From positions 37,094-101,093 of the forward strand of contig JAJCZF010000083.1 of the NCBI GenBank assembly GCA_029262535.1: 64,000 nt of DNA, in the 5' to 3' direction. The notes under the pieces were generated by a model. It was not told where the DNA came from and made no database searches. It saw only the letters and a list, made by a program, of their open reading frames with translations. The translations under genes and the position numbers were made by a program. This document shows, piece by piece, positions 1 through 64,000 of this stretch. Origin of the DNA: Deltaproteobacteria bacterium (GTDB taxonomy: Bacteria > Desulfobacterota > GWC2-55-46 > JAJCZF01). Each line of letters starts with the position of its first letter. Positions within the stretch are counted from its first letter, which is position 1.

Positions 1-109
1 TTTGAGACACTGGCAGCATTAGGCAAGGAAAAGACGCTAACAAGGTTAAAAAGGGCCGCCGAGGTCGCCCGCAACGCAGCGGAGTAAAATAAGGCATAGG
101 AGATATTTT

Positions 110-940
110 ATGAAAAAGAATATTATACTAATCATCATCGCCGGACTCATAGGGCTCGGCATCGGTTATTATAGCTGGGGCAAGGTCCATGTCAGAAAGA
201 CCGACGTAATGTCGCTCCTGGACGAGATGACCACGGAGATCAGAAATACGATCGAAGAGAGCGCGACACTAAAGACCGAAATCGAAGCGGCTAAGGGCGT
301 ACAGGCTGCATCGGATGCCGTAGCGGAAGAAAATCAACGGCTCACAGCAGAACTCGACGCGGCAAAGGCCGATAACGTTACCCTTAACGAATCCCTCTCT
401 ACCCTTCCCGAACTCGAATCGAGGGCCGCGGCCGGAGACGAGCTCGCCTCGTCCAATGCCGATCTGGAGATTCGCGTAGCCGAGCTTGAAGGAGAGCTTG
501 AGGCCTTAAGCGAGAGCGCAAACAAGATCAGCAACCTCACAACAGAAAATCAAAGACTCGCCGACGAACTCAACGCGGCGCGTGAAAAGAATAACGAACT
601 CGACAGCAAGATCTTCGACCTTAACGCAAAGGGACCCGCGCTGGAAGAGGCTGCAAAAAACAAGGCCGAAGCCGAGAGCCTTAGAGCGCGCGTAGCAGAA
701 CTCGAAGCCGCCAACGCAGAGCTGAGCACCACGCTAAAGGCCATAGGCAACCTAACAGGCGCCAAAGAAGAAGCGACGCCCGCCCCAACTCAGGTTGAAG
801 AACCCGCACCGGCTCCGGCTCAGATTGAAGAGCCCGCGCCTGTTATAGAGACCGCGCCAGAAGCCGCCGCGCCGTCAGAGACCCCGCCCGTTTCGGGCGG
901 GGTCTACATAGACAGCGCCGAAGAGGAGCATGCTGAGTAA
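110..940 (+). CDS. Membrane-anchored coiled-coil protein with Pro/Ala-rich tail (function unknown)
   Basis: 276-aa ORF with AGGAG RBS upstream of ATG. It has an N-terminal hydrophobic helix (IILIIIAGLIGLGIGYY), a long E/A/L-rich heptad-like region and C-terminal EEPAPAPAQ(V/I)EEPAP tandem repeats. No enzymatic motif seen. Confidence 0.6.
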   Translation: MKKNIILIIIAGLIGLGIGYYSWGKVHVRKTDVMSLLDEMTTEIRNTIEESATLKTEIEAAKGVQAASDAVAEENQRLTAELDAAKADNVTLNESLSTLPELESRAAAGDELASSNADLEIRVAELEGELEALSESANKISNLTTENQRLADELNAAREKNNELDSKIFDLNAKGPALEEAAKNKAEAESLRARVAELEAANAELSTTLKAIGNLTGAKEEATPAPTQVEEPAPAPAQIEEPAPVIETAPEAAAPSETPPVSGGVYIDSAEEEHAE

Positions 941-956
941 GGCAGGGACTTTAAAA

Positions 957-2078
957 CTAGCGCCGCTCGTCCATATAGGAACCGTGCCGCGCCTTCTTAG
1001 ATGTAGCCAGTTGATATTCGATAATCCGGGTTATCTTCTCAAGGCTCATAAGGTCGTAATCGTACGATTTCACTTTAAGGTCGTCCGGTCTCTCTGTCAG
1101 AATATTTAAGAAGACCGACATGAGGTCTCGATCCCAGAAACCCTTCTGACTCTCCTCGGACAAGAGCTTGAGGAGCTTTCTTCTGTTGATTGCCCTCTTG
1201 TAGGCGCGGTCGCTTGAGAGAGAATCGTATAGATCCACTATCTGAAAGACCCTGGCAAGGAAAGGTATCGAAACGCCCCTGAGTCCGTCGGGGTAGCCCG
1301 AGCCGTCGTATCTTTCATGGTGGTGGCGTATGATCTCCGCGACATCTTCCCTTCCCTTCAGCACACAGCTTAGGAGAGATCCGGCCTCGGGATGTTTTTT
1401 GACTATATCCATCTCTTGTTTACTGAGCTTGACAGGCTTGTTGAGTATCGCGTCAGGCACGGCTAGCTTGCCGATATCGTGCAAAAAGCTTGCGTAGGTA
1501 AGTGTCTTGATATCTTCGAAGGAAAGGCCCAGTTCCGTTGCGAAGACCTTGCATCCGTGAGCGAGCCTGTCGCAGTGACCATTCGAAAAGTTATCCTTGG
1601 CCTCTACCATCCGCGCGGTCGCAAATAGCGCCAGCTCCTCCACTCTCAGCCCGTCAAAGAGCCTTTTCTGCTCAACGGCAATATTTACGCGGTGCATCAT
1701 ATGAAGGCTATTGTAGGGTTTAATAACGAGTTCGTCGGCACCCACATCCATAGATTTTTTAATGAACGACCAGCTTGAATCGGAGGTAACTAACAGGACG
1801 GGCAGGTATTGGAGGTGGAGCTTGTTGCGTATAATGGAGCAGACTTCAAAGGCATCCATCTTCTCTCTATTGACGTCCAGAAGGACGATATCATACCGGT
1901 CCGGGCTGGTCGTGAGCTTCTCTACAACCTCTTCTCCGGAGGAGACGACCGTGGTGTCGAAGCGCGGAGGCAAGAAGGCGCACTGCATGGACCTTCTCTG
2001 ACTCTTCGAGTCGTCAAGTCCGAGAACCCTGTACGTGATGATCTCGTCAGACATTATTCCGTTCTTATTTTCTGTCAT
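957..2078 (-). CDS. Response regulator with receiver domain and HD-GYP domain (predicted c-di-GMP phosphodiesterase, RpfG-like)
   Basis: 373 aa. Receiver motifs LGLDDS, IVLLDVN and VIKPY; HD-GYP motifs HDIGK and HHERYDGSGYP. GGTGGAG RBS. Confidence 0.85.
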   Translation of the reverse strand: MTENKNGIMSDEIITYRVLGLDDSKSQRRSMQCAFLPPRFDTTVVSSGEEVVEKLTTSPDRYDIVLLDVNREKMDAFEVCSIIRNKLHLQYLPVLLVTSDSSWSFIKKSMDVGADELVIKPYNSLHMMHRVNIAVEQKRLFDGLRVEELALFATARMVEAKDNFSNGHCDRLAHGCKVFATELGLSFEDIKTLTYASFLHDIGKLAVPDAILNKPVKLSKQEMDIVKKHPEAGSLLSCVLKGREDVAEIIRHHHERYDGSGYPDGLRGVSIPFLARVFQIVDLYDSLSSDRAYKRAINRRKLLKLLSEESQKGFWDRDLMSVFLNILTERPDDLKVKSYDYDLMSLEKITRIIEYQLATSKKARHGSYMDERR

Positions 2079-2238
2079 ATCTCCACCAAGTAAAGATATT
2101 ATACCATATAGGCCTGCTAAATCATTAAAGTTCTTTCTGTAAAAAGAAATAAGGACGAGAGCTATATCCGTAAATTTCCGACCACTTCAGCCTATAACCC
2201 CAGGTCGGTAAAACACCCTAAAACCCTCTGTCCTCATA

Positions 2239-3072
2239 TCAATACGCGTAAAATTTGGATATCTCCGCTTCGCGTTTTTTTAGCTCTGCCTTGATCTTCT
2301 CATAGGCGCTATCGCTCAGGCAAAGCGACTGTAGTATCTCCTCGTGCATCTCGGATTCGATGATATCCATGGCGAACTTTTCTTTACCGCCGCTCACCAT
2401 GCAGTCGCCGATATAGACGACCGGCGTAAGGTTCATCTCCTCTTCCGGGTTCTGGAGCCATCTTTCAGGGGTGTGATGAAAGCGTATCGCCTTTATAGTA
2501 TCCTCGTGAAAATTATATGCCTCGCCGAACCACGCGCCGACACCCGGATGGGTAAAGCCGTATGCGTCGTACTCGCGCTCCTCCAGCCCGAAACTTCCCT
2601 TGATAGAGAGCGCGATATAGGCCGGACCGTAGGCCTGATATAATACGACCCGCCCGATGTCGTTTATGAGCCCTGCAAAGAAGGCGTCTTCTTTCTTGAC
2701 TATGCCGGCCTCCTCGGCGATAAGGCTGGAGGCCAGGGCAACCTCAAAGGAGTGGTGCCATAAGGCGTTTAGAAATAAACGGTCTCGCTCGTTCTTCGCC
2801 GTAAATAGCGATACGCTAACCGCTATATTCCTTACCATCTCGTATCCGAGTATGACGGCGGCCCTCTTGATAGACAAGACCTTTCCCCTCAGGCCGTAAA
2901 AGGCCGAATTGGCCATGCCGACAACACGCGTTGCCAGGGCCTGGTCGCTTTCTATTACCTTTACGAGATCGTCAAGCGAGAAATGTTCCTTACTTATTAC
3001 CTCGTTAACTCTCTTCAGAGTTACAGGTAAGGTCGATATATCGAGCAGGTGTTCAAGCTTCTTATAGGGCAT
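2239..3072 (-). CDS. HDOD-domain signalling protein
   Basis: 277 aa with HDOD-like signature (LPVTLKRVNEVI..., DQALATRVVGMANSAFYGL, HSFEVA, ND(I)G). AAGGAGG RBS. Confidence 0.75.
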   Translation of the reverse strand: MPYKKLEHLLDISTLPVTLKRVNEVISKEHFSLDDLVKVIESDQALATRVVGMANSAFYGLRGKVLSIKRAAVILGYEMVRNIAVSVSLFTAKNERDRLFLNALWHHSFEVALASSLIAEEAGIVKKEDAFFAGLINDIGRVVLYQAYGPAYIALSIKGSFGLEEREYDAYGFTHPGVGAWFGEAYNFHEDTIKAIRFHHTPERWLQNPEEEMNLTPVVYIGDCMVSGGKEKFAMDIIESEMHEEILQSLCLSDSAYEKIKAELKKREAEISKFYAY

Positions 3073-3245
3073 CTTAGCCTCCTTGCGAGCCTTTATTCGC
3101 TTCGCTTAAAGCCCTCCATACTTCTATTTTATACCCATTTCCGAGACCGGACAACTTGAATAGAACTATAAAGTCGGAATCGCTTATTAAAAAAGAATTG
3201 ACCACCTATATATCAGGTGCCATATTAAGTTCTAAATATTTTCTT

Positions 3246-3320
3246 TGATCAGAGCAAACCCGTCGAAAGGTGGGGACGCAGAGTCACGAGGCTACAGTGT
3301 GGTTACTATGCCCGTCGGAC
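3246..3320 (+). promoter_or_regulatory. c-di-GMP-I (GEMM-I) riboswitch aptamer candidate
   Basis: AGAGCAAACCCGUCGAAAGGUGGGGACGCAGAGUCACGAGGCU matches the remembered GEMM-I core (GCAAACC, GAAA-tetraloop hairpin, GGGACGCAAAGCC, CGG.CU). Hairpins can be drawn at 3259-3274 and 3286-3315. The 3' strand overlaps a terminator arm. Confidence 0.7.
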
Positions 3321-3353
3321 CGCCGAAGAGCAATTCTTCGGCGGTCTTTTTTT
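3318..3353 (+). terminator. Intrinsic terminator (riboswitch expression platform)
   Basis: Perfect 12-bp stem GACCGCCGAAGA/TCTTCGGCGGTC with a 5-nt loop, followed by T7. Confidence 0.8.
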
Positions 3354-3360
3354 ATCAGAT

Positions 3361-3909
3361 ATGGAGTTTTATAAAAAGATGAGATCTAAACGTTTACGCG
3401 CGCAGCGGCGCGGAGTGGAGCTTGTAAAAAAAGGGCACTATGAAGAGGCGAAAAGAGTTTTTAGCAATAAAGAGATAGAAAGAAGCACCCCGGTATCGAT
3501 AGCGGCCTACGCCCTGACGATGGCCGCCCTGGGCAAGGATGTCGAGATTGCTATCGAGTTATGCCAAAAAGCAAAGAAACGCGACAGCAATAACCCGATA
3601 ATAGGGCTCTGCCCCGGCAGGCTCTACATCTTATGCGGCGACAAGGGACGCGCATTCAAGACATTTATGGAAGGGCTGCACAGTAACGCCGGACACCGTG
3701 AGCTGACCGCGGAACTACGGGCCTTCAAAGAGAGAAGCCTTCCCCCTATCAGACTTCTAAATAGAAGCCACCCGCTTAACAGAGTGCTCGGCAAGAGCCG
3801 TACCCTCTTAAATAGCGACGTCAAAGAATTCCCCGATATGGCGCGCGCCGCCTACCTCTATGCAAGCCAAAAAGAGATTAAACTGCCGGGAAGAGCCTGC
3901 CTTGGTTAA
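3361..3909 (+). CDS. Hypothetical helical (TPR-like by eye) protein downstream of the riboswitch
   Basis: 182-aa ORF. There is no SD before the ATG at 3361; an alternative ATG at 3379 lies 12 nt after GGAG. No recognisable catalytic motif. Confidence 0.5.
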   Translation: MEFYKKMRSKRLRAQRRGVELVKKGHYEEAKRVFSNKEIERSTPVSIAAYALTMAALGKDVEIAIELCQKAKKRDSNNPIIGLCPGRLYILCGDKGRAFKTFMEGLHSNAGHRELTAELRAFKERSLPPIRLLNRSHPLNRVLGKSRTLLNSDVKEFPDMARAAYLYASQKEIKLPGRACLG

Positions 3910-3968
3910 AAGCCCGCCCCCCTTTCAAAAAGTAAAAGAGATTCTATTTATAAAATTAGAGTGCTATA

Positions 3969-4370
3969 ATGGCGAAAAACAGGAGCGAGTTATACTCATC
4001 GACTTTTCAACTTTTCACCGACCGGAGCCGCGGCGTGCCAGATCTCGACAGAGACGAAATCAAAAAGATGATAGAAGAGGAGATATCATCGGTCGAGCGC
4101 GAGATTCCTATAATAAAGGAACAGACGCGACCCGTGGCGCCCGATAACGCCATCGGCAGGCTTACGCGCATCGAGGCCATCAACTCCAAATCGATCAACG
4201 AAGCGGCGCTTCGCTCCATGCAGGCGCGCCTGTCCGGCCTTAAACGCGCCCTTGCCAATATAGACGACCCCGACTTCGGCCTCTGTACCGAATGCGGAGA
4301 AGAGATACCGGTAAAAAGAATCAAATTAGTGCCCGAAAGCACTCGCTGCGTCACCTGCGCCAACGGGTAA
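3969..4370 (+). CDS. DksA/TraR-family C4 zinc-finger protein
   Basis: 133 aa. The C-terminal CTECGEEIPVKRIKLVPESTRCVTC four-Cys finger, preceded by a coiled-coil region, is typical of the family. Confidence 0.8.
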   Translation: MAKNRSELYSSTFQLFTDRSRGVPDLDRDEIKKMIEEEISSVEREIPIIKEQTRPVAPDNAIGRLTRIEAINSKSINEAALRSMQARLSGLKRALANIDDPDFGLCTECGEEIPVKRIKLVPESTRCVTCANG

Positions 4371-4592
4371 GAGCCCCCTAACCCTCCAACCTTATCTTAC
4401 AAAAAAGCCCTCTTCATCATACGGCTCCATATACGCGAAATACGAGATCAGGACAGAGCTATCCGATTCTAATTGTTTTCTAATCTTTGTGGGATTATAA
4501 TAAAACCAATAGAGACCATGTCGGCCCTTATAGTCCGAATACTACAAGGATCATCATAAATATAGAGCTTGACCTATGAACGGGAGACAAAA

Positions 4593-5015
4593 ATGACTAT
4601 ATTAGTTAATACTCTGCTCAGAGAGCAGCAGATCATATTAGATAGATTTGAAGAGCTGAAGAAGATACACGGAGAACTAACGCCTGGAACGAGGCTCAAG
4701 GTAAAGGCCCTTAACCTGAGACTAAAGACTTTTTTCAAGAAAGAGGATAAATACCTCTACTCACCGCTCTTTCATGCGGCAAAAGAGGACGCGAGATTAA
4801 AGAGCAACCTGCAGGCCATCACCAGGGAGCCCGAAGCCGAAAGCCGGGATCTGCAACAACAACTCGAAGCCTACGAAAGCGGCGGAGATTACAACATCTT
4901 CAGCAGTGACATCAGCAGGCTGCAATCTACCTTCAAGGATAGGGCCAAGCGCGGTAAAGGGCTTTTTTACAGAGAGTTTGACAGGGTCGTACCGATATAT
5001 CTAAAGGCGGCTTAA
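4593..5015 (+). CDS. Hypothetical protein
   Basis: The ORF track starts at TTG 4569, but ATG 4593 has a GGGAGA RBS 5 nt upstream. Helical, no motif recognised. Confidence 0.45.
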   Translation: MTILVNTLLREQQIILDRFEELKKIHGELTPGTRLKVKALNLRLKTFFKKEDKYLYSPLFHAAKEDARLKSNLQAITREPEAESRDLQQQLEAYESGGDYNIFSSDISRLQSTFKDRAKRGKGLFYREFDRVVPIYLKAA

Positions 5016-5193
5016 GGACTTTTTCTAAAAAGCGGAGGGTGGCCGAAGAGTGCCGTCTCTATACGGAATAGATCTGGTTGCTCTCCGCTACCCGCCAAAG
5101 AGTCTTCTATATTAAGGAACGCTTTTACCGCTTTGGAAGGCGCCTAAAACCTTTCAGAGAGCTAAGAGTCAACCCATCGAAACCGGCGGCAAA

Positions 5194-7608
5194 CTAATCG
5201 GCGGCGCTCTCCGTCTCTATATCCACCTCTATCGTTGGCTCATCCGCGGCCTTAGACTTTTTGGATGTAGTTTTTCGGCTCTTCATTACCGTAGTCGCGG
5301 TTTCATCTTTTTGGGTCTTTTTAGCGGGTTTTCTGGTCCTGCGCCTCTCGGCGGCCTTGGCCTTTATCTCTGCCGCCAGCTCGTTGGCCTTGTCGTACTT
5401 CCACCTGACTACCTGGAAGTAGGGTATGATATTTGGAAGTTCGTCGAGCGCTATGATGCCGTTCTCGACCTTATAGAGGGCGTCTTTTATCATCGGTATA
5501 AGACCGTGATTCGTTGCGCTATCGTATAGCTCGTCAAAGGGGGCGTTTTGTATGATCAGTTTCTTACTCTCCACATCGACCAGCCATAACTCGAATACCG
5601 CAATCCTTCCCTTATGACCCATGAAGTTGCACTTCTCACAGCCCATGCCCTTTTTGAACTCGACATGCGAGGGTACTCCGTTGGGGTAGAATGAATCGAG
5701 TAGTTCCTTAGAGGGTTTGTGCGGGGCAAGGCAGTGGGGACAGTTTCTCTTTGCAAGTCTCTGGGCCAGTATCGAGACCATCTCCGCCGCTATTGTGCCC
5801 GAGACGAGGTCGAGGTCCATCAACCTCTGGATTGTCTCGACCGTATTGCTGACATGAAGGGTCGAGAATACAAGGTGCCCGGTCTGACTGGCGCGAAGGG
5901 CCTCCATCGCCGTCTCGCGGTCCCTTATCTCACCTACCAGTATGACATCGGGGTCCTCTCGCAGGAAGGCCCTGATCGCATCAGGGAAGCCGAAACCTAT
6001 CTCTTTCTTAACCTGCGACTGCTGAAGCCTCGTCACGGAATACTCAATCGGGTCCTCTATGGTCAGGACCTTCTTGGTTACGTCCTTACTGATAAGGCCG
6101 AGCGTCGAATAGAGGGTCGTCGTCTTTCCCGAACCGGTCGGGCCGACGATAAGGATCATGCCGGAAGGGTTTTGAATGACCTTACTGAAACGAGCCTCGA
6201 TATCGGGCATGAAACCGAGCTTTTCGAGCAGCATGGTGTTGGCCGATTGCTTAAGCAACCTTATGACGACATTCTCTCCGTGCAGCGTAGGCTGGGTCTG
6301 AACGCGAAAGTCGAATGTCATGTCGCCCATTCTGCGCCGAAAACGCCCTGCCTGGGGCAGACGGCGCTCGGCGATATTAATATCGGAGCTAATCTTTATA
6401 ACATTGACGACGCCGTTAATATTCTTTTTGGTTATGCGGATATCGTTATTATCATAGAGCGTGCCGTCGACGCGATATCTTATAAAAACATCTTTGTCGT
6501 ATGTCTCAAGATGTATATCCGAGGCCCCGGCCTTTATGGCCTGCACAAGCAGGGCGTTGGTGATCTTTTGATACTTCTTGGTCGTAACCTCGATAGACTC
6601 GATCTCGCCTTCGAATCCTTCGGTGATGGCCACATCCTCAAGAAAGTCGTCTGCTCCTTCCTCATCTTCCTGATCTTCTTCATCATGTTGAAGGCCTGAC
6701 GAGGCCTCGTCCACGAAGATATGCCTGAGTATCAGCGCTATATCTGAGTAAGTGGTGAGGTTGATATGCACGTGCGTGCAACCGAGCGCGGCCTTGAGGT
6801 CTTCGCTATCTATCGTCGGTTCGGCCGTTACGACGAAGATGGTGTCGCCCTCCCTCAAATAAGGCACGGTAGAGTTGTGTATACAAAAGGCCTTGGAGAG
6901 TTTTAGCGCAAGCTCTTTGTCGAGCATGGGCAGGAGGTCTTGTTGAGCGATAAGCGGGATGCGCCTCTGGGTGGAGAGCATCTTGAAGAAATCAACCTCG
7001 TTGACCTTGCCTGTCTCGATAAGGACCTTGCCGACCATACGCTGAGTCTTGCGACTCATGTAAAGGGCCTCTTCCATATCCTCATCGCTGACGTAACCGT
7101 CGCGGACGAGCACTTCTCCAATCCTCGCGCTTGAGACCCCCCTCTGCTGGAAGGTGGAATAACAGCGTTTTATTGAGGAATATACGTCCGGGTCTTCAAA
7201 GAGAAGGACATCTACCTTTCTCTTTACGAGCCCTGATAGCACTTCCAGCTCGTCGGGAGTAAGGTCGCTATTTGATGATACGAGCAGTATCTCGTCTCCA
7301 AGCGAGACGAGCGGCATAACAGCGTAACGCGTCGCAACCTCTTCGGTGATCCACGTAAGGACGCGCGGCTCGACCAGGTACTTGCCGGAGGGCAGGAAAT
7401 CGACATTATCCTTCTGTTCGCAGAGTATGCGAACAAGCGTCATAGTCTCGACAAAACCGCGCTTTACGAGGATCTTACCGAGCAGCTCGCCGGGGTTTAT
7501 ACTATATTCCTTATCCCCGTAAGACTGTATCTCAAGGGCAATACGCAGGTGATCCCTTGAGATATGCCCTTTTCTTATTAGAATTTCACCTAGCCTTGGC
7601 TTGGCCAT
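5194..7608 (-). CDS. GspE/PilB-family secretion ATPase with two N-terminal MshEN-like (T2SSE_N) modules and a Lys-rich C-terminal tail
   Basis: 804 aa. Walker A GPTGSGKTTT; Walker B/Asp box, His box and a tetracysteine (CPHC...CEKC) typical of the family. The N-terminus carries four copies of the 24-aa MshEN-type motif (RLGEILIRKGHISRDHLRIALEIQ, LLGKILVKRGFVETMTLVRILCEQ, RIGEVLVRDGYVSDEDMEEALYMS, MVGKVLIETGKVNEVDFFKMLSTQ). Confidence 0.85.
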   Translation of the reverse strand: MAKPRLGEILIRKGHISRDHLRIALEIQSYGDKEYSINPGELLGKILVKRGFVETMTLVRILCEQKDNVDFLPSGKYLVEPRVLTWITEEVATRYAVMPLVSLGDEILLVSSNSDLTPDELEVLSGLVKRKVDVLLFEDPDVYSSIKRCYSTFQQRGVSSARIGEVLVRDGYVSDEDMEEALYMSRKTQRMVGKVLIETGKVNEVDFFKMLSTQRRIPLIAQQDLLPMLDKELALKLSKAFCIHNSTVPYLREGDTIFVVTAEPTIDSEDLKAALGCTHVHINLTTYSDIALILRHIFVDEASSGLQHDEEDQEDEEGADDFLEDVAITEGFEGEIESIEVTTKKYQKITNALLVQAIKAGASDIHLETYDKDVFIRYRVDGTLYDNNDIRITKKNINGVVNVIKISSDINIAERRLPQAGRFRRRMGDMTFDFRVQTQPTLHGENVVIRLLKQSANTMLLEKLGFMPDIEARFSKVIQNPSGMILIVGPTGSGKTTTLYSTLGLISKDVTKKVLTIEDPIEYSVTRLQQSQVKKEIGFGFPDAIRAFLREDPDVILVGEIRDRETAMEALRASQTGHLVFSTLHVSNTVETIQRLMDLDLVSGTIAAEMVSILAQRLAKRNCPHCLAPHKPSKELLDSFYPNGVPSHVEFKKGMGCEKCNFMGHKGRIAVFELWLVDVESKKLIIQNAPFDELYDSATNHGLIPMIKDALYKVENGIIALDELPNIIPYFQVVRWKYDKANELAAEIKAKAAERRRTRKPAKKTQKDETATTVMKSRKTTSKKSKAADEPTIEVDIETESAAD

Positions 7609-7976
7609 GACCTCAATAACTCCCGGTTGAACGGACCAAAACGGTCCGCTTATGATACATCTAAAGCTTTTATCACGAAATCACTTGCTAAATCAAGAAC
7701 TTTTAAGAGATCAATAAAGGAGAATACGAAGGTTTGAGAAAGTCGGCTCTGCAACGTTGAATGGGCGAACTAAATACGGACGAGACGGCCTCCTGTAACT
7801 ATCAACTCATCGGCGAATAGGGAGCGTTTATGCGTCGAGAGCGTCCATGCGGACATCCTGCATTATTAGATTTATTTTTAAAGAGAGGGGTAGTAAGAAA
7901 TGTTTCTAAAAGCCTCTCAGCTTAGAAGAAAAACCGCTTCGCGTACTCTGGCCTTTCGCCCCAGACATAATTCCGT

Positions 7977-8008
7977 GCGCGAAATAAGAGCACACTTGTG
8001 TGCTTATT
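7977..8008. repeat. REP-like palindrome (CGCGAAATAAG-GCACAC-NN-GTGTGC-CTTATT family)
   Basis: gcgcgaaataagagcacacttgtgtgcttatt. The right arm overlaps the queH stop codon. Confidence 0.7.
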
Positions 8009-8558
8009 GGTTGATATTATAGCGTTCCATCCAGCTATAGATACAGCCGCAGTATTGCTGGCGGTAGAGTCCCATCTCTTTGCTCTCTTTTATTCCCTCC
8101 TGCCAGCCCTTTCTAAAGTCGCGGTAGAAGAACTCGACGTTGAACTCCGCGGCATATTTTTTGGCGAGAGCGCGCATCTGTTCGTGATCCTGGTATCTTG
8201 AATATAGTAGGGAGGAAGAGAACATATCAAAGCCGTTGTCGCGCGCGGCCTGGGCAACGGCGCGAAGGCGAATAGTATAACAGTGGCGGCAGCGGTCGTC
8301 CTTCGTGATCTCGCGTATGCGGTGACCGTCAGCGTCACGCACAAAAGCGGAGGCGTCGTAGTCGGGGCCGAAGATCACCTCGACATTCATCAGCTCCGAT
8401 AATTTCTTTACCGAGGCGAGCCGCTTGTCATGCTCTGCGCGAGGCTGTATATTAGGATTCCAGAAGAAACCGGCGACCTCGTATTCTCCCTTAAGCGCCT
8501 CCTTGAGCGGATATATCGAACACGGGCCGCAACAGATATGTACCAGTATCTTTTTCAT
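8004..8558 (-). CDS. queH: Epoxyqueuosine reductase QueH (DUF208 family)
   Basis: 184 aa. The N-terminal HICCGPCS motif and C-terminal YCGC Cys motif are characteristic of QueH. Confidence 0.8.
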   Translation of the reverse strand: MKKILVHICCGPCSIYPLKEALKGEYEVAGFFWNPNIQPRAEHDKRLASVKKLSELMNVEVIFGPDYDASAFVRDADGHRIREITKDDRCRHCYTIRLRAVAQAARDNGFDMFSSSLLYSRYQDHEQMRALAKKYAAEFNVEFFYRDFRKGWQEGIKESKEMGLYRQQYCGCIYSWMERYNINQ

Positions 8559-8621
8559 CTTTTATAAAGGTAGAGAAGTTGGAACGCGGACGAAAAACCA
8601 TCAGGCCTACAAAAGCTCCTT

Positions 8622-8676
8622 GCGCGAAAGTAAGACCACACCTGTGTGGCACACAGGTGTGCACTTATTTTCGCGG
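8622..8676. repeat. REP-like palindrome, double core
   Basis: gcgcgaaagtaagaCCACACCTGTGTGGCACACAGGTGTGcacttattttcgcgg, with two adjacent CACAC-NN-GTGTG cores flanked by inverted CGCGAAA/TTTCGCG. Confidence 0.75.
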
Positions 8677-8740
8677 AGAAAACTTTCAGATGGCTGGCAG
8701 TCTCCGGGCCGCGTCTTATGTACGTAGTAGTTTCCAAGAT

Positions 8741-9781
8741 TTAAAAGAGCTTATCCTGATCGTCGCCCTCACCTCTCTTTACAAAGGTGCGTCCGAGGTG
8801 CTCGTAGGCAATACGTGTTGCGACGCGCCCGCGCGGGGTGCGATGCAGGAACCCTTCTTGTATCAGATAGGGCTCGTAAAGGTCTTCTATCGCGTCGCGC
8901 TCTTCGTGCAGGGCGGCGGCGAGAGATTCGACACCCACGGGACCGCCGGAGAATTTATCAATAATCGTCAAAAGTATTCGGCGGTCCATCTTGTCAAAAC
9001 CTAAAGAGTCTATCTCTAACATATCGAGCGCCACGGCGGCTGTCTCTCCTGTGATGGTGCCGTCGCCCTTTACCTCGGCATAGTCTCTGACGCGTTTTAC
9101 AAGGCGGTTACAGATGCGCGGCGTGCCGCGCGAGCGCGCGCCTATCTCGGATGCGCCGTCAGAGCTTATCTCTGTATTAAGGATAGAGGCAGTGCGGTTT
9201 ACGATAGTCGTTATCTCGCTTGGGGAATAAAAATCGAGCCGCGCGATAAAACCGAAACGGTCGCGCAAGGGAGAGGTCAGGAGGCCAGCGCGGGTCGTCG
9301 CGCCTATTAGAGTAAAGCGCGGTATGTCGAGCCTGACCGAGCGGGCCGACGGCCCCTGCCCTATTATGATATCTATCTTAAAATCCTCCATCGCCGGATA
9401 TAGTATCTCTTCTATCGGGTTGGAGAGACGGTGTATCTCGTCTATAAAGAGGATATCGCCCTCTTCGAGATTGGTCAGTATGGCGGCGAGGTCGCCCTGT
9501 TTTTCAATGGCCGGGCCGGAGGTGCACTTTATATTCGCGCTCATCTCAAGGGCTATTATATTAGAGAGCGTCGTTTTGCCAAGCCCGGGAGGGCCGTATA
9601 GCAACGTATGGTCGAGCGGTTCGCCGCGCCCCTTTGCCGCCTCGATAAAGATTTCGAGATTCTCTTTGGTCTTCTCCTGCCCGATATATTCCGGCAGGGA
9701 ACGCGGACGAAGCGAGAGTTCAAAAGACTCGTCGCCAATCGCTTTTGCCGGCGTTATATTTTCATTCATGTCGGTCGTCAT
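8741..9781 (-). CDS. ruvB: Holliday junction branch-migration helicase RuvB
   Basis: 346 aa. [14 protein letters not shown], Walker [10 protein letters not shown], Walker B LFIDEIHR and a typical RuvB C-terminus. Confidence 0.95.
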
Positions 9782-9802
9782 CTTATCTCTGCTTATCTCT
9801 AA

Positions 9803-10408
9803 TCAGGCCTTACCCGATAAAATCTTTAGGGATTCTTTCAAAATGGTCTCAAAACCTGCGTCAGGATTATCCTTGGCAACCTTCCTGACCGCGTCGGTTG
9901 CGACATTCCTCTTGTAACCGAGATTCGATAAGGCGCTCAAGACGTCGTCGCAAAGCGCGTCGCCAAGGTTATCAGAGGAACTTCTGACCGCGCCCGATAG
10001 GGCGAGTTCGCCGACCTTTTCTTTCAATTCCAGAAGCAGCCTCTCGGCGGTCTTTTTACCGAGGCCGGGCACGCGCGTGAGCGTTGCGACATCACCATCG
10101 AGCACAGCCGCGGCAAAGTCCCCCACCGTAATGCCAGATAAGATGGAACAGCCAAGCTTCGGCCCTATTCCGGTGACGGTCGTAAGCAAGAGAAAGAGCC
10201 TCTTCTCGTCCACCGTATAAAAACCGTAGAGCTTAATGGAGTCTTCCTTTACCGCGGTATAGACCTTTAGAAAGACCTCCACGCCGGGCTCCGGCAGCGC
10301 ATAAAAGGTCGAGAGCGGCACGATGAGTTCGTATCCCACTCCATGAACGTCAACAATAATAGTGTCGGCGTTCTTCTCGGTCAGTATTCCTTTTAGAGTA
10401 GCTATCAT
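9803..10408 (-). CDS. ruvA: Holliday junction DNA-binding protein RuvA
   Basis: MIATLKGIL... is a typical RuvA N-terminus, with HhH motifs (GIGPK, GLGKKTAERL). ATG 10408 has an AGGA RBS. The GTG 10438 extension in the track runs into a REP palindrome. Confidence 0.9.
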   Translation of the reverse strand: MIATLKGILTEKNADTIIVDVHGVGYELIVPLSTFYALPEPGVEVFLKVYTAVKEDSIKLYGFYTVDEKRLFLLLTTVTGIGPKLGCSILSGITVGDFAAAVLDGDVATLTRVPGLGKKTAERLLLELKEKVGELALSGAVRSSSDNLGDALCDDVLSALSNLGYKRNVATDAVRKVAKDNPDAGFETILKESLKILSGKA

Positions 10409-10434
10409 CAGAGTATAATATCCTGTTATCGCCG

Positions 10435-10460
10435 CCACACAGGTGTGGTTTTATTTCGCG
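10435..10460. repeat. REP-like palindrome
   Basis: CCACACAGGTGTGGttttatttcgcg. Confidence 0.7.
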
Positions 10461-10527
10461 GTAAAAACCTTTTAGGAAACGGATGCTTTCTTACCCGCGC
10501 CCTAAAGACTTGTCAAAAACAGCTTTT

Positions 10528-11028
10528 CTACAATCTTCTATCCGTACCGCCCGCTAAGGCCAGGCGGTAGCTGTGGAGGTGGCATATGGCGGCGGCCAGA
10601 GAATCGGCCTCGTCCGCTCCGGGGGCCTTTTCTAACTTTAGGAGGCTCTTTACCATCTGCTGGACCTGCGCCTTTTCAGCCGAACCGTAACCGGTGACAG
10701 ACTGCTTGATCTCCTTGGGGCTATATTCGTATATTGAAAGACCGGCCTCGGCCCCCTTTAAGAGGACGACGCCGCGCACCTGGCTCATCACGACCATGCT
10801 CTTGACATTTTTGGAAAAAAATACGGACTCTATCGAGACGGCGTCGGGCCTGTGTGTTCTTATGACATCTTCGAGCGAGCGTGATATCTCAAGCAACTTT
10901 GACGAAAGACTGGCCTTTGCGCCGGGTTTTATCTCTCCGCTCGCTATGAGAGTAAGCCGCCCGCCGTCCTCATCGACAATACCATAACCTAAAACCCGCG
11001 AACCGGGGTCTATGCCGAGGACCTTCAT
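10528..11028 (-). CDS. ruvC: Crossover junction endodeoxyribonuclease RuvC
   Basis: 166 aa. MKVLGIDPGS..GYG N-terminus, with the catalytic acidic residues and overall pattern of RuvC. Confidence 0.9.
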   Translation of the reverse strand: MKVLGIDPGSRVLGYGIVDEDGGRLTLIASGEIKPGAKASLSSKLLEISRSLEDVIRTHRPDAVSIESVFFSKNVKSMVVMSQVRGVVLLKGAEAGLSIYEYSPKEIKQSVTGYGSAEKAQVQQMVKSLLKLEKAPGADEADSLAAAICHLHSYRLALAGGTDRRL

Positions 11029-11099
11029 CTATATAAAACGGTATCTTTTATTGTCATATACCTTGATTGAGTCACTATAGAAATAATTTAAAGATACTT

Positions 11100-11143
11100 G
11101 TTGGGTTTCGCTACGCTGCGCTTCACTCTACCCAACCTACACG
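11100..11143. repeat. GTTGGGT...ACCCAACCTAC hairpin repeat (second dispersed repeat family)
   Basis: gttgggtttcgctacgctgcgcttcactctacccaacctac. Related copies lie at 31905-31940 and, inverted, at 62677-62708. Confidence 0.65.
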
Positions 11144-11154
11144 ATCATATAAAA

Positions 11155-11168
11155 GCACACTTGTGTGG
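11155..11168. repeat. REP-like palindrome core
   Basis: GCACACTTGTGTGG immediately 3' of the yebC stop codon. Confidence 0.6.
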
Positions 11169-11918
11169 TTAGAGCGCTTCCATATCTTCTTCGCTCATAT
11201 CGAAGTTGGCGTAGACCGACTGTACGTCGTCGCAGTCTTCGAGCGCGTCTATGAGGCGCATGGTCTGGGCCGCGAGCTTGCCCTCTACCTTTATCGTATT
11301 TTTCGGTATCATCGTCGCCTCTGAGACATCGAGCGTAAAGCCGCCTTCGATCAGCGCGCTCTTTACGGCCATGTAGTCGCCGTACGCGCAGTAGATCTCA
11401 AAGATTCCGTCCTCGGGGCTCGCCACCACGTCGTCGGCTCCGGCCTCGATGGCGGCCTCCATCAGGGTATCCTCGTCGGTCGTATCCATGGGCACGGTAA
11501 AGAAACCCTTTGCCTCGAAGATCCAGCCTACCGATCCGTTCTCGCCGAGATTGCCGTTATTTTTGGCGAATGCGAAACGTACTTCGGAAGCGGTGCGGTT
11601 TTTATTGTCGGTCATATACGATACGAGCACGGCGACACCACCGGGGCCGTAACCCTCGTAGGTGCCTTCTTCATAATTTACGCCCTGCAACTCTCCCGCG
11701 CCTTTTTTAATGGCGCGTTCGATATTGTCGGCCGGAAGCGACATGCCCTTGGCCTTGTCAACGGAGGTGCGAAGGCGCGCGTTGGCCGACAGGTCGGGGC
11801 CGCCCATCTTGGCGGCGACCATGATCTCCTTTACGAGTTTACTAAAGAGCTTACCGCGTTTGGCGTCGGTACGGGCCTTTTTGTGTTTGATTGTAGACCA
11901 CTTGGAATGTCCTGACAT
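11169..11918 (-). CDS. yebC: YebC/PmpR-family DNA-binding transcriptional regulator
   Basis: 249 aa starting MSGHSKWSTIKHKKARTDAKRGK, the hallmark of the family. Confidence 0.9.
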   Translation of the reverse strand: MSGHSKWSTIKHKKARTDAKRGKLFSKLVKEIMVAAKMGGPDLSANARLRTSVDKAKGMSLPADNIERAIKKGAGELQGVNYEEGTYEGYGPGGVAVLVSYMTDNKNRTASEVRFAFAKNNGNLGENGSVGWIFEAKGFFTVPMDTTDEDTLMEAAIEAGADDVVASPEDGIFEIYCAYGDYMAVKSALIEGGFTLDVSEATMIPKNTIKVEGKLAAQTMRLIDALEDCDDVQSVYANFDMSEEDMEAL

Positions 11919-12133
11919 AGTGATTTAACCTCCTTAAAAACTCGAATAAAGAGTAAGGCCGTCGCAAAAAAACATATTTTGCAAAATTAAGAGAGACGAC
12001 CGCCTGCTTTAATATATTTGATATTTGGCCCGGAATATAACATTTGAAAGTTAACATAAAAACGGCATTCATGCAAATGGAGATTAGGTGAAAAAGGATA
12101 AACTTAAGAGGCAACGCGACGGACAAGGCCGCC

Positions 12134-13555
12134 TCATTCGGCGTTATCCGGGCCGGTGGCTCCGCCGCCATCTTTAGGCGGGATAAGGGCGTGCTCTCTC
12201 ATCTTATTAAGCAATGTATTTCTGTGTATCTTTAATTTATCGGCGGTGCGTTGCCTGTTCCAGCCGTGTTCTACAAGTGTTTTCTCTATGAAACCGCGTT
12301 CAAAGGCCTTAACCGATGCGTGAAAATCGTCGCTATTAAGAAGATTAAGATCGGTTTCTTTGCGGACCTTTGTCTCACCTGCCCGCCTGAATTCGGCTGG
12401 AATATCGGTTGTGCCTATGATCGAGTTATCCGGGATGGTCACGGCGAGACGTTCAATAAGGTTTTCAAGCTCTCGAATATTACCGGGCCATGAATAGTCC
12501 TTTAATATATCAAGGGTTCTCGAACTTACGCCACGAATATTTTTGCCGATTTCCTTACTATAACGCTCTATGAAATAAAAAACGAGAGGGCCTATATCCT
12601 CCACCCTCTCGCGTAGAGGCGGGATGCGAATGGGAACGACATTAAGCCGCCAATAGAGGTCGTCTCTGAAAGTGCCTTTATTTACCATCTCATAGAGATC
12701 GACATTCGTGGCGGCGATAACCCTGATATCCGATTCTATAGTTCTATTTCCTCCGACGCGTTGAAAGGACTGATCGTTCAGTACGCGAAGCAGTTTCACC
12801 TGAAGCTCCATTGAGAGTGTCGATATCTCATCAAGAAAGACCGTGCCGCCGTCGGCATATTCGAACTTACCGGCCTTCCTCTTCATTGCCCCGGTAAAGG
12901 CCCCCTTCTCGTGGCCGAAAAGCTCGCTCTCCATAAGGGCCGGGCTCACGGCGCCGCAGTTTATGGCGACAAAATGCTCTTTAGTTCTATTGCCACTTGC
13001 GTGAATGGCGCGGGCAACCAACTCCTTGCCGGTGCCGCTCTCTCCCGTGAGCAGGACACCGGCGCTCGTAACAGAGACCCTCTGAACCATTTCGAGCATG
13101 GCGGCCATAATACCGGACCTGTAGATAATACCTGCGAAGTGAGAGGAGAACAAGGGCTCCGCGGGAAGCGCCGGGGGCCGTTCTTTAAGAGCGGCTCCGC
13201 CCAGATACCTTTTAACTACCGTCAGGAGTTGTTCCTTGTCAAATGGAGCGGTTATATAGTCATAAGCGCCCATCTTCAGGGCCTTGACCGCATCTCGTGA
13301 ACCGCCCGCGCCGGTGATGGCGATAATACCCATATCGGGTTCCTGCTCACGAATCTTCTCTATTGCCCCGAACCCGACACCGTCGTGGCCCGAGAGCTCC
13401 ACAAGGGCAAGATCTACGGAGGCCCTGCGCAAAAGGTCGAGCGCCGAGCCGGCTCCATCGACAGAGACAACCCTAAACCCGCTGCTCTTTACAAGGTTGA
13501 CGGAGTTTTTCAACGCCGCGCCTGGTGCGACTATCATTACCAAGGTTTCTTTCAC
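12134..13555 (-). CDS. Sigma-54-dependent Fis-family transcriptional activator with degenerate receiver domain
   Basis: 473 aa. AAA+ sigma-54 interaction motifs [14 protein letters not shown] and [15 protein letters not shown], plus a C-terminal Fis-type HTH. The receiver lacks the acidic pocket (IVAPGA), the phospho-Asp position is Glu (LALVELSG) and the conserved Lys is Ala (ITAPF). Confidence 0.85.
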
Positions 13556-13666
13556 GATTCACCGGTTATTATCAAAAAACGTTCTACAATAAAGGAATGA
13601 CTATGTTATCATATTTACCATTCAGAGTTCAAAGACGATAGGTCTTCAACTATCAAGAGCGTGAGC

Positions 13667-13696
13667 TTGACACGGGGTTTTTGACTATAGTACAAT
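13667..13696 (+). promoter_or_regulatory. Candidate sigma-70 promoter for the NHL gene
   Basis: TTGACA (13667-13672), 18-bp spacer, TACAAT (13691-13696). Confidence 0.35.
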
Positions 13697-13750
13697 AAAG
13701 TATTGTGAGCGCAGCATAACAACCTAACATAAAATAATCGGACAGGGCTA

Positions 13751-14815
13751 ATGACAAACTATAAAAAACACCTCCTTCGGGCCGTAACGCTACTGGCAAT
13801 CGTCGCTATTTTTTCTGGATGTACACCTGTAGAACAACCAAAGCGCGTATGGCCAAGTCCACCAGACATACCGAGAATCAAATACACTACACGTTATACG
13901 GGACCGGCCGACCTTGAGAAAACATCCCTTATCTCCGACGTAGTCCTGGGCGGCAGGCCGGTTACAACAATAGTAAAACCGATGGGGGTCCATGTTGACA
14001 ACAATGACAAGTTATATATAGCCGACACGGCGCTTGCAACCGTCTTCGTGCTCGACCGCAAGAAGAAAAAGGCAGGAAAACTTGTCCGTTACGGAAGATC
14101 TCCATTTGGCAAACCTATGAATATTGTCACCGACGACTTCGGAAACGTCTATGTCACAGACCTGGCCGGTAGCGCCTTGCTTGTCTTTGACGCGGAAACC
14201 GGTCAATACAAGAGGCATGTAGCCGAAGGACAGAACATCTTTACTAAACCGGCAGGGCTCGCCATCGACAAGAAGAAGATGAGACTCTATGTATCTGACA
14301 CCAAAAACCACCAGATATACGTCTTTGATATAAAGAGCGACAAGCTAATACAAACCATTGGAAGCCGCGGTCCCGGCGCCGGTCAGTTTAACTTTCCCGG
14401 TCATATTACATTCGACCAAGGTAGCAGCCGTCTCATAGTGAGCGACACAATGAACGGGCGCGTCCAGGTCTTCGATAGCAAGGGACGTTTCTTGCTCAAG
14501 TTCGGCAAGTTCGGTGACGGGCCTGGTGATTTTGCGAGACCCAAGGGTATTGCCGTGGACTCGGAACATAATATCTACGTAGCCGACGCCGCATTCAACA
14601 ATATCCAGATTTTTAACGACGAGGGGCAGATACTTATGGCATTCGGAGGGTACGGCAGCAATGCCGGCGCATTGCTACTGCCCGCCGGGTTGTCCATTGA
14701 CAAGGACGACTATATCTACGCATCAGACTCATGGAATGAAAGAATTAATGTCTATGAATTTCTCGGAGATCAACATAAAGACAGAAAGAGCAGAGGAATA
14801 ATTCTGGAGAAATAA
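13751..14815 (+). CDS. NHL-repeat beta-propeller lipoprotein
   Basis: 354 aa. Lipobox IFSGC. Six repeats of the NHL pattern (P.G.A.D..GN.YV.D..N.R.(Q)VF). Confidence 0.8.
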   Translation: MTNYKKHLLRAVTLLAIVAIFSGCTPVEQPKRVWPSPPDIPRIKYTTRYTGPADLEKTSLISDVVLGGRPVTTIVKPMGVHVDNNDKLYIADTALATVFVLDRKKKKAGKLVRYGRSPFGKPMNIVTDDFGNVYVTDLAGSALLVFDAETGQYKRHVAEGQNIFTKPAGLAIDKKKMRLYVSDTKNHQIYVFDIKSDKLIQTIGSRGPGAGQFNFPGHITFDQGSSRLIVSDTMNGRVQVFDSKGRFLLKFGKFGDGPGDFARPKGIAVDSEHNIYVADAAFNNIQIFNDEGQILMAFGGYGSNAGALLLPAGLSIDKDDYIYASDSWNERINVYEFLGDQHKDRKSRGIILEK

Positions 14816-14844
14816 AGACAGATTAATTTAATTTAATTTTCTTC

Positions 14845-14873
14845 TTGACTTAAATTAATTATCGAGCTATAAT
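14845..14873 (+). promoter_or_regulatory. Near-consensus sigma-70 promoter
   Basis: TTGACT (14845-14850), exactly 17 bp, TATAAT (14868-14873). It lies about 260 nt upstream of the cytochrome ATG. Confidence 0.55.
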
Positions 14874-15136
14874 GACCTTAATCATGCTGCACAGATGCAA
14901 GGCTCACGACGGGCACTCATCGGCATGACTATATAATTTTAAGGATCGGTTCTCATGTTGGGTATCGAATCCTGTGGCGAAGACGCCGCAATGTTATCTA
15001 TGACAGATGACGTTGGAGGCTTTTTTTTATGCCTTCTACTAAGACCGATGGAGGTCTTATCACCTTAAGCCGCCGAATCATTTAGGACGGCGGACATTTT
15101 CTTGAGGTTCTTTTAACATTTGAAAGGAGCAGGTTA

Positions 15137-16036
15137 ATGAAAAAGTTTTTAGCTTTAGCCCTCGGCCTTGGCCTCGTATTTGCAGTAGCCAACACCTCCG
15201 AAGCGACTAATCCCTCAGATCTAGGCGACAACGCCATCGCCGGCGGTATTGTTGGCTCACGTCACAACCTTGGCGCATGGGGCGTCCACTTTGTAGCGGA
15301 TAACTCCGACTCCAACGGTGGAACTTCCGAAGTTTGTATCTGGTGTCACACCCCTCACCACGGCTCAACCACTGCGCCGTTGTGGAATAAGGGTACCCAG
15401 ACCAACACTGGTGATTACATCGGTTATGGTACGACCATTGCCGGAACCAGCGCCGACACCACACCGGGCGCTGCTTCCCTCGCTTGCTTGAGCTGTCATG
15501 ATGGTGTCAACACAATCGACACCCTCGTAAACGCTCCTGGTAAGGGTAACGACGGTTCCAACAACTCCACCAGAACCGACTTCAACTGGACATTCACCGA
15601 AGACGGTAACACCGTTAACGATAGCTTAGGTTCCACAAGATTGAACCTCGGTACTGATCTCAGCAATGATCACCCGATTTCGATCACCTACGTTGCCAAC
15701 AACGCTTCCCTGAGGGCAACATCCGTAGTAATCTCCACACTCGACATGTCCACGACGTCCATGACAGCTGGCGACGGTAGCGACGACCATTCCTCGACTA
15801 CGATCACCAACAGGTGGAGCGTAAAGGGTTACATCAACCCGGGCGCAACCATCTCCGATCTCCTCAGGAGCGGTAAGGTTGAGTGTTCTTCCTGTCACGA
15901 TCCGCACTTCTCCAACAAGACTTGGGATGAGACCGAGTCTGCTTGGGGCGGCGAGTCTGATTCCGATGGTCTCTTCCTCAGAAGAGTCGGCGGAAACTCC
16001 CTCTCCGGTGTATGTCGTACCTGTCACGATAAGTAA
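15137..16036 (+). CDS. Secreted tetrahaem c-type cytochrome (paired-CXXCH type)
   Basis: 299 aa with a signal peptide and AAGGAG RBS. Four CXXCH motifs (CIWCH, CLSCH, CSSCH, CRTCH). The SRHNL...C..CH.PH pattern resembles doubled-CXXCH domains. Confidence 0.8.
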   Translation: MKKFLALALGLGLVFAVANTSEATNPSDLGDNAIAGGIVGSRHNLGAWGVHFVADNSDSNGGTSEVCIWCHTPHHGSTTAPLWNKGTQTNTGDYIGYGTTIAGTSADTTPGAASLACLSCHDGVNTIDTLVNAPGKGNDGSNNSTRTDFNWTFTEDGNTVNDSLGSTRLNLGTDLSNDHPISITYVANNASLRATSVVISTLDMSTTSMTAGDGSDDHSSTTITNRWSVKGYINPGATISDLLRSGKVECSSCHDPHFSNKTWDETESAWGGESDSDGLFLRRVGGNSLSGVCRTCHDK

Positions 16037-16085
16037 GCGTGACACGACAGTGTTGAGGGTGTAAACCCAAGACCGAAGATCGAAA

Positions 16086-16120
16086 AGAGGCGGGCCAGCA
16101 ATGGCCCGCCTCTTTTTTTT
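16086..16120 (+). terminator. Intrinsic terminator
   Basis: AGAGGCGGGCC-agcaat-GGCCCGCCTCT stem followed by T8. Confidence 0.85.
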
Positions 16121-16307
16121 ATTTCCACCTCCGCACCCTGCCTTTTAACACTATAAAAAAGAGAGAAATTATCATAGAACTCCTTTTTCATAGACCTCCA
16201 TAACTGAAAGCGCCGCCATAACCCAATGGACGCTAAAAAGAGATCAAACAGATATAGACCCTCCCGCTTATTGATTAAGTTCGATTTAACTGTTATTATT
16301 TTTAAAT

Positions 16308-18269
16308 ATGAATAGAGATGAAAACAAGAGCTACCTCGCCGGGAAAGGGATTGAAAGCTTTTACCCGTTAATTCCTTTTATCGCTTCCTTTCTATTATAT
16401 GCGAGAACGCTCGGACACGGCTTTGTATATGATGACGGGGAACAGGTACTTAATAACCCGTGGCTCTCTGGGCTAGAGTCGATACCAAAAATTTTCATCT
16501 CCGCCGCCTGGGACTTTTCGACATATATGGCAGGCTCTAATTACTACAGGCCGATTATGCATATCTCCTTTCTCCTTGAGAAGCTCGCATTCGGCCTTAC
16601 GCCATGGGCATTTCACATGGTCAATATACTGCTCCATTCCGTAAACTCTCTTCTGGTCTTTATAACGGCAAGGCTTATCTTTAAGGCCTTGCTAGAAGAA
16701 AGCGACCAGGAGAATTTCCGCCACAAGACCGGTCTCTCGCCCGCCTACCCACTACTTGCGGCCCTCATCTTTGCCCTTCACCCTATAAACTCTGAGGTGG
16801 CGAGCTGGGTCTCGGCCCTGCCTGAGCTTACTTTTACATTATTTGGCCTGATAGCCTTCATCATACATATAAAAGCCGGTTCAGAGAGCAATATTCCACT
16901 TAGAATCCTCTCAGCGGCCTTCTTCCTACTGGCTCTCCTGTCAAAAGAGACGGGCGCGGCATTTTTTCTGATAATATTGGCATTCGATTACTCGTTAAGG
17001 GGGCGCTACATCCTCAGGCGCTGGTCGCACTACCTCCCCTATATTGCGGCATTTTCTATCTATTTGACACTTCGTTTCTACGCCCTCTCCGGCCTTGCCG
17101 GAAAGAAGATGATCGAGATCACCCCCTGGGAGTCGATCATAAATGTCGCCCCGTTGCTTACATCCTACCTATGGAAACTGCTCGTTCCTGTAAACCTTAG
17201 TGTAATATACCCTTTCGAGCCGGCCTCATATATAACGGAAGCTCGCACATTAGGCTCGCTCTTAGTGCTTGCTCTATTCATAGCTCTAATCATATATTTT
17301 AGGAAGAGACGCACTCTCTTCTTCACACTACTTTGGATTGTCATTCCACTACTGCCCATACTATACCTTCCCGTTGTATCTGTCGGCGGTTTTGCCGACA
17401 GATACCTATACCTCCCTTCCGCCGCCTTTGCGATTCTAATCTCATATATATCGATAGAGGCAGGTTCCAAAACCTCTTTGAGCCAGAGAAAACGGTTTTT
17501 ACAGATATTCTTTCTCTGCCTTCTTACGCTCTACGCTCTCGGCTCGGTAAGTAGAGCCGGTGTCTGGAAAGATAACTTTACACTCTGGAGCGACACGGTA
17601 AAGAAGGCCCCGGAAAGCTCGCTGGTTCAAGCATCGCTCGCATCCGCCTACTATGACGCAGGCAAAACGGATCTCGCTTTAGTCCATTACACGAGGGCTA
17701 TCGAGCTTGAACCAGGCAACTTCCGCGCACACTATAACCTCGCGTTAATATACGAGAAATCAAGTAGCCTTCCCCTGGCTGTAAAACATTACCGCCTCTC
17801 TGTATACTCTAATCCACTCTTTGAAATGGCGCACTTCAACCTTGCTATAGTCTACAACAAGAGCGGGCAGAGGGCCTTGGCCATTAACTCTTACAAAGAG
17901 GTTATTAAGGTAAATCCAGCCAACTATCGCGCTTACTCCAACCTTGCATGGCTCTTTATGGAAGAGGCTGATTACTCGCGCGCAGTCGCCTCTTTTAAAA
18001 ATGTGCTAAGGTACGATCCGTCCAATTTACGCGCCACGGGCGGGCTCGCCATGGCCTATCACGGCCTTGGAGACTGGTCTCGCGCTACCCCGCTCTACAA
18101 GGCGACGATCCGGGCAAACCCGGACGATTTCGATGCCCGCTACAACCTTGCGACAATATACTCCGTAACCGGAAGAAATGGCGAGGCCATAGCCGAGCTT
18201 TCCGAATTACTTCGACTTTATCCCGCTCATTCAGAGGCGCGAATAAAGCTACGGCAACTCCAGCAGTGA
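16308..18269 (+). CDS. TMTC-like polytopic membrane protein with C-terminal TPR repeats (putative protein O-glycosyl/mannosyl-transferase family)
   Basis: 653 aa. N-terminal FVYDDGEQVLNNPWL motif, about 9-11 TM helices, then at least 6 TPR units (AHYNLALIY, AHFNLAIVY, AYSNLAWLF, ...). Confidence 0.75.
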   Translation: MNRDENKSYLAGKGIESFYPLIPFIASFLLYARTLGHGFVYDDGEQVLNNPWLSGLESIPKIFISAAWDFSTYMAGSNYYRPIMHISFLLEKLAFGLTPWAFHMVNILLHSVNSLLVFITARLIFKALLEESDQENFRHKTGLSPAYPLLAALIFALHPINSEVASWVSALPELTFTLFGLIAFIIHIKAGSESNIPLRILSAAFFLLALLSKETGAAFFLIILAFDYSLRGRYILRRWSHYLPYIAAFSIYLTLRFYALSGLAGKKMIEITPWESIINVAPLLTSYLWKLLVPVNLSVIYPFEPASYITEARTLGSLLVLALFIALIIYFRKRRTLFFTLLWIVIPLLPILYLPVVSVGGFADRYLYLPSAAFAILISYISIEAGSKTSLSQRKRFLQIFFLCLLTLYALGSVSRAGVWKDNFTLWSDTVKKAPESSLVQASLASAYYDAGKTDLALVHYTRAIELEPGNFRAHYNLALIYEKSSSLPLAVKHYRLSVYSNPLFEMAHFNLAIVYNKSGQRALAINSYKEVIKVNPANYRAYSNLAWLFMEEADYSRAVASFKNVLRYDPSNLRATGGLAMAYHGLGDWSRATPLYKATIRANPDDFDARYNLATIYSVTGRNGEAIAELSELLRLYPAHSEARIKLRQLQQ

Positions 18270-18521
18270 AGCGCCTTGTAACCTACAGTTACCTTTTCTT
18301 AGTTTCTCTCATCTATGGCAGAGCTGACGTGCGACAAAGCGCTTTTAATCAAACCAGGGAGATTAAAAACTTTTAATTGCTCTCTAATCGCGTTTTTAAT
18401 GGATAACGGTTAAAATAAGCTCTGATAATTAACATTGAATATTCTGAAGTTTTTTACGTTTCTCGATATACCGCCACCTTACCGGTCGGTAGATTGAGAA
18501 ACGTCTAGCGGGAGGCATAAA

Positions 18522-19544
18522 ATGAAGACTGTATTAACTACGATTCTATCGGCTTTCTTATTCATCTTTCTCACGATATTACCCGGCCCGGCCCACTCAG
18601 TCGAAGACGCCGACATAGGTCCAGACCCAAGGCTGAAGGTCGTTGTCAGCGTCGGAGATGTCGATATCACAGAAGAAAATCTTCAAATCCACATGCAAAG
18701 ACTAATCCCAAAGTTGGCCTTCCACTCATCGGTATCCGAACGCCGCATGAAGATAATAAGAGAAAAGGCGATAGAAGAGCTTATCAGCGACATTGTCATT
18801 CTGCGCGAGGCCAAAGAGCTTAATGTCACGGTCAAAGAGTCCGACGTTAAAAGGGCGGTCAACCAGATCAAGAAGAGAACCCCCAGAGGGCAATCGTTTA
18901 AGGATATTCTCAAAAACAGCAATATGACCATCAAAGATTTCAAGGACGAGCTCCGTGACGGTTTTATAAAGAGCAAGTTAAAAACCAATAAAAAAGAAGA
19001 GTTTGCCGCTATCGCTACGGAGACGGTGAATAAGGCTTATCTCAAGGACTATTATGAGAAGAACCTGCCCAAGTTCGTAGAGCCCGCCAGGTTGCGCGTA
19101 AGTGAGATACTTATAAAGGCAGACCCGTCCGGCGGCAATAAGGCATGGTCCGCGTCCTACAAAAAAAGTAAGTCCATATATGATATATTAATGGCTGGCG
19201 GCGACTATGTAGAACTTGCCAAAGAACACTCCGAAGACCAGTTCGCCGAAAAAGGCGGAGATCTCGGCTGGGTACACGAAGGCAGCCTTACCCCGGAGGT
19301 AGACAAGGCCCTGAGCATGATTAAGAAAGGAGAGATAACAACGCCGATAAGAACACTCTACGGCTTCCATGTCTTTAAGATAGTCGACAGGCAGGAAGCG
19401 CACCAAAAAGCCTTTGAGCACCTAAACCACGCAAATCTTACTAAGGAGCTGCACAAGAAAGAATCTGAAAGGCTCTGGAATGAATGGTTTGCCGCTATAA
19501 GCAAGAAGGTCAAAATAGTCAGGCACGACAATGAAGATAAATAG
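18522..19544 (+). CDS. Periplasmic parvulin-type peptidyl-prolyl isomerase (SurA/PpiD-like)
   Basis: 340 aa with a signal peptide. PpiC domain motifs (GGDLGWV..., YGFHVFKI). GGGAGG RBS. Confidence 0.8.
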   Translation: MKTVLTTILSAFLFIFLTILPGPAHSVEDADIGPDPRLKVVVSVGDVDITEENLQIHMQRLIPKLAFHSSVSERRMKIIREKAIEELISDIVILREAKELNVTVKESDVKRAVNQIKKRTPRGQSFKDILKNSNMTIKDFKDELRDGFIKSKLKTNKKEEFAAIATETVNKAYLKDYYEKNLPKFVEPARLRVSEILIKADPSGGNKAWSASYKKSKSIYDILMAGGDYVELAKEHSEDQFAEKGGDLGWVHEGSLTPEVDKALSMIKKGEITTPIRTLYGFHVFKIVDRQEAHQKAFEHLNHANLTKELHKKESERLWNEWFAAISKKVKIVRHDNEDK

Positions 19545-19974
19545 AGGTTCCATAAAAAGAGCTCGATACTCGCTCGTATCGATAATAGCGTTCCTCTCTC
19601 TCTTTATTACCGCTGAGGCCGCCCTCTCGGCTGAGACCGGAAGACCCGCCGGCGACCCGGTAGCCGGAAAGCTGGTCTATGAAAAACATTGCCACTTCTG
19701 CCACGGCCGCACCGGGCGCGGAGACGGTCCGGTCGGAATCGCCGTCTCGCCCCACCCGGCAAACTTCGTCACAGATGCCAAAAGGATGAAAAAGAGCGAC
19801 AAAGAGCTCTTCGACTCCCTCTCGGACGGCATAGTAAAAGAGCTCGGCGGCGACGAAATGGCCATGCCCGCATGGAGGGGCATACTTACGCCTCAGGAGC
19901 GCTGGGACGTAATCTCTTACATTCGCCTTCTATCCTTGGAAGGCAAAGAAAAAGACCGCAAAAAGCTTCCATAA
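19531..19974 (+). CDS. Monohaem class I c-type cytochrome
   Basis: 147 aa with a signal peptide, CHFCH haem motif and distal MPAW Met. It overlaps the upstream gene by 14 nt. Confidence 0.8.
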   Translation: MKINRGSIKRARYSLVSIIAFLSLFITAEAALSAETGRPAGDPVAGKLVYEKHCHFCHGRTGRGDGPVGIAVSPHPANFVTDAKRMKKSDKELFDSLSDGIVKELGGDEMAMPAWRGILTPQERWDVISYIRLLSLEGKEKDRKKLP

Positions 19975-20000
19975 AATGAGTCTCCGAAAAAATGGCTTAA

Positions 20001-20040
20001 ATACCATATTTTGTTTGTCAAGTATTGACACTTATGGTAT
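20001..20040. promoter_or_regulatory. Nested palindrome / candidate operator overlapping promoter-like hexamers
   Basis: ATACCAT (20001-20007) pairs with ATGGTAT (20034-20040), enclosing TGTCAA-gta-TTGACA (20016-20030). It lies about 80 nt upstream of the haem-FGE gene. Confidence 0.35.
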
Positions 20041-20118
20041 TGTTTCTAATGAACTTTCCTATATAAATTATTTTTCCATTTTTATGTCTCGGAAGATTAA
20101 CGCTGAGAGAGGTGCATT

Positions 20119-21156
20119 ATGGGACAAAGACTTTTTATAAAAGCTAATTTACTGGCAATTATTCTCTTCCTGATTATCATTCTACCCGTCCCTTCATGGG
20201 CGGACATAGACGACTACGACGCCGTCACAGGCGAGCCGAAATGCATGAAATGCCACACTCCCGACAGGCGTTTTTCCATCGACTATAGCAGGGACGAAAC
20301 CTGCGCCGAATGTCACGGGCCAGCCCTAAGTGATGAATATCTAGAGATAAATTCACGCTTCCGTCAGGGCGAATCATTCTCCGGGACCCATCCCCCAATA
20401 GGGGCGCCAGGGCCCGTTATGGTGGCCGCTGCCACAAACGAAAAACTCAAACCCAAATCAAAGAGCACGGACGCGGCCCCGGACGGCATGGTTCTGGTCC
20501 CTGGTGGAGAGTATACCATGGGCTCCAACGACTGGTGGCCCAAGAGCCAGCCCGAACACCTGAGAACTCTAAACGACTTTTATATCGACAAGTACGAAGT
20601 AACAAACCTCCAGTACAAGGCCTTTGTCGAAGGGGCGGGTTACAAGAGACCCAAACACTGGAAGGGCGGTATTATACCCCAAGGCAAGGAGAGCCACCCG
20701 GTCGTCTTCGTAAACTGGTTCGACGCGGACAACTACTGTCGCTGGAAGGGGCTTCACCTGCCTAGCGAACCTGAATGGGAAAAGGCGACCCGTGGCACAG
20801 ACAAGCGCACCTTCCCCTGGGGTGATAAGTTTGATAAGGCTAAGGGCAATACCCCGCAGTACGGCAACGAAGACACGATGGAGGTCGGCTCCTTCCCGCA
20901 GGGTGTGAGCCCTTACGGAATCCACGACCTGGCCGGAAATGTATTCGAGTGGACATCGGACTGGTTCACGCCCTATCCGGGCAACAATCACCCGGACGAA
21001 AACTATGGCGAACGATACAAGGTAGTACGCGGAGGATCGTGGTACGACTGCACATATTATAAGTGCGGCATAAGCGCGCCGGCATACAACCGGATATTCT
21101 TCAACCCCTATACCAAGAATAATAACTTCGGCTTCAGGTGCGCCGGGAGCAAATAA
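20119..21156 (+). CDS. FGE/SUMF1-domain protein with N-terminal dihaem (2x CXXCH) region
   Basis: 345 aa with a signal anchor. CMKCH and CAECH motifs, then FGE-sulfatase-family motifs (MVLVPGGEYTMGS, YEVTN.QY, HPVV.V.W.DA..YC.W.G..LP.E.EWE.A.RG, RGGSW). Confidence 0.8.
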   Translation: MGQRLFIKANLLAIILFLIIILPVPSWADIDDYDAVTGEPKCMKCHTPDRRFSIDYSRDETCAECHGPALSDEYLEINSRFRQGESFSGTHPPIGAPGPVMVAAATNEKLKPKSKSTDAAPDGMVLVPGGEYTMGSNDWWPKSQPEHLRTLNDFYIDKYEVTNLQYKAFVEGAGYKRPKHWKGGIIPQGKESHPVVFVNWFDADNYCRWKGLHLPSEPEWEKATRGTDKRTFPWGDKFDKAKGNTPQYGNEDTMEVGSFPQGVSPYGIHDLAGNVFEWTSDWFTPYPGNNHPDENYGERYKVVRGGSWYDCTYYKCGISAPAYNRIFFNPYTKNNNFGFRCAGSK

Positions 21157-21158
21157 CC

Positions 21159-22748
21159 ATGGGTAGTGCCGGAGATTCACGCAGCTCTCTACAATCTTAT
21201 TTGGTCTTTACAGTCTTTATCACCGGCGGCGTCATCATGGTGGTCGAGCTTCTAGGCTCGCGCGTAATCGGGCCGTCCTTCGGCGTTAGCCTCTTCGTAT
21301 GGACTTCGCTCATCACTGTTACCCTCATCTCGCTATCGTTAGGTTACTGGCTCGGCGGACGACTTGCCGATATTAAAAATACTCCCGGAACCCTTTACGC
21401 CATTATCCTCGGGGCCGGCCTCTACCTGGTACTAATCCCCTACATCAAAGGGTTTGTGCTGGCCTGGGCCATCGGACTCGGCATACGCACGGGCGCGCTT
21501 GTTAGTTCTATAATTCTATTTGGCCCCCCCCTCTACCTTTTGGGAATGGTAACGCCCTTTATCGTAAAGCTCAAGCTTACCGGAGATGTAGGCGTAGGGG
21601 CTACGGTTGGCAGGTTGTACGCAATCAGCACGGCAGGAAGCGTAATTGGAACGATCATCACCGGTTTTATACTGATACCTGCTTTAGGAGTTGATAAGAT
21701 TATATTTATCTCCTCCCTGGCGCTCATAATACTTACCGCTATTTACTGGATTATCTCGCGAACAAGAAGTATCGCCTTTGCTTCTATTGTCTTTTTGCCC
21801 GTTATACTCATGTCCACCGAAAGAGACGACATGAAGCCGATCGTCAGAGAGGACGGAACAAAGGTAACGATGGTCTCAAACCAGGAGAGTGTCTACGGGC
21901 AGGTTAAGGTCGTTGATTATACCTATGAAGGCATACACCTTCGTGAACTGCTTCTGGACAATATCATACAGGGCGGCGTGGACCTCAACAAGGGACTCTC
22001 GCTATTTAAATACCAGTACTACCTCGAACGCCTCGCGCATGCATATAACAAAGACGCGAAGAAGGCCCTTGTAATAGGGCTCGGTCCGGGCATAGTCCCG
22101 GCCAGACTATCCAAGTACTATGGCATGACGACCGACGTGGTCGAGATAGACCCGGTTGTGCTGGAAACGGCAAAAAACTACTTCAACTACGATCCGGGCC
22201 TTGGCAAGGTCTACCTGGAGGACGGGCGCTACTACCTGAGAAGGACCCCGACGACCTACGACGTAATGGTGCTAGACGCCTTCTCCGGCGACATAGCGCC
22301 GAGCCACCTTATGAGCATGGAGGCCTTTGAACTGATGGAAGGAAAACTCTCCGAGGACGGCGTGCTTCTGATAAACTTCCTTGGCAGTTTTGAAGAGACG
22401 AGCGCATTTGTGCTCTACTCCCTTAACAGGACGCTCAAAAACACCTTTGCTCATGTTGACGTCTACACATACGAAGGGCACAACAAGAAGAACACTAACC
22501 CGGCAAACTTTATCTTTGTAGCATATAACAAAGAGAGGTCGCTTGAACGCTCAATCGTAAAGGCTCCCGTTCACCCCCCGGTAAGCAAGGACGTAGACGG
22601 CTTGCTCGACAGGAAGATGAACTTTACACAGGAGACAATGCTCCTGACCGACGACTACAACCCGATAGACTATTACGACGTTCTCTTCAGGGAGAAGTTC
22701 AGACTCGATACCATACGGTCGACCGATAGGGCGATCATAATAAACTAA
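21159..22748 (+). CDS. Membrane-fused spermidine-synthase-like (SAM-dependent aminopropyl/methyl-transferase fold) protein
   Basis: ATG 21159 lies 2 nt after the upstream stop, with a GGGAG RBS. About 7 N-terminal TM helices, then ALVIGLGPGIVP (GxGxG) and DVMVLDAFSGD motifs of the spermidine synthase family. Confidence 0.75.
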   Translation: MGSAGDSRSSLQSYLVFTVFITGGVIMVVELLGSRVIGPSFGVSLFVWTSLITVTLISLSLGYWLGGRLADIKNTPGTLYAIILGAGLYLVLIPYIKGFVLAWAIGLGIRTGALVSSIILFGPPLYLLGMVTPFIVKLKLTGDVGVGATVGRLYAISTAGSVIGTIITGFILIPALGVDKIIFISSLALIILTAIYWIISRTRSIAFASIVFLPVILMSTERDDMKPIVREDGTKVTMVSNQESVYGQVKVVDYTYEGIHLRELLLDNIIQGGVDLNKGLSLFKYQYYLERLAHAYNKDAKKALVIGLGPGIVPARLSKYYGMTTDVVEIDPVVLETAKNYFNYDPGLGKVYLEDGRYYLRRTPTTYDVMVLDAFSGDIAPSHLMSMEAFELMEGKLSEDGVLLINFLGSFEETSAFVLYSLNRTLKNTFAHVDVYTYEGHNKKNTNPANFIFVAYNKERSLERSIVKAPVHPPVSKDVDGLLDRKMNFTQETMLLTDDYNPIDYYDVLFREKFRLDTIRSTDRAIIIN

Positions 22749-22786
22749 AGCACCGAATACATATTTTACGGAGGTCCTAAAGAGCT

Positions 22787-23599
22787 ATGATTGGTTTAAA
22801 CTTAAAAGAAAAAAAGATGCCGGCTATAATACTGGCCGCATTCATAACACTCTCCCTGTCGTCTTGCTCAAGCTCGCCGCCCGAGGGCACGGTAAAGGTC
22901 CCTGCCGGTGAGTTCACAATGGGTTCTAACGAGATGGACACGGAAGGCAAGGCCATCCAGTACGGAGCCAACATGCCGTGGTTCTTAAACGAGCACCCCG
23001 CTCACAAGGTCACGGTAGAAGAGTTCTATATCAGCAAGACCGAGATCACAAATAAAGAGTACGCTAAATTCATAAAGAAGACAGGACAGAGCGCGCCCGC
23101 ACACTGGGAGGGAGGCTCCTATGAAGAGGAACTAGCCGACCACCCCGTGGTATATGTCTCATGGTTCGATGCCAAGGCTTACTGTGAAGACGCGGGAGCG
23201 GGCCTTCCTACGGAAGCCCAGTGGGAAAAGGCAGCCAGGGGGACAGACGGACGAAAGTTTCCATGGGGCAATGAATTCGACGATAAGAAACTAAATACAT
23301 TCGGCGATTTCGGTTCGACGACACCGGTCGGTAAGTTCCCTGCCGGAGCGAGCCCTTACGGCGCGCTCGACATGTCAGGCAACGCTCAGGAATGGGTTCA
23401 GGATTCATATAAGGCTTATCCCGGCAACGACTATAAAGATAAAAACTTCGGGGACAGGTCGAAGGTCGTTCGCGGCGGCGGCTGGGGCGGACTGGGCCAC
23501 TATGCATCGCAAGTATATGTACGCACTGCAAACAGGGTTTCGTCACCCCCTGGCGGCAAGTACGACGATGTCGGTTTCAGGTGTGTCTGGAAGCCTTGA
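22787..23599 (+). CDS. FGE/SUMF1-domain lipoprotein
   Basis: 270 aa. Lipobox LSLSSC. Same FGE-family motif set as 20119-21156 (VKVPAGEFTMGS, HPVVYVSWFDAKAYC, RGGGW). Confidence 0.8.
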   Translation: MIGLNLKEKKMPAIILAAFITLSLSSCSSSPPEGTVKVPAGEFTMGSNEMDTEGKAIQYGANMPWFLNEHPAHKVTVEEFYISKTEITNKEYAKFIKKTGQSAPAHWEGGSYEEELADHPVVYVSWFDAKAYCEDAGAGLPTEAQWEKAARGTDGRKFPWGNEFDDKKLNTFGDFGSTTPVGKFPAGASPYGALDMSGNAQEWVQDSYKAYPGNDYKDKNFGDRSKVVRGGGWGGLGHYASQVYVRTANRVSSPPGGKYDDVGFRCVWKP

Positions 23600-23639
23600 C
23601 ACTAGATTGGGTTAACTGAGAAGGAAAATCTTTTTTTGT

Positions 23640-25673
23640 ATGTATAAGGCGAAGACGAATAATAAAATCAAGAGTCCATTGTCCGCAATAGAACTCTTAG
23701 AAAGCAGGGTTGCGTCTATAACGGCGTTATGGGCCGTCTTGGTTCCGGCCATCCTCTTGCTCTCTACCCTCGCCCTGACATCGCAGGTAAATGCCGCGCT
23801 TCCCCCTATCGACTCAAGAGACGTATATATTCACAAAAGACTCTACCTGCGGCTTGATTATGAGACTGAAAATATAAAGAACACGTACGAGAATAATAAT
23901 GATACCAATTCCTACACCTCGACCAACTTCACACAGACATACGATTTTAACTTTTCAGGCAACGCATGGGACCCGCGGTTTATTGTATACGATGCAAAAA
24001 TTATATATAGAAACCGCAATTTCTCATACGACAATAATGATAGTGCCAATAATAGCTGGTTCTACTCCTTCAGGACGGTCTTGCTCAGGAAGTTCAGATA
24101 CCCGCTAACACTGCTTGTGGAAAAGTCTATCGACAAAAACGAAAGTTCCACAAAGTCTACCGAGTATATAAGAAACCGGTACATGTTACGCTGGTTTCTT
24201 CGTTTCAGGACCCTGCCTGTCACCAAAATCACCATTCAGAGGGTCACAAATATATATGGCCCAAATACCGTTACAAGTATGACATACGACTTATATATGA
24301 CAAAAGACTACGGACCCACAAAAAATAGTTTTTCCCTGTCGCATTCCACTGGAGAATCTAACAAGGCTACGACTGTTTCATTCACAAATGTGACTAAGAT
24401 TTCACATAGAACCTCGTTCTCCATGAATGCGGTAAAATCATATAGCTTTAGAGGCTCAGAGAAAGATCATGATGGTACAGGTCTTTCTCTGGACCTGAAT
24501 TCTAAACCCAGCAGATTTTTCGGTCAATCCCATTATTACAGTTTTTATAGAGCCGTTGATGAGTACGGTACTACTACAGGCAATAACTATAGCGGTTCCC
24601 TCTCTTATACACCGTCCGAGAGGTACACTCTATCCACTACACTGAACTATTTCGAGGACAGCACACGCTCATCCACAAACAACTCAGAAGACGAGAGGCT
24701 TTCATCAGGCACTTTCTTTAATTATACCATCTCGGAGGATCTGGTTTTTTTCCAAAACATCAACCTAAGCACCTCACAGTCAAGACAACTTCAATCTGCC
24801 AGCAATGAAAACAAGTTTACTTCTTTTAATACAGACAGCGGACTGAACTATCGAAAACGACTTGGTTGGGCAAGCTTTAGCTCTTCATACGGTATGGGCT
24901 ACTTTTTCACAAAGTCCTCTCCCAGCGAACTTACATACTCAGGAATAAGTAACAGACTTAACCTCTCTCTCGGAGGGATAAACGCAAGGCTTTTTAATAT
25001 TTCCACCGGGCTTGGGATGAGTCGCCAGGACAGCCTCTCCATTGCCGGATGGAGCCAAAACGTCAACGCTAATATAAGCGCCAATAGCCGCTTTCTCAGA
25101 AAATATCTTTCTCTTGGCACTGGCTACTCTACTTCAAGAACTTGGGATTTCAACCCGGCACGGGACAGTCATAGCCAAGGCTACAGCATCATATTGTCAA
25201 CAAATATCATTAAAAGAGGCACTCTTTCATCATCATATAAACGGATCGATTCGTGGGACTTTATCAGTGGTGACAAGCGCAGTGAAAACTTTGCTGTCAC
25301 TGCCAGCTACAATGCAGTAATACTACAAGGAAAACTCACTCTACGTGCCAGAATGCGAAACACTAAACACACATTCAAAGGCGGTAATACAGACTACCTT
25401 AATTACAATATAAACGCCAAGTACAGGCGCCCTCTTCCTCTCGGCCTGAAGTGGACTACCACAGCCGCATATGGTAAAGGAGAAGACCTCGTTAACTCAT
25501 ACTCAAACAGCAACGCCACGTTAACCAATAATCTTTACTACCAGCTTCGCGCATGGGGCCTCACCGCCGAACACCGCTATCGCTTACAGACGCTCACCAA
25601 CGGGATAACACAGAGCGAAAGCAGGATAATGTTTAAGGCCACACGCACCATCTTTCGTCAATTCTACCGATAA
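23640..25673 (+). CDS. Putative outer-membrane beta-barrel protein (N/S/T/Y-rich, unknown family)
   Basis: 677 aa with an N-terminal signal-like segment ending QVNA. It has pervasive alternating hydrophobic/polar short strands rich in Y, S, T, N. The gene is visibly more AT-rich than its neighbours. Confidence 0.5.
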   Translation: MYKAKTNNKIKSPLSAIELLESRVASITALWAVLVPAILLLSTLALTSQVNAALPPIDSRDVYIHKRLYLRLDYETENIKNTYENNNDTNSYTSTNFTQTYDFNFSGNAWDPRFIVYDAKIIYRNRNFSYDNNDSANNSWFYSFRTVLLRKFRYPLTLLVEKSIDKNESSTKSTEYIRNRYMLRWFLRFRTLPVTKITIQRVTNIYGPNTVTSMTYDLYMTKDYGPTKNSFSLSHSTGESNKATTVSFTNVTKISHRTSFSMNAVKSYSFRGSEKDHDGTGLSLDLNSKPSRFFGQSHYYSFYRAVDEYGTTTGNNYSGSLSYTPSERYTLSTTLNYFEDSTRSSTNNSEDERLSSGTFFNYTISEDLVFFQNINLSTSQSRQLQSASNENKFTSFNTDSGLNYRKRLGWASFSSSYGMGYFFTKSSPSELTYSGISNRLNLSLGGINARLFNISTGLGMSRQDSLSIAGWSQNVNANISANSRFLRKYLSLGTGYSTSRTWDFNPARDSHSQGYSIILSTNIIKRGTLSSSYKRIDSWDFISGDKRSENFAVTASYNAVILQGKLTLRARMRNTKHTFKGGNTDYLNYNINAKYRRPLPLGLKWTTTAAYGKGEDLVNSYSNSNATLTNNLYYQLRAWGLTAEHRYRLQTLTNGITQSESRIMFKATRTIFRQFYR

Positions 25674-25727
25674 GCACAGCTGACCATCGGCTTAAAAGGC
25701 CGTATAACCTACCCCCCCCCTTTTCCC

Positions 25728-27920
25728 CTAACGTATTTCGAGGCTTTGCAACAGATTTTTTGCGTCAGGATAACCGGGCAATATGACAAGAGCCTTATTC
25801 AGTTCACTTGCGGCGGCGGACCTGTCGCCTGCCTCTATATATACAAGCGCCAGATTATAATGCGTTTCAGCAATCATCGGGTCTGCGGCAATAGCGCTTA
25901 AGTATGCGGATATCGCTTCTTCGACCCTTCCGGTGGAGTGATATAACCATGCAAGATTAAAACTGTAATCGTGATTTTCCGGGGCGATCCTTGCAGCCTC
26001 GGCAAAGTGGCTTATAGCGCCTTCAACGTCACCGTTCTCATTATAGATCAAGGCCAACTTAGAGTGCGCAGGGGCATGGCCGGGGAAAGAGATTAAGAGC
26101 TTTTTATATTGAGCGATTGCCCTGGCGGTCTCGCCCGAGACCGCCAGAACCTGAGCAAGCGCGAAGCTGGCTTCGACATGATCCGGGTCGATACGAAGCG
26201 CCTCTTCAAAACCGGATATGGCCCGCCCGTAGTGCTTTAATTCAAAACTTAAAGAAGCGAGATTATAGGTTATCTCTAAACTACCGGGTTTTAATCTGAC
26301 TGCCTCGGCAAGGTGTATGGAGGCCTTTTGAAGCTCACCGCTCTGCATGTAGATATTGGCCAGGTTGTTATGGGCCTCTGCCTTCTCCGGATTGAAAGAT
26401 AGCGCCGCCATGTAATTCTCCATTGCCGCCCTTCTATCTCCGCCTATATAATATGCCCTGCCTAGATTAACATAAGCGGAGCTGTAGTTGGTTTTCAAGC
26501 TCAGGGCCTCTTTATAATGATCTATCGCCGCGTTGATATTTGCTTCCGCCTCATAGGCCAGGCCAAGATTATTATGGGCCTCGGCAAGGGCCGGCGACTT
26601 ACGAGCCGTATCACTCCATAGGGCAAGCTCGGAGCTCCATATCTCGTTCCTTTTATAAGAAGATAGAGCCAACACAATAAGCACAGAGAAGAAAACGACC
26701 CATGCGAGACGCACTCTCTTCTCATTGCCAAGATAGACCACAAGCGCGCTAAAGGCGGCCCCGACCGCTATAAACGGGCCGACACTCGGCAGGTATAACC
26801 TGTGCTCGAATATCACATGCTTTATCGGTATGACCGAACTCTCCACCCCAAGGGTCACAAAGAACCAGAAGACTCCAAAGGCGACAAGCTGACCGTATGG
26901 TCCGTATAGCTCACGACTCACCCTTGAACGTATGAAAAGATATAACGCGCTTGCGGCAATAGAGAGAAGAAAGACGAGAGAGAGTAGCGGCCCCGCCGCG
27001 GCAAGCGACTTATAGTGCGGATAGTCGTAGAGCAGGTTCTGTCCGGACGGCCATACCAGCAGCCTTAGGTAAGTCACAATCACGCGAAACTGAGTAAAGA
27101 GATACTCGGAACTAGAGAGCGTAAGCAGCTCGTCCATCTGCGCCTTCTTTACGACAAGGGCCGCGCCGCTTATACCGGCTCCGGCCCCACTACCCGCCAC
27201 CCCCGCTCCGCTTTCCGCCAATAGCGTAAGCGGTATTATCAGGAGAGATAATAGAAAAGGTATAACCCGGACCGCCGACCCTTTAAAACTTCCTTCGGCT
27301 CGAATAAAGGCGAACTCGATAAAGAGAATAAGTATTGGCAGGGTAAAGGCTATCTCCTTAGTCTTCTGTGCCAGTAGACAGCTTATAAGAGATAAAACGT
27401 AAAAAAACCACTCGCGGCCAGTGGACCGCGTAAGGCGAGCCTTCAAATATAGAACAATCGAGAGGAGGTAAAAGAAGGCCGCAAGGGAGGTAAAACGCTG
27501 CGTAATATAATTTACGGCCTGCGTCTCCACAGGGTGGGCTATAAAGAGCAACGCCACAACAAAGGCCGCGCCATGCCGGGTCCTCGTGGAGAGCTCTTGA
27601 TTTTCTGCAAAGAGCGAAGTCCTGAAAAGGAGCAACACTAGAGAGTATATAAGGGCTGCGTTTAAGAGATGAATCGTTAGGTTAGTAAGCTTAAAGGCTA
27701 AAGGGTCGTAACCAAAGGCAGCATAGTTGAGCGCAAAGCTCAAGAGGCCCAGGTACCTTGTGCCCGAGATATCAATAAAGTTAGAAAGATCCCTAATGGG
27801 CGGGTTATCCAATATATAGAGGGTGTCGTCAAAGACAAAGGGGCCTCCCGTGGCCCCGGCGTATATGGCGATACCGAGCCCGAAGAGGATGAGCAGGTGA
27901 ATATAGGAGGTTTTAGACAT
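25728..27920 (-). CDS. TMTC-like polytopic membrane protein with C-terminal TPR repeats (paralogue of 16308-18269)
   Basis: 730 aa. FVFDDTLYILDNPPIRDL motif, multiple TM helices, and at least 8 TPR units (AHNNLGLAY, AYVNLGRAY, AHNNLANIY, ...). Confidence 0.75.
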   Translation of the reverse strand: MSKTSYIHLLILFGLGIAIYAGATGGPFVFDDTLYILDNPPIRDLSNFIDISGTRYLGLLSFALNYAAFGYDPLAFKLTNLTIHLLNAALIYSLVLLLFRTSLFAENQELSTRTRHGAAFVVALLFIAHPVETQAVNYITQRFTSLAAFFYLLSIVLYLKARLTRSTGREWFFYVLSLISCLLAQKTKEIAFTLPILILFIEFAFIRAEGSFKGSAVRVIPFLLSLLIIPLTLLAESGAGVAGSGAGAGISGAALVVKKAQMDELLTLSSSEYLFTQFRVIVTYLRLLVWPSGQNLLYDYPHYKSLAAAGPLLSLVFLLSIAASALYLFIRSRVSRELYGPYGQLVAFGVFWFFVTLGVESSVIPIKHVIFEHRLYLPSVGPFIAVGAAFSALVVYLGNEKRVRLAWVVFFSVLIVLALSSYKRNEIWSSELALWSDTARKSPALAEAHNNLGLAYEAEANINAAIDHYKEALSLKTNYSSAYVNLGRAYYIGGDRRAAMENYMAALSFNPEKAEAHNNLANIYMQSGELQKASIHLAEAVRLKPGSLEITYNLASLSFELKHYGRAISGFEEALRIDPDHVEASFALAQVLAVSGETARAIAQYKKLLISFPGHAPAHSKLALIYNENGDVEGAISHFAEAARIAPENHDYSFNLAWLYHSTGRVEEAISAYLSAIAADPMIAETHYNLALVYIEAGDRSAAASELNKALVILPGYPDAKNLLQSLEIR

Positions 27921-28242
27921 TACGAGATAATTATGCCTCTTTATCGGCTTTGAAAAAACCTTTATAGCCGGTGAGTTTTCATAAGAAGCGCAGGGTCAAA
28001 AGGGCGCGCCGTATAAGACTAAAATTTATCATAAAATTCCAAACCTGTCTGCATTCAATATGTGTTAGAGGCGTAAGTTACAGCTGTAGCTCACGGCTAC
28101 AGACGAAAAAAGGCGGCCTTGCTCACGCCATTCACACTATAGAATCTTTTAGATCATCCACTGAGAGCAAGAAGCAGAGATTTAGGCGATTTTAAGAAAG
28201 CATCTTCTTGATTTATAATGCATTTTACTATAAGCTTATAAG

Positions 28243-30978
28243 ATGCTCGATGGCTATGGAAAAGAAAGGCTCGCCCTCTTCGGCCCTCTTCTACGGAAGC
28301 GACCGCTGCTTCTAAGCGGTAACCCGTGGACGGTGGAGCCGGCAAAGTTTCGCTTTAAGCTCGGCGAGACATTTGCCGAACTAAAGGTCCCCTACCACCT
28401 TGGCAAAGAGGACGAGCAGTGTATCGAACGCGCCATACAGGGCCTATTAGGCCTTCTCAAGGAACGCCACGAAAAGGCCGTCGGCGCGTCCATGCTCGAC
28501 CAGCAAGACGACCAGCAGCCAGACTTCCAGAAGAAGCCGACACTCTCCTTAAAAGGACCCGGCGCAAAGACCGAATCCGAAAACGAGCCGCTGCCGGAGC
28601 GCACCTATCGCACCAATATCTTTCCCGAAGGTTCCGCGGAGAAGTTGCTCGTTACGAAGATGATCACGACGACCCCGCTCATCGATACTTCCATACTTAA
28701 GATCTGGCTCGACCCTAACGGCTCCGGCAAGAAGTTCTTCGACTGGGTTTTGAAGCTGATGGAAAAGGCCCTTGTCGAAGAGGCCACACACGGCGAAGGA
28801 GAGATGACGGCCTATCTCGCGCTCATGGCCATACTGAACTCGATCAAGAAAAAGAAGGAGTGCATAAAGGGCTTTTGGATAAAGGGTGTTTCATACGAAC
28901 GTCTTGACATATCAACCGGTTACGCCCTGCACCAGACCGTAAAGACAGCCATAGAGACCTTATTTACGCAGATCAAGGCGCAAAGCGGCATAAAGACCGC
29001 CCCGGCAACCGAGACCCTCTTAAAGTCAGCCATCGCGCCCCATGCCTTTCTCCTCATTCCATCCAACCTGCTATCGAGTTCGCTCAATCCATACTGGCTT
29101 AGAAACGATGTCTCCGAGATCCTCTCGCCCATTCTCGGAGAAGTAACAAGCTGGCCGGACGACCTCAAAGCCCTTAATAGAAAAGTTTCCGACGCGGTTA
29201 ATTCGAATGCGGAGTTACGCGACAGACTCGAATCGATGTACTTCGCAAACGGACTGCGCGAACGCATAATAGAATACCTCATGGAGTTCGATGTAACGGG
29301 AGGGGCCGACTACACGACCTTCTACAACCTCTATAAAGAAGACCGCCAGAGACACCTCAAGGACGGACGCGCCATTACCTCGCTGATGGATCAGGTCAAT
29401 ACACTACTTAAGAGGTTCGAGCGCGACCCGAAGAGAACGGAGAAGCTCAAAGAGCTTCTATCCTTTATAAACTCTTTAAAGGGCTGCCTGGTAGAAAAAA
29501 AAGTAGATAGCAGTCGGTTTATAGAGGCATCTATTCCGCGAATCGTTGAGAGTTTCATAACCCTAAAGCTCGACGCTCATGTAGATCGTTTTGTAAACGC
29601 GTCGAGTGGTACTATGCTCGACCGCCGACTCAAGTACTCGGCCGACCTGCTCGTGGACGAGTTCAAAAACGGTCGCCTTTATCGCTTTGCCACCGACTCG
29701 CGTCCCATACTAAAGGCCCTTGCCATCGAAAAAGAGGGTCAGCTCATGGTGGACATGAAGGACTTTACAAAAAAGACTCTCAAGTTCAAAGAGATCGCAA
29801 TGTCCGAGTTTATGAAGGACCATTACTACGACCCCATTCTCGTCGCCGCGAAAAAGTTCAGCGCCGCGGCCGGCCTGCACGGGGGCGGTCAGGGCATCAC
29901 CTTAAAGAACCTGCCGGGCGACGCCGCCATATTCTCAGGCGGCACGACCAACCTCATTGAACTCGCAAAAGAGATTCGTCTCATCACGCGACGCTACCGT
30001 GAAGAGATCAAGAAAAAGTTCGTGCCCATGCTCGATAAACATATAGAGAACTTTCGCAAAAAATACCAGGTAGAAAAAGACCGCCAATCAAAAGACGCGC
30101 CCGACCTCGAAGAAAGTCTCATCGCGCTCTCGGACGAGGAGGATCTCATCACCTCGGTTTCGCGCGACGAGCTTGAGGCCGATATCACCGAAGACCTTGA
30201 GTGCGGCCTCTTTATCTCATACGGCACAAAGGCCGAGACGATGATCATCGACGCCAAGGAAGGTTTCTCAAACGATATTAAGGTCGCAATCGGAGAAAAA
30301 ATTAATGAAGCCGCGCGCGGCACGGCGCGTAACGCGGCAATCTTCGCCAAGATCGAAAACCGTTACGAACGCGAACGCGCGGCACGAAGGACAAAGGAAC
30401 TCAAATATCCCTTCGATGTATATATCGACAAGATCTATACCATAAAGATACCGCTAGGGCTTGAAGAGTCGGTTGAAGAAGAGATCGACGACCGCGCAAA
30501 GGCCGACCACTCAGACATAGTGCGCACCGTTAGCGAAGAATACCAGAACGACCTTGAGAAATTACGTCTCGGCATGCCGGTATCTTCTTTAAAGGTGCTC
30601 GACGTCACCACCGATATATACAACCGCGGCGAGGCCATAAGCCATGATGCCTTTAACGCATATATGATCGAGACCAAGGCCCGCAAGATCTATTTTAAGA
30701 AAAATATAATGGCCAAGGAACTGCACGAATCGATAAGAGAGAACTACTTCCTGCCGAGCGATACCATAGAGTTATGGATCGGAGCCGAACTAAAAGAAGG
30801 CTCGCGCCAGATAGAGATATTCCACCGCGCCGGCGAGATATCCTTCAAAGGCTTCGAGGCCTCCCCCCCGACCGTAGTATATGAGATACTGGACCCCGAA
30901 GGCGACTTCTTCAAAGACCTCATAAAACACCACTACACCGCGTGGATCGAAGACGCCAGGAGAGAGCAGGGGCACTAA
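28243..30978 (+). CDS. Large orphan protein with central class III nucleotidyl-cyclase-like motifs
   Basis: 911-aa uninterrupted ORF with no SD. Motifs LMVDMKDFT (aa 501-509), LPGDAAIF (aa 557-564), GLFISYG and VAIGEKINEAAR (aa 681-692) follow the order and spacing of cyclase-homology-domain signatures. The rest is unrecognised. Confidence 0.6.
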   Translation: MLDGYGKERLALFGPLLRKRPLLLSGNPWTVEPAKFRFKLGETFAELKVPYHLGKEDEQCIERAIQGLLGLLKERHEKAVGASMLDQQDDQQPDFQKKPTLSLKGPGAKTESENEPLPERTYRTNIFPEGSAEKLLVTKMITTTPLIDTSILKIWLDPNGSGKKFFDWVLKLMEKALVEEATHGEGEMTAYLALMAILNSIKKKKECIKGFWIKGVSYERLDISTGYALHQTVKTAIETLFTQIKAQSGIKTAPATETLLKSAIAPHAFLLIPSNLLSSSLNPYWLRNDVSEILSPILGEVTSWPDDLKALNRKVSDAVNSNAELRDRLESMYFANGLRERIIEYLMEFDVTGGADYTTFYNLYKEDRQRHLKDGRAITSLMDQVNTLLKRFERDPKRTEKLKELLSFINSLKGCLVEKKVDSSRFIEASIPRIVESFITLKLDAHVDRFVNASSGTMLDRRLKYSADLLVDEFKNGRLYRFATDSRPILKALAIEKEGQLMVDMKDFTKKTLKFKEIAMSEFMKDHYYDPILVAAKKFSAAAGLHGGGQGITLKNLPGDAAIFSGGTTNLIELAKEIRLITRRYREEIKKKFVPMLDKHIENFRKKYQVEKDRQSKDAPDLEESLIALSDEEDLITSVSRDELEADITEDLECGLFISYGTKAETMIIDAKEGFSNDIKVAIGEKINEAARGTARNAAIFAKIENRYERERAARRTKELKYPFDVYIDKIYTIKIPLGLEESVEEEIDDRAKADHSDIVRTVSEEYQNDLEKLRLGMPVSSLKVLDVTTDIYNRGEAISHDAFNAYMIETKARKIYFKKNIMAKELHESIRENYFLPSDTIELWIGAELKEGSRQIEIFHRAGEISFKGFEASPPTVVYEILDPEGDFFKDLIKHHYTAWIEDARREQGH

Positions 30979-31121
30979 GTTTTATTAGCACTCGCCCTGC
31001 GGCCTGACGGACATGCCACCATACCCTAAAGAATCAAAGCATCCTTGACCACCAAAAGAACGTTGGTCTCCCCTTCGACACCTTAATGTATTTTTTTCTT
31101 TTTCATTTTTAATATTATGAG

Positions 31122-31138
31122 TGTGTGCTACGCACACA
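31122..31138. repeat. Palindrome related to REP core (inverted order)
   Basis: TGTGTGC-tac-GCACACA. Confidence 0.5.
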
Positions 31139-31213
31139 ACTTCCTTAATGTGGCCCTCTAAAATATTTTCCGACTACTTCCATATTCACGTTGTGCAGAC
31201 ATCTAGCTATTAA

Positions 31214-31718
31214 CCGGGCTTCGCCGTAGTAAGGTTTTACAGATACGCCTGTTTTCTCTTGCCGTTTACCGGCGCTTTGTGAGGGGGTTACGCTCTCTGT
31301 TCCGTCGCAAAAGACCGCTCCTCCTTTTAAGGTCCGCTACACCCCCTCACGGGGTTGTTTTTTTCTGTAAGGATGAAGTCAATTATATAGAAGAAGATGC
31401 ACGATGCATTGGCTCCGCCCTCCTCCCTCACGTCCCGCGCCATTCCCCAGCGGTCGCTGGTCTCTTAGCCGGACACTGGTTAATTAAGATATTAGTGACA
31501 CTAAGCTTTGCGCCCCTAAAAAAGAAGCGCATAAAATCGGACCTGTCCGGCGCACCGCTCCTATTGAAACGGTCGGGATGCTCATAAACGCAAATGGCAC
31601 GCAACGCGGCACACAGGTGTGCTTTTATTTCGCGCAGAAGTTATATCGTAGACGGCTGGTTAGGCGTAACGCGACGAAATATCCTCCTTCTTCCTCAAGG
31701 TAAAAAGCATTTTAAAAA
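31214..31718 (+). repeat. Non-coding element, copy A (~505 nt, includes a 104-nt insertion and a REP unit)
   Basis: Aligns by eye block-for-block with 62829-63226. Shared blocks include ccgggcttcgccgt, gttacgctctctg.ttccgtcgcaaaag, a C-rich terminator hairpin, tgtaaggatga, atgcacgatgcattggctccgccctc, caccgctcctattg.aacggtcgggatgctca, a REP-like palindrome and cttcctcaaggt. Confidence 0.8.
31339..31365 (+). terminator. Terminator-like hairpin inside element copy A
   Basis: ACACCCCCTCACGGGGTTGT followed by T7. Confidence 0.5.
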
Positions 31719-31815
31719 AAAGCCGGTTCAAGGTTGTACCTTGAACCGGAACGTTAAAAGAGTATAGCGGTAAAGCATTTATTCTGAAGCATGGAGAAAT
31801 TGGAAACAACCGTTG

Positions 31816-31902
31816 TCATTCTGAGCAAAGCGAAGAATCTCAGGCTTACGAGTAATGCTATAGCTTGACAACCTGAGACCCTTCGCTTCGCTCAGGGTGA
31901 CA
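31816..31902. repeat. Long imperfect inverted repeat
   Basis: gtcattctgagcaaagcgaagaatctcagg ... cctgagacccttcgcttcgctcagggtgac. The arms are about 30 nt with a loop of about 27 nt. Confidence 0.7.
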
Positions 31903-31904
31903 AT

Positions 31905-31940
31905 TGTTAGGTTTCACTACGCTCTACCCAACCTACGAGG
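31905..31940. repeat. GTTGGGT/ACCCAACCTAC-family repeat
   Basis: ttgttaggtttcactacgctctacccaacctacgagg. Confidence 0.6.
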
Positions 31941-32023
31941 ACTAGTTTTTCATTGAAGTTTCTCTCAGAACCCTGACATAGGAACGTTCTGCCCCTATAT
32001 TTAAAGTATAATAATTAAGGAGA

Positions 32024-32251
32024 ATGAAAATGCCATATAATTTAGAAATTGATTGCAAAAAGCCAGGTAAGAATGACTTACCCGGACCTACATAGACTCA
32101 AATCTTCTCAAAAACCTGGACATCAGGCGAAACAGATGGGAGGAGATACATAACCCCGGAGTGTGCATTTCTACCTGAATTTAAATATGAAATTAAACGC
32201 CTAAAAAAGGAGTTAGACGACATATTAAGCAAAGCAAAGAAGCTCTACTAA
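32024..32251 (+). pseudogene. Small ORF interrupted by a single in-frame TAG (probable pseudogene)
   Basis: A TAAGGAGA RBS is followed by ATG at 32024/32030. The frame reads MKMPYNLEIDCKKPGKNDLPGPT-TAG(32093-32095)-TQIFSKTWTSGETDGRRYITPECAFLPEFKYEIKRLKKELDDILSKAKKLY-TAA(32249-32251). Confidence 0.4.
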
Positions 32252-32352
32252 CCGCAGTAGTTTCATATAATCCTACCTCTTCGACTGGCAGGATCAGTAC
32301 ATATTGACTTATCCTCCCCAATCCATTAGAATTTATCTAAGGGAGACTTATT

Positions 32353-32574
32353 ATGACACGAAAGTATACCGCAGTTATTACTCAGGAAGATAGATGGTAC
32401 GTAGCTCATTGCGTTGAGCTTGGGGTTGTTAGCCAGGGGCTAACACTCGAAAAGGCGCAGGCCAATCTTAAGGAAGCGGTTGAGCTATACATGGAAAGCT
32501 TCGACGTTGAAGACATGCCGGCTTCCACAGGCGAAGTACTCCTCTACCCGCTAGAGGTTGCCGCAGGTGGCTAG
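32353..32574 (+). CDS. hicB: HicB-family antitoxin
   Basis: 73 aa. YTAVITQEDRWYVAHCVELGVVSQG.TLEKA..NLKEA fits the HicB/UPF0150 fold signature. GGGAG RBS. It overlaps hicA. Confidence 0.8.
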   Translation: MTRKYTAVITQEDRWYVAHCVELGVVSQGLTLEKAQANLKEAVELYMESFDVEDMPASTGEVLLYPLEVAAGG

Positions 32575-32788
32575 ACTGCCCGTCCTCTCAGGGCAAAAGC
32601 TCGTAAAGGTTCTCATTAAAGAAGGTTTTGCAAAAGTTCGCCAGAAGGGCAGCCATGTCAGCCTCGAAAAAGGCCCTTTCAAAACGGTAGTCCCCTTACA
32701 CGACGAACTAGCCAAAGGAACCCTGATCGCCATACTAAAACAATGCGGCCTTGATAAGGAAGAACTGGAGAGGCTGATTAATCGGTAG
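32558..32788 (+). CDS. hicA: HicA-family mRNA interferase toxin
   Basis: LSGQKLVKVLIKEGFAKVRQKGSHVSL is the HicA signature. The true start may be GTG 32567 rather than TTG 32558. Confidence 0.8.
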   Translation: MPQVARLPVLSGQKLVKVLIKEGFAKVRQKGSHVSLEKGPFKTVVPLHDELAKGTLIAILKQCGLDKEELERLINR

Positions 32789-32790
32789 TC

Positions 32791-33642
32791 CTACAACACC
32801 TCATTCATAGCCCCCGACCTATACCCCTCAAGGTCCAAAGCAACATAAACAAAACCGCACTCTTTAACCCCTTTAACTACCGTCTCCCGCACCGTTTTAT
32901 CCAGGAACTTCTCTATCTCCTCCGCACCGACCTCTATTCGTGCTATGTCTCCGTGAAAGCGGACGCGGAGGTCGCGGAAGCCTAGCTCTCTTAGTAGCTT
33001 TTCGGCGCGGGCGATCTTGTCTACTCTCTCTTCAGTGATGCGGGTTCCGTAGGGGAATCTGGATGAGAGGCAGGCCATCTGCGGTTTGTCCCATGTAGGC
33101 AGACCCATTGAGCGCGATAGCTCACGTATCTCGGCCTTGGTCAGTTCGGCTTCGATTAACGGGCTGCGCACGCCAAGCTCTTTTGCCGCGGCGCTACCGG
33201 GGCGGTAGTCCTTTGTGTCGTCTAGGTTCGAGCCGTCGAGCACGTAGGCCGCGCCAACCTTCGCGGCCTCTTTCAGGCAGAGGGTGAAAAGCTCTTCCTT
33301 GCAATAGAAGCAACGCTTGTCGCTATTTTCCGCAAAGTTCTCTATCAAGAGTTCGTTAGAATCTATTATGATATGGGAGACAGAAAGTGAGGCGGCGAGC
33401 GCCTTTGCGCCTTCGAGTTCGCTTTCGAGGTAGGTCGGGCTTGTGGCGGTCAGGGCCGTAGCGCGTTCGCCCAGAGTATCGGCGGCGACCTTTAATAAAA
33501 AGCTTGAATCGACGCCGCCCGAAAAGGCCACGAGCACACTGCCCATATCTGCGAGTATAGACTTAAGGCTTTCAAGTTTTTTCAGGATTTCCTCAGAGGG
33601 GGTCTCCGTTGCCGTGCCCTCGCCTTTAGCGGCCCCTAACAC
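32791..33642 (-). CDS. larE: LarE-family PP-loop ATP-dependent sulfur transferase
   Basis: 283 aa. PP-loop AFSGGVDSS and the conserved Cys context MACLSSRFPYG. GTG start overlaps the upstream gene by 7 nt. Confidence 0.7.
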   Translation of the reverse strand: MLGAAKGEGTATETPSEEILKKLESLKSILADMGSVLVAFSGGVDSSFLLKVAADTLGERATALTATSPTYLESELEGAKALAASLSVSHIIIDSNELLIENFAENSDKRCFYCKEELFTLCLKEAAKVGAAYVLDGSNLDDTKDYRPGSAAAKELGVRSPLIEAELTKAEIRELSRSMGLPTWDKPQMACLSSRFPYGTRITEERVDKIARAEKLLRELGFRDLRVRFHGDIARIEVGAEEIEKFLDKTVRETVVKGVKECGFVYVALDLEGYRSGAMNEVL

Positions 33643-34661
33643 AGATTGTACTTCTTAAGCTCTTCTTCCGAGACGGTCTCGCTAACTGTAAAGTCGGCCT
33701 CGACGCCGTCGGTCGTGGAGCGGAGCGTGCCGCTCTCGCCGCCCTTTCCGGCTGAGTAACGCAAGAGAAGGCGACCTGCAAAGTCTGCGATGCCATTACC
33801 GGCGACATCATCATGTTGGCATACAATAGCCGACGGCCCGGTAAAGTCGAGCGGCTCGATAAGGCTATCGCCCGGCTGGATAAGTGTGCACAGGCGGTTG
33901 TTTTCAGTCTCGTCTCTGCCGACGACGACCTTTACGTCATTAAAACGGAAGTGGCGGCCCGTCTTTAAGAGCGCGAGATCCTTATTCGATACCTTTTCCT
34001 TATGCTCAAGCAGATCGCGGACCTTCTTTGAAAAGATCTTGTCGGTCAATAAACAACCGCCCGATGGACAGGGATAGTCGTTTAATTCCAGCTCTTCGGC
34101 GAGCGCGATCTGCGGCTTTCTGGAGCGGCCTTCTATGCTAAGCAGTTTCTCCCTGTCTACGAGCCCTTCTTTCTCGGCTATGGTCGGCTCAAGAATTTGT
34201 GCGCAGAGGGGACGAAGTATCAGCCCCTTGAGGCCGCTCTCTTCCTCTACGATGCGCATGGAGCGCGTGAGCTGGCTCATCGGCCTTTGCCCAAGCACCT
34301 CACCCGTTATAACGAATGACGCGCCGATCTCTTCCATATATTTCTTCGCCTCTTTGAACATAAATATACGGCAGTCCACGCAAGGGTTCATGCCCTTGCC
34401 GTGACCGAACTTCGGATTACGCACGAGGTCCATATATTCAGGCCCTTTTACGATCACCTTTATCGGGATGTCGTAATCCTCGGCAACGGCTGCCGCGGCG
34501 CCCTTACATCCCGCTCCGCCTTTATTCTTAGAACCGGCGTTACATGTACAAAAGGCCGAGGTGAAGTTAAGAGCTATCACCTCAATGCCCTGATCTATTA
34601 TCATCTTTACGGCCAGTGTCGAGTCTAGCCCGCCCGACAGAAGCGCTACTGCCTTAGTCAT
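33636..34661 (-). CDS. ThiI-like PP-loop ATP pyrophosphatase without THUMP domain (putative tRNA/cofactor thiolation enzyme)
   Basis: 341 aa. PP-loop LLSGGLDST, CVDCRIFMFK and TGEVLGQRPMSQ resemble the ThiI catalytic module. Extra Cys clusters are present. GGAGGA RBS. Confidence 0.65.
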   Translation of the reverse strand: MTKAVALLSGGLDSTLAVKMIIDQGIEVIALNFTSAFCTCNAGSKNKGGAGCKGAAAAVAEDYDIPIKVIVKGPEYMDLVRNPKFGHGKGMNPCVDCRIFMFKEAKKYMEEIGASFVITGEVLGQRPMSQLTRSMRIVEEESGLKGLILRPLCAQILEPTIAEKEGLVDREKLLSIEGRSRKPQIALAEELELNDYPCPSGGCLLTDKIFSKKVRDLLEHKEKVSNKDLALLKTGRHFRFNDVKVVVGRDETENNRLCTLIQPGDSLIEPLDFTGPSAIVCQHDDVAGNGIADFAGRLLLRYSAGKGGESGTLRSTTDGVEADFTVSETVSEEELKKYNLC

Positions 34662-34882
34662 CTACTCATTCCTCCAAAAATATTAGATTATCTAATTTAT
34701 TATTATACTTCGTTCGATGCTATAAATCAATAAAGCAGAGCGGTTGACAGTACCGATTTGCTCGTTCAAGCCTTCCACCGTCGCCTGAGCTAAAGATTAA
34801 GAGTGATAGAAGCCCGCCTTTTCTGTATAATATAAAGATAGGTTTACCCATGACATATTAACCACCCGGAACGGACTTTCTT

Positions 34883-35752
34883 ATGTACGAAGAAGATATT
34901 ATAAATGAGCAAAAAACAAAGATGCTGCTTCCCCTCGTTCTCTTTATCCTTACGATAGGCACGACAATGGCCTCCGGCGCGCTCTTTGAGGGGGTGAACC
35001 CTCTTAAGAACCCGTATGGAATAGTAAAGGGCATACCATTTTCCGTTGCGCTGCTCTTGATACTCGGCCTGCACGAACTAGGCCACTACTTCGCCTCGCG
35101 CATTAACGGCGTGGCAACTACACTGCCCAACTTTATCCCCGGCCCCCCTCTACCGCCGATGGTCGGGACATTCGGCGCGATCATAAAGATAAAATCTCCG
35201 ATAACGACCAAAAAAGCGCTTGTTCAGATAGGCGCGTCCGGCCCTCTGGCCGGTTTTATCGTCGCCCTGGCCGTAACGATCATCGGCCTCAGGCTTTCGT
35301 GGTATATACCGAACTTTCCGACATATACGACACTCGTTCCGGGCGACTCCATACTATTTAAAGTACTCAGAGAACTCTTTCTCGGCCCCCGCCCGGCCGG
35401 TCATATCCTCTTTGTGCACCCGGTGCTCTACGCCGGCTGGTTCGGGCTACTCTTAACATGTCTGAATCTCTTGCCGGTGGGACAGCTCGACGGCGGACAT
35501 ATCCTCTATGCTCTTAACAGCAGAAACCACCACATTGTATCTATATGCTGCGTTCTTTTTCTCTTTGTCATGGGTTTTTTTACATGGTACGGATGGATAT
35601 TCTGGGCCGTTCTTGTATCTATAATAGGGCTTCGCCACCCGCCGACGATGGACGCCCATATACCGCTCGACAGGAGCGCGTCGCTTACGGCTCTGGCCTC
35701 GCTCGTGGTATTTATATTGACTTTTACCCCCACGCCGTTCTATATTAATTGA
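34883..35752 (+). CDS. Site-2 protease family (M50) membrane metalloprotease
   Basis: 289 aa. HELGHY zinc motif and NLLPVGQLDGGH second motif, with multiple TM helices. Confidence 0.8.
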   Translation: MYEEDIINEQKTKMLLPLVLFILTIGTTMASGALFEGVNPLKNPYGIVKGIPFSVALLLILGLHELGHYFASRINGVATTLPNFIPGPPLPPMVGTFGAIIKIKSPITTKKALVQIGASGPLAGFIVALAVTIIGLRLSWYIPNFPTYTTLVPGDSILFKVLRELFLGPRPAGHILFVHPVLYAGWFGLLLTCLNLLPVGQLDGGHILYALNSRNHHIVSICCVLFLFVMGFFTWYGWIFWAVLVSIIGLRHPPTMDAHIPLDRSASLTALASLVVFILTFTPTPFYIN

Positions 35753-35756
35753 TATT

Positions 35757-35990
35757 ATGAAGACATTTAATGAAGACGAACTAAGAGAATTCGACGGCAG
35801 CGACCCGGAAAAGCCGGTCTATATCGCCTTTAACGGCAAGGTTTACGACGTGAGCGATCACCCGCTCTTCATAGACGGCCTGCACTTTGAGCACTCGGCC
35901 GGCATGGATCTTACCGAAGATATGGACGACGCTCCTCACACCGACGAGGTAATGGGCGAACTTACCGTGGTCGGGGACTACTCGGACTGA
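35757..35990 (+). CDS. Cytochrome b5-like haem/steroid-binding domain protein
   Basis: 77 aa. FNEDELREFDGSDPEKPVYIAFNGKVYDVS...H..GMDLT matches the family pattern. Confidence 0.65.
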   Translation: MKTFNEDELREFDGSDPEKPVYIAFNGKVYDVSDHPLFIDGLHFEHSAGMDLTEDMDDAPHTDEVMGELTVVGDYSD

Positions 35991-35998
35991 CAATAGCT

Positions 35999-36796
35999 AT
36001 GAGACTCACCTTCCTTGGCTGCGGCACTTCAACCGGTGTTCCGGTTATAGGATGTGACTGCCCTGTTTGTACCTCTACCGACCCTAAGAACGCGCGCACG
36101 CGCAGTTCCCTGCTCGTATCGATAGATTCTAAAGATCCCAGTCGTAATATCCCGCGTAATATTCTAATAGACACATCACCCGACTTTCGCACGCAGGCCA
36201 TCAGAGAAGGGTTGCGCCGCGTGGATGCCGTCCTATATACCCACTATCACGCAGACCACGTGCACGGCATAGACGACCTGCGTAGCTTCAACCGTATTCA
36301 AAACGAAGAGCCTATACCGTGTTACGGCACGACCGAGACCATGGACTCCATCACCTCCGCATTCGCTTATATATTCAGCACACCCGGAGCGAGAAACCAA
36401 CAACTCGGATGGAAACCCAACCTCACGGCAAATACCTTTGACTGCCCATTTGAGCTATTCGGTACGGATATAATCCCGGTTGAGATAAAACACGGACGCG
36501 CTACCGTCACGGGCTTTCGTATCGGTAATGGAGCATATCTCACCGACTGTAGCTCCATACCGGACGAATCTAAAGAGCTGCTTCACGGCCTCGACCTGCT
36601 CATACTAGGCGCCCTACGCAATAACCCGCACCCGGCCCACCTCTCCATACCCGAGGCCGTGGAGATCTCTGGGGAATTAAAGCCCAAACGAACTATACTT
36701 ACCCACATCGGACACAGTGTGGACAGCGCCAATCAAAGCCCTGTGCTACCGGAGGGCGTAGAGTACGCTTACGACGGACTTTCAATCGAACTCTAA
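35999..36796 (+). CDS. MBL-fold metallo-hydrolase (PhnP-like)
   Basis: 265 aa. N-terminal CxxC pair and HYHADHVHG (HxHxDH) motif. Confidence 0.8.
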   Translation: MRLTFLGCGTSTGVPVIGCDCPVCTSTDPKNARTRSSLLVSIDSKDPSRNIPRNILIDTSPDFRTQAIREGLRRVDAVLYTHYHADHVHGIDDLRSFNRIQNEEPIPCYGTTETMDSITSAFAYIFSTPGARNQQLGWKPNLTANTFDCPFELFGTDIIPVEIKHGRATVTGFRIGNGAYLTDCSSIPDESKELLHGLDLLILGALRNNPHPAHLSIPEAVEISGELKPKRTILTHIGHSVDSANQSPVLPEGVEYAYDGLSIEL

Positions 36797-36892
36797 CTAA
36801 GCGTTGATCCATTCGTGAAGTCAGAGCTTCCCTAACTAATCACTTGCCTATATTTTCATAGACTGATAAAATGCCTATAAATTAGGCAAAAT

Positions 36893-37990
36893 ATGAAAAA
36901 GGCCCACCCCACATATGAAGATATCATTGAGAACCTGACCGAGGGAGTGATTTCGATCTCACCTTCCATGACCATTACCGTCTTCAATCAGGCGGCGGAA
37001 AAGATCTTTGATATATCAAGACAGCAAGCGCTCGGCAGGAAACTCTCCGACCTCATAAAGAGGGACCCGTGGTTTGTCGCGCTCATGGAGACGGCGCTCG
37101 ACCGTGGCAAGCTCTATAGCGACCACGAAGAAAGGCTGCACCGTTCCTTTTCAGGCGCGTTAGAGGTAGGTGTTTCGACCTACCGTGTCTTTGATAACGA
37201 CGGCTTGCTTGCCGGAGCCTCTGCCCTTATAAGAGATCTTTCCGGTTTTAAGAAGATAGAACTTGAAGAAAAACGAAAAGACCGCCTCTCCTACATAGGA
37301 ACCTTTGTCGCAAGCCTCGCTCACGAGGTCAGGAATCCGCTGGCCGGCATTCGCGGCGCGGCACAGCTCGCCGAGCGTAGAAGCGATAACGATAAGGTCA
37401 AGAAATGCACCGAAATAATAATAAAAGAATCGGACCGCCTGAACTCGCTGGTGACAGGCATACTCGACTTCAGCCGCCCAAGAGAATTATTAAAGATATC
37501 TATAAATATTCATAAACTGATGGACCGGGTCGGGTCGCTTGCAGGTGAAGATAAGAAGTCGCTGCTCATCAAAGAGTACGATCCAAGCCTGCCGCCTGTC
37601 CTTGGCGACGAGGGGCAGCTTACACAGGTATTTTTGAACCTCTTAAAGAACGCTCGCGAGGCCTCGGGTAAAGACGGTTTAATAAAAGTACGATCAAGGA
37701 TAGTGACAGACTTTCATATGTCCTCAGGCGAGGAGGGGGGGCAGAGTAAGTTCGTAGCCATAGAGATAGTTGACAACGGACCGGGTATCGAACCGAAAGA
37801 TCTTGAGAATATTTTCACGCCGTTCTTCACAACAAAGAGCAAGGGCAGCGGCCTCGGACTGCCCATTTCCTTTCAGATAGTAAAAGAGCACGGCGGATTT
37901 TTAAAGATCGACAACAGGCCGGATGAAGGAACGCAAGTGCTCGTATACCTGCCCACGGCGGAACCGGAAAGAGACAAAAATGAAGACTAA
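36893..37990 (+). CDS. PAS-domain sensor histidine kinase (NtrB-like)
   Basis: 365 aa. PAS region, H-box SLAHEVRNPL, N box LLKNAREA, G1 DNGPGI and G2 GSGLGL. Confidence 0.85.
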   Translation: MKKAHPTYEDIIENLTEGVISISPSMTITVFNQAAEKIFDISRQQALGRKLSDLIKRDPWFVALMETALDRGKLYSDHEERLHRSFSGALEVGVSTYRVFDNDGLLAGASALIRDLSGFKKIELEEKRKDRLSYIGTFVASLAHEVRNPLAGIRGAAQLAERRSDNDKVKKCTEIIIKESDRLNSLVTGILDFSRPRELLKISINIHKLMDRVGSLAGEDKKSLLIKEYDPSLPPVLGDEGQLTQVFLNLLKNAREASGKDGLIKVRSRIVTDFHMSSGEEGGQSKFVAIEIVDNGPGIEPKDLENIFTPFFTTKSKGSGLGLPISFQIVKEHGGFLKIDNRPDEGTQVLVYLPTAEPERDKNED

Positions 37991-39416
37991 GATACTGATA
38001 GTTGACGACGATATTTCGATACTAACAGTCCTTGAAACACTGTTGGAGGACAAGGGTATTGAGATAACTACCGCGCAAGACGGAAAGAGCGCCCTGAAAT
38101 ACCTGCTAAGCGGAGAGTACTCCATTGCGCTGCTCGATATAAATGTCCCGAAGATGGATGGATTAACAGTGCTCAAAGAGGCGGTAGCGGCCGGTATCGA
38201 AACATCGATTGTCATAATGACCGCCGAGTCTACCATGACCAACACCCTTGAAGCGATGAAGAGCGGCGCCTACGACTACGTCTCAAAACCATTCGACCTC
38301 GAAGAGATCGAGATTCTGATCGAACGCGCCCTGACCAATCTCAAGATGAAACGCGAACTATCGTCCCTGAAAGAGAGGGTCAAGGAAGAACAGACGAAAG
38401 AGACGGCATTCATCGGCAGGAGCCGCCGCATCCAGTCTATATTTAAGGATGTAGGGCGCGTCGCTCCGCAGGATGTCACAGTCCTCATAACCGGCGAGAG
38501 CGGCACGGGCAAGGAGCTTTTGGCGCGTCTCATTCATAGCAATAGCCGAAGGAGCGAGGGGCCGTTCATAGCCGTAAATACCGCAGCAGTACCGGCAAAC
38601 CTCATGGAGTCCGAACTATTCGGCCATGAAAAAGGCGCATTTACCGGCGCAGAGGGACGCGCCAAGGGCAAGTTCGAACTCGCAAGCGGCGGCACGCTCT
38701 TTCTTGATGAGATCGGCGACACTACGCTCGACCTGCAGGCCCGCCTGCTTCGCGCCCTGCAGGAAAGCGAGTTCTATCGCGTAGGCGGAAGAGAGCCTGT
38801 GCGCGTAGACGTGCGCATAGTGGCCGCCACCAACCAGGACCTTGAAAAGGCGGTCGAAGAAAAACGCTTCCGCGAAGATCTCTACTACCGCTTGAATGTC
38901 GTAAAGATGGCGCTGCCGCCCCTTCGAGAAAGAAAGGGCGATATAATATTACTCTCTGAATTCTTCCTGGAGAAATTCGCCGATGAGATGGGGCTTGAAA
39001 AAACACTCTCCAAGTCGGCCCGAAAAGATATGGAGGCCTACCACTGGCCCGGTAATATACGCGAACTGGAAAACCTCTTAAGGCGCGCCGTGCTTCTATC
39101 GTCAGGCGTGATGCTCGGCCCCGCCGAGCTGATGCTTCCGAAACGCAGGGGCGACAAGGGCCTTTCTCTATCCGATATTATTACGGAGCGCTTGACCGAG
39201 TTTGTCGAGAAGACCCCATCGACCGGCAAACAGGAGCTATACGATACCATCATGCCATTGATGGAAAGACCGCTCATCTCACTAGTACTCAAAAAGACGA
39301 ACGGCAATCAAGTCCACGCCGCCGAGCTACTGGGCATAAACCGTAATACCCTGCGCAAAAAGGTTAAGGAGCTGAAGATCGATCTCTCGGAACTGAAGAA
39401 CGGCGGTCTCTCCTGA
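37980..39416 (+). CDS. Sigma-54-dependent response regulator (NtrC family)
   Basis: Start [11 protein letters not shown] at ATG 37980, overlapping the kinase stop by 11 nt. Canonical receiver ([18 protein letters not shown]), [14 protein letters not shown] and a Fis HTH. Confidence 0.9.
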
Positions 39417-39418
39417 CT

Positions 39419-40066
39419 ATGCAAAAAACCCCGGTAAGCGGACTCTACCCGATAATAGATACAAGTATCGTTCCTAAAGATAAAATAACTACGGTCGCTA
39501 AAGCGATCATCTCCGGAGGCGCGCGCATTCTGCAGCTTCGCGCTAAGGAGCTGCAGGTGCGCGACCTCATGGAGGTATCCCTCTGCGTCAAGGAGGTAAC
39601 GCAGAGGGCCGCAGTAACTTTTATAATAAACGACCGGGTGGACGTGGCCCTCCTAACAGGGGCCGACGGAGTTCACCTCGGACAAGAGGACATACCCCTG
39701 AAGGACGCGCGTTCGCTGCTCGGGCCGGACGCCATAATCGGCGTCTCTACGCATAACCCTGAAGAAGCGATAGAGGCGGCTCTCGCAGGGGCCGACTATA
39801 TCTCGCTTGGCCCTCTCTTTCCTACAAAGACAAAAGAAGATGCGCACCCTGTACGCGGACTCGCTATCTTACGCGCAGTGGCAAAGGCTGTAAAAGAGGC
39901 CGCACCTGGAAAAGATATCCCTATCGTAGCCATTGGAGGCATCACCGAAGAAACCGCTCCGGAAGCCATCGCCTCCGGAGCGGCGGCATGCGCCGTTATC
40001 TCCGATATACTAGAAGCCAACGATATTGGCGCAAAGGTCGCATCCCTGATAAAGAAGACCGCTTAG
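39419..40066 (+). CDS. thiE: Thiamine-phosphate synthase
   Basis: 215 aa. LYPIID, LQLRAK, GADGVHLGQED, IGVSTH and GADYISLGPLFPT motifs. Confidence 0.85.
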   Translation: MQKTPVSGLYPIIDTSIVPKDKITTVAKAIISGGARILQLRAKELQVRDLMEVSLCVKEVTQRAAVTFIINDRVDVALLTGADGVHLGQEDIPLKDARSLLGPDAIIGVSTHNPEEAIEAALAGADYISLGPLFPTKTKEDAHPVRGLAILRAVAKAVKEAAPGKDIPIVAIGGITEETAPEAIASGAAACAVISDILEANDIGAKVASLIKKTA

Positions 40067-41352
40067 AAGAGGTTATAACCTCTCTCGCCGTGCTCCGATA
40101 CGTCCAGTCCCATGACCTCTTCCTCTTCTGTAACGCGAAGCCCTACTACGGCCTTGACTATCATCAGTATCACAAAGGTCCCGACAGCGGCGAGCACGAT
40201 GGTCGCAACTACACTTACTATCTGAATCCAGAGCTGACCTACATTACCGAAGAAGGCGCCCTCGGCCCCGACAGATGCGAATAGGCCGGTCGCTATCGCG
40301 CCCCACATGCCGCCAATGCCGTGTATGCCGAATACGTCGAGCGAGTCGTCGTAGCCAAGCTTGGGTTTAAGGTAACTTACGGCAAAGTAACATATTCCGC
40401 CGCCTATCAGGCCCATGATAAGAGCCGATACCGGGCCGACGAAACCGGCAGCCGGGGTGATCGTCACAAGACCCGCAACCGCGCCGGATAAGGCGCCAAG
40501 CAGTGTTGGTTTGCCCCTGTGTATCCACTCGATGAATGTCCATGAGAGACCTGCCGCCGCCGCAGCGGTATTGGTCGTTACGAATGCGAGCGCCGCCGTG
40601 CCGTCTGCTGCAAGTGCGCTGCCCGCGTTGAAGCCGAACCAGCCGAACCATAGAAGGGCCGTTCCGAGCAGAGTGAGCGTCAGGTTATGCGGCTGCATGG
40701 CGTCTTTCGGGTAACCCTTGCGCTTGCCTATAACGATACAGGCGACGAGCGCCGATACGCCTGAGCTGATATGAACGACCGTGCCGCCTGCGAAATCCAG
40801 CGCGCCCATAGCCCCGATCCAGCCGCCGCCCCATACCCAGTGGCAGAGCGGATCGTATACAACAGTAGCCCAGAGGACCGAGAAGATTACAAATGCCGAA
40901 AACTTAATCCTCTCCGCGAAGGCGCCTGTTATGAGCGCGACCGTTATGATTGCGAACATGCCCTGAAACATCATAAAGATATAATGCGGTATTGTGCCGC
41001 TTGCTTCCATGCCCACACCGGTAAGGCCCACAAACGACAGGTTGCCTACGATACCACCGCCCGCGTCAGGGCCGAAAGCGAGCGAATAACCCCAGAGGAT
41101 CCACTGCACGCCGATTAGGCAGAGAATGAAAAAGCTATGCATCATCGTAGCCAGAACATTCTTACTCCTCGCCATGCCTGCGTAAAAGATACCGAGCCCC
41201 GGTATCATCAACATAACAAGGGCCGCGCAGATAAGGATAAATGCCGTATCGCCCGTATCTATGACCGCCTCTGCCTCAGCCGCCGACGCGATCCCAGTAA
41301 AGACAAATAATATAAGCGCAAAAAGCGCGCCGATAAATCCATATTTCTTCAT
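40063..41352 (-). CDS. amtB: Ammonium transporter (Amt family), copy 1
   Basis: DTGDTAFIL..ALVMLM.PGLG.FY.G and AGG.VVH motifs with 11 TM helices. ATG 41352 has an AGGAGA RBS; the track start at 41412 is an extension. Confidence 0.9.
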   Translation of the reverse strand: MKKYGFIGALFALILFVFTGIASAAEAEAVIDTGDTAFILICAALVMLMIPGLGIFYAGMARSKNVLATMMHSFFILCLIGVQWILWGYSLAFGPDAGGGIVGNLSFVGLTGVGMEASGTIPHYIFMMFQGMFAIITVALITGAFAERIKFSAFVIFSVLWATVVYDPLCHWVWGGGWIGAMGALDFAGGTVVHISSGVSALVACIVIGKRKGYPKDAMQPHNLTLTLLGTALLWFGWFGFNAGSALAADGTAALAFVTTNTAAAAAGLSWTFIEWIHRGKPTLLGALSGAVAGLVTITPAAGFVGPVSALIMGLIGGGICYFAVSYLKPKLGYDDSLDVFGIHGIGGMWGAIATGLFASVGAEGAFFGNVGQLWIQIVSVVATIVLAAVGTFVILMIVKAVVGLRVTEEEEVMGLDVSEHGERGYNLF

Positions 41353-41541
41353 AAGTAGTTCTCCTTTTATCAAAAGTCTTTTTGTATTTTTTATTTTTAA
41401 AAAAGCCTTCAATTCGGACTAAGAATTAGAGATTTTTTTCTAGTTCAAGGCGGGGCGGAAAATAGAAAGCGAGGCGTACGCATGTACGTTGAAGCTTTAT
41501 ATTTTTCGTCCCAACGCGGAAATAGGAAAAAAGATCAATTC

Positions 41542-41892
<351 letters not shown>

Positions 41893-41907
41893 CTATTACT
41901 TATCCAA

Positions 41908-41947
41908 CAAAAAAAGGCGCCTCTCCACAGTGTGGAAAGGCGCCTTT
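41908..41947 (-). terminator. Intrinsic terminator/attenuator between amt copy 2 and glnK
   Basis: The minus strand reads AAAGGCGCC-tttCCACACTGTGGaga-GGCGCCTTT followed by a T run. The loop contains a CCACA..TGTGG REP-like core. Confidence 0.6.
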
Positions 41948-42010
41948 GCCTTTACGTCTATATCAGGTCGGATACTCCGTTGTATCCTTTTATTCGGTTT
42001 TAAGTCTTGG

Positions 42011-43354
42011 CTAAAAGAGCTGGTAGCCGTTCTCTCCGTGTTGCGTGAGGTCGAGGCCGAGCACTTCGTCTTCTTCCGTCACTCTCAGTCCTACCAGAGC
42101 GTTTACTATCTTTAGTATTATATAGGTTCCAACCGCCGAAAAAACTATGGTCACGGCGACGGCTATGAACTGCTTCCATAGCTGTGACGGATCGCCGGTG
42201 AAGAGCCCCTTTGCGCCTATCGATGCAAAGAGCCCAATGGATAACGAGCCGATTATGCCGCCGATACCGTGTATGCCGAATACGTCGAGAGAGTCGTCAT
42301 ACTTGAGGTACGGTTTTAGGATCGTCACGGCGAAGTAACATACAAAGCCGCCGAGGAATCCTATTAGTATAGCCACGCCAGGCGTTACGAAACCGGATGC
42401 CGGGGTAATGGTTCCGAGCCCCGCGACCGCTCCCGATATCGCGCCGAGCACTGTCGGCTTGCCCCTGTGTTTCCACTCTATAAAGACCCAGGTAAGAGTG
42501 CCTACGGCAGCCGCGGTATTTGTCGTTACGAGCGCCATCGCCGCGTTTCCGTTCGCGCCGAGCGCGCTGCCCGCGTTAAAGCCGAACCACCCGAACCAGA
42601 GAAGCCCCATGCCTATTACGGTGAGGCCGAGGTTATGAGGCGGCATCGCAACCTTTGGAAATCCTCTTCTGCCTCCAACGACTATGGCCGCCACGAGGGC
42701 CGATACGCCGCATGAAATATGAACGACTATGCCGCCGGCAAAGTCTAAGGCGCCGAGCTTTCCGAGCCAGCCTCCTCCCCACACCCAGTGGCAGAGCGGG
42801 TCGTATATAAAAGTCGCCCAGAGAACGGCGAATATTACGACGGCTGAGAACTTAACCCTTTCGGCGATGGCCCCGGTAATGAGCGCTACCGTTATGATAG
42901 CGAACATACCCTGAAACATCATAAAGAGTATATGCGGTATGGTTCCGTACGGCTCTGTGCCCACGCCGCGAAGCCCTATGTAGTCGAGGCCTCCTATTAT
43001 ACCGCCGACATCCGAACCGAACGAAAGCGTATATCCGAAGAGTATCCACTGTACGCTTATGAGACATAATATAAAGAAGCTGTGCATCATGGTGCCGAGT
43101 ACATTCTTTTTTCTGGCCATACCCGCGTAAAAGATACCGAGCCCCGGAGTCATCAACATGACGAGCGCGGTAGATACGAGTATCCATGCCGTGTCGCCGG
43201 TGTCTATCGTCCCTCCATCGGAGGCAAGTGCCATACCCGACCTGCCAAGTGTAAATAATAGGACGATACCTACCGCTATAAAAAATCTGCGGGTCAGGCT
43301 GTGAGAAAAAAGGTCGTACTTATTAAGTCGAAGACCAAACGCGCCAAACTTCAT
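42011..43354 (-). CDS. amtB: Ammonium transporter (Amt family), copy 2
   Basis: 447 aa, a close paralogue of copy 1 (DTGDTAWIL..., shared C-terminus RVTEE.EV.GLD...HGE.GY.LF). AAGGAG RBS. Confidence 0.9.
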   Translation of the reverse strand: MKFGAFGLRLNKYDLFSHSLTRRFFIAVGIVLLFTLGRSGMALASDGGTIDTGDTAWILVSTALVMLMTPGLGIFYAGMARKKNVLGTMMHSFFILCLISVQWILFGYTLSFGSDVGGIIGGLDYIGLRGVGTEPYGTIPHILFMMFQGMFAIITVALITGAIAERVKFSAVVIFAVLWATFIYDPLCHWVWGGGWLGKLGALDFAGGIVVHISCGVSALVAAIVVGGRRGFPKVAMPPHNLGLTVIGMGLLWFGWFGFNAGSALGANGNAAMALVTTNTAAAVGTLTWVFIEWKHRGKPTVLGAISGAVAGLGTITPASGFVTPGVAILIGFLGGFVCYFAVTILKPYLKYDDSLDVFGIHGIGGIIGSLSIGLFASIGAKGLFTGDPSQLWKQFIAVAVTIVFSAVGTYIILKIVNALVGLRVTEEDEVLGLDLTQHGENGYQLF

Positions 43355-43530
43355 TGTCCAGCTCCTTTATAAAATGTTCGGGCCTCGTCGCCCGGTCTTA
43401 AAGTTAAAGATTTAAGAGAGGCCTTTGCCTCACGGTTCTTTCTATATCAATATAGACCAAGCCAGCGCGGACAATAAAAAAACAACTATCTAAAAAACCC
43501 TCCGCGAAATTGGCCCCGCACCCGGTGCGG

Positions 43531-44289
43531 TTAGAAAGAGATAGAGATGCCTACGCCGCCGTAGAATATCGATGAATCGTTATCAATGCTAAGGCCGCTA
43601 TTGCCGTTGGCCGTTGTTCCCTCGAATGTATCTTTCGCGTCGCTTGAGAGCGGGAATGTATATGCCGCCTTCGGCTCTATCGTTACATTTTCAAATACCG
43701 GTATGGCGATAGAGGCAGTTACCTCGCCATTATAGAGGGCCACGTCGTCGAGATTTCCGTCGCCGTCGGTATCGTTCATCATAAGGTCGTTATCAAAGTT
43801 GACAGATGCCGACGCGCCGAGACTGAGCTCATAATCGCCTACCGGCACGCTATGTCCAACCGACAGAACGAGAAAAGCGCCGTCGCCCTCGTCGTAGTCG
43901 TAATAGAGTGTCGCCGACGGGCTAAGAGGCGCGTCGTAAGAGAGCGAGAGGTATAGTTCCTGTGTATCCTCAAGTCCGTCGAGCGCGTAATATATAAAAC
44001 CGGCCTCATAGGATAGTTTATCCATTGAACGCGAATAGCTCAGAGTAAGGTCTGTCTCGTTATGTTCGTTCGTATCCATATCGTAGTTTGCCCAGAGATT
44101 GGCTCCGAAAGCGCCCGATGTAATACCGACAGAGGGCTGTATCACGCCCTGATCGTCTGAGAGCTTTAGCCCCCTCCATACATAGTTGGACAGAATATCG
44201 GCCGACGCGCTGCCTGAAGTCTCTGCTGCCAGGGCCGAGACCGGCAGGGTTAGTACTATTGCCAAGATTAACGAGTAGATAAGTTTCAT
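43531..44289 (-). CDS. Outer-membrane beta-barrel protein of the Gcw_chp/TIGR02001-like family
   Basis: Signal peptide ending ALA-AE. ADILSNYVWRGLKLSDDQGVIQPSVGIT...ANLWANYD pattern, C-terminal ...ISISF. ATG 44289 is preferred over GTG 44301. Confidence 0.6.
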   Translation of the reverse strand: MKLIYSLILAIVLTLPVSALAAETSGSASADILSNYVWRGLKLSDDQGVIQPSVGITSGAFGANLWANYDMDTNEHNETDLTLSYSRSMDKLSYEAGFIYYALDGLEDTQELYLSLSYDAPLSPSATLYYDYDEGDGAFLVLSVGHSVPVGDYELSLGASASVNFDNDLMMNDTDGDGNLDDVALYNGEVTASIAIPVFENVTIEPKAAYTFPLSSDAKDTFEGTTANGNSGLSIDNDSSIFYGGVGISISF

Positions 44290-44457
44290 TTTTATTTGCA
44301 CCTTCCGTATTCAAGCTTTATTTAAAATTAAGAAACCCGGCAGGCTCCTTTGCCCGTTTATAGTCGCGTATTATAATATTATTAACGTCCGAAGCTACCG
44401 CTTCGTTGCGGAAGGTCCATCTGAAATAGAACGCAAGAATATTATTGGCATGTTATA

Positions 44458-44474
44458 TTGCAACATCCATGCCA
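44458..44474 (-). promoter_or_regulatory. Sigma-54 (-24/-12) promoter candidate for the porin-amt-glnK-amt operon
   Basis: The minus strand reads 5'-TGGCATGGATGTTGCAA-3', which matches TGGCAC-N5-TTGCW with correct GG/GC spacing. It lies about 170 nt upstream of ATG 44289. Confidence 0.55.
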
Positions 44475-44551
44475 TAATAAATAGTCTTGTTTTACAGGTA
44501 GTTAGGGAAAGGGGTTCTTACGGGTGCACTAATTTTAAGCAGTCCTGCACG

Positions 44552-45259
44552 TTATTCAACCAGCGAAAAGAAGGCATCTAAGAAGCGACGGCCATGCTCG
44601 TTTAGTTCCTCTATATATTTTGGGATGTCGTTCAGTATGGCGTCCGGATCGATGGCGCCTTTAAGTTCGGCCAGTTCTTCCGCTCCGGCCTCTATAAAGG
44701 AGCGTATCATCGGCTCGTCAACTTCAAGGTGAAACTGCATGGCGTAGGCGTGTCCGACGACCCTTAAGAGTTGATTCGGAAAGAGATCGGAGGTGGCCAG
44801 CCGGGTCGCCCCGACCGGCATATCGAATGTCTCGCCGTGCCACTGAAAGACCTTTAAGGTGTCCGGCATGGAGCCGAAGAGCGGGTCTCTTTTGCCGGAC
44901 GGCGTAAGCGATATATCGTACCAGCCTATCTCTTTCTCTTTGCCCTTGTAAACGGTCGCGCCCGCCGCCTTAGCAATGAGCTGCGCCCCGAGACAGATAC
45001 CGAGTATAGAGGTGCCGAACCTGAATGCGTCCTGAATGAGCCTGATTTCGTCTTTTATATATGGGTGATTTTCGACGTCGTTAACAGACATCGGACCGCC
45101 AAGTATTATGAGCGCCGCCACGCGGTCTATCGATTCGGGCACTTCGTCGCCCTCGTAGAGCTTTACAAATTGCGGTATAAGATCCCGTTTTGCCAGTATC
45201 GGCTCGATTATGCCAAGCCCCTCGTTCGCAACGTGTTGTAAAACTATTACCTTGCCCAT
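44552..45259 (-). CDS. Class I glutamine amidotransferase-like protein
   Basis: 235 aa. Nucleophile elbow GICLGAQL and QFHLE His-Glu motif. GGAGGA RBS. Confidence 0.8.
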   Translation of the reverse strand: MGKVIVLQHVANEGLGIIEPILAKRDLIPQFVKLYEGDEVPESIDRVAALIILGGPMSVNDVENHPYIKDEIRLIQDAFRFGTSILGICLGAQLIAKAAGATVYKGKEKEIGWYDISLTPSGKRDPLFGSMPDTLKVFQWHGETFDMPVGATRLATSDLFPNQLLRVVGHAYAMQFHLEVDEPMIRSFIEAGAEELAELKGAIDPDAILNDIPKYIEELNEHGRRFLDAFFSLVE

Positions 45260-45268
45260 ATATAAAAT

Positions 45269-45838
45269 CTATCCTCCAAATAGCGCGATTACGACCTCCG
45301 AGATATCCTTCAGGGTCTTTCTCCGGTCCATGCTGAGCTTTCTCAACCTCTTAAAGGCCTCTTCCTCCGAAAGCTTTTCCTTGCGCATCAAGAGCCCCTT
45401 TGCCTTCTCGACGATCTTTCTCGTCTCGATCGTATGCCTGAGGTCCTGATTCTCCGATTCGAGAGATTTTACCTCAAAGAACCTCTTCTTTGCAAGCACA
45501 ATGGCAGGTTGGATATCTTCCATCTTCGCGGGCTTTACCAGATAACCCATCACCCCGGCCTCCACAGCCCTCGTTATGGTATCGTTATCCTCAAGAGCGG
45601 TGAGTAAAATGACCGGCGTCGGGCACTCATCCCTTATGCGGGCCGCCGCCTCTATTCCGTCAGCGCCGGGCATGGATACGTCCATCAGCACGACCTCAGG
45701 ACTAAACGCCTTACAGATAGTAAGGGCCTCGGCCGCGCTTGCGCCCTCGGCAACGACCTTATGGCCGAGATCGGTAAGAAGCTCCCTGAGCAGGCCGCGC
45801 TGTAGTTCTTCGTCGTCTATAAGTGCAATCGTGTACAT
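45269..45838 (-). CDS. ANTAR-domain response regulator (RNA-binding antiterminator)
   Basis: 189 aa. Canonical receiver (IDDE, VLMDVSMPGADG, VKP) plus an ANTAR helix bundle (RKIVEKAKGLLMRKEKLSEEEAFKRLRKLSMDRRKTL). Confidence 0.85.
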   Translation of the reverse strand: MYTIALIDDEELQRGLLRELLTDLGHKVVAEGASAAEALTICKAFSPEVVLMDVSMPGADGIEAAARIRDECPTPVILLTALEDNDTITRAVEAGVMGYLVKPAKMEDIQPAIVLAKKRFFEVKSLESENQDLRHTIETRKIVEKAKGLLMRKEKLSEEEAFKRLRKLSMDRRKTLKDISEVVIALFGG

Positions 45839-45942
45839 GGTAGTATAAATTGCAATTATAATGCCAAGAAGATAAGTGTATGTATTTATTATACTTATAA
45901 AGAATCAGATAGAAAGGAAGGCGAATAATTAGGCCTGGATGA

Positions 45943-47400
45943 CTACTTTTTGTGCAGCAACTCCTCCAATTTCTCATAAAGCGACAAATATTTCCTGGCC
46001 GATGCCTGCCAGGAGTGGTCATCCGACATGGCCCTCTTAACGAGCGCGGCCCAGGCGGGTTTATTACTATAAAAGATCACGGCCTCGGCAAGTTTGTCTA
46101 CAAGCTTTTTTCCATTAAGCCCTTTAAACTTAAAGCCGTTTGCATCCGGCTCTCTTATATCGCGTATGGAGTCGTTGAGCCCTCCCGTGGCATGCACAAC
46201 GGGTATGGTGCCGTAACGCAGGCTATACATCTGATTAAGGCCGCACGGCTCGAAACGAGAGGGCATGAGGAATATATCGGCCCCGGCCTCTATCCTGTGC
46301 GCAAGCGCCTCGTCATAACCGATCTTTACGCCCACTCGTCCGGGATAAGCGGTAACGAGTCCTCTGAAAAAGTCCTCGTATCTCTTCTCACCCGAGCCGA
46401 GCAGCACTATGGAAATACCGAGCGACATAATATCGTCAATCGACTTTCGTATAAGGTCAAAACCTTTCTGATCCACAAGGCGGGAGATCATTCCGACAAG
46501 AGGCGCACGCGTCTTCTTCATGGAGAATTCATTTAAGAGGGCGGCCTTACAGGACTTTTTTCCCGATACCTTATCGGCGCTATAGTTAAAGGGCAAGGCC
46601 TTATCAGAGGCCGGGTCCCATACCGTCTGGTCCACGCCGTTCAGGATGCCGTGCAGTTCGTCTTTTCTAAACTTTAAGATACCGTCGTGTCCGAAACCCA
46701 ACCTCTTCGTTCGTATCTCTTTGGCATAGGTCGGGCTGACGGTCGTAATGGCGTCCGAGTAGGCAAGCCCCGCCTTTAAGAGACATATCTGGTCAAAGAA
46801 CTCAAGCCCGGCCAGGCCGAAGTGCCTCCTTGGCAGGTTCAAAACGTGATATAAGGAGGCGTCGAAGATGCCCTGATATGCGAGATTATGTACGGTAAAG
46901 ACGGACGAGGTCTTTGAAAAAACCGGGTCCTTCCCGTATGTATCCTTCAGATAAGGAGAGACAAGCCCGGTCTGCCAGTCGTTGGAATGTATAATATCGG
47001 GAGAGATCTTTAGCGCTTTGGCAGCCTCGAAGATACCGCGTGAGAAAAAAGTATAACGTTCGAGATTGTCGAAATAATCACCCGACGAGGCAGTGCCGTA
47101 TAGTTCGCTCCGGTCGAAATACTCGTCGCGCTTCAGGAAATAGACATCTACTCCACCGGAATCGGTGCGAAATAGCTCACACTCTATAATGCGCCTTCCG
47201 ACCGGAACCTCGAATTTGATACCGGTAGGCTCTACGACTTCACCGCTCTCGGCCACGGCCCGGTAATAGGGCAAAAGTAGGGTTACCTCTGCTCCGAGTG
47301 AGGTAAGTGCCTGCGGCAACGCTCCGGCGACATCGGCAAGCCCCCCGGTCTTACAAAATGGCGCGGCCTCGGAGGCAGCGAATATGACTTTAATAGACAT
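45943..47400 (-). CDS. glgA: Glycogen synthase (ADP-glucose type)
   Basis: 485 aa. N-terminal IFAASEAAPFCKTGGLADV; C-terminal PSRFEPCGL..MY..RYGT.P.V..TGGL. Confidence 0.9.
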   Translation of the reverse strand: MSIKVIFAASEAAPFCKTGGLADVAGALPQALTSLGAEVTLLLPYYRAVAESGEVVEPTGIKFEVPVGRRIIECELFRTDSGGVDVYFLKRDEYFDRSELYGTASSGDYFDNLERYTFFSRGIFEAAKALKISPDIIHSNDWQTGLVSPYLKDTYGKDPVFSKTSSVFTVHNLAYQGIFDASLYHVLNLPRRHFGLAGLEFFDQICLLKAGLAYSDAITTVSPTYAKEIRTKRLGFGHDGILKFRKDELHGILNGVDQTVWDPASDKALPFNYSADKVSGKKSCKAALLNEFSMKKTRAPLVGMISRLVDQKGFDLIRKSIDDIMSLGISIVLLGSGEKRYEDFFRGLVTAYPGRVGVKIGYDEALAHRIEAGADIFLMPSRFEPCGLNQMYSLRYGTIPVVHATGGLNDSIRDIREPDANGFKFKGLNGKKLVDKLAEAVIFYSNKPAWAALVKRAMSDDHSWQASARKYLSLYEKLEELLHKK

Positions 47401-47560
47401 CTAATGATAGTATCAGTAATATGAAAGCCTTTCAAGAGGGAGCTTGCAAAGCCATACGGCCTATATAAAACTGGCTAATGCGTGATAATGGTGGCATAAT
47501 GAAAAGATAGATTTTTCATAAAATACTTTTCCAAATACTTTTATCGACAAGGAGATCTTT

Positions 47561-48265
47561 ATGATACGCACCAGGATAATAACCGGCCTCGCGGCCATAC
47601 TCTTGATAACCGCATCTTATTCATTCGCGCTGGCGGACTCCATGCACAGAGCAACCGTGCTTGAGGCCGACACTGGCGGTGGTTATACATATGTCCATGT
47701 TGACGAGGGCGGAAAGAAGTTCTGGATCGCTGGGCCTGCGACAGATGTCAAAAAGGGCTCTACCGTTATATTCGACGAACAGATCTGGATGACCAACTTT
47801 AAGAGCAAGGGACTTAACCGCACTTTCGACCGCCTGCTCTTCGTAGGCGGCATTCAGCCAGCCGACGCGGCAAGCGCTGCAAAGCCGGCAGTCGCCGCAA
47901 GGCCCAAGACCCCTTCTAAACCAGCCGCTCCCGCCTCACCCGGAGTACCGTCCTACTTAAGCGCGGGCGGTAAGCAGACAGTCGCCGACCTCTTCGCCAA
48001 TAAGAACGCCCTGGCCGGCAAAAATGTCGAGGTCCACGGCACGGTCGTAAAGGTATCGAAGAATATAATGGGCCGCACATGGGTCCACATCGAAGACGGC
48101 AGCTCCTTTGAAGGAGCGGTAGCCAAGATAGTATTTCGCACAACCGGCGGCGCGCCCCCGGTCGGCGAAGTGGTAAATGCCAAAGGCAGGTTAGAAACAG
48201 ACGTAGACTTCGGCGCGGGATACTTCTACGCGGTCATCATCGAGGATTCGAGCTTTTACAAATAA
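47561..48265 (+). CDS. Secreted protein of unknown function (two related domains joined by a Pro/Ala linker)
   Basis: 234 aa with AAGGAG RBS and a signal peptide. The pattern GGYTYVHVDEGGKKFWIAG...KG recurs as GRTWVHIEDGS...AKG. Confidence 0.6.
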   Translation: MIRTRIITGLAAILLITASYSFALADSMHRATVLEADTGGGYTYVHVDEGGKKFWIAGPATDVKKGSTVIFDEQIWMTNFKSKGLNRTFDRLLFVGGIQPADAASAAKPAVAARPKTPSKPAAPASPGVPSYLSAGGKQTVADLFANKNALAGKNVEVHGTVVKVSKNIMGRTWVHIEDGSSFEGAVAKIVFRTTGGAPPVGEVVNAKGRLETDVDFGAGYFYAVIIEDSSFYK

Positions 48266-48287
48266 AGAGACTCCACAGAGACAAAAT

Positions 48288-48326
48288 AAAGAGCGGCCCC
48301 GGACGAAGTCCGGGGCCGCTCTTTTT
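48288..48326. terminator. Bidirectional intrinsic terminator between convergent genes
   Basis: GAGCGGCCCCGG-acgaagt-CCGGGGCCGCTC with T runs on both strands. Confidence 0.8.
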
Positions 48327-48357
48327 AGTTGATCTATCTTTTCTTTCCCATCTCTCT

Positions 48358-50622
48358 TTAGTCGTCTATCTTCGATACGAAAGCGTCCTGGCCTCCGCCG
48401 TAACTCGACTGGTAGGCGTAGGTCGACTGAGGGTACTTGTCACTGTTACTAGAATCTGTGTTGCCACTGATATAGACCGTGCCGTCAACCGAACCTGTGT
48501 CGCAGGAGCCTATCGTAGCCAGCGTAATTTCATTGGCCCAATCGGTGCCGTCTCCGCCGAGGTATATGGAGTACTCAAGCGTAATAGTACCTATATCATA
48601 GTCGTCGTTAAATTTTGTTACGAAGGCGTCGACGCCTGTCTGGTCTCCAAAATTTGTCGAATCGGTATTTGGGAAATTGCTCGAAGCAGTCTTGCCGGTT
48701 ATATAGAACTCGTCGGTCGAGTCCACGGCAATACCGTAGGCATAGTCATCGTCCGTGCCGCCTATCAGGGTAGAGTAAACGAGGCTGTCCGAGCCCGACT
48801 CGCTCGTATCGAAGATTGAGACTAGCGCGTCAAGTCCACCCTGGTTTGAGCTATGGTATGCCCCGGTCGTCGTCGGATAGTCGTCAGTCGTACTGTCCTC
48901 ACTATATCCGGATACATAAATAAGACCGTCCGAGCCGAGCGTTAAGTCATATGACCATTCTTCTTCACTTCCCCCTATATATGTAGAGTAGAGCAGACCC
49001 GGAAGGCCGGCAGTACCCGTGTCAAACTTGGCCAAGTATATATCGCGATCTCCATAAAGCGAAGTATCATAAGCGTTTGTCGTTGTCGGGAAGTCACTGG
49101 ACTTGGTAGGGCCGCTCACATATGCGATCGATCCCTTTACGGCCACTCCTTGTGCAACATCACCGCCGGCGCCGCCAATATAACTGGTATATATAATACA
49201 GGAGTTATCAGAGGTATCGTATGTGCCGTCACAGTCGGACTTAACCTTAATGACAAAACCCTCCCAAATGGCGTAAGTTGAGCTATAGCTGGTATCAAAA
49301 CCCTTTCCGCTATTGAACATGGTATGCGAAGCCGTCAGGTAGCCGACGACATAGGCATTACCGTCATCGTCGAAATCAATGCCGCGGGCACTGCTTTCGT
49401 CACCCAAATCCATGCCATAGAGATAGATCAGCTCGCTACCGTCGTCATTGAGCTTTAAGACCGTAGCGTTAAAGGTATAATCCTGGGGATCATATGTGTC
49501 GTTAAGGTCGGCAAAGTTGTTGGAGCTGTTTTGTCCTATCGCGTAGACATTGCCGTCGCTGTCGACCTTCAGGTCGTATAGTGTGTCACTGCCGTCGCCG
49601 CCGATGTAGGTTGAATACTCGAGAGTAGCTGTGGCGTTAGTGAATATCTTCATCTTCGTTACGAACCAGTCGCATGTGCCGGCATTACTTTCCTGGTAGG
49701 CCCCGGTAGTAGTGGTGAAGCCGGTCCAGCTACAGGATGGCCCGCCGAGATAGATATAATCGTAGGTTCCGTCGTTATCCGAGGCGATGCCGTAGCCAAA
49801 CTCCCACGAATTTCCACCAAAATATGTCGAATAGTCAAGCGTCGGATCGATTATAAGCGGAAAATCTTTATCATATGACGCAACGACAAAGCCGTAGGCA
49901 TTGCCCTCTTTGCCCGCGCTCTCTACGAGCCTGAAAGCGCTTTCTATCTCAACCCTCTCGCCGTCTATTACCTGATAGGTAAAGGGCTTGTTATGGAGGT
50001 ACTTGCCTTTTTTCATCGATACTTCAAGCGCTCCACTCTCGGTAATAGATAACCCCTTGATGCCTTCATAAGATAGCACTACCGTGGCCGGGTCCGCGCC
50101 GGGTTTAACTATGACGTCGTACTCGACCGTATCTCCCTTACCGTAGAAGTGCATGTCCACGTCCTCGTAGACGCCCTTGTAGGTAATGCCCTCATAGGTC
50201 GGAATATTTTTATCCTTAAAGGAAGTCGTTATATAATTGATCTTGCCTTCTAGTTGTGTGCCGGGGGAGAGTGCTTTCATCGACATTGCACCGACAGGCA
50301 CGAGCTTTACCGTCGTGACCTCTACGTCTCCCTCAAGGGCCTTCATGGGATCGTTCATCGGGTTTGAGGCCGGTCCGTTCTTTAGCCTGAAAAAGCTCTG
50401 AAATATACCCTCTTCGGTAAAATATACGGACTTGTCATTCATCTTTGCATAGAATTTTACCGCCTTGTCCACCTGCCCCCTATTCTCGACGAAATATGTA
50501 GGGATTTTTCCGAGTTCACTTGCCGCGTCAGGGGCGCCCTTCTTCGCAAGCGCGTCCGTAGATGTAAAAGCAACGAGGGACGCAAGCACGGCAAGGGCCG
50601 TTACTACCAGTGATCTTTTCAT
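48358..50622 (-). CDS. Secreted SBBP-type beta-propeller repeat protein
   Basis: 754 aa with a signal peptide. At least 7 repeats of YSTYIGG.G.D....(I/V)..D..GN.Y..G.T.S.(D/N)FP.T..A. Confidence 0.7.
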   Translation of the reverse strand: MKRSLVVTALAVLASLVAFTSTDALAKKGAPDAASELGKIPTYFVENRGQVDKAVKFYAKMNDKSVYFTEEGIFQSFFRLKNGPASNPMNDPMKALEGDVEVTTVKLVPVGAMSMKALSPGTQLEGKINYITTSFKDKNIPTYEGITYKGVYEDVDMHFYGKGDTVEYDVIVKPGADPATVVLSYEGIKGLSITESGALEVSMKKGKYLHNKPFTYQVIDGERVEIESAFRLVESAGKEGNAYGFVVASYDKDFPLIIDPTLDYSTYFGGNSWEFGYGIASDNDGTYDYIYLGGPSCSWTGFTTTTGAYQESNAGTCDWFVTKMKIFTNATATLEYSTYIGGDGSDTLYDLKVDSDGNVYAIGQNSSNNFADLNDTYDPQDYTFNATVLKLNDDGSELIYLYGMDLGDESSARGIDFDDDGNAYVVGYLTASHTMFNSGKGFDTSYSSTYAIWEGFVIKVKSDCDGTYDTSDNSCIIYTSYIGGAGGDVAQGVAVKGSIAYVSGPTKSSDFPTTTNAYDTSLYGDRDIYLAKFDTGTAGLPGLLYSTYIGGSEEEWSYDLTLGSDGLIYVSGYSEDSTTDDYPTTTGAYHSSNQGGLDALVSIFDTSESGSDSLVYSTLIGGTDDDYAYGIAVDSTDEFYITGKTASSNFPNTDSTNFGDQTGVDAFVTKFNDDYDIGTITLEYSIYLGGDGTDWANEITLATIGSCDTGSVDGTVYISGNTDSSNSDKYPQSTYAYQSSYGGGQDAFVSKIDD

Positions 50623-50914
50623 AAAACACCTCTTCTTTTAAGGGGTTACACCCTCCAGCAGGTTTAACCGGAGGGTCTTCTCTGAACGTAAAAACGCCAA
50701 GAAAAAGCATCCTACGTCACGAATTCATACCACTTTTCAAGAGAAAACATATCGAGGTGTCGCTGTGGCATCAGCTACAAAGCCGATACTTTTTAAGATA
50801 TACAATTCAGCGGAAACTGTCAATACTTCATCCACTAAAACGTCAAAATCACACGAAGTTATTTAATTTAAAGAAAAACATATTAACAAGAAAGGGTTGC
50901 GAGATCACGACTCT

Positions 50915-52213
50915 CTAGCGTTCAGTCACTTGTGCCTCTCTCAATACCGTCGCCGTCGCTCCGTGGCGGCTTAGGGTGGCGGCTTTTTGGGCGGTTAGTC
51001 CGTCTTTTGTCGTGGCGGTGATATCCGCGCCCAACTCTATCAGGTACTTTACTACCTCGCTATGTCCGCCGATGGCGGCGACGATCAGGGGGGTGGCGTA
51101 GTTGCGTTTTTCGCGAGGCTCCAGCTCCGCGCCCGACTTAACCAGTAGCTTTACGGTATCGAGCGCCCCGGTCTGGGCGGCTATCAAGATGGGTGTCGCA
51201 CCGCTAGCGGCCCTGTGGTTCAGATCCGCCCCGGCCTCTAATAATAAAGTCACGACCTCTATGCCCGCATCGCTTTGAGCCGCAAGTATAAGCGCGGTCG
51301 CGCCGTTCAGGGCTTCGGCTGAGTGATCGGCTCCGGCATTGAGCAGCAATCTAACCGTATCGCTATGAGCGCCAAGCGCCGCTACCATCAGGGCGGTGAC
51401 ATTGCTGGTCGATTTTTTATTCACATCCGCGCCGCGCTCCAGGAGCAGCTTTACTAAATCCGAATAACCGCCGGACGAGGTCAGTATCAGGATCGTCTCG
51501 CCAGTATCGGCGCGTGCCGTTATATCGGCCCCGGCCTTAATGAGCAACCGGACGCATTCGGCTCGGTCGTTCTGCGCCGCCAGTACGAGGGCCGTATCGT
51601 TATTTAAGGATTTAAGATCAAGCTCCGCGCCCTTTTCTATAAGAAGAGAAAGAACGCCTTCATGACCGTTTTGAGCGGCGACCATCAGCGGGGTCGCGCC
51701 GTTTGTCAGGCGAGGATTAAGCTCTGCGCCCGCATCGACAAGCGCCCTTACTATTGGATCAAAGCCGTTTTGCGAAGCCATGAAGAGCGGTGTCGTTCCC
51801 TTAAGAGAGGCGATATTCAGATCCGCGCCCGACTTGATAAGCAGCTTTACTATCTCCTTGTGACCGCTCTCAGCGGCCAGCGTCAGAGGCGTAATACCTT
51901 TAAAGGTCTTTATATCGACATCGGCCCCGGCCTCAAGCAGAAGCCTTACGATCTCAAGATGACCGCTCTGCGCGGCGATAACGAGCGGGTTCACGCCGCC
52001 CTCGTCCACGACATTAAGATCAACACCCGACTCTATAAGCGAGCGCGCCTCGTCGGTATCAGCCAGGGCAACGGCCCTGATGAGCGGATTGGTCAAGAGA
52101 TCACCGCCCTCTGCGGCAGGCTCTGACGAGCATGAAGAGATCAGAAGTGAGAGAACGCAGAGTAAGGCTGCTACCCGCCGGATTGACGGCGTCAATATTT
52201 TATAAGATTGCAT
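50915..52213 (-). CDS. Ankyrin-repeat lipoprotein (about 12 ANK repeats)
   Basis: 432 aa. Lipobox LLISSC. It has regular 33-aa repeats G.TPL..AA..GH.E.V.LL...GAD.N. Confidence 0.85.
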   Translation of the reverse strand: MQSYKILTPSIRRVAALLCVLSLLISSCSSEPAAEGGDLLTNPLIRAVALADTDEARSLIESGVDLNVVDEGGVNPLVIAAQSGHLEIVRLLLEAGADVDIKTFKGITPLTLAAESGHKEIVKLLIKSGADLNIASLKGTTPLFMASQNGFDPIVRALVDAGAELNPRLTNGATPLMVAAQNGHEGVLSLLIEKGAELDLKSLNNDTALVLAAQNDRAECVRLLIKAGADITARADTGETILILTSSGGYSDLVKLLLERGADVNKKSTSNVTALMVAALGAHSDTVRLLLNAGADHSAEALNGATALILAAQSDAGIEVVTLLLEAGADLNHRAASGATPILIAAQTGALDTVKLLVKSGAELEPREKRNYATPLIVAAIGGHSEVVKYLIELGADITATTKDGLTAQKAATLSRHGATATVLREAQVTER

Positions 52214-52364
52214 ACTGGCAATATATAACAGCGCACGCCCTTTGGCAAATAATTAAAAAGCAACTCTACAGACGGCCCTAACATTGCCCCTTAAGGCAGA
52301 CTATATTCATGTCGTCCCGCATCTCCGGGGCCGCTCATACGAAAGCTCCGTGCCGGACGTTATA

Positions 52365-53066
52365 CTACCACTCGTCATCCTCATCCTCTGGGGACTCGTC
52401 GCCGGGGCTGGAGATAGTTGGCCTGATGCGCTTGGGGACATCGCCGCTCATATCATATTTTACAAAGAACGTCTTTCCGTTCTCGACATTTCTTAGCCCC
52501 ACGCTCATAGAGTAACCTTCAAGCGTTTCAAGACTCGCATCAATGGGGAAGAAGAGAAAACCCTCGCTCACTGCGCCGGGCACGAGATTTCCGTCCTCAA
52601 GAATGCGTGACTCGTAATCGGCCTGGACCTTCTTGTTCGTCTTATGTACGTTATAGGCTGATATACCTAAGCCGACCGCACCGAAGGCTACGCCCCAGCC
52701 GCCGCTTCTAAGGTAGCTCTTCTTGGCCTTGCGTATGACCTCGTCTATGGAGAGCGGCTGGCACTCCTTTCCGTCAGGGTCGATCATCATGATCGACTGT
52801 CTGTCTATGACCAGTGTCTCGTCCGACTTATTGGAGAGTACCACCTGCATCGGAAGTATCTTGTGCCATATGAGATCTTCTCCAAAGTACTGCTTCACCT
52901 CATCCACGCCAACGTATGTCGTGCAGAAAAAGTCCACGCCATCCTTGGAGACCTTTTTCTCATAGGCGGAAGGAGAAGTTATTAGAGAAGCTGGTTTTAC
53001 GACGTTATGCGACGCGCAACCGGCGACCAACAGGGTAGCGATTAATAAAAATAGATACTTTTTCAC
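52365..53066 (-). CDS. Lipoprotein of unknown function with acidic C-terminal tail
   Basis: GTG 53066 lies 5 nt after GGAGG. Signal (M)KKYLFLLIATLLVAGC. C-terminus PGDESPEDEDDEW. Confidence 0.6.
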   Translation of the reverse strand: MKKYLFLLIATLLVAGCASHNVVKPASLITSPSAYEKKVSKDGVDFFCTTYVGVDEVKQYFGEDLIWHKILPMQVVLSNKSDETLVIDRQSIMMIDPDGKECQPLSIDEVIRKAKKSYLRSGGWGVAFGAVGLGISAYNVHKTNKKVQADYESRILEDGNLVPGAVSEGFLFFPIDASLETLEGYSMSVGLRNVENGKTFFVKYDMSGDVPKRIRPTISSPGDESPEDEDDEW

Positions 53067-53296
53067 ACAGACCTCCACGGGATTGGGGATTGAGTTGAAT
53101 AGAGCTACGCCGAAAGGGCGAACTTTTCCATATTTGTCACAAAGTTTGCCCGGAAGACTTAGAGAGTTCTTCGTGTGAAAGATAAATGTCGGGGTGAGTT
53201 GAAAGTAATGCCGGAGCTTTTAGATATTACAATATGGATAGGGGCATGTGCAAGTTAAAAATGAAGGAGAAATGCTCTGGAGTCTTGCGTGAGATA

Positions 53297-53322
53297 GAAA
53301 AAGAACCGGGCCTTTCGGCCCG
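53297..53322 (-). terminator. Intrinsic terminator downstream of flagellin 1
   Basis: The minus strand reads CGGGCC-gaaa-GGCCCG followed by GTTCTTTTT. Confidence 0.6.
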
Positions 53323-53359
53323 ACTCTTTGAAAAAGGTCTGACATTCTAAACGAGCTTC

Positions 53360-54187
53360 TTATCCCAACAACTTCAACGCCGACTGCGGCTGGAGGTTGG
53401 CCTGCGCCTGTATGGCGATGGAGGCCTGTTCCAGGATGGAGTTGCGTGTAAGGTTGGCGGTCTCGGAGGCGTAGTCGAGGTCGCGAATTCTCGATTCGGC
53501 GGCCTGATAATTTACATTTGCGGCGTTCAGGTTCTCTACAACCACGCCTATCCTGTTAGAGATCGCGCCGAATGATGTCCGGGCTTCGTTGACCTTGCTT
53601 ATGGCGGCGTCGATATCGTCTATGGCCGACTGCGCAAGCTCCTGAGTGCCGATACCGGCGGCGAGACCGCCCGATAGAGTGCCGCTCGAAAGGTCTGAGA
53701 ACTCGACATCGAGCTTGTCGCCAAGGCCTGAGTTAAAGCCGACCTGAAGCGATATCGTCGGTGTTGAGCCGTCTAATAGCTTCTTGCCGTCGAACTCGGT
53801 CGTTCCGGCGATACGGTCAAGCTCCTCGCGCAATTGGCCGAACTCGGCATCTATGGCCGCCCTGCCCTCGTCGCTGACAAGCCCGTTTGCGCCGCTTATT
53901 GCCAGTTCTTTCATGCGCGCAAGGATATCACCTATCTGAGACGCGCCGGAATCGGCCACCTCAAGGGCGCTCGTTCCGTCATTCGTATTTCTTAGAGCGG
54001 ACTGAATGCCACGGCTCTGGGCGCTCAATTGATTGGCGCGCGCAAGGCCCGCAGCGTCGTCTGCCGCGCTATTTACCCTCAACCCGGTCGAGAGCCTCGT
54101 GAGATTGACCTTGAGCTGGTTATTTACATTTTTTATATTACTGCCCGCTATAAGCGCGTTGAGATTGGTATTGATATTGATAGCCAT
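53360..54187 (-). CDS. fliC: Flagellin, copy 1
   Basis: MAININTNLNAL start at ATG 54187 (GGGGGAGA RBS). Conserved N-terminal (RLSTGLRVNSAADDAAGL) and C-terminal (...ILEQASIAIQAQANLQPQSALKLLG) flagellin domains. Confidence 0.9.
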   Translation of the reverse strand: MAININTNLNALIAGSNIKNVNNQLKVNLTRLSTGLRVNSAADDAAGLARANQLSAQSRGIQSALRNTNDGTSALEVADSGASQIGDILARMKELAISGANGLVSDEGRAAIDAEFGQLREELDRIAGTTEFDGKKLLDGSTPTISLQVGFNSGLGDKLDVEFSDLSSGTLSGGLAAGIGTQELAQSAIDDIDAAISKVNEARTSFGAISNRIGVVVENLNAANVNYQAAESRIRDLDYASETANLTRNSILEQASIAIQAQANLQPQSALKLLG

Positions 54188-54310
54188 GGTATTTCTCCCC
54201 CGATGGTTGTGGTGGTAGGGACTGCGCAAGATGCGCAGAGTCTATACCTTATTATCCCAGCTTCTAATTATTCTGTCAAACTTACCCGGCGCGGTTGACC
54301 GCGCCCTTCA

Positions 54311-55114
54311 CTATGGACGCTCGGTTGACTTTTGGGCACCGGGCATCGACTCGCGCGCCTGTCTCGAAGCGGCCTCATCGAGCTTCTTATCTATAGCGTC
54401 CGAACTCTTCCCTGTCGTAGAATAGGAGTGAGGCACGGAATTGTTATTCTTCATCGTCATATCTTGCCCGCTCACATCTGTGCGAAGCCCCCCGTACGTA
54501 TTTACACTATGGAGTTCACGCTCCGCCGGGTTGCGCGCGACCTTAAGCTGGTCGGCCTCCGGCAACGAACCCGCGTCAAAACCCTTAAAGGCCTTCTGCT
54601 TCGCATTGCCGAACTTTCTCAGTCCTTCATAAGAGGTAATATCGACCCCTTTGGACTCTGCGCGTTCAGCCTGAAAACCCTTACGCTGCGCGTCACGTTC
54701 GATATCGTCAAGGCGCTCCATAGCCTTATCATTGCCATTGCCAGCGAGATTCTCAACCCTACCGGACTTTAAGGAAGAGGCGATTAGCGAGGCCTTCTCA
54801 TCAACGGTTGATATGACCTTTGAGACAAAGCCGATATCCGCAATCTTCGTTGATCTCTTGCCCGATGAGCCGCCGGCCTTTAGTTCGGTCAGGTTTGCCG
54901 GTCCTTCGGGTTTCTTCTTTATAGACCTGCTATCTTCAAGGGACCTTAAGGCCTCGGTCGATATTTTGACCTTGTCGGACATGGTCGCCTTGTAACCCTT
55001 CGGGTTACCGGTACTAAGCCCCCTCTTGGAGAGATTTGTCCTGTCGAAGGTCTCAACCTTGGACGCAAGCTCTCCGAGCCTTGAGCCGTTATCTACAGGC
55101 GAACTTATTGCCAT
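54311..55114 (-). CDS. Hypothetical Ser/Gly/Lys-rich protein in the flagellin locus
   Basis: 267 aa with a strong AGGAGG RBS, preceded by a sigma-28-type promoter. No motif recognised. Confidence 0.55.
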   Translation of the reverse strand: MAISSPVDNGSRLGELASKVETFDRTNLSKRGLSTGNPKGYKATMSDKVKISTEALRSLEDSRSIKKKPEGPANLTELKAGGSSGKRSTKIADIGFVSKVISTVDEKASLIASSLKSGRVENLAGNGNDKAMERLDDIERDAQRKGFQAERAESKGVDITSYEGLRKFGNAKQKAFKGFDAGSLPEADQLKVARNPAERELHSVNTYGGLRTDVSGQDMTMKNNNSVPHSYSTTGKSSDAIDKKLDEAASRQARESMPGAQKSTERP

Positions 55115-55239
55115 TAAAAAAAGCCTCCTAACATTCTGTCAAATACCGGTAAAGTATAATTAAATCAAGCTGTTGCCACCTTGAAGGCGTGGCGGCCTGC
55201 ATTATATAGGGGTCATCCCGTAAATTACCCCTAAATGCT

Positions 55240-55266
55240 TTATCGGACTCATAAAAAATAACTTTA
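55240..55266 (-). promoter_or_regulatory. Sigma-28 (FliA) promoter candidate
   Basis: The minus strand reads TAAAGTTA-N11-TCCGATAA against the consensus TAAAGTTT-N11-GCCGATAA (7/8 + 7/8, exact spacing). Confidence 0.55.
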
Positions 55267-55319
55267 GCGCTTTTTTAGATTTTTTATCTTTTTTTTTCAA
55301 AAACCCTCTAACTAACGGT

Positions 55320-56183
55320 TCAGTCCTTATTACCGTTGGACGTAGCGGGCGAGACCACGCCCTCAAGAAGGCCGAGCGCGACCCTGGGCTGTATATTTGC
55401 CTGCGCAAGCACCGATATGCCGGCGCTGAGAAGTATATTATTCTTGGTATAACGTACTGTTTCTTCGGCGAAATCTACGTCGCGTATGCGTGACTCGGCC
55501 CTAAGAAAGCCTGTTCTTGTAGATCCGAGATTATCGACTGCGGCCTTCAGGCGATTTGTCGCGGTGCCGAATGTCACCCGTGCGCTACCGACCGTGCTTA
55601 TTGCGCTATCAATTAAACTCAAGGCCGCGGCGGCCCCGGTCTGTGTAGATATCTGACCCGCGGCGAGGCTCAAGACATTGGCGCCTATATCAACGAGATC
55701 GATGCCTATCCTGTCGGCTGAGCTGCCGGCGTAACCGACCTGAAGACTGATCACCCCGCCGGCGGTCGAAAGCAGTTTATTGCCGTCGAACTCTGTGACC
55801 TGCGCTATCCTCTCCACCTCTCCCCTTAGCTCGTCCCACTCCGTGCTATATGCGCTCCGGGCCGAGGCGCTTATCGTGCCCGTAGCGGAACTCACGGCGA
55901 GCTCGTTCATCCTCGTAAGCAGTTCCGATATCTTTTCCGCGCTCTTGTCGGCTATCTCAAGCGCGCTTATACCGTCGTTCGTATTACGCAGGGCCGCCTG
56001 AATGCCGCGCGACTTGAGCCTCAGATGGTCTGCCCTGCCAAGCCCCGCCGGATCGTCCGAAGAGTCGTTAATCCTATAGCCGCTCGAAAGCTTGCGCGCG
56101 CTATCGGTCAGGCGAGAGAGCGTTGAAACAACATTATCAGACGCAATGAGAGCGGGGATATTGGTATTTATGGTCAAACTCAT
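55320..56183 (-). CDS. fliC: Flagellin, copy 2
   Basis: MSLTINTNIPAL start at ATG 56183 (AAGGTG RBS). Conserved flagellin N and C domains (KLSSGYRINDSSDDPAGL; ...LLSAGISVLAQANIQPRVALGLL). Confidence 0.9.
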   Translation of the reverse strand: MSLTINTNIPALIASDNVVSTLSRLTDSARKLSSGYRINDSSDDPAGLGRADHLRLKSRGIQAALRNTNDGISALEIADKSAEKISELLTRMNELAVSSATGTISASARSAYSTEWDELRGEVERIAQVTEFDGNKLLSTAGGVISLQVGYAGSSADRIGIDLVDIGANVLSLAAGQISTQTGAAAALSLIDSAISTVGSARVTFGTATNRLKAAVDNLGSTRTGFLRAESRIRDVDFAEETVRYTKNNILLSAGISVLAQANIQPRVALGLLEGVVSPATSNGNKD

Positions 56184-56454
56184 CTTAAAACACCTTAAAA
56201 CGTACAACTATATAAGTTGAACGAAGACGTGGACCGAAACCAAAGCTCAGACAAAGAATATCTATATAAAAAAACTTTTTTATTAGCGGGTTATTACCGG
56301 ATGAGACAAATTAAGTATTCCATAAAATGAGGGTTTTGTCTAGTGCTTACGGGTATGGAATGACTACCTGATATTATTGATTAAAGATGTTGCGGTAAGG
56401 GTTTGTCAAGCCGCACGTATATGTGTTAGAGTAGAGGTTCTCATTTACAAGCTA

Positions 56455-56483
56455 TTTAAATAGCAATATATATATGCTATAAT
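56455..56483 (+). promoter_or_regulatory. Candidate sigma-70 promoter of the five-gene cassette
   Basis: TTTAAA (56455-56460), 17 bp, TATAAT (56478-56483), within a 300-nt AT-rich intergenic region. Confidence 0.4.
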
Positions 56484-56509
56484 ATATTAGTTAGGAAGAT
56501 AGGAAAACT

Positions 56510-58651
56510 ATGAATACTAAAGACTTCGTAAAAGAGATAAAGCTTCATATAGAGGCCAGGTATCCGGTCCTTTGGCTCGTAAGCTTTGAAGAGCGACGCG
56601 TTGAAAAGGTCGTTGAAGAGCTTTGCAACAAGAGCGATACGCACTACTGGTCCTGGTCGGTCTCGCGCGGCCTTCGTAGCGGTAAGGACAGAAAGAAGGT
56701 CGAAAAGGTTGGACGCGAAAAGATCCTCACGACCATAGAAGAGAAGATAACAAAGAACGAAAATGTCAATAATCTCTTCGTCTTAAAGGATATCGCAACC
56801 TACTTCCACTCGCACGAGTTCCTGCGCAAGTTCCGCGATATACCGGAAATAACCGAAGAAAATCGCGCGCTTAATACCGTATGCATCCTTAGCCCGACGC
56901 TTAGCGAGATCCCGCCGGAGCTTGAAGAGGATATCGTCATAATCGAGCTGTCTCTGCCCGAATATGAAGAGATAGAAGAGCTAGTCCTAAAGACCTTTGG
57001 ACATATGATACCGAAAGAGTGGCACGATTCGACGCGCTCGGTCCTCTATAAGTCGCTTCAGGGCCTTTCTATGGATAATATCCGACGTGTTGTCAGAAAA
57101 GCGGTTAGCATCAACGATAATGTGCTAGACGAAAACTGCATCCAGTTCATACAGGACGAGAAACAACAGATAATAAAGAAGCAGCAGATACTCGACTACT
57201 ACCCGCACCGCGAGTCGATGGAGCATATCGGCGGCCTAGACGAGATAAAGAAGTGGTTCAACGAGCGTGAGCACGTATTTCGCCTCTCGAACGAGCGGAT
57301 CAACGGACTCGGCCTCGACATACCAAAAGGCCTGCTTCTCATAGGCGTACCCGGTTCGGGTAAATCTCTCTGCTGTAAGGCGCTTTCGGGCATATGGAAC
57401 CTTCCGCTCTTACGCATGGATGTCGGGCGTATATTCGGCTCTACCGTTGGTGAGTCGGAGAAGAATATACGCCGCTGCATCCAGCTGGCCGAGGCCGTAA
57501 GCCCGTGTATCCTCTGGATAGACGAGATAGACAAGGCATTTGGCGGCATACAGGGCTTTCAGGGCGACTCGGGCACGCAGCTGCGAGTATTCGGCACATT
57601 CATCACATGGCTTCAGGAGAAGGAAAAACCTGTCTTCGTCATCGCCACGGCGAACGAACCAAAGAACCTTCCGCCCGAACTATGGCGTAAGGGGCGTTAC
57701 GACGAGGTATTCTTTGTGGACCTGCCGAGCGCCGACGAGCGCGAGGATATCTTTAGGATACACCTCGAACGCAAAAACCAGGAGGTATCGCGCCTGAACC
57801 TTACCGACTTTGCCCAAAATAGCCAGGGCTATACCGGGGCCGAGATCGAACAGGCCGTAAAGGACGCCATCGTCGCCAACTTCAACAAGGTTCACGATGG
57901 CAGGAACTTCGAAGAGGCCGAAGACTTCATCAACGATATGGATACGATTGCCGTATCGCAGGACGAGATACTTGAGTCACTCAGGAATATCACGCCTCTA
58001 TCGGCCCTCAAGAAGGAAGAGATAGACGAGCTGCGCAAGTGGTCGCACCAGCGCGCACGCCCCGCCTCTCGCTCGCTCTTTCATCAGAGGGCGGAGTCAC
58101 TCAGCCCCGAAGAGCGTCGCAACCTCTCCATACACGAGGCGGGTCACACCATAACCATGTGGTATCATTTCAAAAAAGGTCCGGCATTCATGTCGATCGA
58201 TACCTACAAGGAATACGGCTCCTACCTGCCGATGGACGAGTCTTCCATGAAATCCTCCACAAAACGGGACCTTGAGAGGGAGATCGGCATAATACTCGGC
58301 GGCATGGTCGCAGAAGACGAGATGGGCGGGCTCGACTCGCGCACGGTCGGGGCCTCGCACGACCTCTCACAGGCCACGTCGCGCGCCAAGCAGATGGTCG
58401 TTGAATACGGTTTTGGCGATAATATCAGAAATACCAGCCTCATGGAGGTGCAGGACTACGCCCTCATATCGGGCCGCGAGATTTTGGAAGATATACAGAA
58501 GATAATAGATACGGCAAGGGAAGAGACCGAGGAGATAATAAACGAGAACAAAGAGGTCTTGGAAGCTCTCGTTCTATTACTCATCGAAAGCGTGCTCTTG
58601 AATCACGATGATATAGTACGCTTCTTTGCAAAACACCCTCTAAAGGACTGA
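56510..58651 (+). CDS. Soluble AAA+ ATPase (Ycf46-like N-terminus) fused to an FtsH-type M41 peptidase-like domain
   Basis: 713 aa with no TM segment. N-terminal IEARYPVLWLVSFEERRVE; Walker A GVPGSGKS (57344-57367); Walker B ILWIDEID; KGRYDEVFFVDLP; C-terminal HEAGH (58133-58147) and VGASHDLSQAT, as in FtsH. Confidence 0.85.
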   Translation: MNTKDFVKEIKLHIEARYPVLWLVSFEERRVEKVVEELCNKSDTHYWSWSVSRGLRSGKDRKKVEKVGREKILTTIEEKITKNENVNNLFVLKDIATYFHSHEFLRKFRDIPEITEENRALNTVCILSPTLSEIPPELEEDIVIIELSLPEYEEIEELVLKTFGHMIPKEWHDSTRSVLYKSLQGLSMDNIRRVVRKAVSINDNVLDENCIQFIQDEKQQIIKKQQILDYYPHRESMEHIGGLDEIKKWFNEREHVFRLSNERINGLGLDIPKGLLLIGVPGSGKSLCCKALSGIWNLPLLRMDVGRIFGSTVGESEKNIRRCIQLAEAVSPCILWIDEIDKAFGGIQGFQGDSGTQLRVFGTFITWLQEKEKPVFVIATANEPKNLPPELWRKGRYDEVFFVDLPSADEREDIFRIHLERKNQEVSRLNLTDFAQNSQGYTGAEIEQAVKDAIVANFNKVHDGRNFEEAEDFINDMDTIAVSQDEILESLRNITPLSALKKEEIDELRKWSHQRARPASRSLFHQRAESLSPEERRNLSIHEAGHTITMWYHFKKGPAFMSIDTYKEYGSYLPMDESSMKSSTKRDLEREIGIILGGMVAEDEMGGLDSRTVGASHDLSQATSRAKQMVVEYGFGDNIRNTSLMEVQDYALISGREILEDIQKIIDTAREETEEIINENKEVLEALVLLLIESVLLNHDDIVRFFAKHPLKD

Positions 58652-58659
58652 GGTGAGCC

Positions 58660-58998
58660 ATGTCATTTTTCACGGTTCTTAAGACCGAAATATCGAATAA
58701 GGATAATATGATCCTCGCCCTAAGATCTCTTGAAGAGTCGGGCGAGATACAGCGCCTCACCATCAACGAGGCAAAAGAGTCCATCGAAGTCGACCGCGAC
58801 GGCGACATCATGACGATTGAGAAGGAAAAGACCGGCACATACAATGTCGCAGGCAACAATACCGCCGTCGAACCCTTTTCAAAGAGACTCAAACAGATCT
58901 ACGCCTTGCAGACGATAAAGGAAAACCTGCCGCTCGACTTCGAGATATCGGAAGAGAGCGAGATAGCCGGAGAGATTCGGATTCTCCTAAAGGGATAA
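58660..58998 (+). CDS. DUF1257 (Ycf35)-like small protein
   Basis: 112 aa with GAGGTGAG RBS 8 nt after the upstream stop. The N-terminus MSFFTVLKTEISNKDNMILALRSLE resembles the remembered DUF1257 start MSHFTTIKT.I.D...L..AL.DLG. Confidence 0.65.
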   Translation: MSFFTVLKTEISNKDNMILALRSLEESGEIQRLTINEAKESIEVDRDGDIMTIEKEKTGTYNVAGNNTAVEPFSKRLKQIYALQTIKENLPLDFEISEESEIAGEIRILLKG

Positions 58999-58999
58999 T

Positions 59000-59200
59000 A
59001 TGGATAGAGAGATAAATATACGCATACTGCCGGACGGCAAGGTCGAAATCGACTCGACCGTCTTTAACGACTGCACAGAAGTCGCAAACCACCTCTCGAA
59101 ACATATCGGACAGGTCGAGTCCTTTCGGGTCAAAGAGGAACACGACCACTCCGACTCGAAGCTCGACAAGGGGGTAAAGGTGGATAAAAGCGATGGCTGA
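59000..59200 (+). CDS. DUF2997-like small protein
   Basis: 66 aa starting 1 nt after the upstream stop. INIRILPDGKVEIDS..F.DCTEV...L...IG resembles the remembered DUF2997 pattern. Confidence 0.55.
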   Translation: MDREINIRILPDGKVEIDSTVFNDCTEVANHLSKHIGQVESFRVKEEHDHSDSKLDKGVKVDKSDG

Positions 59201-59774
59201 CCAAGATAACGATATACGCATCAAGGCCCATGCCGTGCTCATGTCGAGCGACGTAAACGGGCCGGGAAGGCGCGCCGTTATATTCTTTCAGGGCTGCCCC
59301 TTCGACTGTGACGGCTGCTTCAACCCGGAGACACACTCCGAGTCGGACGGATATATGGTCAGCCCCAAAGAGATACTCGACGGCCTGCGTACCGACGAGA
59401 TAGAGGGTATCACCGTTAGCGGCGGCGACCCCTTTATGCAACCCGGCCCTCTTACCGAACTTCTGCGCCTTGCGCGCGACGAGTACGGGCTATCGACCGT
59501 CGTCTATACAGGTTACACGATAGAGCTCTTAAGAAAGAAAGCCGAGCTTGCAAGGCCGCTCGAATATATAGACGTTCTCATAGACGGCGGATTCGTGAGC
59601 CACCTGATGGAGCCCACGCTGCTTGCGCGCGGCTCGACCAACCAGCGCTTTCACTTTCTGACCGACTATTATGAGATAGGCGACTTCTACATGCCCTCAA
59701 AGGCCGAGATCGTAATACGGCCGGACGGCACCATTACCGGCACCGGCTTTAGAGAGACCCTTGGTCACCATTAA
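59193..59774 (+). CDS. NrdG/PflA-type radical-SAM activating enzyme
   Basis: 193 aa overlapping the upstream gene by 8 nt. NGPGRRAVIFFQGCPFDCDGCFNPETH carries CX3CX2C (59295-59318), and GITVSGGDPF is the SAM-binding GGE-like motif. Confidence 0.8.
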   Translation: MADQDNDIRIKAHAVLMSSDVNGPGRRAVIFFQGCPFDCDGCFNPETHSESDGYMVSPKEILDGLRTDEIEGITVSGGDPFMQPGPLTELLRLARDEYGLSTVVYTGYTIELLRKKAELARPLEYIDVLIDGGFVSHLMEPTLLARGSTNQRFHFLTDYYEIGDFYMPSKAEIVIRPDGTITGTGFRETLGHH

Positions 59775-59814
59775 AGTAGCCGGATTTCAAATTGAAAAAT
59801 TAAAGCGGCTCTAG

Positions 59815-59834
59815 GGAGTACTACGGAGTACTAC
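59815..59834 (+). repeat. Tandem 10-mer (GGAGTACTAC)x2
   Basis: Exact direct duplication 24 nt upstream of the Hsp70-like ATG. Each unit contains the palindrome AGTACT. Confidence 0.8.
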
Positions 59835-59857
59835 CCAGGCAACGCCGATAGCTAAAA

Positions 59858-62659
59858 ATGACCGAAGCTACCCCTGACGAGACATTTGAAGATATAAAGG
59901 CCATCTCCGACACCAAGGAGCGGAAGCTCGCCATGTTGCGCCTGCTCAAAGAGCTGGACGACTCCCCTTCAAACGCGCCTATATATGCCGGAGCCAAGGA
60001 GATCTTTTGTGCCCTTCCAGAGGAGGACGAGAAACGCGCGGCCCTGCACGAACTCATAATCTCGCTACCGATGGAGTCCTACTTTCTCGATATCTATCAC
60101 GACATCATATTCATCCTGCTCGACTCTGCCGAAAGGATCGAAGGCCAGAGATACCGTAAGTCTCAGCTCCTGCGTATCGCCAGCGAGATTCCTCTGGAGC
60201 CTGAATTTTTTCCTCTATTTAAAGACGCCATTAATCGCACCATCACGGCCTCTAACGCCTGCGACGAACTATTCGTAAGAAGGTACGCCCTCTTTAATAT
60301 AGCCGAACGCCTGCCCCTGGACGAAGAGTTTACCGAGATGCGCTACCGCGCCCTCTCGCTCGCGCTCGGCCTCTCAGACGAAGCACCGGAGCGCAGAGAC
60401 TCATGGGAGCTACTTGCATTTGAGCTACCCAAGGTATGCGACTATACTTTTTTCGTAGATAATACATTTCTGGGCATTGCCATCAGGATGCCCAAGACCG
60501 GTGTCTTTCGCCCCCTCTATATGCAGGCCATTGAGATTGCGCTTGAGGCCTCCGACCATATGGAGGAGCCCTATTTTAAAAAATACGCCCTGCTATACAT
60601 AGCGAAATCCCTTCCTAAGGAAGAGGTCTTCGAACCTCTCTACAGAAGGGCGCTCGAAAAGACCTGTGAAGCGGCAATGGATATCCGCGATCCTTTCATC
60701 AACCACATCACAGTGCTTGAGATACTCGAAGTATTACCAAAGACAGAGGCCTATTACCCGCTGATACTAACGCTCATAGAAAAGGTCCTGCCATTTTACT
60801 CGGTTAAGAGCAGGATAGACGACGTGGCGCTCCTGGACGTAATAGACTACATCATCATCGCCGAAGAACGCAAGATCGGCGAATCCAAAAAGAATCGCTA
60901 TACGCGCGAATCATACGCCAGAACATTTGCAAAAGTCCTGCTCTCCTTCGGTCTCGACCTGACCGACGTGCGCTTTATCGAACCTCTAAAACCCTATACG
61001 CATGTATGGATAAAACCCCCGGAACTTCGCGAAGCGGCCAGCAAGGTCGTCAACCACCTCGAAGGGCTAAAGACCCTCTACCACGGCGCAGAGCTACTGC
61101 GTCCCTTAATGGTATCGGAGAAACATCGCGGCGAAGAAGGCTTGTACCGGGGTATGAAAGAGGACGCCACGATGCGCGAGGCGAGCGACACAATCGTCAT
61201 CGACATCGGCGCGTCAAATACCATCATCATGAAAAAACGCCTCAAAGGGCGCGCAAACTATGTAGAGTTCAACGAGATATCGAGACGTTTCGGAGATGTC
61301 GTCACCATCCCTACCGTCTACAACGAACGCACCGACACCATCGGCACGGCGGCCTTAGAAGACGACGCCTCCCGTAAAGGTGTTAACATAAAAAAACTGC
61401 TTATCGGCGGCAACCCGCGCGGACGCGACCAGATGGCCCATTTCTTTAACCTCTTATTCGAGCGCATAAAGGAAGAACTCCAGCCGCGCGGCTGGAGAAA
61501 GATCATCTCAAGCGCACCGAGTGAGACATTTTATATAACCGTGCCGGTCGGCCTCACCGACTACAAAAACCGCCTCAAGGATATCATCACCGCCGAGGCA
61601 AAGGGCATACAGGCCGAGTTTATCGAAGAGCCGCTGGCCGCCGCCATAGGTTATCAGGTCGCCGAAGAGAGCGAAAAGCTTGTTATGCTGATGGACTTCG
61701 GCGGCTGTACGCTCGACGTCATGGCGCTTCGCATCTCGAGCGGGACCGTTCATGTCGTAGCCAAACCGGATCGCTCACAGCTCGTCGGCGGTCAGGATAT
61801 CGATTACTGGTTGGCCGAATACCTTGGCGAACGCGCCGAGCTGTCGGTCATCGGCAGCGAGCCGCACGCGGCCCTCATCAAAAAGGCGGAAGCGCTGAAG
61901 ATCGCTCTCTCGTCTCACCATGAAGTCCCCTTCGTATGGGAAGGTAGTGAACTCTTCAAGGTAACGCTACAGGATTTTGAAGAGCTACTTCAGGACCGCG
62001 ACTTCTACCGCACCGTGGACCGCGCCGCCTCCTTCGTGCTGGCAAAGTGCGCCAAGGTCGGCATCAAGACCGAGAACTTCGAGGCCGTGCTCCTAACGGG
62101 CGGCTCTAGCCAGATACCGTCCTTCAAGGAGAAGGTCGGCCATCTCTTCCCCGCGCTAAGGCGGACAAACGCGATATACGACCACAGCCCGCTATCTGCC
62201 GTCGCAACCGGCGCGGCCTACTACGGCACGCGCGACGTGGTAGACCGCCACCTCGCAATCGCATATGCCGTAAAATATGTAACCGGCGAAAAGAAGATCG
62301 CTCACGAACTGATACTGGAAAAAGGCGAACCCCTGCCCTTCGAACGCACCTTCCGCGCAGACCCCGCCCAAACACTCGGAGAACAGAACCAGATCTCAAT
62401 TGAACTATACGAGATCCCCGACGCCCTGATAACGAGACGCTGGGAGCTGACCGGCGGATTCGAATATATAAAACAGGTAATAAAAGAGTCCGAAGATACC
62501 GAAGATATAGAACTAAAACCGCTAAAGATAATCACCCTGCCCTACAACCGCGAGATCACCGGCGAAGAGGAGGTAACCTTCGTACTCGACGAAACCGGCC
62601 GCCTCAAGATCAAATACGATAAAGGTAAAGAAGTCGATTCGGGGATAAGGCTGCAGTAA
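59858..62659 (+). CDS. Helical-repeat domain fused to an Hsp70/DnaK-like ATPase with lidless beta substrate-binding-like domain
   Basis: 933 aa. Hsp70 motifs IVIDIGASNT, FYITVPVG, EEPLAAAIGY, MLMDFGGCTLDV, GGQDID, VLLTGGSSQIPSF and PLSAVATGAAYYG. The N-terminal 430 aa contain about 8 repeats of a ~40-aa unit. Confidence 0.8.
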   Translation: MTEATPDETFEDIKAISDTKERKLAMLRLLKELDDSPSNAPIYAGAKEIFCALPEEDEKRAALHELIISLPMESYFLDIYHDIIFILLDSAERIEGQRYRKSQLLRIASEIPLEPEFFPLFKDAINRTITASNACDELFVRRYALFNIAERLPLDEEFTEMRYRALSLALGLSDEAPERRDSWELLAFELPKVCDYTFFVDNTFLGIAIRMPKTGVFRPLYMQAIEIALEASDHMEEPYFKKYALLYIAKSLPKEEVFEPLYRRALEKTCEAAMDIRDPFINHITVLEILEVLPKTEAYYPLILTLIEKVLPFYSVKSRIDDVALLDVIDYIIIAEERKIGESKKNRYTRESYARTFAKVLLSFGLDLTDVRFIEPLKPYTHVWIKPPELREAASKVVNHLEGLKTLYHGAELLRPLMVSEKHRGEEGLYRGMKEDATMREASDTIVIDIGASNTIIMKKRLKGRANYVEFNEISRRFGDVVTIPTVYNERTDTIGTAALEDDASRKGVNIKKLLIGGNPRGRDQMAHFFNLLFERIKEELQPRGWRKIISSAPSETFYITVPVGLTDYKNRLKDIITAEAKGIQAEFIEEPLAAAIGYQVAEESEKLVMLMDFGGCTLDVMALRISSGTVHVVAKPDRSQLVGGQDIDYWLAEYLGERAELSVIGSEPHAALIKKAEALKIALSSHHEVPFVWEGSELFKVTLQDFEELLQDRDFYRTVDRAASFVLAKCAKVGIKTENFEAVLLTGGSSQIPSFKEKVGHLFPALRRTNAIYDHSPLSAVATGAAYYGTRDVVDRHLAIAYAVKYVTGEKKIAHELILEKGEPLPFERTFRADPAQTLGEQNQISIELYEIPDALITRRWELTGGFEYIKQVIKESEDTEDIELKPLKIITLPYNREITGEEEVTFVLDETGRLKIKYDKGKEVDSGIRLQ

Positions 62660-62676
62660 AGACGCGACCAAACCCC

Positions 62677-62708
62677 CGTAGGTTGGGTTACGTCTTTCAA
62701 CCCAACAT
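62677..62708. repeat. GTAGGTTGGGT...ACCCAAC-family repeat (inverted orientation)
   Basis: cgtaggttgggttacgtctttcaacccaacat. Confidence 0.6.
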
Positions 62709-62828
62709 ATAGCCGTATGCTAGTCAGTGCCCACCGCCTTTCATATAATAATAAAGACTGGCCTTGCCAGTTCAGGTTTGTAACCTGAACCGAAACTTTA
62801 AAAAGATGTAGCTGCTACAAAATCTCAG

Positions 62829-63226
62829 CCGGGCTTCGCCGTGCGGGTCTGTGAAGACTGGTATTTTTTGTCTTGCTTCGCGCTTTGTGGGGGGAGTTAC
62901 GCTCTCTGATTCCGTCGCAAAAGCGCTCCTCCCTTTATGTTCGCTCCACCCCCCACGGGGGTGTTTTTTTTTTGTAAGGATGAGGACGATTAGATAGAGA
63001 CAAATGCACGATGCATTGGCTCCGCCCTCTTCCCTCACGGCGCGCGCCATTCCCTTTCGCACCGCTCCTATTGGAACGGTCGGGATGCTCAAAAACGTGA
63101 ATAGCACCCGCCGTAGCACGCAATGCGTGCGTTAATTTCGCGCAACCACCACCGAGTAGTTTGCAAATCCTTCCAAGCGCGAAATAACCGGCCCTCTTCC
63201 TCAAGGTTAAAAACATTGTTTTAAAA
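62829..63226 (+). repeat. Non-coding element, copy B (~400 nt)
   Basis: Collinear with 31214-31718 apart from a 104-nt indel and scattered substitutions. Confidence 0.8.
62947..62973 (+). terminator. Intrinsic terminator inside element copy B
   Basis: CACCCCC-cac-GGGGGTG followed by T10. Confidence 0.6.
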
Positions 63227-63286
63227 TCAATAACTCTTAATAAAGTGGGCTGTGCGAACATAGTATTCGCACAACCCACACATTAA

Positions 63287-63460
63287 CTATTTTTCCTTTC
63301 TTACCCCCTTAAAAGGGCTATCATCTGCCTTCTGGTCCATAAACCTACCAGTCTCTGTATCTCTCTTGACCCATTTGTCTGTCTTGGGATTATGAGTTTG
63401 ACTCCTGCCTTTTACTGCACCTACACGCTTGTTATCACCATAAGGTTTGTTTCTTGCCAC
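63287..63460 (-). CDS. Small basic protein (57 aa) of unknown function
   Basis: GTG 63460 lies 4 nt after AAGGAGAA. Sequence VARNKPYGDNKRVGAVKGRSQTHNPKTDKWVKRDTETGRFMDQKADDSPFKGVRKEK. The 87-aa track ORF extends through a terminator hairpin. Confidence 0.5.
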   Translation of the reverse strand: MARNKPYGDNKRVGAVKGRSQTHNPKTDKWVKRDTETGRFMDQKADDSPFKGVRKEK

Positions 63461-63494
63461 GATATTCTCCTTTAATAGTTTTAGATTAAAAAAA

Positions 63495-63520
63495 GGGAGA
63501 GGCGCAAACGCGCCTCTCCC
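63495..63520. terminator. Hairpin between two small genes
   Basis: GGGAGAGGCGC-aaac-GCGCCTCTCCC flanked by A/T runs. Confidence 0.55.
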
Positions 63521-63525
63521 TTTAA

Positions 63526-63642
63526 TTAGGCTTTCACCCATATTGCCCACGCTTTCAAACCAAAATCCTTGGCATATACACGCTTGCCATTTTTGGTAAT
63601 CCAGGCGCGAAAAATGAGTCGCCTTCTAGCTTTCTTAGCCAT
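63526..63642 (-). CDS. Tiny basic protein (38 aa), absent from the ORF track
   Basis: ATG 63642 lies 8 nt after GGAGG. Sequence MAKKARRRLIFRAWITKNGKRVYAKDFGLKAWAIWVKA. Confidence 0.45.
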   Translation of the reverse strand: MAKKARRRLIFRAWITKNGKRVYAKDFGLKAWAIWVKA

Positions 63643-63794
63643 AATAGTCTACCTCCTCTCCGGAAAGAGACAGATCTTGACTAAAAGCATTCTTTATTAT
63701 AAAATAAAGCTTCGCCTTGACGCTTATAGTCAAGATCCCAATTTCCTATATTTGGGAAAAATTCCCACTAGCCCGCAAAGCTAGTGGGTTTTTT

Positions 63795-64000
63795 TTATTT
63801 CAATGCAATAATTAGCATATCATCTTCGACACTCCACACAGGCTTATAAGAAGTCGTCTTCTCTGGCCTTATTTCATAAAAGTCCATAAAGGATTTTGCG
63901 GGGACATATGCGTCAAACTCTTTAACATGCAATTTAAGAGTATTGCTTTTTATCTCGTTAGTCAGACGCACCCCCACTCTGCGTTCATCCTTATCATAAA
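63795..64000 (-). CDS. Hypothetical protein, 5'-truncated by window edge
   Basis: The frame stays open to position 64000 (...YDKDERRVGVRLTNEIK...MLIIALK*). No motif recognised. Confidence 0.3.
   Translation of the reverse strand, partial: YDKDERRVGVRLTNEIKSNTLKLHVKEFDAYVPAKSFMDFYEIRPEKTTSYKPVWSVEDDMLIIALK

Follow-up and report, generated by a model that had tools for sequence, protein, structure and literature searches.

A duplicated non-coding element at two convergent gene junctions: a candidate cassette of a plus-strand terminator module and a minus-strand structured RNA

What is a non-coding element of 400-500 nt, present in two diverged copies behind two unrelated genes of one uncultured, sulfate-reducer-like bacterium, and on which strand might it work? 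The window, that is, the whole 64-kb stretch of DNA analysed, had been read before from its letters, and the earlier note described two diverged, same-orientation copies of such an element. MAFFT alignment and blastn confirmed this description. The spacing that it gave to the upstream stop codons, 236 nt for copy A and 170 nt for copy B, is correct, and all the shared blocks that it quoted were found in both copies. The extents of the two copies were defined as follows.

31214-31720, no strand assigned: copy A, 507 nt, including a 100-nt copy-specific insert (MAFFT alignment to B, blastn, nhmmer)
62829-63228, no strand assigned: copy B, 400 nt (MAFFT alignment to A, blastn, nhmmer)

In the MAFFT alignment (31214-31720 versus 62829-63228) the copies were colinear and on the same strand, and blastn joined them in three segments of 179, 87 and 47 nt, with identities of 86%, 82% and 81%, respectively. 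Overall, 299 of 408 aligned columns were identical (73%), excluding a single 100-nt indel that corresponds to positions 31447-31546 of A and is missing from B. The longest identical runs measured 26, 17, 16, 14 and 14 nt, and the clumping of such runs was far above that of shuffled match/mismatch vectors (sum-of-squares test, p ~1e-4), which points to selection or a mosaic history rather than to uniform drift. The 33-nt pattern of block 4 occurred exactly twice in the window, against an expectation of 0. The GC content of the element (50-53%) is that of the genome, and the DNA to the right of each copy is AT-rich (37-43% GC). These two copies are the whole sequence set behind the alignment, the consensus and the covariation given below. 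Contigs from short reads of the same sample end at the G-run of each copy (31280; 62895), and A and B have no 31-mer in common; contig ends inside both copies may reflect more near-identical copies, strain variation or a sequencing artefact.

The element is non-coding. The open reading frames lying over A and B differ in strand and in frame, which is what the earlier note had based its non-coding call on, and the call was upheld by further evidence: substitutions between the copies were even across codon positions in all six frames (for example, 27/31/30), stop codons were present in every one of the six frames, and the indels within conserved stretches were 1, 1, 2 and 1 nt long, that is, non-triplet. 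A Pfam scan of 10 of the 12 six-frame translations (all six of B and four of A) returned nothing better than E = 0.03, with all matches below the cut-off; this translated search gave no clear match in Pfam to an IS or a gene, of which the element, by the earlier note's own caveat, might have been a remnant. The longest frame, a 115-aa ORF of copy B, had no homologue among 5.8 billion proteins.

Both copies sit at convergent gene junctions. The genes upstream of them had been taken for orphan loci, a description that had to be abandoned since both have full-length homologues (11 for the 911-aa protein, at 37-47% identity, and 4 for the 933-aa Hsp70-like protein) and a conserved synteny in related MAGs. 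Nor could we substantiate the label "cyclase-like" for the 911-aa protein, for which Pfam, PDB and PADLOC gave no match supporting a family; a defence-system context for the flanking genes, sought with PADLOC, was rejected, the matches being weak and generic. The gene order of the window is that of three related contigs: TPR (minus strand), 911-aa gene (plus), 282-aa PP-loop gene (minus), ThiI/NFACT-R (minus) and M50 peptidase (plus). The gap between the convergent stop codons after the 911-aa gene measures 13-28 nt in the relatives versus 1.8 kb here (30979-32790), and the 1.8-kb gap contains copy A, a hairpin that we call H, a long palindrome, a GTAG-headed REP, ORF fragments (32026-32250, near copy A) and a hicB/hicA pair (HicA match, E = 2.4e-16). 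On the other side, the 933-aa Hsp70-like gene is the last of a conserved five-gene operon (FtsH-like AAA/M41, 112 aa, ~63 aa, radical SAM, Hsp70-like), and in the relatives a convergent gene (selD, DUF218 or selB) follows it at a distance of 5-256 nt. The element is therefore no fixed 3′ appendage of the two genes, as had been supposed, because the relatives' gaps of 5-256 nt hold no homologous sequence. Its absence from the orthologous junctions of the relatives places it in lineage-specific DNA; the relatives compared are distant MAGs, annotated as Thermodesulfobacteriota/Deltaproteobacteria, and the additions are not datable from them. We also considered A and B as att direct repeats around a 31.6-kb island and rejected this arrangement, since the intervening DNA is core and syntenic with the relatives; it carries amtB-glnB-amtB, thiE, ntrC, glgA and flagellin genes. 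A search of the window for tRNA and tmRNA genes, which are island integration targets, found 0 with ARAGORN and none with Rfam.

The element was found in this genome only, and a third copy was absent from all collections searched. Exact-pattern scans used block 4 and an 18-mer from block 3 on the GTDB species genomes, block 4 and a 20-mer from block 3 on the JGI metagenomes, and three blocks on IMG/VR. They returned nothing or chance k-mers with dissimilar flanks, and distant-mode blastn against plasmids and phages gave no match. A BLASTN copy count, one of the checks proposed in the earlier note, was made on the window and on ~150 kb of the relatives' syntenic loci; there, blastn, an nhmmer profile and the covariance model R1 recovered A and B in the window and nothing resembling the element in the relatives. 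The Rfam comparison, also proposed there, revealed no known family: with Rfam 15 at gathering thresholds neither copy matched any family, and at E<=10 (4227 models) the two copies gave scattered sub-threshold matches, with no family common to A and B. The sole match at gathering threshold in the window is a c-di-GMP-I riboswitch at 3243-3327.

The first ~150 nt of the element were analysed as a plus-strand module, with the following parts.

31214-31366, plus strand: module 1 of copy A, 3′ UTR of the 911-aa gene, comprising the 5′ block CCGGGCTTCGCCGT, the G-run (31279-31288), the CU stretch (31320-31325) and the putative terminator T1 (hairpin 31341-31355, T-tract to 31366)
62829-62973, plus strand: module 1 of copy B, comprising the G-run (62887-62894), the CU stretch (62928-62933) and T1 (hairpin 62947-62963 followed by T10)

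T1 is a terminator-like hairpin in both copies (31341-31366; 62947-62973). It consists of a GC stem followed by a T-tract, seven residues long in A and ten in B (ACCCCCTCACGGGGT + TGTTTTTTT in A; CACCCCCCACGGGGGTG + T10 in B), and, judged by its sequence, it would qualify as an intrinsic (Rho-independent) terminator. The proposal that the first ~140 nt end in a terminator was thus borne out, in that a predicted T1 of canonical form closes ~150 nt in both copies. No other plus-strand terminator-like site comes between either upstream gene and T1, and module 1 (~150 nt) is therefore expected to lie within the 3′ UTRs of those genes.

In copy A the G-run GUGAGGGGGU (31279-31288) is a perfect 10-nt complement to ACCCCCUCAC (31341-31350), and in copy B the G-run GUGGGGGG is complementary to CCCCCCAC, its pairing with the T1 left arm amounting to 8 bp. 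The sole G-run position that differs between the copies, A31282 in A versus G62890 in B, is matched both in the T1 arm (U31347/C62953) and in the CU stretch (U31325/C62933), and this compensatory A-U/G-C difference retains the G-run/T1-arm pairing. The pairing of the G-run with the CU stretch would give a third, competing helix. On complementarity, mutually exclusive helices of the terminator/antiterminator type could form. The earlier note had read the G-run and C-run as antiterminator-like logic; the complementarity behind that idea was present in both copies, and the regulated target was not, there being no plus-strand gene after T1. No conserved plus-strand ORF or gene follows T1, the next plus-strand feature being T2 (described below), so that the antiterminator-like pairing lacks an obvious regulatory target. 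Nothing in the element was recognisable as a sensor, be it an aptamer, a leader peptide or a known protein site, and Rfam gave no aptamer. Because there is neither a recognisable sensor nor a downstream plus-strand gene, we do not class the element as an attenuator or riboswitch. The RNAalifold z-score of module 1 was a tie between the strands (-3.4 plus, -3.0 minus).

Further to the right, the element includes a REP-like unit, T2, and copy A is immediately followed by hairpin H.

31608-31635, plus strand: REP-like unit T2 of copy A, hairpin GCACACAGGTGTGC + TTTTATTTCGCG, with an inverted partial arm at 31668-31683
63116-63143, plus strand: REP-like unit T2 of copy B, with an inverted partial arm at 63177-63188
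31721-31759, minus strand: hairpin H, CCGGTTCAAGGTACAACCTTGAACCGG + T8, immediately right of copy A

T2 forms a terminator-like plus-strand hairpin in both copies (31608-31633; 63116-63140); its T-tract is weak in copy B, and one compensatory A-U/G-C change distinguishes the hairpin of A from that of B. A REP-type palindrome had been reported among the shared blocks, and T2 indeed proved to belong to a repeat, composed of a hairpin and TTATTTCGCG, with further occurrences in the window (7976-8003 on the minus strand, 8625-8680, 10433-10460; at least four other sites). The inverted partial arm ~40 nt downstream of T2 is REPIN-like. This sub-unit of ~28 nt recurs, and the other ~370 nt of the element have two copies in the window. 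Hairpin H has a second copy, 82% identical, at 62764-62803, to the left of copy B, and it therefore lies on opposite sides of the two element copies. As to MITE hallmarks, the two ends of the element, CCGGGCTTCGCCGT and ...CAAGGTAAAAAGCATT, do not form inverted repeats, and inspection for a target-site duplication found that the flanks share merely TTAA or AAAATC-like strings, which is unconvincing.

The earlier note had treated the whole element as one plus-strand unit. Folding did not sustain this view, because the fold of blocks 2-5 is conserved and far stronger on the minus strand. The predicted minus-strand parts are listed here.

31368-31697, minus strand: structured domain of copy A, closed by helix M1 (RNAalifold consensus)
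62975-63203, minus strand: structured domain of copy B, with M1 formed by 63193-63203 and 62975-62985
31687-31697 (block 5) with 31368-31378 (block 2), minus strand: helix M1 of copy A, 10 bp, one compensatory change
31590-31607 (5′ strand) with 31430-31446(+31547), minus strand: helix M2 of copy A
63097-63114 with 63037-63054, minus strand: helix M2 of copy B
31551-31575 (A) and 63058-63082 (B), minus strand: hairpin M3, block 4, the most conserved block
31390-31429 (A) and 62997-63036 (B), minus strand: helix M4, the G-rich strand of block 3 with the palindrome/variable stretch
31447-31546, minus strand: insert of copy A only, in the junction between M3 and the 3′ strand of M2

RNAalifold of the whole element (A without its insert, plus B) gave -107.4 kcal/mol on the minus strand versus -75.8 kcal/mol on the plus strand. 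Out of 96 pairs in the minus consensus 17 vary between the copies, and all 17 stay paired, 7 of them by a double change, compared with 3 double changes in the plus consensus; these counts come from two sequences (n=2), and the consensus is derived from the same two on which it is scored. Column shuffling yielded z-scores of -8.3 (minus) versus -4.0 (plus), and class-preserving shuffles -7.0 versus -2.8. When blocks 2-5 were folded alone, the energies were -79.3 kcal/mol minus versus -41.8 plus and the z-scores -7.8 versus -3.0; the strand difference in shuffle z is thus due to blocks 2-5, module 1 being a tie. Single-sequence z-scores of copy B were -5.1 on the minus and -2.0 on the plus strand, and copy A alone showed no significant structure (-1.3 to -1.6 minus; +0.6 plus).

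The individual helices differ between the copies in ways that maintain pairing on the minus strand. M2 comprises 15 bp, of which 5 pairs differ between A and B (4 by wobble, 1 compensatory, 0 broken), and on the plus strand its positions would include several C.A mismatches. M3 is a 10-bp stem with an AAUA loop, and its sole difference is a change from U.G to C-G on the minus strand that would be a C.A mismatch on the plus strand. M4 has 14 pairs, with 1 compensatory and 2 wobble changes, and competes with a local AUGCA/UGCAU hairpin. The REP-like helices are DNA palindromes and are for that reason uninformative on strand. Pair probabilities in full-length copy A were 0.97 for M1, 0.88 for M2 and 0.82 for M3, and when each copy was folded separately by partition function, M2, M3 and the T2 hairpin were predicted with probabilities of 0.77-0.99. 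In full-length copy B, M1 and M4 had a probability of 0.00, competing helices winning, and they were seen only when the sequence was cut to the domain; the M1-bounded sub-RNAs of A and B (63218->62968 for B) adopt the same MFE architecture. The insert found in A only folds as a self-contained branched hairpin (z -2.9), around which M2 forms with a probability of 0.88; having its own hairpin in a junction, it resembles the variable stems of structured RNAs.

Signals for transcription of these strands were then sought by pattern. No convincing conserved match to a sigma-70 promoter was seen on either strand of either copy, and a conserved sigma-54 match was absent from the element ends. Strong terminators directly precede the element on the minus strand (31723-31749; 63245-63279), and no minus-strand terminator was found beyond helix M1. 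A CsrB-like sponge was considered and rejected, the GGA motifs being not enriched and, on inspection of the folds, mostly within stems.

Our preferred reading, to which we assign a probability of roughly 0.4, is that of a lineage-restricted non-coding cassette in which a plus-strand terminator/3′UTR module is joined to a convergent minus-strand structured RNA. Such a cassette would have come to occupy two convergent gene junctions and would act most likely at the RNA level, through two parts, for which we infer transcription of either strand, the RNA starts and ends and any regulatory effect. The first part, the initial ~150 nt on the plus strand, would be the tail of the upstream operon transcript and would supply that operon with its first intrinsic terminator, T1; here the G-run may pair alternatively with the CU stretch or with the T1 left arm, so that the choice of helix could influence how efficiently transcription terminates or what shape the freed 3′ fragment takes. 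The second part, the remaining 230-330 nt (blocks 2-5), would be a minus-strand structured RNA whose transcription would converge with that of the upstream gene, and in which the long-range helix M1 (block 5 with block 2) is predicted to close a multi-helix junction containing the REP-like arm pair, the T2 hairpin, M2 enclosing M3, and M4. As the minus-strand RNA would run towards T1 and the upstream 3′ UTR, an antisense or insulator action is our guess.

One further step is conceivable, though on balance doubtful: blocks 2-5 could belong to an undescribed family of 230-330-nt minus-strand RNAs with a four-way junction, set head-to-head with the terminator/switch module as a convergent RNA pair. 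The junction would again be closed by the long-range helix, with one paralogue bearing a modular extra stem, and the RNA might serve as an antisense regulator or a transcription insulator at the 3′ ends of long operons, copyable between convergent junctions.

The best of the alternatives, though rather unlikely, sees in the element a DNA repeat akin to a MITE, BIME or REPIN, either mosaic or mobile without autonomy, that spread or was copied into convergent junctions, sites that are transcriptionally "safe". Any role of its hairpins, if they have one, would be played in single-stranded DNA, and its terminators would be incidental cargo. Several observations are what such a repeat would produce. 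Both copies lie in lineage-specific DNA at convergent junctions and adjoin AT-rich accessory DNA (37-43% GC), which next to copy A includes hicBA; the REP-like unit is common to at least four other sites in the window and GTAG-headed REPs are nearby; hairpin H changes sides between the copies, as expected of shuffled modules; and the short-read contigs of the same sample end inside both copies. Against this, inspection revealed neither terminal inverted repeats nor a convincing target-site duplication, and there are just two copies in 64 kb and none in the collections searched. The copies have diverged by 27%, yet blocks of 26-33 nt are intact, and a strand-asymmetric fold with G.U pairs on one strand would be unexpected for a plain DNA palindrome. 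The mobile-repeat reading is compatible with RNA function, and it and the cassette reading are not mutually exclusive.

A unit working from the plus strand only, as in the earlier note, would have in its first ~150 nt a 3′-UTR-derived or independent sRNA ending at T1, and the G-run/C-run switch would be an attenuator permitting read-through into a second plus-strand RNA that ends at T2. T1 and T2 are indeed both plus-oriented in both copies, the three mutually exclusive pairings are retained by coordinated substitutions, a promoter-like site with 10 of 12 matching positions lies upstream of copy B (62721-62749), and the conserved C/U-rich stretches CUCCUCC, CCCUCCUCCCUC and UCUUCCUC could, as sequences, be anti-Shine-Dalgarno seeds. 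We nevertheless consider this proposal improbable: it leaves blocks 2-5 with the poorer of their two folds (-41.8 versus -79.3 kcal/mol on the minus strand; z -3.0 versus -7.8), it has no gene or conserved ORF after T1 and no recognisable sensor, Rfam being empty, no counterpart of the promoter-like site was found upstream of copy A, and the T-tract of T2 is weak in B.

A type I toxin-antitoxin-like arrangement would make a toxin of the minus-strand ORF of copy A (31443->31327; MARDVREEGGANASCIFFYIIDFILTEKNN...) and an antisense antitoxin of the module 1 RNA. The 38 codons of this ORF align without gaps between A and B, with conservative changes at hydrophobic positions (F/L, I/L, F/C), and its start codon falls inside helix M2; sequestered toxin start codons are common, and loci of the txpA/RatA type have a convergent 3′ overlap, which the arrangement of minus-strand ORF and module 1 resembles. 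However, this overlap is positional only, the frame ends at a different stop codon in each copy (after 38 aa in A and 92 in B), the Shine-Dalgarno-like GGGGA/AGGGA directly adjoins the AUG and leaves no spacer, the substitutions have no third-position bias, and the hydrophobic stretch is only ~13 residues long, with an Asp within it in A. Since, in addition, the longer copy-B ORF that contains the peptide has no homologue among 5.8 billion proteins, we regard this explanation as very unlikely. Equally hard to maintain is a decayed gene, IS or prophage remnant that was duplicated and drifts neutrally, for although the copies lie in accessory DNA adjoining the fragmentary ORFs at 32026-32250, no Pfam family was found in the translations, the longest ORF has no homologue, blastn against plasmids and phages was empty, and the clumped rather than uniform conservation, like the compensatory changes, argues for constraint.

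If the minus-strand domain of the cassette is a real RNA, it would represent a new family of structured ncRNAs in a lineage that has been little studied, and a terminator module and a convergent structured RNA would travel as one cassette. If the element is merely a mosaic repeat, it adds another lineage-specific intergenic repeat, of local interest. For annotation there is a warning, namely that what follows these two conserved operons on the 3′ side has been added in this genome and is not conserved UTR.

Compared with known systems, the element shares features with several classes. Enterobacterial sRNAs of the CpxQ/SroC class are embedded in 3′ UTRs, share the terminator of the mRNA and end in an intrinsic terminator. 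Like them, module 1 comes straight after a long operon, ends at the first putative intrinsic terminator and has conserved blocks upstream of it; unlike them, the element is missing at the orthologous loci of relatives, its two copies follow genes that are unrelated to each other, the comparison covers only a third of it, and no processing site or internal promoter could be shown for module 1. As in attenuators and the expression platforms of riboswitches, the T1 left arm, the G-run and the CU stretch could form exclusive helices with coordinated changes, whereas a recognisable sensor, an Rfam match and a same-strand downstream gene are lacking. With REP, BIME and REPIN sequences the element has in common its intergenic position between convergent genes, one hairpin + TTATTTCGCG unit and the proximity of GTAG-headed REPs; it differs from them in its length (400-500 nt versus 20-100 nt), in its long-range helices and in that most of it (blocks 1-5) is unrepeated elsewhere in the window. 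The large RNAs OLE, ROOL, GOLLD, raiA and HEARO/omega RNA match it in neither sequence nor structure, and it has two examples and no IscB, TnpB or similar gene; like these RNAs, however, it has a domain of 230-330 nt with a predicted multi-helix junction, a variable insert in that junction, and mobile or accessory DNA nearby. The element matches no described family, and its kind, that of a lineage-specific structured intergenic repeat or ncRNA candidate, is a familiar one.

Two short repeat families and a hairpin, termed H, were located in the window:

11100-11140 (minus), 31900-31936 (minus) and 62675-62710 (plus): REP-like units, in which a GTTGGGT.../...ACCCAAC hairpin comes after a GTAG head
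7976-8003 (minus), 8625-8680, 10433-10460 (plus) and 11149-11167: second short repeat family, GCACACnnGTGTGC hairpin plus TTATTTCGCG
31721-31759 and 62764-62803: hairpin H, the two sites being 82% identical

The second family includes T2, the plus-strand hairpin unit inside both copies of the non-coding element. Repeats with the GCACACnnGTGTGC hairpin lie in some cases immediately 3′ of a stop codon, in a terminator-like position, and were found once as an inverted pair. Hairpin H, which beyond copy A constitutes a strong minus-strand terminator with T8, precedes copy B but follows copy A; this module is permuted relative to the element. One GTAG-headed unit is also present near each copy, on opposite sides for A and B.

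Analysis of independent short-read contigs from the same sample (SRR15505517) showed that one, L001, ends at window 31280 and another, L002, at 62895, both at the G-run and ∼66 nt into the respective element copy. Copies A and B have no 31-mer in common, yet the two contigs end at the same G-run. Possible reasons for these ends are additional, nearly identical copies, a G-run that is polymorphic among strains, or an artefact of sequencing.

The neighbourhood of copy A comprises the following features:

28243-30978 (plus): gene of a 911-aa protein; related loci L009-L012
31803-31915: long imperfect palindrome (GTCATTCTGAGCAAAGCGAAGAATCTCAGG ... CCTGAGACCCTTCGCTTCGCTCAGGGTGAC)
32353-32574 and 32558-32788 (plus): hicB-like antitoxin and hicA toxin (Pfam HicA, E = 2.4e-16)

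The 911-aa protein is without detectable domain or solved relative, and only 11 full-length homologues were found among 5.8 billion proteins, a divergent TPR protein adjoining it in every case. In L009, one of the relatives, the gene is directly followed by an inversion breakpoint. The long palindrome gave rise to a spurious ORF ('ILRFAQNDN') and to false Rfam microRNA matches; a same-sample short-read contig begins within it, at 31874. hicA and the convergent PP-loop gene have stop codons 2 nt apart. Copy A and the hicB-like/hicA pair share the 1.8-kb lineage-specific insert.

Copy B is flanked by a conserved operon and two small ORFs:

56510-62659 (plus): five-gene operon; related loci L036-L040
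63287-63460 and 63526-63642 (both minus): small basic ORFs of 57 and 38 aa

The operon encodes an FtsH-like AAA+/M41 protease, 112-aa and ~63-aa proteins, a radical SAM protein (Fer4_12) and a protein of 922-938 aa whose C-terminal domain is an Hsp70/actin-like ATPase. Gene order is identical across four related MAG lineages, and PADLOC returned weak matches only. The small ORFs, in AT-rich DNA right of copy B, come with good Shine-Dalgarno sites and with terminators of their own; they had no match in Pfam and were absent from the contig index.

Elsewhere in the window, a riboswitch was detected:

3243-3327 (plus): c-di-GMP-I aptamer, 62 bits (gathering score 35)

It lies immediately 5′ of ORF 3361-3909. 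Finally, two ammonium-transporter paralogues (40742-41262 and 42690-43207; 73-75% DNA identity) enclose a small gene, giving amtB-glnB-amtB, the same arrangement as in relatives.

Follow-up and report, generated by a model that had tools for sequence, protein, structure and literature searches.

The NrdG and PflA activases of glycyl-radical enzymes work on protein substrates, and DdrAB and GdrAB, the reactivases of diol and glycerol dehydratase, are Hsp70-like ATPases in the service of a radical enzyme, beside which they are encoded. Ycf46, Ycf35 (DUF1257) and DUF2997 occur as conserved proteins in plastids, in cyanobacteria and as far as archaea, and no biochemical function is known for them. 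Severe oxidative stress turns on the cyanobacterial three-gene ycf46 operon in a ppGpp-dependent way (bioRxiv 10.1101/2025.07.21.665879), and DUF2997 and DUF1257 (ycf35) cluster with the ferredoxin fed7 (PMC4284462). These reports agree with the stress-responsive Ycf46/DUF1257/DUF2997 module that a first, sequence-only reading of the present locus had named.

The locus consists of five co-directional open reading frames, named P1 to P5, located at positions 56510-62659 on the plus strand of the window (the whole 64-kb stretch of DNA that was analysed). They are separated by 8 nt (P1/P2), 1 nt (P2/P3), -8 nt (P3/P4, an 8-nt overlap) and 83 nt (P4/P5). The re-derived coordinates match the five frames and the spacings given by the sequence-only reading, and all the motifs that it listed (GVPGSGKS, ILWIDEID, HEAGH, GASHD, CPFDCDGC and MSFFTVLKTEI) are present. 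The five genes are predicted to be one operon, with a single promoter and a single terminator (Table 1). The promoter had been described as TTTAAA-N17-TATAAT within 300 AT-rich nucleotides; the site was recovered, and the GC content of the 300 nt 5' of P1 is ~0.39-0.41 versus ~0.52 in the genes. A TTGACA-N17-TGnTAnAAT promoter recurs 5' of P1 orthologues, at about the same spacing to the gene as here, and among the 37 distinct regions 5' of these orthologues, ATTTGACA is found in 12 and TGnTATAAT in 9. The terminator-like hairpin, previously placed about 290 nt downstream, starts 288 nt 3' of the P5 stop.

Table 1. Coordinates of the genes, protein regions and predicted control signals of the cassette.
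Feature	Position	Strand	Supporting data
Predicted sigma-70-type promoter TTTAAA-N17-(TG)nTATAAT	56455..56483	+	~27 nt 5' of P1 ATG; motif score 10/12, TG extension
P1, 713 aa, soluble tandem-AAA metalloprotease	56510..58651	+	Pfam AAA 3.8e-30, Peptidase_M41 7.9e-21
P1 residues 1-233, degenerate AAA+ (D1-like), without Walker A	56510..57208	+	AlphaFold and Foldseek
P1 residues 234-520, active classic AAA module (predicted)	57209..58069	+	Walker A GVPGSGKS, Walker B ILWIDEID
P1 residues 531-703, M41 zinc peptidase	58100..58618	+	HEAGH, GASHD
P2, 112 aa, divergent DUF1257 (Ycf35-like)	58660..58998	+	hhalign; invariant MSF(Y/F)T N-terminus, LPLDFEI motif
P3, 66 aa, DUF2997-type	59000..59200	+	beta-hairpin I.I.I..DGKVE, single invariant Cys
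P4, 193 aa, NrdG-like radical-SAM	59193..59774	+	Fer4_12 2.5e-33, Radical_SAM 4.9e-11; CX3CX2C (CPFDCDGC), GGDPF
P4 residues 155-193, C-terminal extension	59655..59774	+	consensus E-h-x-h-x-x-D/N-G-x-h-x-h-x-G-h (h = hydrophobic)
P5, 933 aa, alpha-solenoid fused to lid-less Hsp70	59858..62659	+	Pfam HSP70 3.7e-19; AlphaFold model
P5 residues 1-315, ~seven 41-residue helical-hairpin repeats	59858..60802	+	LP motif; HEAT/ARM-like by shape only
P5 residues 445-931, Hsp70 NBD then predicted beta-rich SBD-beta-like domain, no lid	61190..62650	+	IDIGASNT, DFGGCTLD, TGGSSQIP
Intrinsic-terminator-like hairpin CACCCCCCACGGGGGTG + T10	62947..62973	+	7-pair stem, 6 G-C pairs, then ten T

A comparison of gene neighbourhoods, suggested by the sequence-only reading, was made on 44 related loci with an M41-type P1 orthologue, from other genomes and metagenomes. 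P2 to P5 follow on the same strand and in the same order in all the loci with enough downstream sequence (38/38), the remaining six ending at a contig edge within 1.2 kb. An identical gene order in 38 of 38 loci puts this arrangement far beyond chance. The carriers are metagenome-assembled genomes of Thermodesulfobacteriota/'Deltaproteobacteria' and of Nitrospirota, all uncultured, and their P1 orthologues are 59-80% identical across phyla. They represent dozens of sulfate-reducer-like or Nitrospira-like bacteria. Some cassettes of other genomes adjoin the respiratory narGHJI or nor-like genes, or else a hemerythrin gene cluster; such neighbours are lineage-specific, and this window contains none of them. 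Literature searches gave no account of the five-gene cassette, which appears to be undescribed, as had been claimed at the outset.

The sequence-only reading also mentioned a conflict module. In such an anti-phage system, the chaperone and an AAA+ sensing core would trigger M41 proteolysis or P4 radical chemistry on infection (compare IetAS and the chaperone-based NTP-dependent conflict systems). The P1 AAA domain does resemble IetA (108.8 bits to PDLC02196), P5 weakly matches the candidate PDC-M61B, the cassette is found in genomic contexts that differ between lineages, and Ycf46 ATPases occur with variable accessory genes (radical-SAM, Hsp70, HEAT and FGE-sulfatase domains), a grammar known from conflict systems (PMC7159879). 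However, the components gave no system match in PADLOC-DB v2, where the similarities are at the level of generic AAA, Hsp70 and radical-SAM domains (IetA, pVip with 21.8 bits, PDC-M61B with 24.2 bits; zero for P2 and P3), and NCBIfam IteA reaches 98 bits for a cut-off of 510. The gene content of the cassette is invariant, without a variable effector, its flanks are housekeeping or respiratory genes whose Pfam tables list no integrase, restriction-modification or toxin gene, and no relative was found in the viral contigs searched; in addition, the cyanobacterial relatives answer abiotic stress (bioRxiv 10.1101/2025.07.21.665879). This high conservation and these housekeeping neighbours argue against an arms-race element. 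Without positive support from PADLOC or viral contigs, we consider the conflict explanation unlikely.

Pfam recognises in P1 both the AAA+ module and the FtsH-type peptidase that had been claimed. The "Ycf46-like N-terminus" is valid as homology, which extends over residues 1-520, but its nature had to be corrected, since residues 1-233 correspond to a degenerate AAA+ domain. Their AlphaFold model (pLDDT 87.7, pTM 0.80) was compared to the PDB with Foldseek, and all of the top 50 matches were AAA+ modules (for example RFC, TRIP13, Vps4 and FtsH; TMq 0.45-0.63), while a sequence search of the PDB with the same residues gave no match. This N-terminal domain being a degenerate AAA+, P1 would be composed of an inactive D1, an active D2 and an M41 peptidase, activities which are here predicted from the sequence of the domains. 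In the PDB, the AAA module is nearest in sequence to the D2 domains of VAT and Cdc48 (3e-56). HEAGH aligns with the HEAGH of FtsH and GASHD with its GAENDL (Aquifex FtsH, 2di4, 4ww0), both motifs being kept in the P1 orthologues. Positions that are at least 90% invariant among these orthologues represent 54% of D1, 62% of the AAA D2 and 30% of the protease domain; the D1-like domain is thus more conserved than the protease. The claimed lack of a membrane anchor agrees with the absence of any transmembrane segment in P1 (highest 19-residue Kyte-Doolittle mean 1.3), and no hydrophobic segment was found in any of the five proteins.

Residues 1-520 of P1 are 33-42% identical to Ycf46-type ATPases (tblastn, loci L044-L057), and the shared patterns TWLQEKEK and LW[IV]DE[IV][ED]K pull out 563 relatives. 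JGI names several P1 orthologues "SpoVK/Ycf46/Vps4 family", and the Ycf46 identity of P1 is based on such source names together with the gene context. Genes for Pfam-verified DUF1257 and DUF2997 proteins flank the Ycf46-type ATPases without M41, and the 94 non-cassette Ycf46 loci examined all lack a C-terminal M41 on the ATPase. For P2, the DUF1257 likeness previously claimed was obtained by profile-profile comparison and not by Pfam: PF06868 does not match P2 or two of its orthologues even at E up to 10, whereas hhalign against three Pfam-verified DUF1257 proteins gives a probability of 94.7% (E 5.9e-8, 108 of 112 columns) and an HMM of verified DUF1257 members matches 27 P2 orthologues, the matches being reciprocal. 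The DUF2997 likeness of P3 falls just under the Pfam cut-off of 24.1 bits (PF11211, profile positions 1-45; 20.9 bits for P3, 21.8 and 15.6 for two orthologues) and is recovered with an HMM of verified DUF2997 proteins, which matches 35/35 P3 orthologues (E <=2.2e-4, for a small database).

P4 was announced as an NrdG/PflA-type activase, and its Fer4_12 and Radical_SAM matches fit this description; CPFDCDGC and GGDPF, a GGE-type SAM motif, are conserved among its orthologues. Its best NCBIfam family is NrdG (TIGR02491, 116.9 bits), its residues 21-158 show 30-43% identity with phage NrdG, and JGI labels some of its orthologues anaerobic ribonucleotide reductase activase. P4 might be an ordinary NrdG that serves an NrdD from another part of the genome, and it would then lie in the cassette for reasons of co-regulation and not of a joint mechanism. 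However, its score is under the TIGR02491 cut-off (126.1), and canonical NrdG is encoded directly after nrdD. Indeed, a tblastn query with the NrdD of phage SP18 finds NrdD directly 5' of NrdG in loci L062-L064, and none in the 64-kb window nor in ~140 cassette or Ycf46 loci (flanks up to 10 kb). The glycyl-radical motif R[VIT][SCATG]G[YFW] is also absent from the open frames of at least 100 aa in the window, in a search that covered the canonical motif and would miss a non-canonical site. The earlier statement that no glycyl-radical enzyme lies nearby is consistent with both searches.

The C-terminal extension of P4 (~35 aa) is specific to the Ycf46-linked radical-SAM proteins and missing from NrdD-linked NrdG: the P4-family HMM reaches position 182-188 of 191 in most Ycf46-linked homologues versus 151-153 in NrdD-linked phage NrdG, and 2207 of the 2222 phage NrdG matches span less than 80% of P4. 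The two groups also cluster apart in a neighbour-joining tree without bootstrap support. Genes of this subgroup adjoin a Ycf46-type ATPase gene in 4/14 genomic and 14/80 metagenomic non-M41 loci, often abutting or overlapping it, and they belong to Asgard archaea, Firmicutes, Actinobacteria and many metagenomic lineages. The radical-SAM gene, first seen as an expansion peculiar to the cassette, is therefore a recurrent partner of the Ycf46 module in distant lineages, over two domains of life. Tied to Ycf46 ATPases and never to NrdD, this subgroup points to an "activase" with a target other than a classical glycyl-radical enzyme. A plain NrdG function seems to us highly improbable, and the P4 orthologues labelled NrdG activase are currently mis-annotated.

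Alternatively, P4 could modify P3 (DUF2997) or P2 (DUF1257) to give a modified peptide, a cofactor carrier or a radical-bearing switch, the AAA-protease and the Hsp70 mainly processing or presenting the small protein. This explanation overlaps the one that we prefer (see below), the small protein being a product and not an adaptor. Of the 14 metagenomic Ycf46 loci with a radical-SAM gene, 11 have it next to DUF2997, as do L044, L046, L053 and L054; the P3 and P4 genes overlap, and invariant residues are present in both small proteins (the Cys of P3, Gly residues in P2). The N-terminal hairpin of the DUF2997 HMM also aligns to the tail of P4, always in one register, with scores of 1-7 bits versus a shuffled maximum of 3.8, a weak similarity that is not statistically secure. 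Against this, P2 and P3 are conserved over their whole length, with no leader/core split and no hypervariable region, P4 contains no SPASM or RRE domain according to Pfam and NCBIfam profiles, Pfam detects neither a transporter nor an immunity gene among the five, and the Ycf46-DUF1257-DUF2997 trio is widespread without any radical-SAM gene. A small protein as the main product is, in our opinion, doubtful.

The Hsp70 with N-terminal repeats and no lid that had been read in P5 agrees with the Pfam match and with the predicted structure. The repeat region, which carries LP motifs at residues 70, 111, 152, 211, 252 and 293, is modelled as paired helices (pLDDT 85-94) and gives no Pfam match; a search of 1.84 billion proteins with residues 1-440 gave only 21 matching representative clusters. 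The phosphate-1, phosphate-2 and adenosine motifs (IDIGASNT, DFGGCTLD and TGGSSQIP) are kept in the orthologues. Foldseek searches of the PDB with the P5 model gave lid-truncated DnaK and BiP as top matches, over ~540-570 columns, in a region of pLDDT ~50-80; the whole-model pLDDT is 69 and the Hsp70 part is of moderate confidence. In this model no alpha-helical lid is seen, the protein stopping after the beta domain. The best NCBIfam family is HscA (90.7 bits), and Hsp70 equivalogs score 61-91 bits for cut-offs of at least 620. Pfam found no J-domain or GrpE family in the cassette, as the sequence-only reading had noted. Hsp70-like and helical-repeat proteins recur beside other Ycf46 ATPases (L046, L117, L125), with an hhalign probability of 0.1% against P5, so that orthology is not demonstrable, and on the Hsp70 HMM L046 and L117 do not outscore DnaK.

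Considering the domain identities, the intact catalytic motifs, the solubility of the proteins, their strict synteny and the recurrent radical-SAM/Ycf46 linkage, we propose, with a probability of about 0.5, that the cassette encodes a self-contained cytosolic ATP-driven unfolding and degradation machine, elaborated from the Ycf46/DUF1257/DUF2997 stress module. The remodelling and degradation activity, complex formation, what P2 and P3 do, what P4 acts on and the physiological role are inferred as follows. P1 would form a membrane-free ring, as other classic AAA proteins do, made up of D1 as an inactive tier, D2 as the active motor and a zinc-protease chamber of the FtsH type. D1, which is unusually conserved, could be the docking platform of P2 and P3, acting as adaptors or regulators, and the solenoid and lid-less Hsp70 of P5 would capture the client and pass it on. 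P4, belonging to the subgroup with the C-terminal hairpin, may be a physical partner of the ATPase and act on a protein, either a component of the machine or a client, by hydrogen-atom abstraction as in NrdG and PflA. With this chemistry, the system would need reducing, oxygen-poor conditions, and in anaerobic or microaerophilic bacteria it would likely serve to control the quality of proteins sensitive to oxygen or NO, or to switch them.

More speculatively, and with a rather low likelihood, P4 might place a backbone radical, glycyl-type or other, on a part of the AAA+ machine that is not an enzyme, giving an oxygen- and NO-labile switch that gates unfolding and proteolysis. The most plausible target would be DUF2997, then DUF1257 or the D1 ring. 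If true, this would be a radical-bearing regulatory protein, not a radical enzyme, and the first biochemical function for the Ycf46 module common to archaea, bacteria and plastids. In this cassette the Ycf46 module is joined to a recognisable output, the FtsH-type protease, to a solenoid-Hsp70 that would handle clients and to a radical-SAM enzyme, a combination which strongly suggests that proteins are what the module works on. The cassette offers a handle on this module, of which it is the most elaborate form among the loci examined; its proteins are small and soluble, which makes direct biochemical study feasible.

Compared with known systems, P1 resembles FtsH by its classic AAA module followed by M41, with HEXXH and the downstream third-ligand Asp in the same order. 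It differs from FtsH by the lack of a transmembrane anchor and periplasmic domain, by the additional N-terminal degenerate AAA domain, by an AAA module nearer in the PDB to Cdc48/VAT D2 than to FtsH (3e-56 versus 4e-39) and by its score of 179 bits on TIGR01241, whose cut-off is 600. With IetAS, the cassette shares the pairing of a classic-clade AAA+ ATPase with a protease; however, IetS is a serine protease separate from the ATPase, whereas the cassette has an M41 metalloprotease fused to the ATPase and no IetS-like gene. P4 has the minimal Fer4_12-type radical-SAM fold of NrdG and PflA, with CX3CX2C and a GGE-type SAM motif, and differs by its sub-threshold NrdG score, its extension, its association with Ycf46 ATPases and the lack of NrdD or another glycyl-radical enzyme in cis. 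P5 shares with DnaK and HscA the NBD motifs, and its predicted fold, of moderate confidence in this part, aligns with the NBD and SBD-beta of DnaK and BiP; it is distinguished by a 440-aa N-terminal alpha-solenoid limited to its family, the absence of an alpha-helical lid and of a J-domain or GrpE in the cassette, and scores far under the equivalog cut-offs. An Hsp70/actin-fold ATPase that is dedicated to a radical enzyme has a precedent, by analogy only, in DdrAB and GdrAB, although their radical chemistry is B12-dependent and involves no AAA protease or small-protein partner. Finally, the cassette is closest to the Ycf46 module, with which it shares an ATPase homologous over P1 residues 1-520, TWLQEKEK signature included, and adjacent genes for divergent DUF1257 and DUF2997 proteins; it departs from it by small proteins too divergent for Pfam thresholds, by the C-terminal M41 of its ATPase and by the gain of a radical-SAM enzyme and a solenoid-Hsp70 in the operon.

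The most likely reading of the five-gene cassette, to which we assign a probability of about one half, is that this operon specifies a soluble machine that unfolds and degrades proteins and has as its basis the Ycf46 module (the ATPase Ycf46, DUF1257 or Ycf35, and DUF2997) known from cyanobacteria and plastids. The six-frame ORF list places the five genes, co-directional as the sequence-only reading had described them, on the plus strand with the same intergenic distances of 8, 1, -8 and 83 nt, and all the motifs quoted in that reading are present in the translations (see table). The five products are soluble, hydrophobic segments being absent from all of them (top 19-residue hydropathy 1.47). 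The five family calls of that reading were also right according to Pfam, NCBIfam, HMM and hhalign comparisons, P2 and P3 being divergent members of their families.

Features of the cassette, of the surrounding window and of related loci (window positions unless a locus handle is given)
Feature	Position	Strand	Remarks
P1, AAA+/M41 protease	56510-58651	+	713 aa
P2, DUF1257-like protein	58660-58998	+	112 aa
P3, DUF2997-like protein	59000-59200	+	66 aa
P4, NrdG-like radical-SAM enzyme	59193-59774	+	193 aa
P5, solenoid-Hsp70	59858-62659	+	933 aa
TTTAAA-N17-TATAAT site with TG extension	56455-56483		upstream of P1
G+C-rich hairpin, then ten T	62947-62973		288 nt past P5 stop
P2 motif NLPLDFEI	58924-58947		most invariant motif of P2
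P5 motif LPLDEEF	60311-60334		within ERLPLDEEF
N-terminal hairpin of P3	59000-59060
C-terminal hairpin of P4	59655-59774
Two paralogous flagellin-like genes	53360-56207	-	289 and 295 aa; on either side of a 267-aa protein lacking a Pfam match
DUF7948 + SBBP beta-propeller protein beside ankyrin protein	48358-52213	-	753 and 431 aa
Open reading frame	28243-30978	+	911 aa; no Pfam family at E <=1e-4
Four-gene DUF2299/hemerythrin set, Nitrospirota-type cassette loci	L004:7407-9991; L023:5451-7991; L060:4420-7218; L001:12036-14681; L019:9655-12183; L041:7888-10418
Ycf46-type loci with FGE-sulfatase-domain proteins	L117:997-8602; L125:7022-15240		two such proteins each
Open frame with C-terminal NrdG-like radical-SAM domain	L104:8103-10751	-	882 aa; domain at residues 705-840

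The ~300 nt preceding P1 are AT-rich, as had been claimed (GC 0.39-0.41 versus ~0.52 in genes), the reported promoter-like site was located there, and the terminator placed about 290 nt downstream corresponds to the hairpin in the table. Among 37 distinct upstream regions, a sigma-70-type promoter (TTGACA-N17-TGnTAnAAT) lies at a similar distance from P1 in many lineages, and this conservation points to strong, simple transcription by sigma-70, not to a promoter specialised for stress. The same regions contain no FNR/CRP, CIRCE or sigma-32 motif and a single loose match to a sigma-54-like site. A near-consensus copy followed by a short leader was seen in the window and in the related loci L007-L011, L016-L018, L026, L028, L031, L033 and L042. 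Rfam matches and tRNAs are absent from positions 55000-64000 of the window, and there are no notable inverted repeats 3' of P5.

The assignment of P1 to AAA and M41 proteins is borne out by Pfam (AAA 3.8e-30, Peptidase_M41 7.9e-21), and its catalytic motifs are intact, HEAGH and GASHD aligning with HEAGH and GAENDL of Aquifex FtsH. The AAA module is nearer to the D2 domains of VAT/Cdc48 (3e-56) than to FtsH (4e-39). The N-terminal 233 residues have no match in a PDB sequence search and contain no Walker A motif; their predicted model is confident (pLDDT 87.7, pTM 0.80) and its 50 best structural matches are all AAA+ modules (RFC, TRIP13, Vps4, RuvB, FtsH). From this AAA+-like fold and the missing Walker A, P1 is predicted to combine an inactive first AAA domain (D1), an active second one (D2) and an M41 peptidase. 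Positions invariant in at least 90% of sequences make up 54% of D1 versus 30% of the protease domain, a conservation that fits a putative role of D1 as an interaction platform.

P2 has no match at all in Pfam and none in a PDB sequence search. An alignment of 20 P2 orthologues compared by hhalign with three Pfam-verified DUF1257 proteins gave a probability of 94.7% (E 5.9e-8, 108 columns), and reciprocal HMM searches agree. P3 scores 20.9 bits against the DUF2997 cut-off of 24.1, two orthologues likewise stay below it, and all 35 P3 orthologues are matched by an HMM derived from Pfam-verified DUF2997 proteins. We also observed that the most invariant motif of P2 resembles the LP motif recurring in each helical repeat of P5, a likeness that may be coincidence.

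P4 was described as an NrdG/PflA-type activase, in agreement with Pfam (Fer4_12 2.5e-33, Radical_SAM 4.9e-11), and its best family is NrdG TIGR02491, with 116.9 bits versus a cut-off of 126.1. It extends ~35 residues beyond the NrdG core. On the 191-position HMM of the P4 family, most Ycf46-linked homologues align as far as positions 182-188 and NrdD-linked NrdG only as far as 151-153. Of 2222 matches to phage NrdG, 2207 span under 80% of the P4 length, and canonical phage nrdG genes sit directly 3' of nrdD. In a neighbour-joining tree (no bootstrap), Ycf46-linked radical-SAM enzymes group with the P4 proteins of the cassettes. Extension coverage, tree and gene context together place P4 in what is probably a separate subgroup of NrdG-like enzymes associated with Ycf46 ATPases. 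That P4 might be a plain NrdG serving an unlinked NrdD is very improbable, given its score below the TIGR02491 cut-off, its C-terminal extension, its gene context and a linkage to Ycf46 that spans domains of life. The enzyme had been called an orphan, which holds as regards glycyl-radical enzymes: the RVxG[YFW] loop is missing from every open frame of at least 100 aa in the 64-kb window, and no NrdD was found in the window, the cassette loci or the Ycf46 loci examined. Otherwise the term does not apply, as P4-like enzymes are tied to Ycf46 ATPases in distant taxa.

A likeness was noted, in the window and in orthologues, between the C-terminal hairpin of P4 (AEIVIRPDGTITGTGF) and the hairpin at the N-terminus of the DUF2997 protein (INIRILPDGKVEIDS). 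The DUF2997 HMM places the latter hairpin on the P4 tail, with the register unchanged across almost all homologues; because the alignments reach only 1-7 bits, where shuffling yields up to 3.8, we claim neither homology nor a shared docking site.

The Hsp70 call for P5 is upheld by Pfam (HSP70 3.7e-19) for the nucleotide-binding part only, and the ATPase motifs are kept in orthologues. The N-terminal repeat array proposed from the sequence takes the form of about seven 41-residue helical hairpins over residues 1-315 (model pLDDT 85-94), and a search of 1.84 billion proteins with residues 1-440 retrieved only 21 representative clusters, nearly all of them full-length orthologues. Consistent with the claimed lack of a lid, the model of residues 445-931, of moderate confidence only and built from a 5-sequence alignment (the five full-length relatives recovered among candidates swamped by DnaK), aligns with lid-truncated DnaK/BiP (NBD and SBD-beta) over ~540-570 columns.

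The cassette shows strict synteny: P2 to P5 follow on the same strand and in the same order in 38 of the 44 loci whose P1 is of the M41 type, and in the remaining six the sequence ends less than 1.2 kb from P1. It is present in gene tables from four independent places and was also found by tblastn over 61 loci (median identity to the window proteins 71% for P1, 53% for P2, 57% for P3, 53% for P4 and 43% for P5). Close relatives of P1 (711-718 aa, 69-80% identity) are very numerous in metagenome-assembled genomes labelled Deltaproteobacteria, Thermodesulfobacteriota or Nitrospirae/Nitrospirota, and all carriers are uncultured. Flanks vary by lineage: flagellin, ankyrin, glycogen synthase and ammonium transporter genes in the window, BipA and a DEAD-box helicase in one other place, narGHJI and pdxJ/acpS in another, and rtcB/archease and nor-like genes in a further one. 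We consider it unlikely that the cassette is a conflict or defence system, an idea to which the similarity of the P1 AAA domain to IetA and the varying accessory set of Ycf46 loci (cf. PMC7159879) lend some weight. Indeed, cassette content is invariant and highly conserved, the flanks are housekeeping genes, and PADLOC gives no matching system model, only domain-level matches in the cassette and in distant Ycf46 loci, so that a known PADLOC defence system was rejected. A phage origin was likewise rejected, since no P1 relative turned up in viral contigs. Ycf46 receives no mention in the survey of chaperone-based conflict systems from the Aravind laboratory.

Some further features of the neighbourhoods were recorded. 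The flagellin-like genes of the window are transcribed divergently from the cassette, and the 431-aa protein consists almost throughout of ankyrin repeats, an unusual composition in bacteria. At Nitrospirota-type loci the cassette is tightly linked to genes for DUF2299, hemerythrin, NosD/beta-helix-like and ~116-aa proteins, which lie either directly upstream and co-directional or a short way downstream in convergent orientation; this set follows narGHJI in L004 and L060 and is absent from the window and from deltaproteobacterial loci.

Beyond the cassette, residues 1-520 of P1 share 33-42% identity with Ycf46-type ATPases lacking M41 from distant taxa, and the linkage to radical-SAM genes is recurrent. 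Verified DUF1257 and DUF2997 genes and a P4-like gene co-occur in a Promethearchaeota (Asgard) genome (L044: DUF1257, DUF2997, ATPase, radical-SAM), a high-GC deltaproteobacterium (L046: ATPase, DUF1257, DUF2997, HEAT protein, Hsp70-like, then radical-SAM on the opposite strand), a Lachnospiraceae (L053) and Georgenia (L054). In a census of 80 metagenomic Ycf46-type loci picked by two peptide patterns, many on short contigs, the ATPase neighbours a P4-like gene in 14 (often abutting or overlapping it), DUF2997 in 28, DUF1257 in 16, an Hsp70-like gene in 2, and M41 or NrdD in none. The co-occurrence of DUF2997 and radical-SAM genes would also suit a small protein that is the product of radical-SAM modification, which is improbable as RiPP hallmarks are absent.

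Homology of the P5 N-domain to the HEAT proteins that neighbour Ycf46 ATPases elsewhere was rejected at the sequence level (hhalign probability 0.1%), and with the P5 Hsp70 HMM the Hsp70s encoded at L046 and L117 do not outscore DnaK. From these comparisons, the pairing of Hsp70 and helical repeats at Ycf46 loci is an architectural theme rather than proven orthology or common descent. Another accessory set surrounds the ATPase at L117 and L125, where the FGE-sulfatase-domain proteins accompany a lid-less Hsp70-like protein of ~540 aa; L125 also has a 684-aa HEAT-repeat protein and L117 two Ycf46 paralogues. The 882-aa frame at L104, a further related locus, adjoins DUF2997 and Ycf46 ATPase genes, and its long N-terminal part without Pfam match may be an ORF-calling artefact of high-GC DNA.

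In the unfolding and degradation machine that we favour, we infer a complex in which the P1 ring would offer D1 as a docking tier, D2 as motor and M41 as chamber, with P2 and P3 as putative adaptors or regulators, P5 capturing clients, and P4 bound to the ATPase and acting on a protein substrate. As for its physiological role, the cyanobacterial ycf46 operon is ppGpp-dependent and induced in severe oxidative stress (bioRxiv 10.1101/2025.07.21.665879), and the ferredoxin gene fed7 clusters with DUF2997 and ycf35 (PMC4284462). Some cassettes adjoin nitrate-reductase, nor-like or hemerythrin genes, neighbours that are lineage-specific and absent from the window. Taken together, these observations suggest a setting of redox, oxygen or NO stress.

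All the folds are known, as is the core module. A full-text literature search returned no description of the cassette, of the M41 fusion or of a Ycf46/radical-SAM linkage, in keeping with the earlier view that this is not a described system, and the composite system and its dedicated radical-SAM subgroup appear undescribed. Compared with FtsH, P1 has no membrane anchor, possesses the additional D1 domain and scores 179 bits against the FtsH equivalog cut-off of 600 (NCBIfam). P4 differs from NrdG by falling under the curated threshold and in its gene context, and P5 from canonical Hsp70 systems in having neither a lid nor a J-domain or GrpE partner. Finally, the cassette is a member of the Ycf46/DUF1257/DUF2997 module and the most elaborate variant among those examined.

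What the first reader, a model, noticed from the sequence alone, without database searches (positions are those of the whole stretch)
56510..58651. FtsH-like protease without membrane anchor and with a Ycf46-type N-domain
FtsH-family M41 peptidases are normally membrane-tethered. This 713-aa protein has no hydrophobic helix. It has a ~240-aa N-terminal domain unrelated to FtsH, then AAA+, a ~120-aa linker, and a peptidase-like module that keeps HEAGH and the third-ligand Asp context. Ycf46-type ATPases as I remember them lack a protease domain, so this is an unusual fusion.
Basis: partly seen in the sequence, partly recalled or inferred. Interest (0 to 1): 0.6.

Follow-up and report, generated by a model that had tools for sequence, protein, structure and literature searches.

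The report
Soluble Ycf46-FtsH fusion protease
This gene encodes a membrane-free, probably active ATP-driven zinc protease: a complete Ycf46-type ATPase (a plastid and cyanobacterial protein of unknown function) fused to an FtsH-type peptidase, sitting first in a conserved five-gene operon, which gives a testable clue to what Ycf46 proteins do.

Summary
ORF 56510-58651 (+) encodes 713 aa with no hydrophobic helix, an intact AAA+ ATPase domain and a full-length Peptidase_M41 domain.

- **Zinc site:** HExxH and the third-ligand Asp are kept in 156 of 156 relatives checked, and in a sister lineage only 34% identical.
- **Ycf46 part:** residues 6-523 align end to end (36% identity) with a 493-aa chloroplast-encoded Ycf46-type protein. 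The protein is therefore a whole Ycf46 plus M41, joined by a linker of about 8 residues, not about 120.
- **N-domain:** it is not unrelated to FtsH. Structure prediction, fold search and profile comparison show a degenerate AAA+ module without a P-loop. The layout is pseudo-AAA, then active AAA, then M41.
- **Pore loop:** pore loop 1 has Thr where translocases carry an aromatic residue.
- **Operon:** the gene is first in a tightly packed operon with DUF1257-like, DUF2997-like, NrdG-like radical-SAM and Hsp70-like genes. The operon was found wherever enough flanking DNA was held.
- **Distribution:** single copy in 75 of 96 genomes of its class. The genome also has a normal membrane FtsH.
- **Literature:** no paper describing the fusion was found in the held library.

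Best reading: a soluble hexameric AAA+ zinc protease whose clients are set by its operon partners. This is a new variant of a known kind.

The parts
56455..56483 (+). Promoter-like site (TTTAAA, 17 nt, TG-TATAAT), 27 nt upstream of the ATG
   Evidence: 10 of 12 matches, extended -10 TG; sequence read. This is a consensus match only.
56510..58651 (+). Whole ORF, 713 aa: soluble Ycf46-M41 fusion protease
56510..57217 (+). Residues 1-236: Ycf46-type N-domain, a degenerate AAA+ module without a P-loop (S25-F-E-E-R-R30 where the P-loop should be; E27, E28, R30, W49, G54, D94, R106 invariant)
   Evidence: AF2 model pLDDT 89.5, pTM 0.83. Foldseek finds only AAA+ modules, TMq 0.5-0.62. hhalign against the protein's own AAA domain gives probability 87.6%, E 3.5e-6, in register. 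Invariant columns.
57218..57937 (+). Residues 237-476: active classic-clade AAA+ module. Walker A GVPGSGKS 279-286, Walker B D338-E339, sensor-1 N382, Arg fingers R393 and R396, four-helix lid 408-476
57434..57451 (+). Pore loop 1, F309-G-S-T-V-G314: Thr at the position that is aromatic in FtsH (MFVG) and Cdc48 D2 (WYG)
   Evidence: FGSTVGES in 115 of 120 family members; I or L at this position in most M41-less relatives.
57938..58078 (+). Residues 477-523: Ycf46 C-terminal tail (PLS...LRxW...RARPAS). M41-less Ycf46 proteins end here
58100..58618 (+). Residues 531-703: Peptidase_M41 domain
58133..58147 (+). HEAGH 542-546: two zinc-binding His and the catalytic Glu
58358..58360 (+). D617: third zinc ligand, in GASHDL
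58660..58998 (+). DUF1257-like (Ycf35-type) protein, 112 aa. Invariant MSF N-terminus, C-terminal Gly nearly invariant. Starts 8 nt after the protease stop codon
59000..59200 (+). DUF2997-like protein, 66 aa. Starts 1 nt after the previous stop codon and overlaps the radical-SAM start by 8 nt
   Evidence: (PF11211, E 3.3e-4, profile positions 1-45 of 47).
59193..59774 (+). NrdG-like radical-SAM enzyme, 193 aa (C35-x3-C39-x2-C42, GGDP)
   Evidence: (TIGR02491, 116.9 bits against a cut-off of 126.1). It is an orphan.
59858..62659 (+). Hsp70/actin-fold ATPase, 933 aa, with an N-terminal helical-repeat region of about 470 aa

Best explanation
The ORF encodes a cytoplasmic ATP-dependent zinc metalloprotease. 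It arose once, when an FtsH-type M41 peptidase domain was joined to the C-terminus of a complete Ycf46-type ATPase.

**Shown**
- Each subunit has three modules:
  - a degenerate AAA+ domain without a P-loop (like an inactive D1);
  - a classic AAA+ domain with every ATPase motif intact;
  - an M41 domain with an intact HExxH and Asp zinc site.
- There is no membrane anchor.
- The gene is first in an operon with DUF1257-like, DUF2997-like, NrdG-like radical-SAM and Hsp70-like genes.

**Inferred, by analogy with FtsH, Yme1 and Cdc48**
- It forms a three-tier hexamer.
- ATP hydrolysis in the middle ring pulls polypeptides through the central pore into the M41 chamber, where they are cut.
- The pseudo-AAA ring serves as the docking tier.
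- The two small proteins found with Ycf46-type ATPases in an archaeon, bacteria and a phage (DUF1257 and DUF2997) act there as adaptors, regulators or first clients.
- The orphan radical-SAM enzyme and the private Hsp70 prepare or deliver the clients.
- Because pore loop 1 carries Thr and not an aromatic residue, grip is probably weak. The enzyme is then more likely to handle a narrow set of delivered or pre-unfolded clients than to do bulk quality control, which the genome's canonical FtsH can do.
For: - **Domains and motifs:**
- **Zinc ligands:** kept in 120 of 120 family members and 36 of 36 locus-encoded copies, and in the 34%-identical sister lineage P0138 (HEASH, GSSNDI).
- **ATPase motifs:** Walker A and B, sensor 1 and both Arg fingers are invariant across the fusion, M41-less and plastid groups.
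- **Ycf46 part:** colinear alignment of residues 6-523 with all of a 493-aa chloroplast-encoded protein, E 9e-103.
- **Fold match:** the whole model matches FtsH cytosolic regions (E 2.9e-18, about 500 columns) and Cdc48 D1-D2 (560-580 columns).
- **N-domain is an AAA+ fold:**
- **Single fusion event:** the two M41-bearing lineages form one clade on the Ycf46 part alone, SH-aLRT 97.
- **Operon:** gaps of 8 and 1 nt, an 8-nt overlap and an 83-nt gap. The four downstream genes follow in 30 or more of the 38 fusion loci, and misses coincide with short flanks. The radical-SAM gene also follows in the divergent lineage.
- **Distribution:** 75 of 96 genomes and 42 of 53 genera of the class, single copy, no internal stops.
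- **Separate FtsH:** a canonical FtsH is present in the same genome.
Against:
- The M41 domain is the least conserved part: 75% mean column identity and 14% invariant columns, against 89% and 59% for the AAA domain.
- The FtsH 'IIPRG' strand motif is not kept.
- Pore loop 1 lacks the aromatic residue that FtsH needs for degradation, which I state from established knowledge of E. coli F228.
- The hexamer and the inter-ring geometry were not modelled. The full-length model has pTM 0.58 and low confidence at residues 340-405.
- The roles assigned to the partner proteins rest on gene order alone.
Confidence: 0.65

Rival explanations
1. The protein is an unfoldase or remodeller only. The M41 domain would serve as a hexamerisation platform or binding module without cutting, as in the plastid FtsHi pseudo-proteases, and the protein would work like M41-less Ycf46.
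For: - The M41 domain is the least conserved module.
- The pore-1 aromatic residue is missing.
- The IIPRG motif is lost.
- FtsHi/Ycf2 complex chains appear among the fold matches.
- Most of the Ycf46 family works without a protease.
Against: - H542, E543, H546 and D617 are kept in 156 of 156 sequences, and in a lineage only 34% identical overall.
- From established knowledge, FtsHi proteins have lost the HExxH motif, which is how they were recognised as inactive. This protein keeps it.
Confidence: 0.15
2. It is an anti-phage or conflict system: an ATPase-protease effector comparable to IetA/IetS (Iet, also written Ite), carried with accessory genes.
For: - PADLOC IetA models hit residues 261-511, E 9.9e-32, and NCBIfam IteA gives 6.2e-28.
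- The Ycf46-type AAA, DUF1257 and DUF2997 trio is carried by Rhizobium phage RHph_I4.
Against: - The IetA and IteA hits cover only the generic AAA module and fall far below the family cut-off (98 bits against 510).
- None of the four partners hits a defence model convincingly.
- The gene is single copy and present in 75 of 96 genomes of the class at 67-80% identity, the pattern of a vertically inherited core gene and not of a patchy defence island.
- The upstream neighbours are flagellins, and the genes tested upstream were found in none of the related loci.
Confidence: 0.05
3. It is a dedicated maturation protease. Its only substrates would be operon products, for example cutting or recycling DUF1257, DUF2997 or the radical-SAM enzyme's modified target, and it would not degrade other proteins.
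For: - Gene linkage is strict.
- A weak-grip pore loop would suit a few delivered clients.
- The activase is an orphan: there is no glycyl-radical enzyme in 36 of 39 genomes of the order, so its target is probably local.
Against: - No cleavage site or glycyl-radical motif was found in any operon protein.
- This is a narrower form of the best explanation and cannot be told apart from it by sequence.
Confidence: 0.15

Closest known systems
FtsH, Yme1 and AFG3L2 (MEROPS M41 AAA+ proteases)
   Same: - An AAA+ module is followed by an M41 peptidase on one chain.
- The HExxH and Asp zinc site is present.
- The M41 profile is matched over its whole length.
- The fold matches FtsH cytosolic structures 4ww0 and 2ce7.
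   Different: - There is no transmembrane or periplasmic part.
- The ATPase is of the Ycf46 group: 25% identity to the genome's own FtsH, and a GESE sequence context where FtsH has GVGA.
- An extra pseudo-AAA domain sits in front.
- A 46-residue Ycf46 tail is inserted between the lid and M41.
- Thr replaces the pore-1 Phe.
- The IIPRG motif is absent.
Ycf46 (plastid ycf46; cyanobacterial Synpcc7942_0417, and slr0374 from memory)
   Same: - The two proteins are colinear end to end: residues 6-523 against 3-493, 36% identity.
- They share the same N-domain (N-domain alone against the P0147 cluster, E 3.9e-18).
- Both have a non-aromatic pore loop and the same C-terminal tail.
- Both are linked to DUF1257 (Ycf35) and DUF2997 genes.
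   Different: - This protein carries a C-terminal M41 peptidase.
- Its operon also holds a radical-SAM enzyme and an Hsp70-like ATPase.
- It lives in non-photosynthetic bacteria known only from metagenome-assembled genomes. Cyanobacterial Ycf46 is reported as a KaiC-interacting, stress-induced ATPase (PMC13683863) with no known biochemical activity.
Cdc48, p97 and VAT (type II AAA+ unfoldases)
   Same: - They give the best sequence matches for the active AAA domain (VAT 5vc7, E 3.2e-56).
- The model aligns over both D1 and D2 (560-580 columns, TMq up to 0.40).
   Different: - The D1 equivalent has no P-loop.
- There is no N-terminal substrate-recruiting domain of the Cdc48 type.
- The protease is fused to the ATPase, not docked as a separate 20S particle.
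FtsHi and Ycf2 pseudo-protease motor of plastids
   Same: M41-fold domains are attached to AAA+ modules and used in an unusual complex (fold matches 8xku and 8xqw).
   Different: From established knowledge, FtsHi proteins are membrane-bound and have lost the zinc motif. This protein is soluble and keeps it.

Membership tests
Peptidase family M41 (Pfam PF01434 / MEROPS M41) | Profile match above the curated cut-off over the whole domain | tested here: met
   75.2 bits against a cut-off of 29.9, profile positions 3-189 of 191. The genome-wide scan gives 74.3 bits.
Peptidase family M41 (Pfam PF01434 / MEROPS M41) | HExxH zinc-binding and catalytic motif | tested here: met
   HEAGH at 542-546. HExxH is present in 156 of 156 relatives.
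Peptidase family M41 (Pfam PF01434 / MEROPS M41) | Third zinc ligand, the Asp of the GAxxDL helix | tested here: met
   D617 aligns with the Asp of GAENDL in PDB 2di4 and 6gcn. It is kept in all relatives.
Peptidase family M41 (Pfam PF01434 / MEROPS M41) | ATP- and zinc-dependent proteolytic activity | not testable with these tools
   This needs purified protein.
FtsH proper (TIGR01241 / PRK10733 equivalogs) | N-terminal transmembrane anchor(s) | tested here: not met
   The highest 19-residue hydropathy mean is 1.30, in a stretch holding charged residues. Only 5 codons lie upstream of the ATG.
FtsH proper (TIGR01241 / PRK10733 equivalogs) | Equivalog score above the cut-off, that is an FtsH-type ATPase | tested here: not met
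   179 bits against 600, and 122 bits against 1008. Identity to the genome's own FtsH is 25%.
Ycf46-type AAA+ ATPases | Full-length colinear similarity to a plastid-encoded Ycf46 protein, N-domain included | tested here: met
   - Residues 6-523 align with residues 3-493 of a chloroplast-encoded 493-aa Aureococcus protein, E 9e-103.
- That protein is called Ycf46 by exclusion. Red-lineage plastids encode three AAA families, CbbX, FtsH and Ycf46 (PMC4810238). It has no M41 domain, and from memory it is too long for CbbX.
- No source names it ycf46 outright.
Ycf46-type AAA+ ATPases | About 490-550 aa with no domain after the RARxAS tail | tested here: not met
   Here 190 more residues (M41) follow the tail. 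Only 2 of 104 AAA-bearing cluster representatives do this.
Ycf46-type AAA+ ATPases | Gene linkage with DUF1257 (Ycf35) and DUF2997 | tested here: met
   - Both follow the gene here.
- Bona fide DUF1257 and DUF2997 genes flank M41-less relatives in L039 and L041, and in a phage.
- The window's own copies match the Pfam models only weakly (E about 0.01 and 3.3e-4).
Classic-clade AAA+ translocases | Walker A, Walker B, sensor 1 and two Arg fingers | tested here: met
   G279-S286, D338-E339, N382, R393 and R396 are all invariant.
Classic-clade AAA+ translocases | Aromatic-hydrophobic-Gly pore loop 1 | tested here: not met
   The loop is T312-V-G. Thr is found in 120 of 120 fusion members and I or L in most M41-less relatives. 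F309, three residues upstream, is invariant.
IetA/IteA anti-phage ATPase | Equivalog-level match | tested here: not met
   98 bits against a cut-off of 510, over the AAA module only.

The most novel reading that the evidence does not exclude
The Ycf46, DUF1257 and DUF2997 module would be a previously unrecognised protein-processing machine that radical or iron-sulfur chemistry switches on. In this class of bacteria it would be seen in its most complete form:
- the orphan NrdG-type radical-SAM enzyme chemically marks or activates one of the small partners, or a client held by the private Hsp70;
- the marked protein docks on the pseudo-AAA ring;
- the client is unfolded and destroyed in the fused M41 chamber.

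This would assign a biochemical function to plastid and cyanobacterial Ycf46 and Ycf35, and would add a new family of soluble AAA+ proteases to the known bacterial ones (Clp, HslUV, Lon, FtsH, the proteasome).
Probability: 0.15. Interest if true: 0.85.

Novelty: new variant of a known kind. Interest (0 to 1): 0.62.

Why it matters
- **A soluble M41 protease.** To my knowledge every characterised M41 peptidase is membrane-anchored, and membrane tethering is treated as part of how the family finds substrates. A natural, conserved, soluble M41 protease with a different ATPase and an extra pseudo-ATPase ring would widen the known set of AAA+ protease designs.
- **A clue to Ycf46 and Ycf35.** Both are among the long-standing conserved plastid and cyanobacterial reading frames with no known biochemistry. 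A lineage that fused a protease to Ycf46 argues that the family engages polypeptides. That gives a direct experiment: does Ycf46 unfold or hand over proteins, and are DUF1257 and DUF2997 its adaptors or its clients?
- **An orphan activase.** Linkage to an orphan NrdG-like radical-SAM enzyme raises the question of what a glycyl-radical-type activase does in genomes without glycyl-radical enzymes.

Tried and rejected
- **N-domain sequence searches.** Pfam and the PDB sequence search gave nothing meaningful. Only structure prediction with fold search, and a profile-profile comparison, revealed the AAA+ fold.
- **Confirming the 'Ycf46' label by name.** Sources give only the generic COG0464 name, or wrongly call the plastid protein FtsH. 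I fell back on argument by exclusion.
- **Glycyl-radical motif.** A search for [RK][VIL]xG[FYW] in the five operon proteins found none.
- **PADLOC defence models.** Only generic AAA, viperin-like and Hsp70 hits appeared. The defence reading was rejected on distribution.
- **Canonical FtsH that lost its anchor.** Rejected: the ATPase is of the Ycf46 group and the genome has its own FtsH.
- **Independent fusions.** Rejected: the two M41 lineages form one clade.
- **Phage relatives.** Most phage hits cover only the AAA module and tail. One phage carries the trio but no radical-SAM gene.
- **Literature.** Searches for a soluble M41 protease, or for this gene set, found nothing relevant in the held library.
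Full report
**The observation**

ORF 56510-58651 on the + strand is real and encodes 713 aa. Only five in-frame codons separate the ATG from the upstream stop (open frame 718 aa). A purine-rich ribosome-binding site and a promoter-like site (TTTAAA-17-TGcTATAAT at 56455-56483) precede the ATG. No N-terminal membrane anchor has therefore been cut off by a wrong start.

The highest 19-residue Kyte-Doolittle mean is 1.30, in a stretch that holds Glu, His and two Asp. The genome's canonical FtsH shows two obvious hydrophobic segments.

Pfam finds three domains:
- AAA at 275-404, E 3.8e-30.
- The AAA lid at 429-456.
- Peptidase_M41 at 531-703, E 7.9e-21, 75.2 bits against a cut-off of 29.9, covering 3-189 of 191 profile positions.

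The C-terminal 222 residues alone align over about 180 residues to solved FtsH, AFG3L2 and Yme1 protease domains (E about 3e-14). HEAGH lies on HEAGH, and D617 of GASHDL lies on the third-ligand Asp of GAENDL.

**Conservation of the catalytic residues**

The protein belongs to a large, tight family. More than 6000 database proteins matched at E <= 0.001; the best 120 are about 711 aa long and about 70% identical, and come from MAGs labelled Deltaproteobacteria, Thermodesulfobacteriota and Nitrospirae.

- In 120 members, H542, E543, H546 and D617 are invariant. So are Walker A, Walker B (D338, E339), sensor-1 N382 and both arginine fingers R393 and R396.
- Three apparent exceptions in a pattern count were misses of my pattern, not losses: HEIGH, VESSNDL and GGSQDL.
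- A second lineage, P0138 (716 aa), is only 34% identical overall. It is colinear and keeps HEASH and GSSNDI.
- The M41 domain is nevertheless the least conserved module: 75% mean column identity and 14% invariant columns, against 89% and 59% for the AAA domain.

**What the first two-thirds is**

- Residues 6-523 align end to end with the whole of a 493-aa chloroplast-encoded protein of Aureococcus (residues 3-493, 36% identity, E 9e-103).
- That protein has AAA as its only Pfam domain. Red-lineage plastids encode three AAA families, CbbX, FtsH and Ycf46 (PMC4810238). It has no M41 domain, and from memory it is too long for CbbX, so by exclusion it is Ycf46. No source names it so outright.
- The N-domain alone finds 1192 cluster representatives in 1.84 billion proteins. 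Those that also carry the AAA domain have a median length of 517 aa, and only 2 of 104 carry M41.
- Fourteen genomes from other phyla, including a Promethearchaeota (Asgard) archaeon, Chloroflexi, Acidobacteriota, Georgenia and Brevibacillus, match only residues 1 to about 520.
- Against the genome's own FtsH the protein is 25% identical. It has a 46-residue insertion between the lid and M41, which is exactly the conserved Ycf46 tail PLS...LRxW...RARPAS.

The protein is thus a whole Ycf46 plus M41. The '~120-aa linker' is the lid plus this tail, and the true connector is about eight residues.

**The N-domain is a degenerate AAA+ module**

- Modelled alone it is confident (pLDDT 89.5, pTM 0.83) and shows a beta-alpha-beta core followed by a helical bundle.
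- Foldseek against the PDB returns AAA+ modules throughout the 50 best matches listed: RFC subunits, TRIP13/PCH-2, Orc1/Cdc6, proteasomal Rpt, RuvB, Vps4, FtsH and p97. Matches span 184-282 columns, mostly 224 or more, with TMq mostly 0.5-0.62 at 9-15% identity.
- A profile-profile comparison of the N-domain with the protein's own AAA domain gives probability 87.6%, E 3.5e-6, and the alignment is in register:
  - NLFVLKD on the Walker B strand;
  - CILSP..IPPEL on ATAN..LPPEL;
  - LSLPEYEE on VDLPSADE;
  - QGLSMDNIRRV on QGYTGAEIEQA.
- Where the P-loop should be, the family has S-F-E-E-R-R, with E27, E28 and R30 invariant from bacteria to plastids. Nucleotide binding there is unlikely; this last point is inference.
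- The full model aligns with Cdc48 across D1 and D2 (560-580 columns) and with FtsH cytosolic regions (E 2.9e-18).

The layout is therefore pseudo-AAA, then active AAA, then M41.

**A deviation worth noting**

Pore loop 1 reads F-G-S-T-V-G. Thr sits where FtsH has Phe (MFVG) and Cdc48 D2 has Trp-Tyr. Thr is found in 120 of 120 fusion members. M41-less relatives mostly have Ile or Leu there. F309, three residues upstream, is invariant in all. From established knowledge the aromatic residue is needed for degradation by E. coli FtsH. I read the Thr as a sign of weak grip and a narrow or delivered set of clients, not as proof of inactivity.

**Genomic context**

The gene is followed by four more on the same strand:

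| Gene | Coordinates | Junction with the previous gene |
|---|---|---|
| DUF1257-like, 112 aa | 58660-58998 | 8-nt gap |
| DUF2997-like, 66 aa | 59000-59200 | 1-nt gap |
| NrdG-like radical-SAM, 193 aa | 59193-59774 | 8-nt overlap |
| Hsp70-fold protein, 933 aa | 59858-62659 | 83-nt gap |

- **DUF1257-like:** an HMM built from its orthologues hits bona fide DUF1257 proteins that sit next to M41-less relatives (1.4e-7).
- **DUF2997-like:** PF11211, E 3.3e-4, profile positions 1-45 of 47.
- **Radical-SAM enzyme:** it has a CxxxCxxC cluster motif and scores 116.9 bits against a 126.1-bit cut-off for TIGR02491.
- **Hsp70-fold protein:** its best family matches are HscA and DnaK.
- **Conservation of the set:** among the 38 fusion loci, the DUF1257-like, radical-SAM and Hsp70-like genes were found in 30 or more, and misses coincide with short flanks. 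The six upstream and one downstream window genes tested were found in none of the related loci.
- **Divergent lineage:** the radical-SAM gene again follows the protease there.
- **M41-less relatives:** an Asgard archaeon has DUF1257, DUF2997, the AAA gene and the radical-SAM gene in a row. Rhizobium phage RHph_I4 carries the AAA gene, DUF1257 and DUF2997.
- **Cyanobacteria:** published work notes a conserved DUF2997-ycf35-fed7 cluster (PMC4284462). It also reports a stress- and ppGpp-dependent three-gene ycf46 operon whose ATPase interacts with KaiC (PMC13683863).

**The radical-SAM enzyme is an orphan**

The genome, 88% complete, has neither a Gly_radical domain nor NrdD. Among 39 genomes of the order, all but this one at least 95% complete, 3 have a Gly_radical domain and none has NrdD above the cut-off. 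No operon protein has a glycyl-radical motif.

**Distribution**

- The fusion is present in 75 of 96 species genomes of its class: 51 of 63 high-quality genomes and 42 of 53 genera. It is single copy, has no internal stops and is 67-80% identical.
- In a 301-genome sample of the phylum, 13 genomes have the fusion and about 42 have only M41-less relatives.
- On a tree built from the Ycf46 part alone, the two M41-bearing lineages form one clade (SH-aLRT 97), so one fusion event suffices.
- This is the pattern of a vertically inherited core gene, not of a defence island. The genome keeps a normal FtsH as well (241.6 bits for M41, two membrane segments).

**Mechanism**

Shown:
- the three-module soluble architecture;
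- intact ATPase and zinc sites;
- strict operon linkage;
- the orphan status of the activase.

Inferred by analogy with FtsH, Yme1 and Cdc48:
- a three-tier hexamer;
- ATP-driven threading into the M41 chamber;
- the pseudo-AAA ring as the docking tier for DUF1257 and DUF2997;
- the radical-SAM enzyme and Hsp70 preparing or delivering clients.

I put 0.65 on 'active soluble AAA+ zinc protease with operon-defined clients'. The main rival, at 0.15, is a non-cutting remodeller that uses M41 as a scaffold. The invariance of all four catalytic residues across 34% identity argues against it.

**Novelty and limits**

I found no paper in the held library describing a soluble M41 protease or this gene set. 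Earlier notes of this scan on sister genomes reached the same outline. I had found the operon before reading them, and I re-derived the points I use.

Limits:
- no multimer modelling;
- no access to model coordinates;
- the Ycf46 label rests on exclusion.

Noticed in passing
window 59193-59774: NrdG-like radical-SAM activase in a lineage that almost entirely lacks glycyl-radical enzymes. A Gly_radical domain is found in 3 of 39 genomes of the order, and NrdD above the cut-off in 0 of 39. Its substrate is unknown and probably lies within the operon.
   Followed up: partly
window 59858-62659: 933-aa protein with about 470 aa of helical repeats, each ending in an 'LP' motif, followed by a complete Hsp70/actin-fold nucleotide-binding domain (IDIGASNT, DFGGCTLD, LTGGSSQIP) and a short beta-rich C-terminus. 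HscA is its best family hit.
   Followed up: partly
window 58660-58998: The DUF1257-like protein has an invariant MSF N-terminus, and its C-terminal Gly is nearly invariant. A eustigmatophyte plastid-genome preprint (PMC13060386) reports an MSH N-terminus in essentially all the plastid Ycf35 proteins it examined. A conserved extreme N-terminus suggests it has a function.
   Followed up: no
L055 165-2943: A divergent AT-rich lineage of the same fusion (P0138, 34% identity) keeps HEASH and the Asp, and is followed directly by an NrdG-like radical-SAM gene. The contig is too short to show the other partners.
   Followed up: partly
L056 3566-6888 (Rhizobium phage RHph_I4): A phage carries a Ycf46-related AAA ATPase (557 aa), a 212-aa unknown protein, and annotated DUF1257 and DUF2997 genes. 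The core trio is therefore also mobile.
   Followed up: partly
L039 6350-9128 (Promethearchaeota MAG): An Asgard archaeon has DUF1257, DUF2997, a 520-aa Ycf46-type ATPase and an NrdG-like radical-SAM gene in a row, followed by a peroxiredoxin gene.
   Followed up: partly
window 53360-56207 (- strand): Two flagellin genes (289 and 295 aa) are separated by a 267-aa ORF with no Pfam match. A further unassigned 237-aa ORF lies at 52365-53078.
   Followed up: no
window 48358-52213 (- strand): A 432-aa protein made almost wholly of ankyrin repeats sits next to a 754-aa DUF7948 and beta-propeller (SBBP) protein. Ankyrin arrays of this size are uncommon in free-living bacteria.
   Followed up: no
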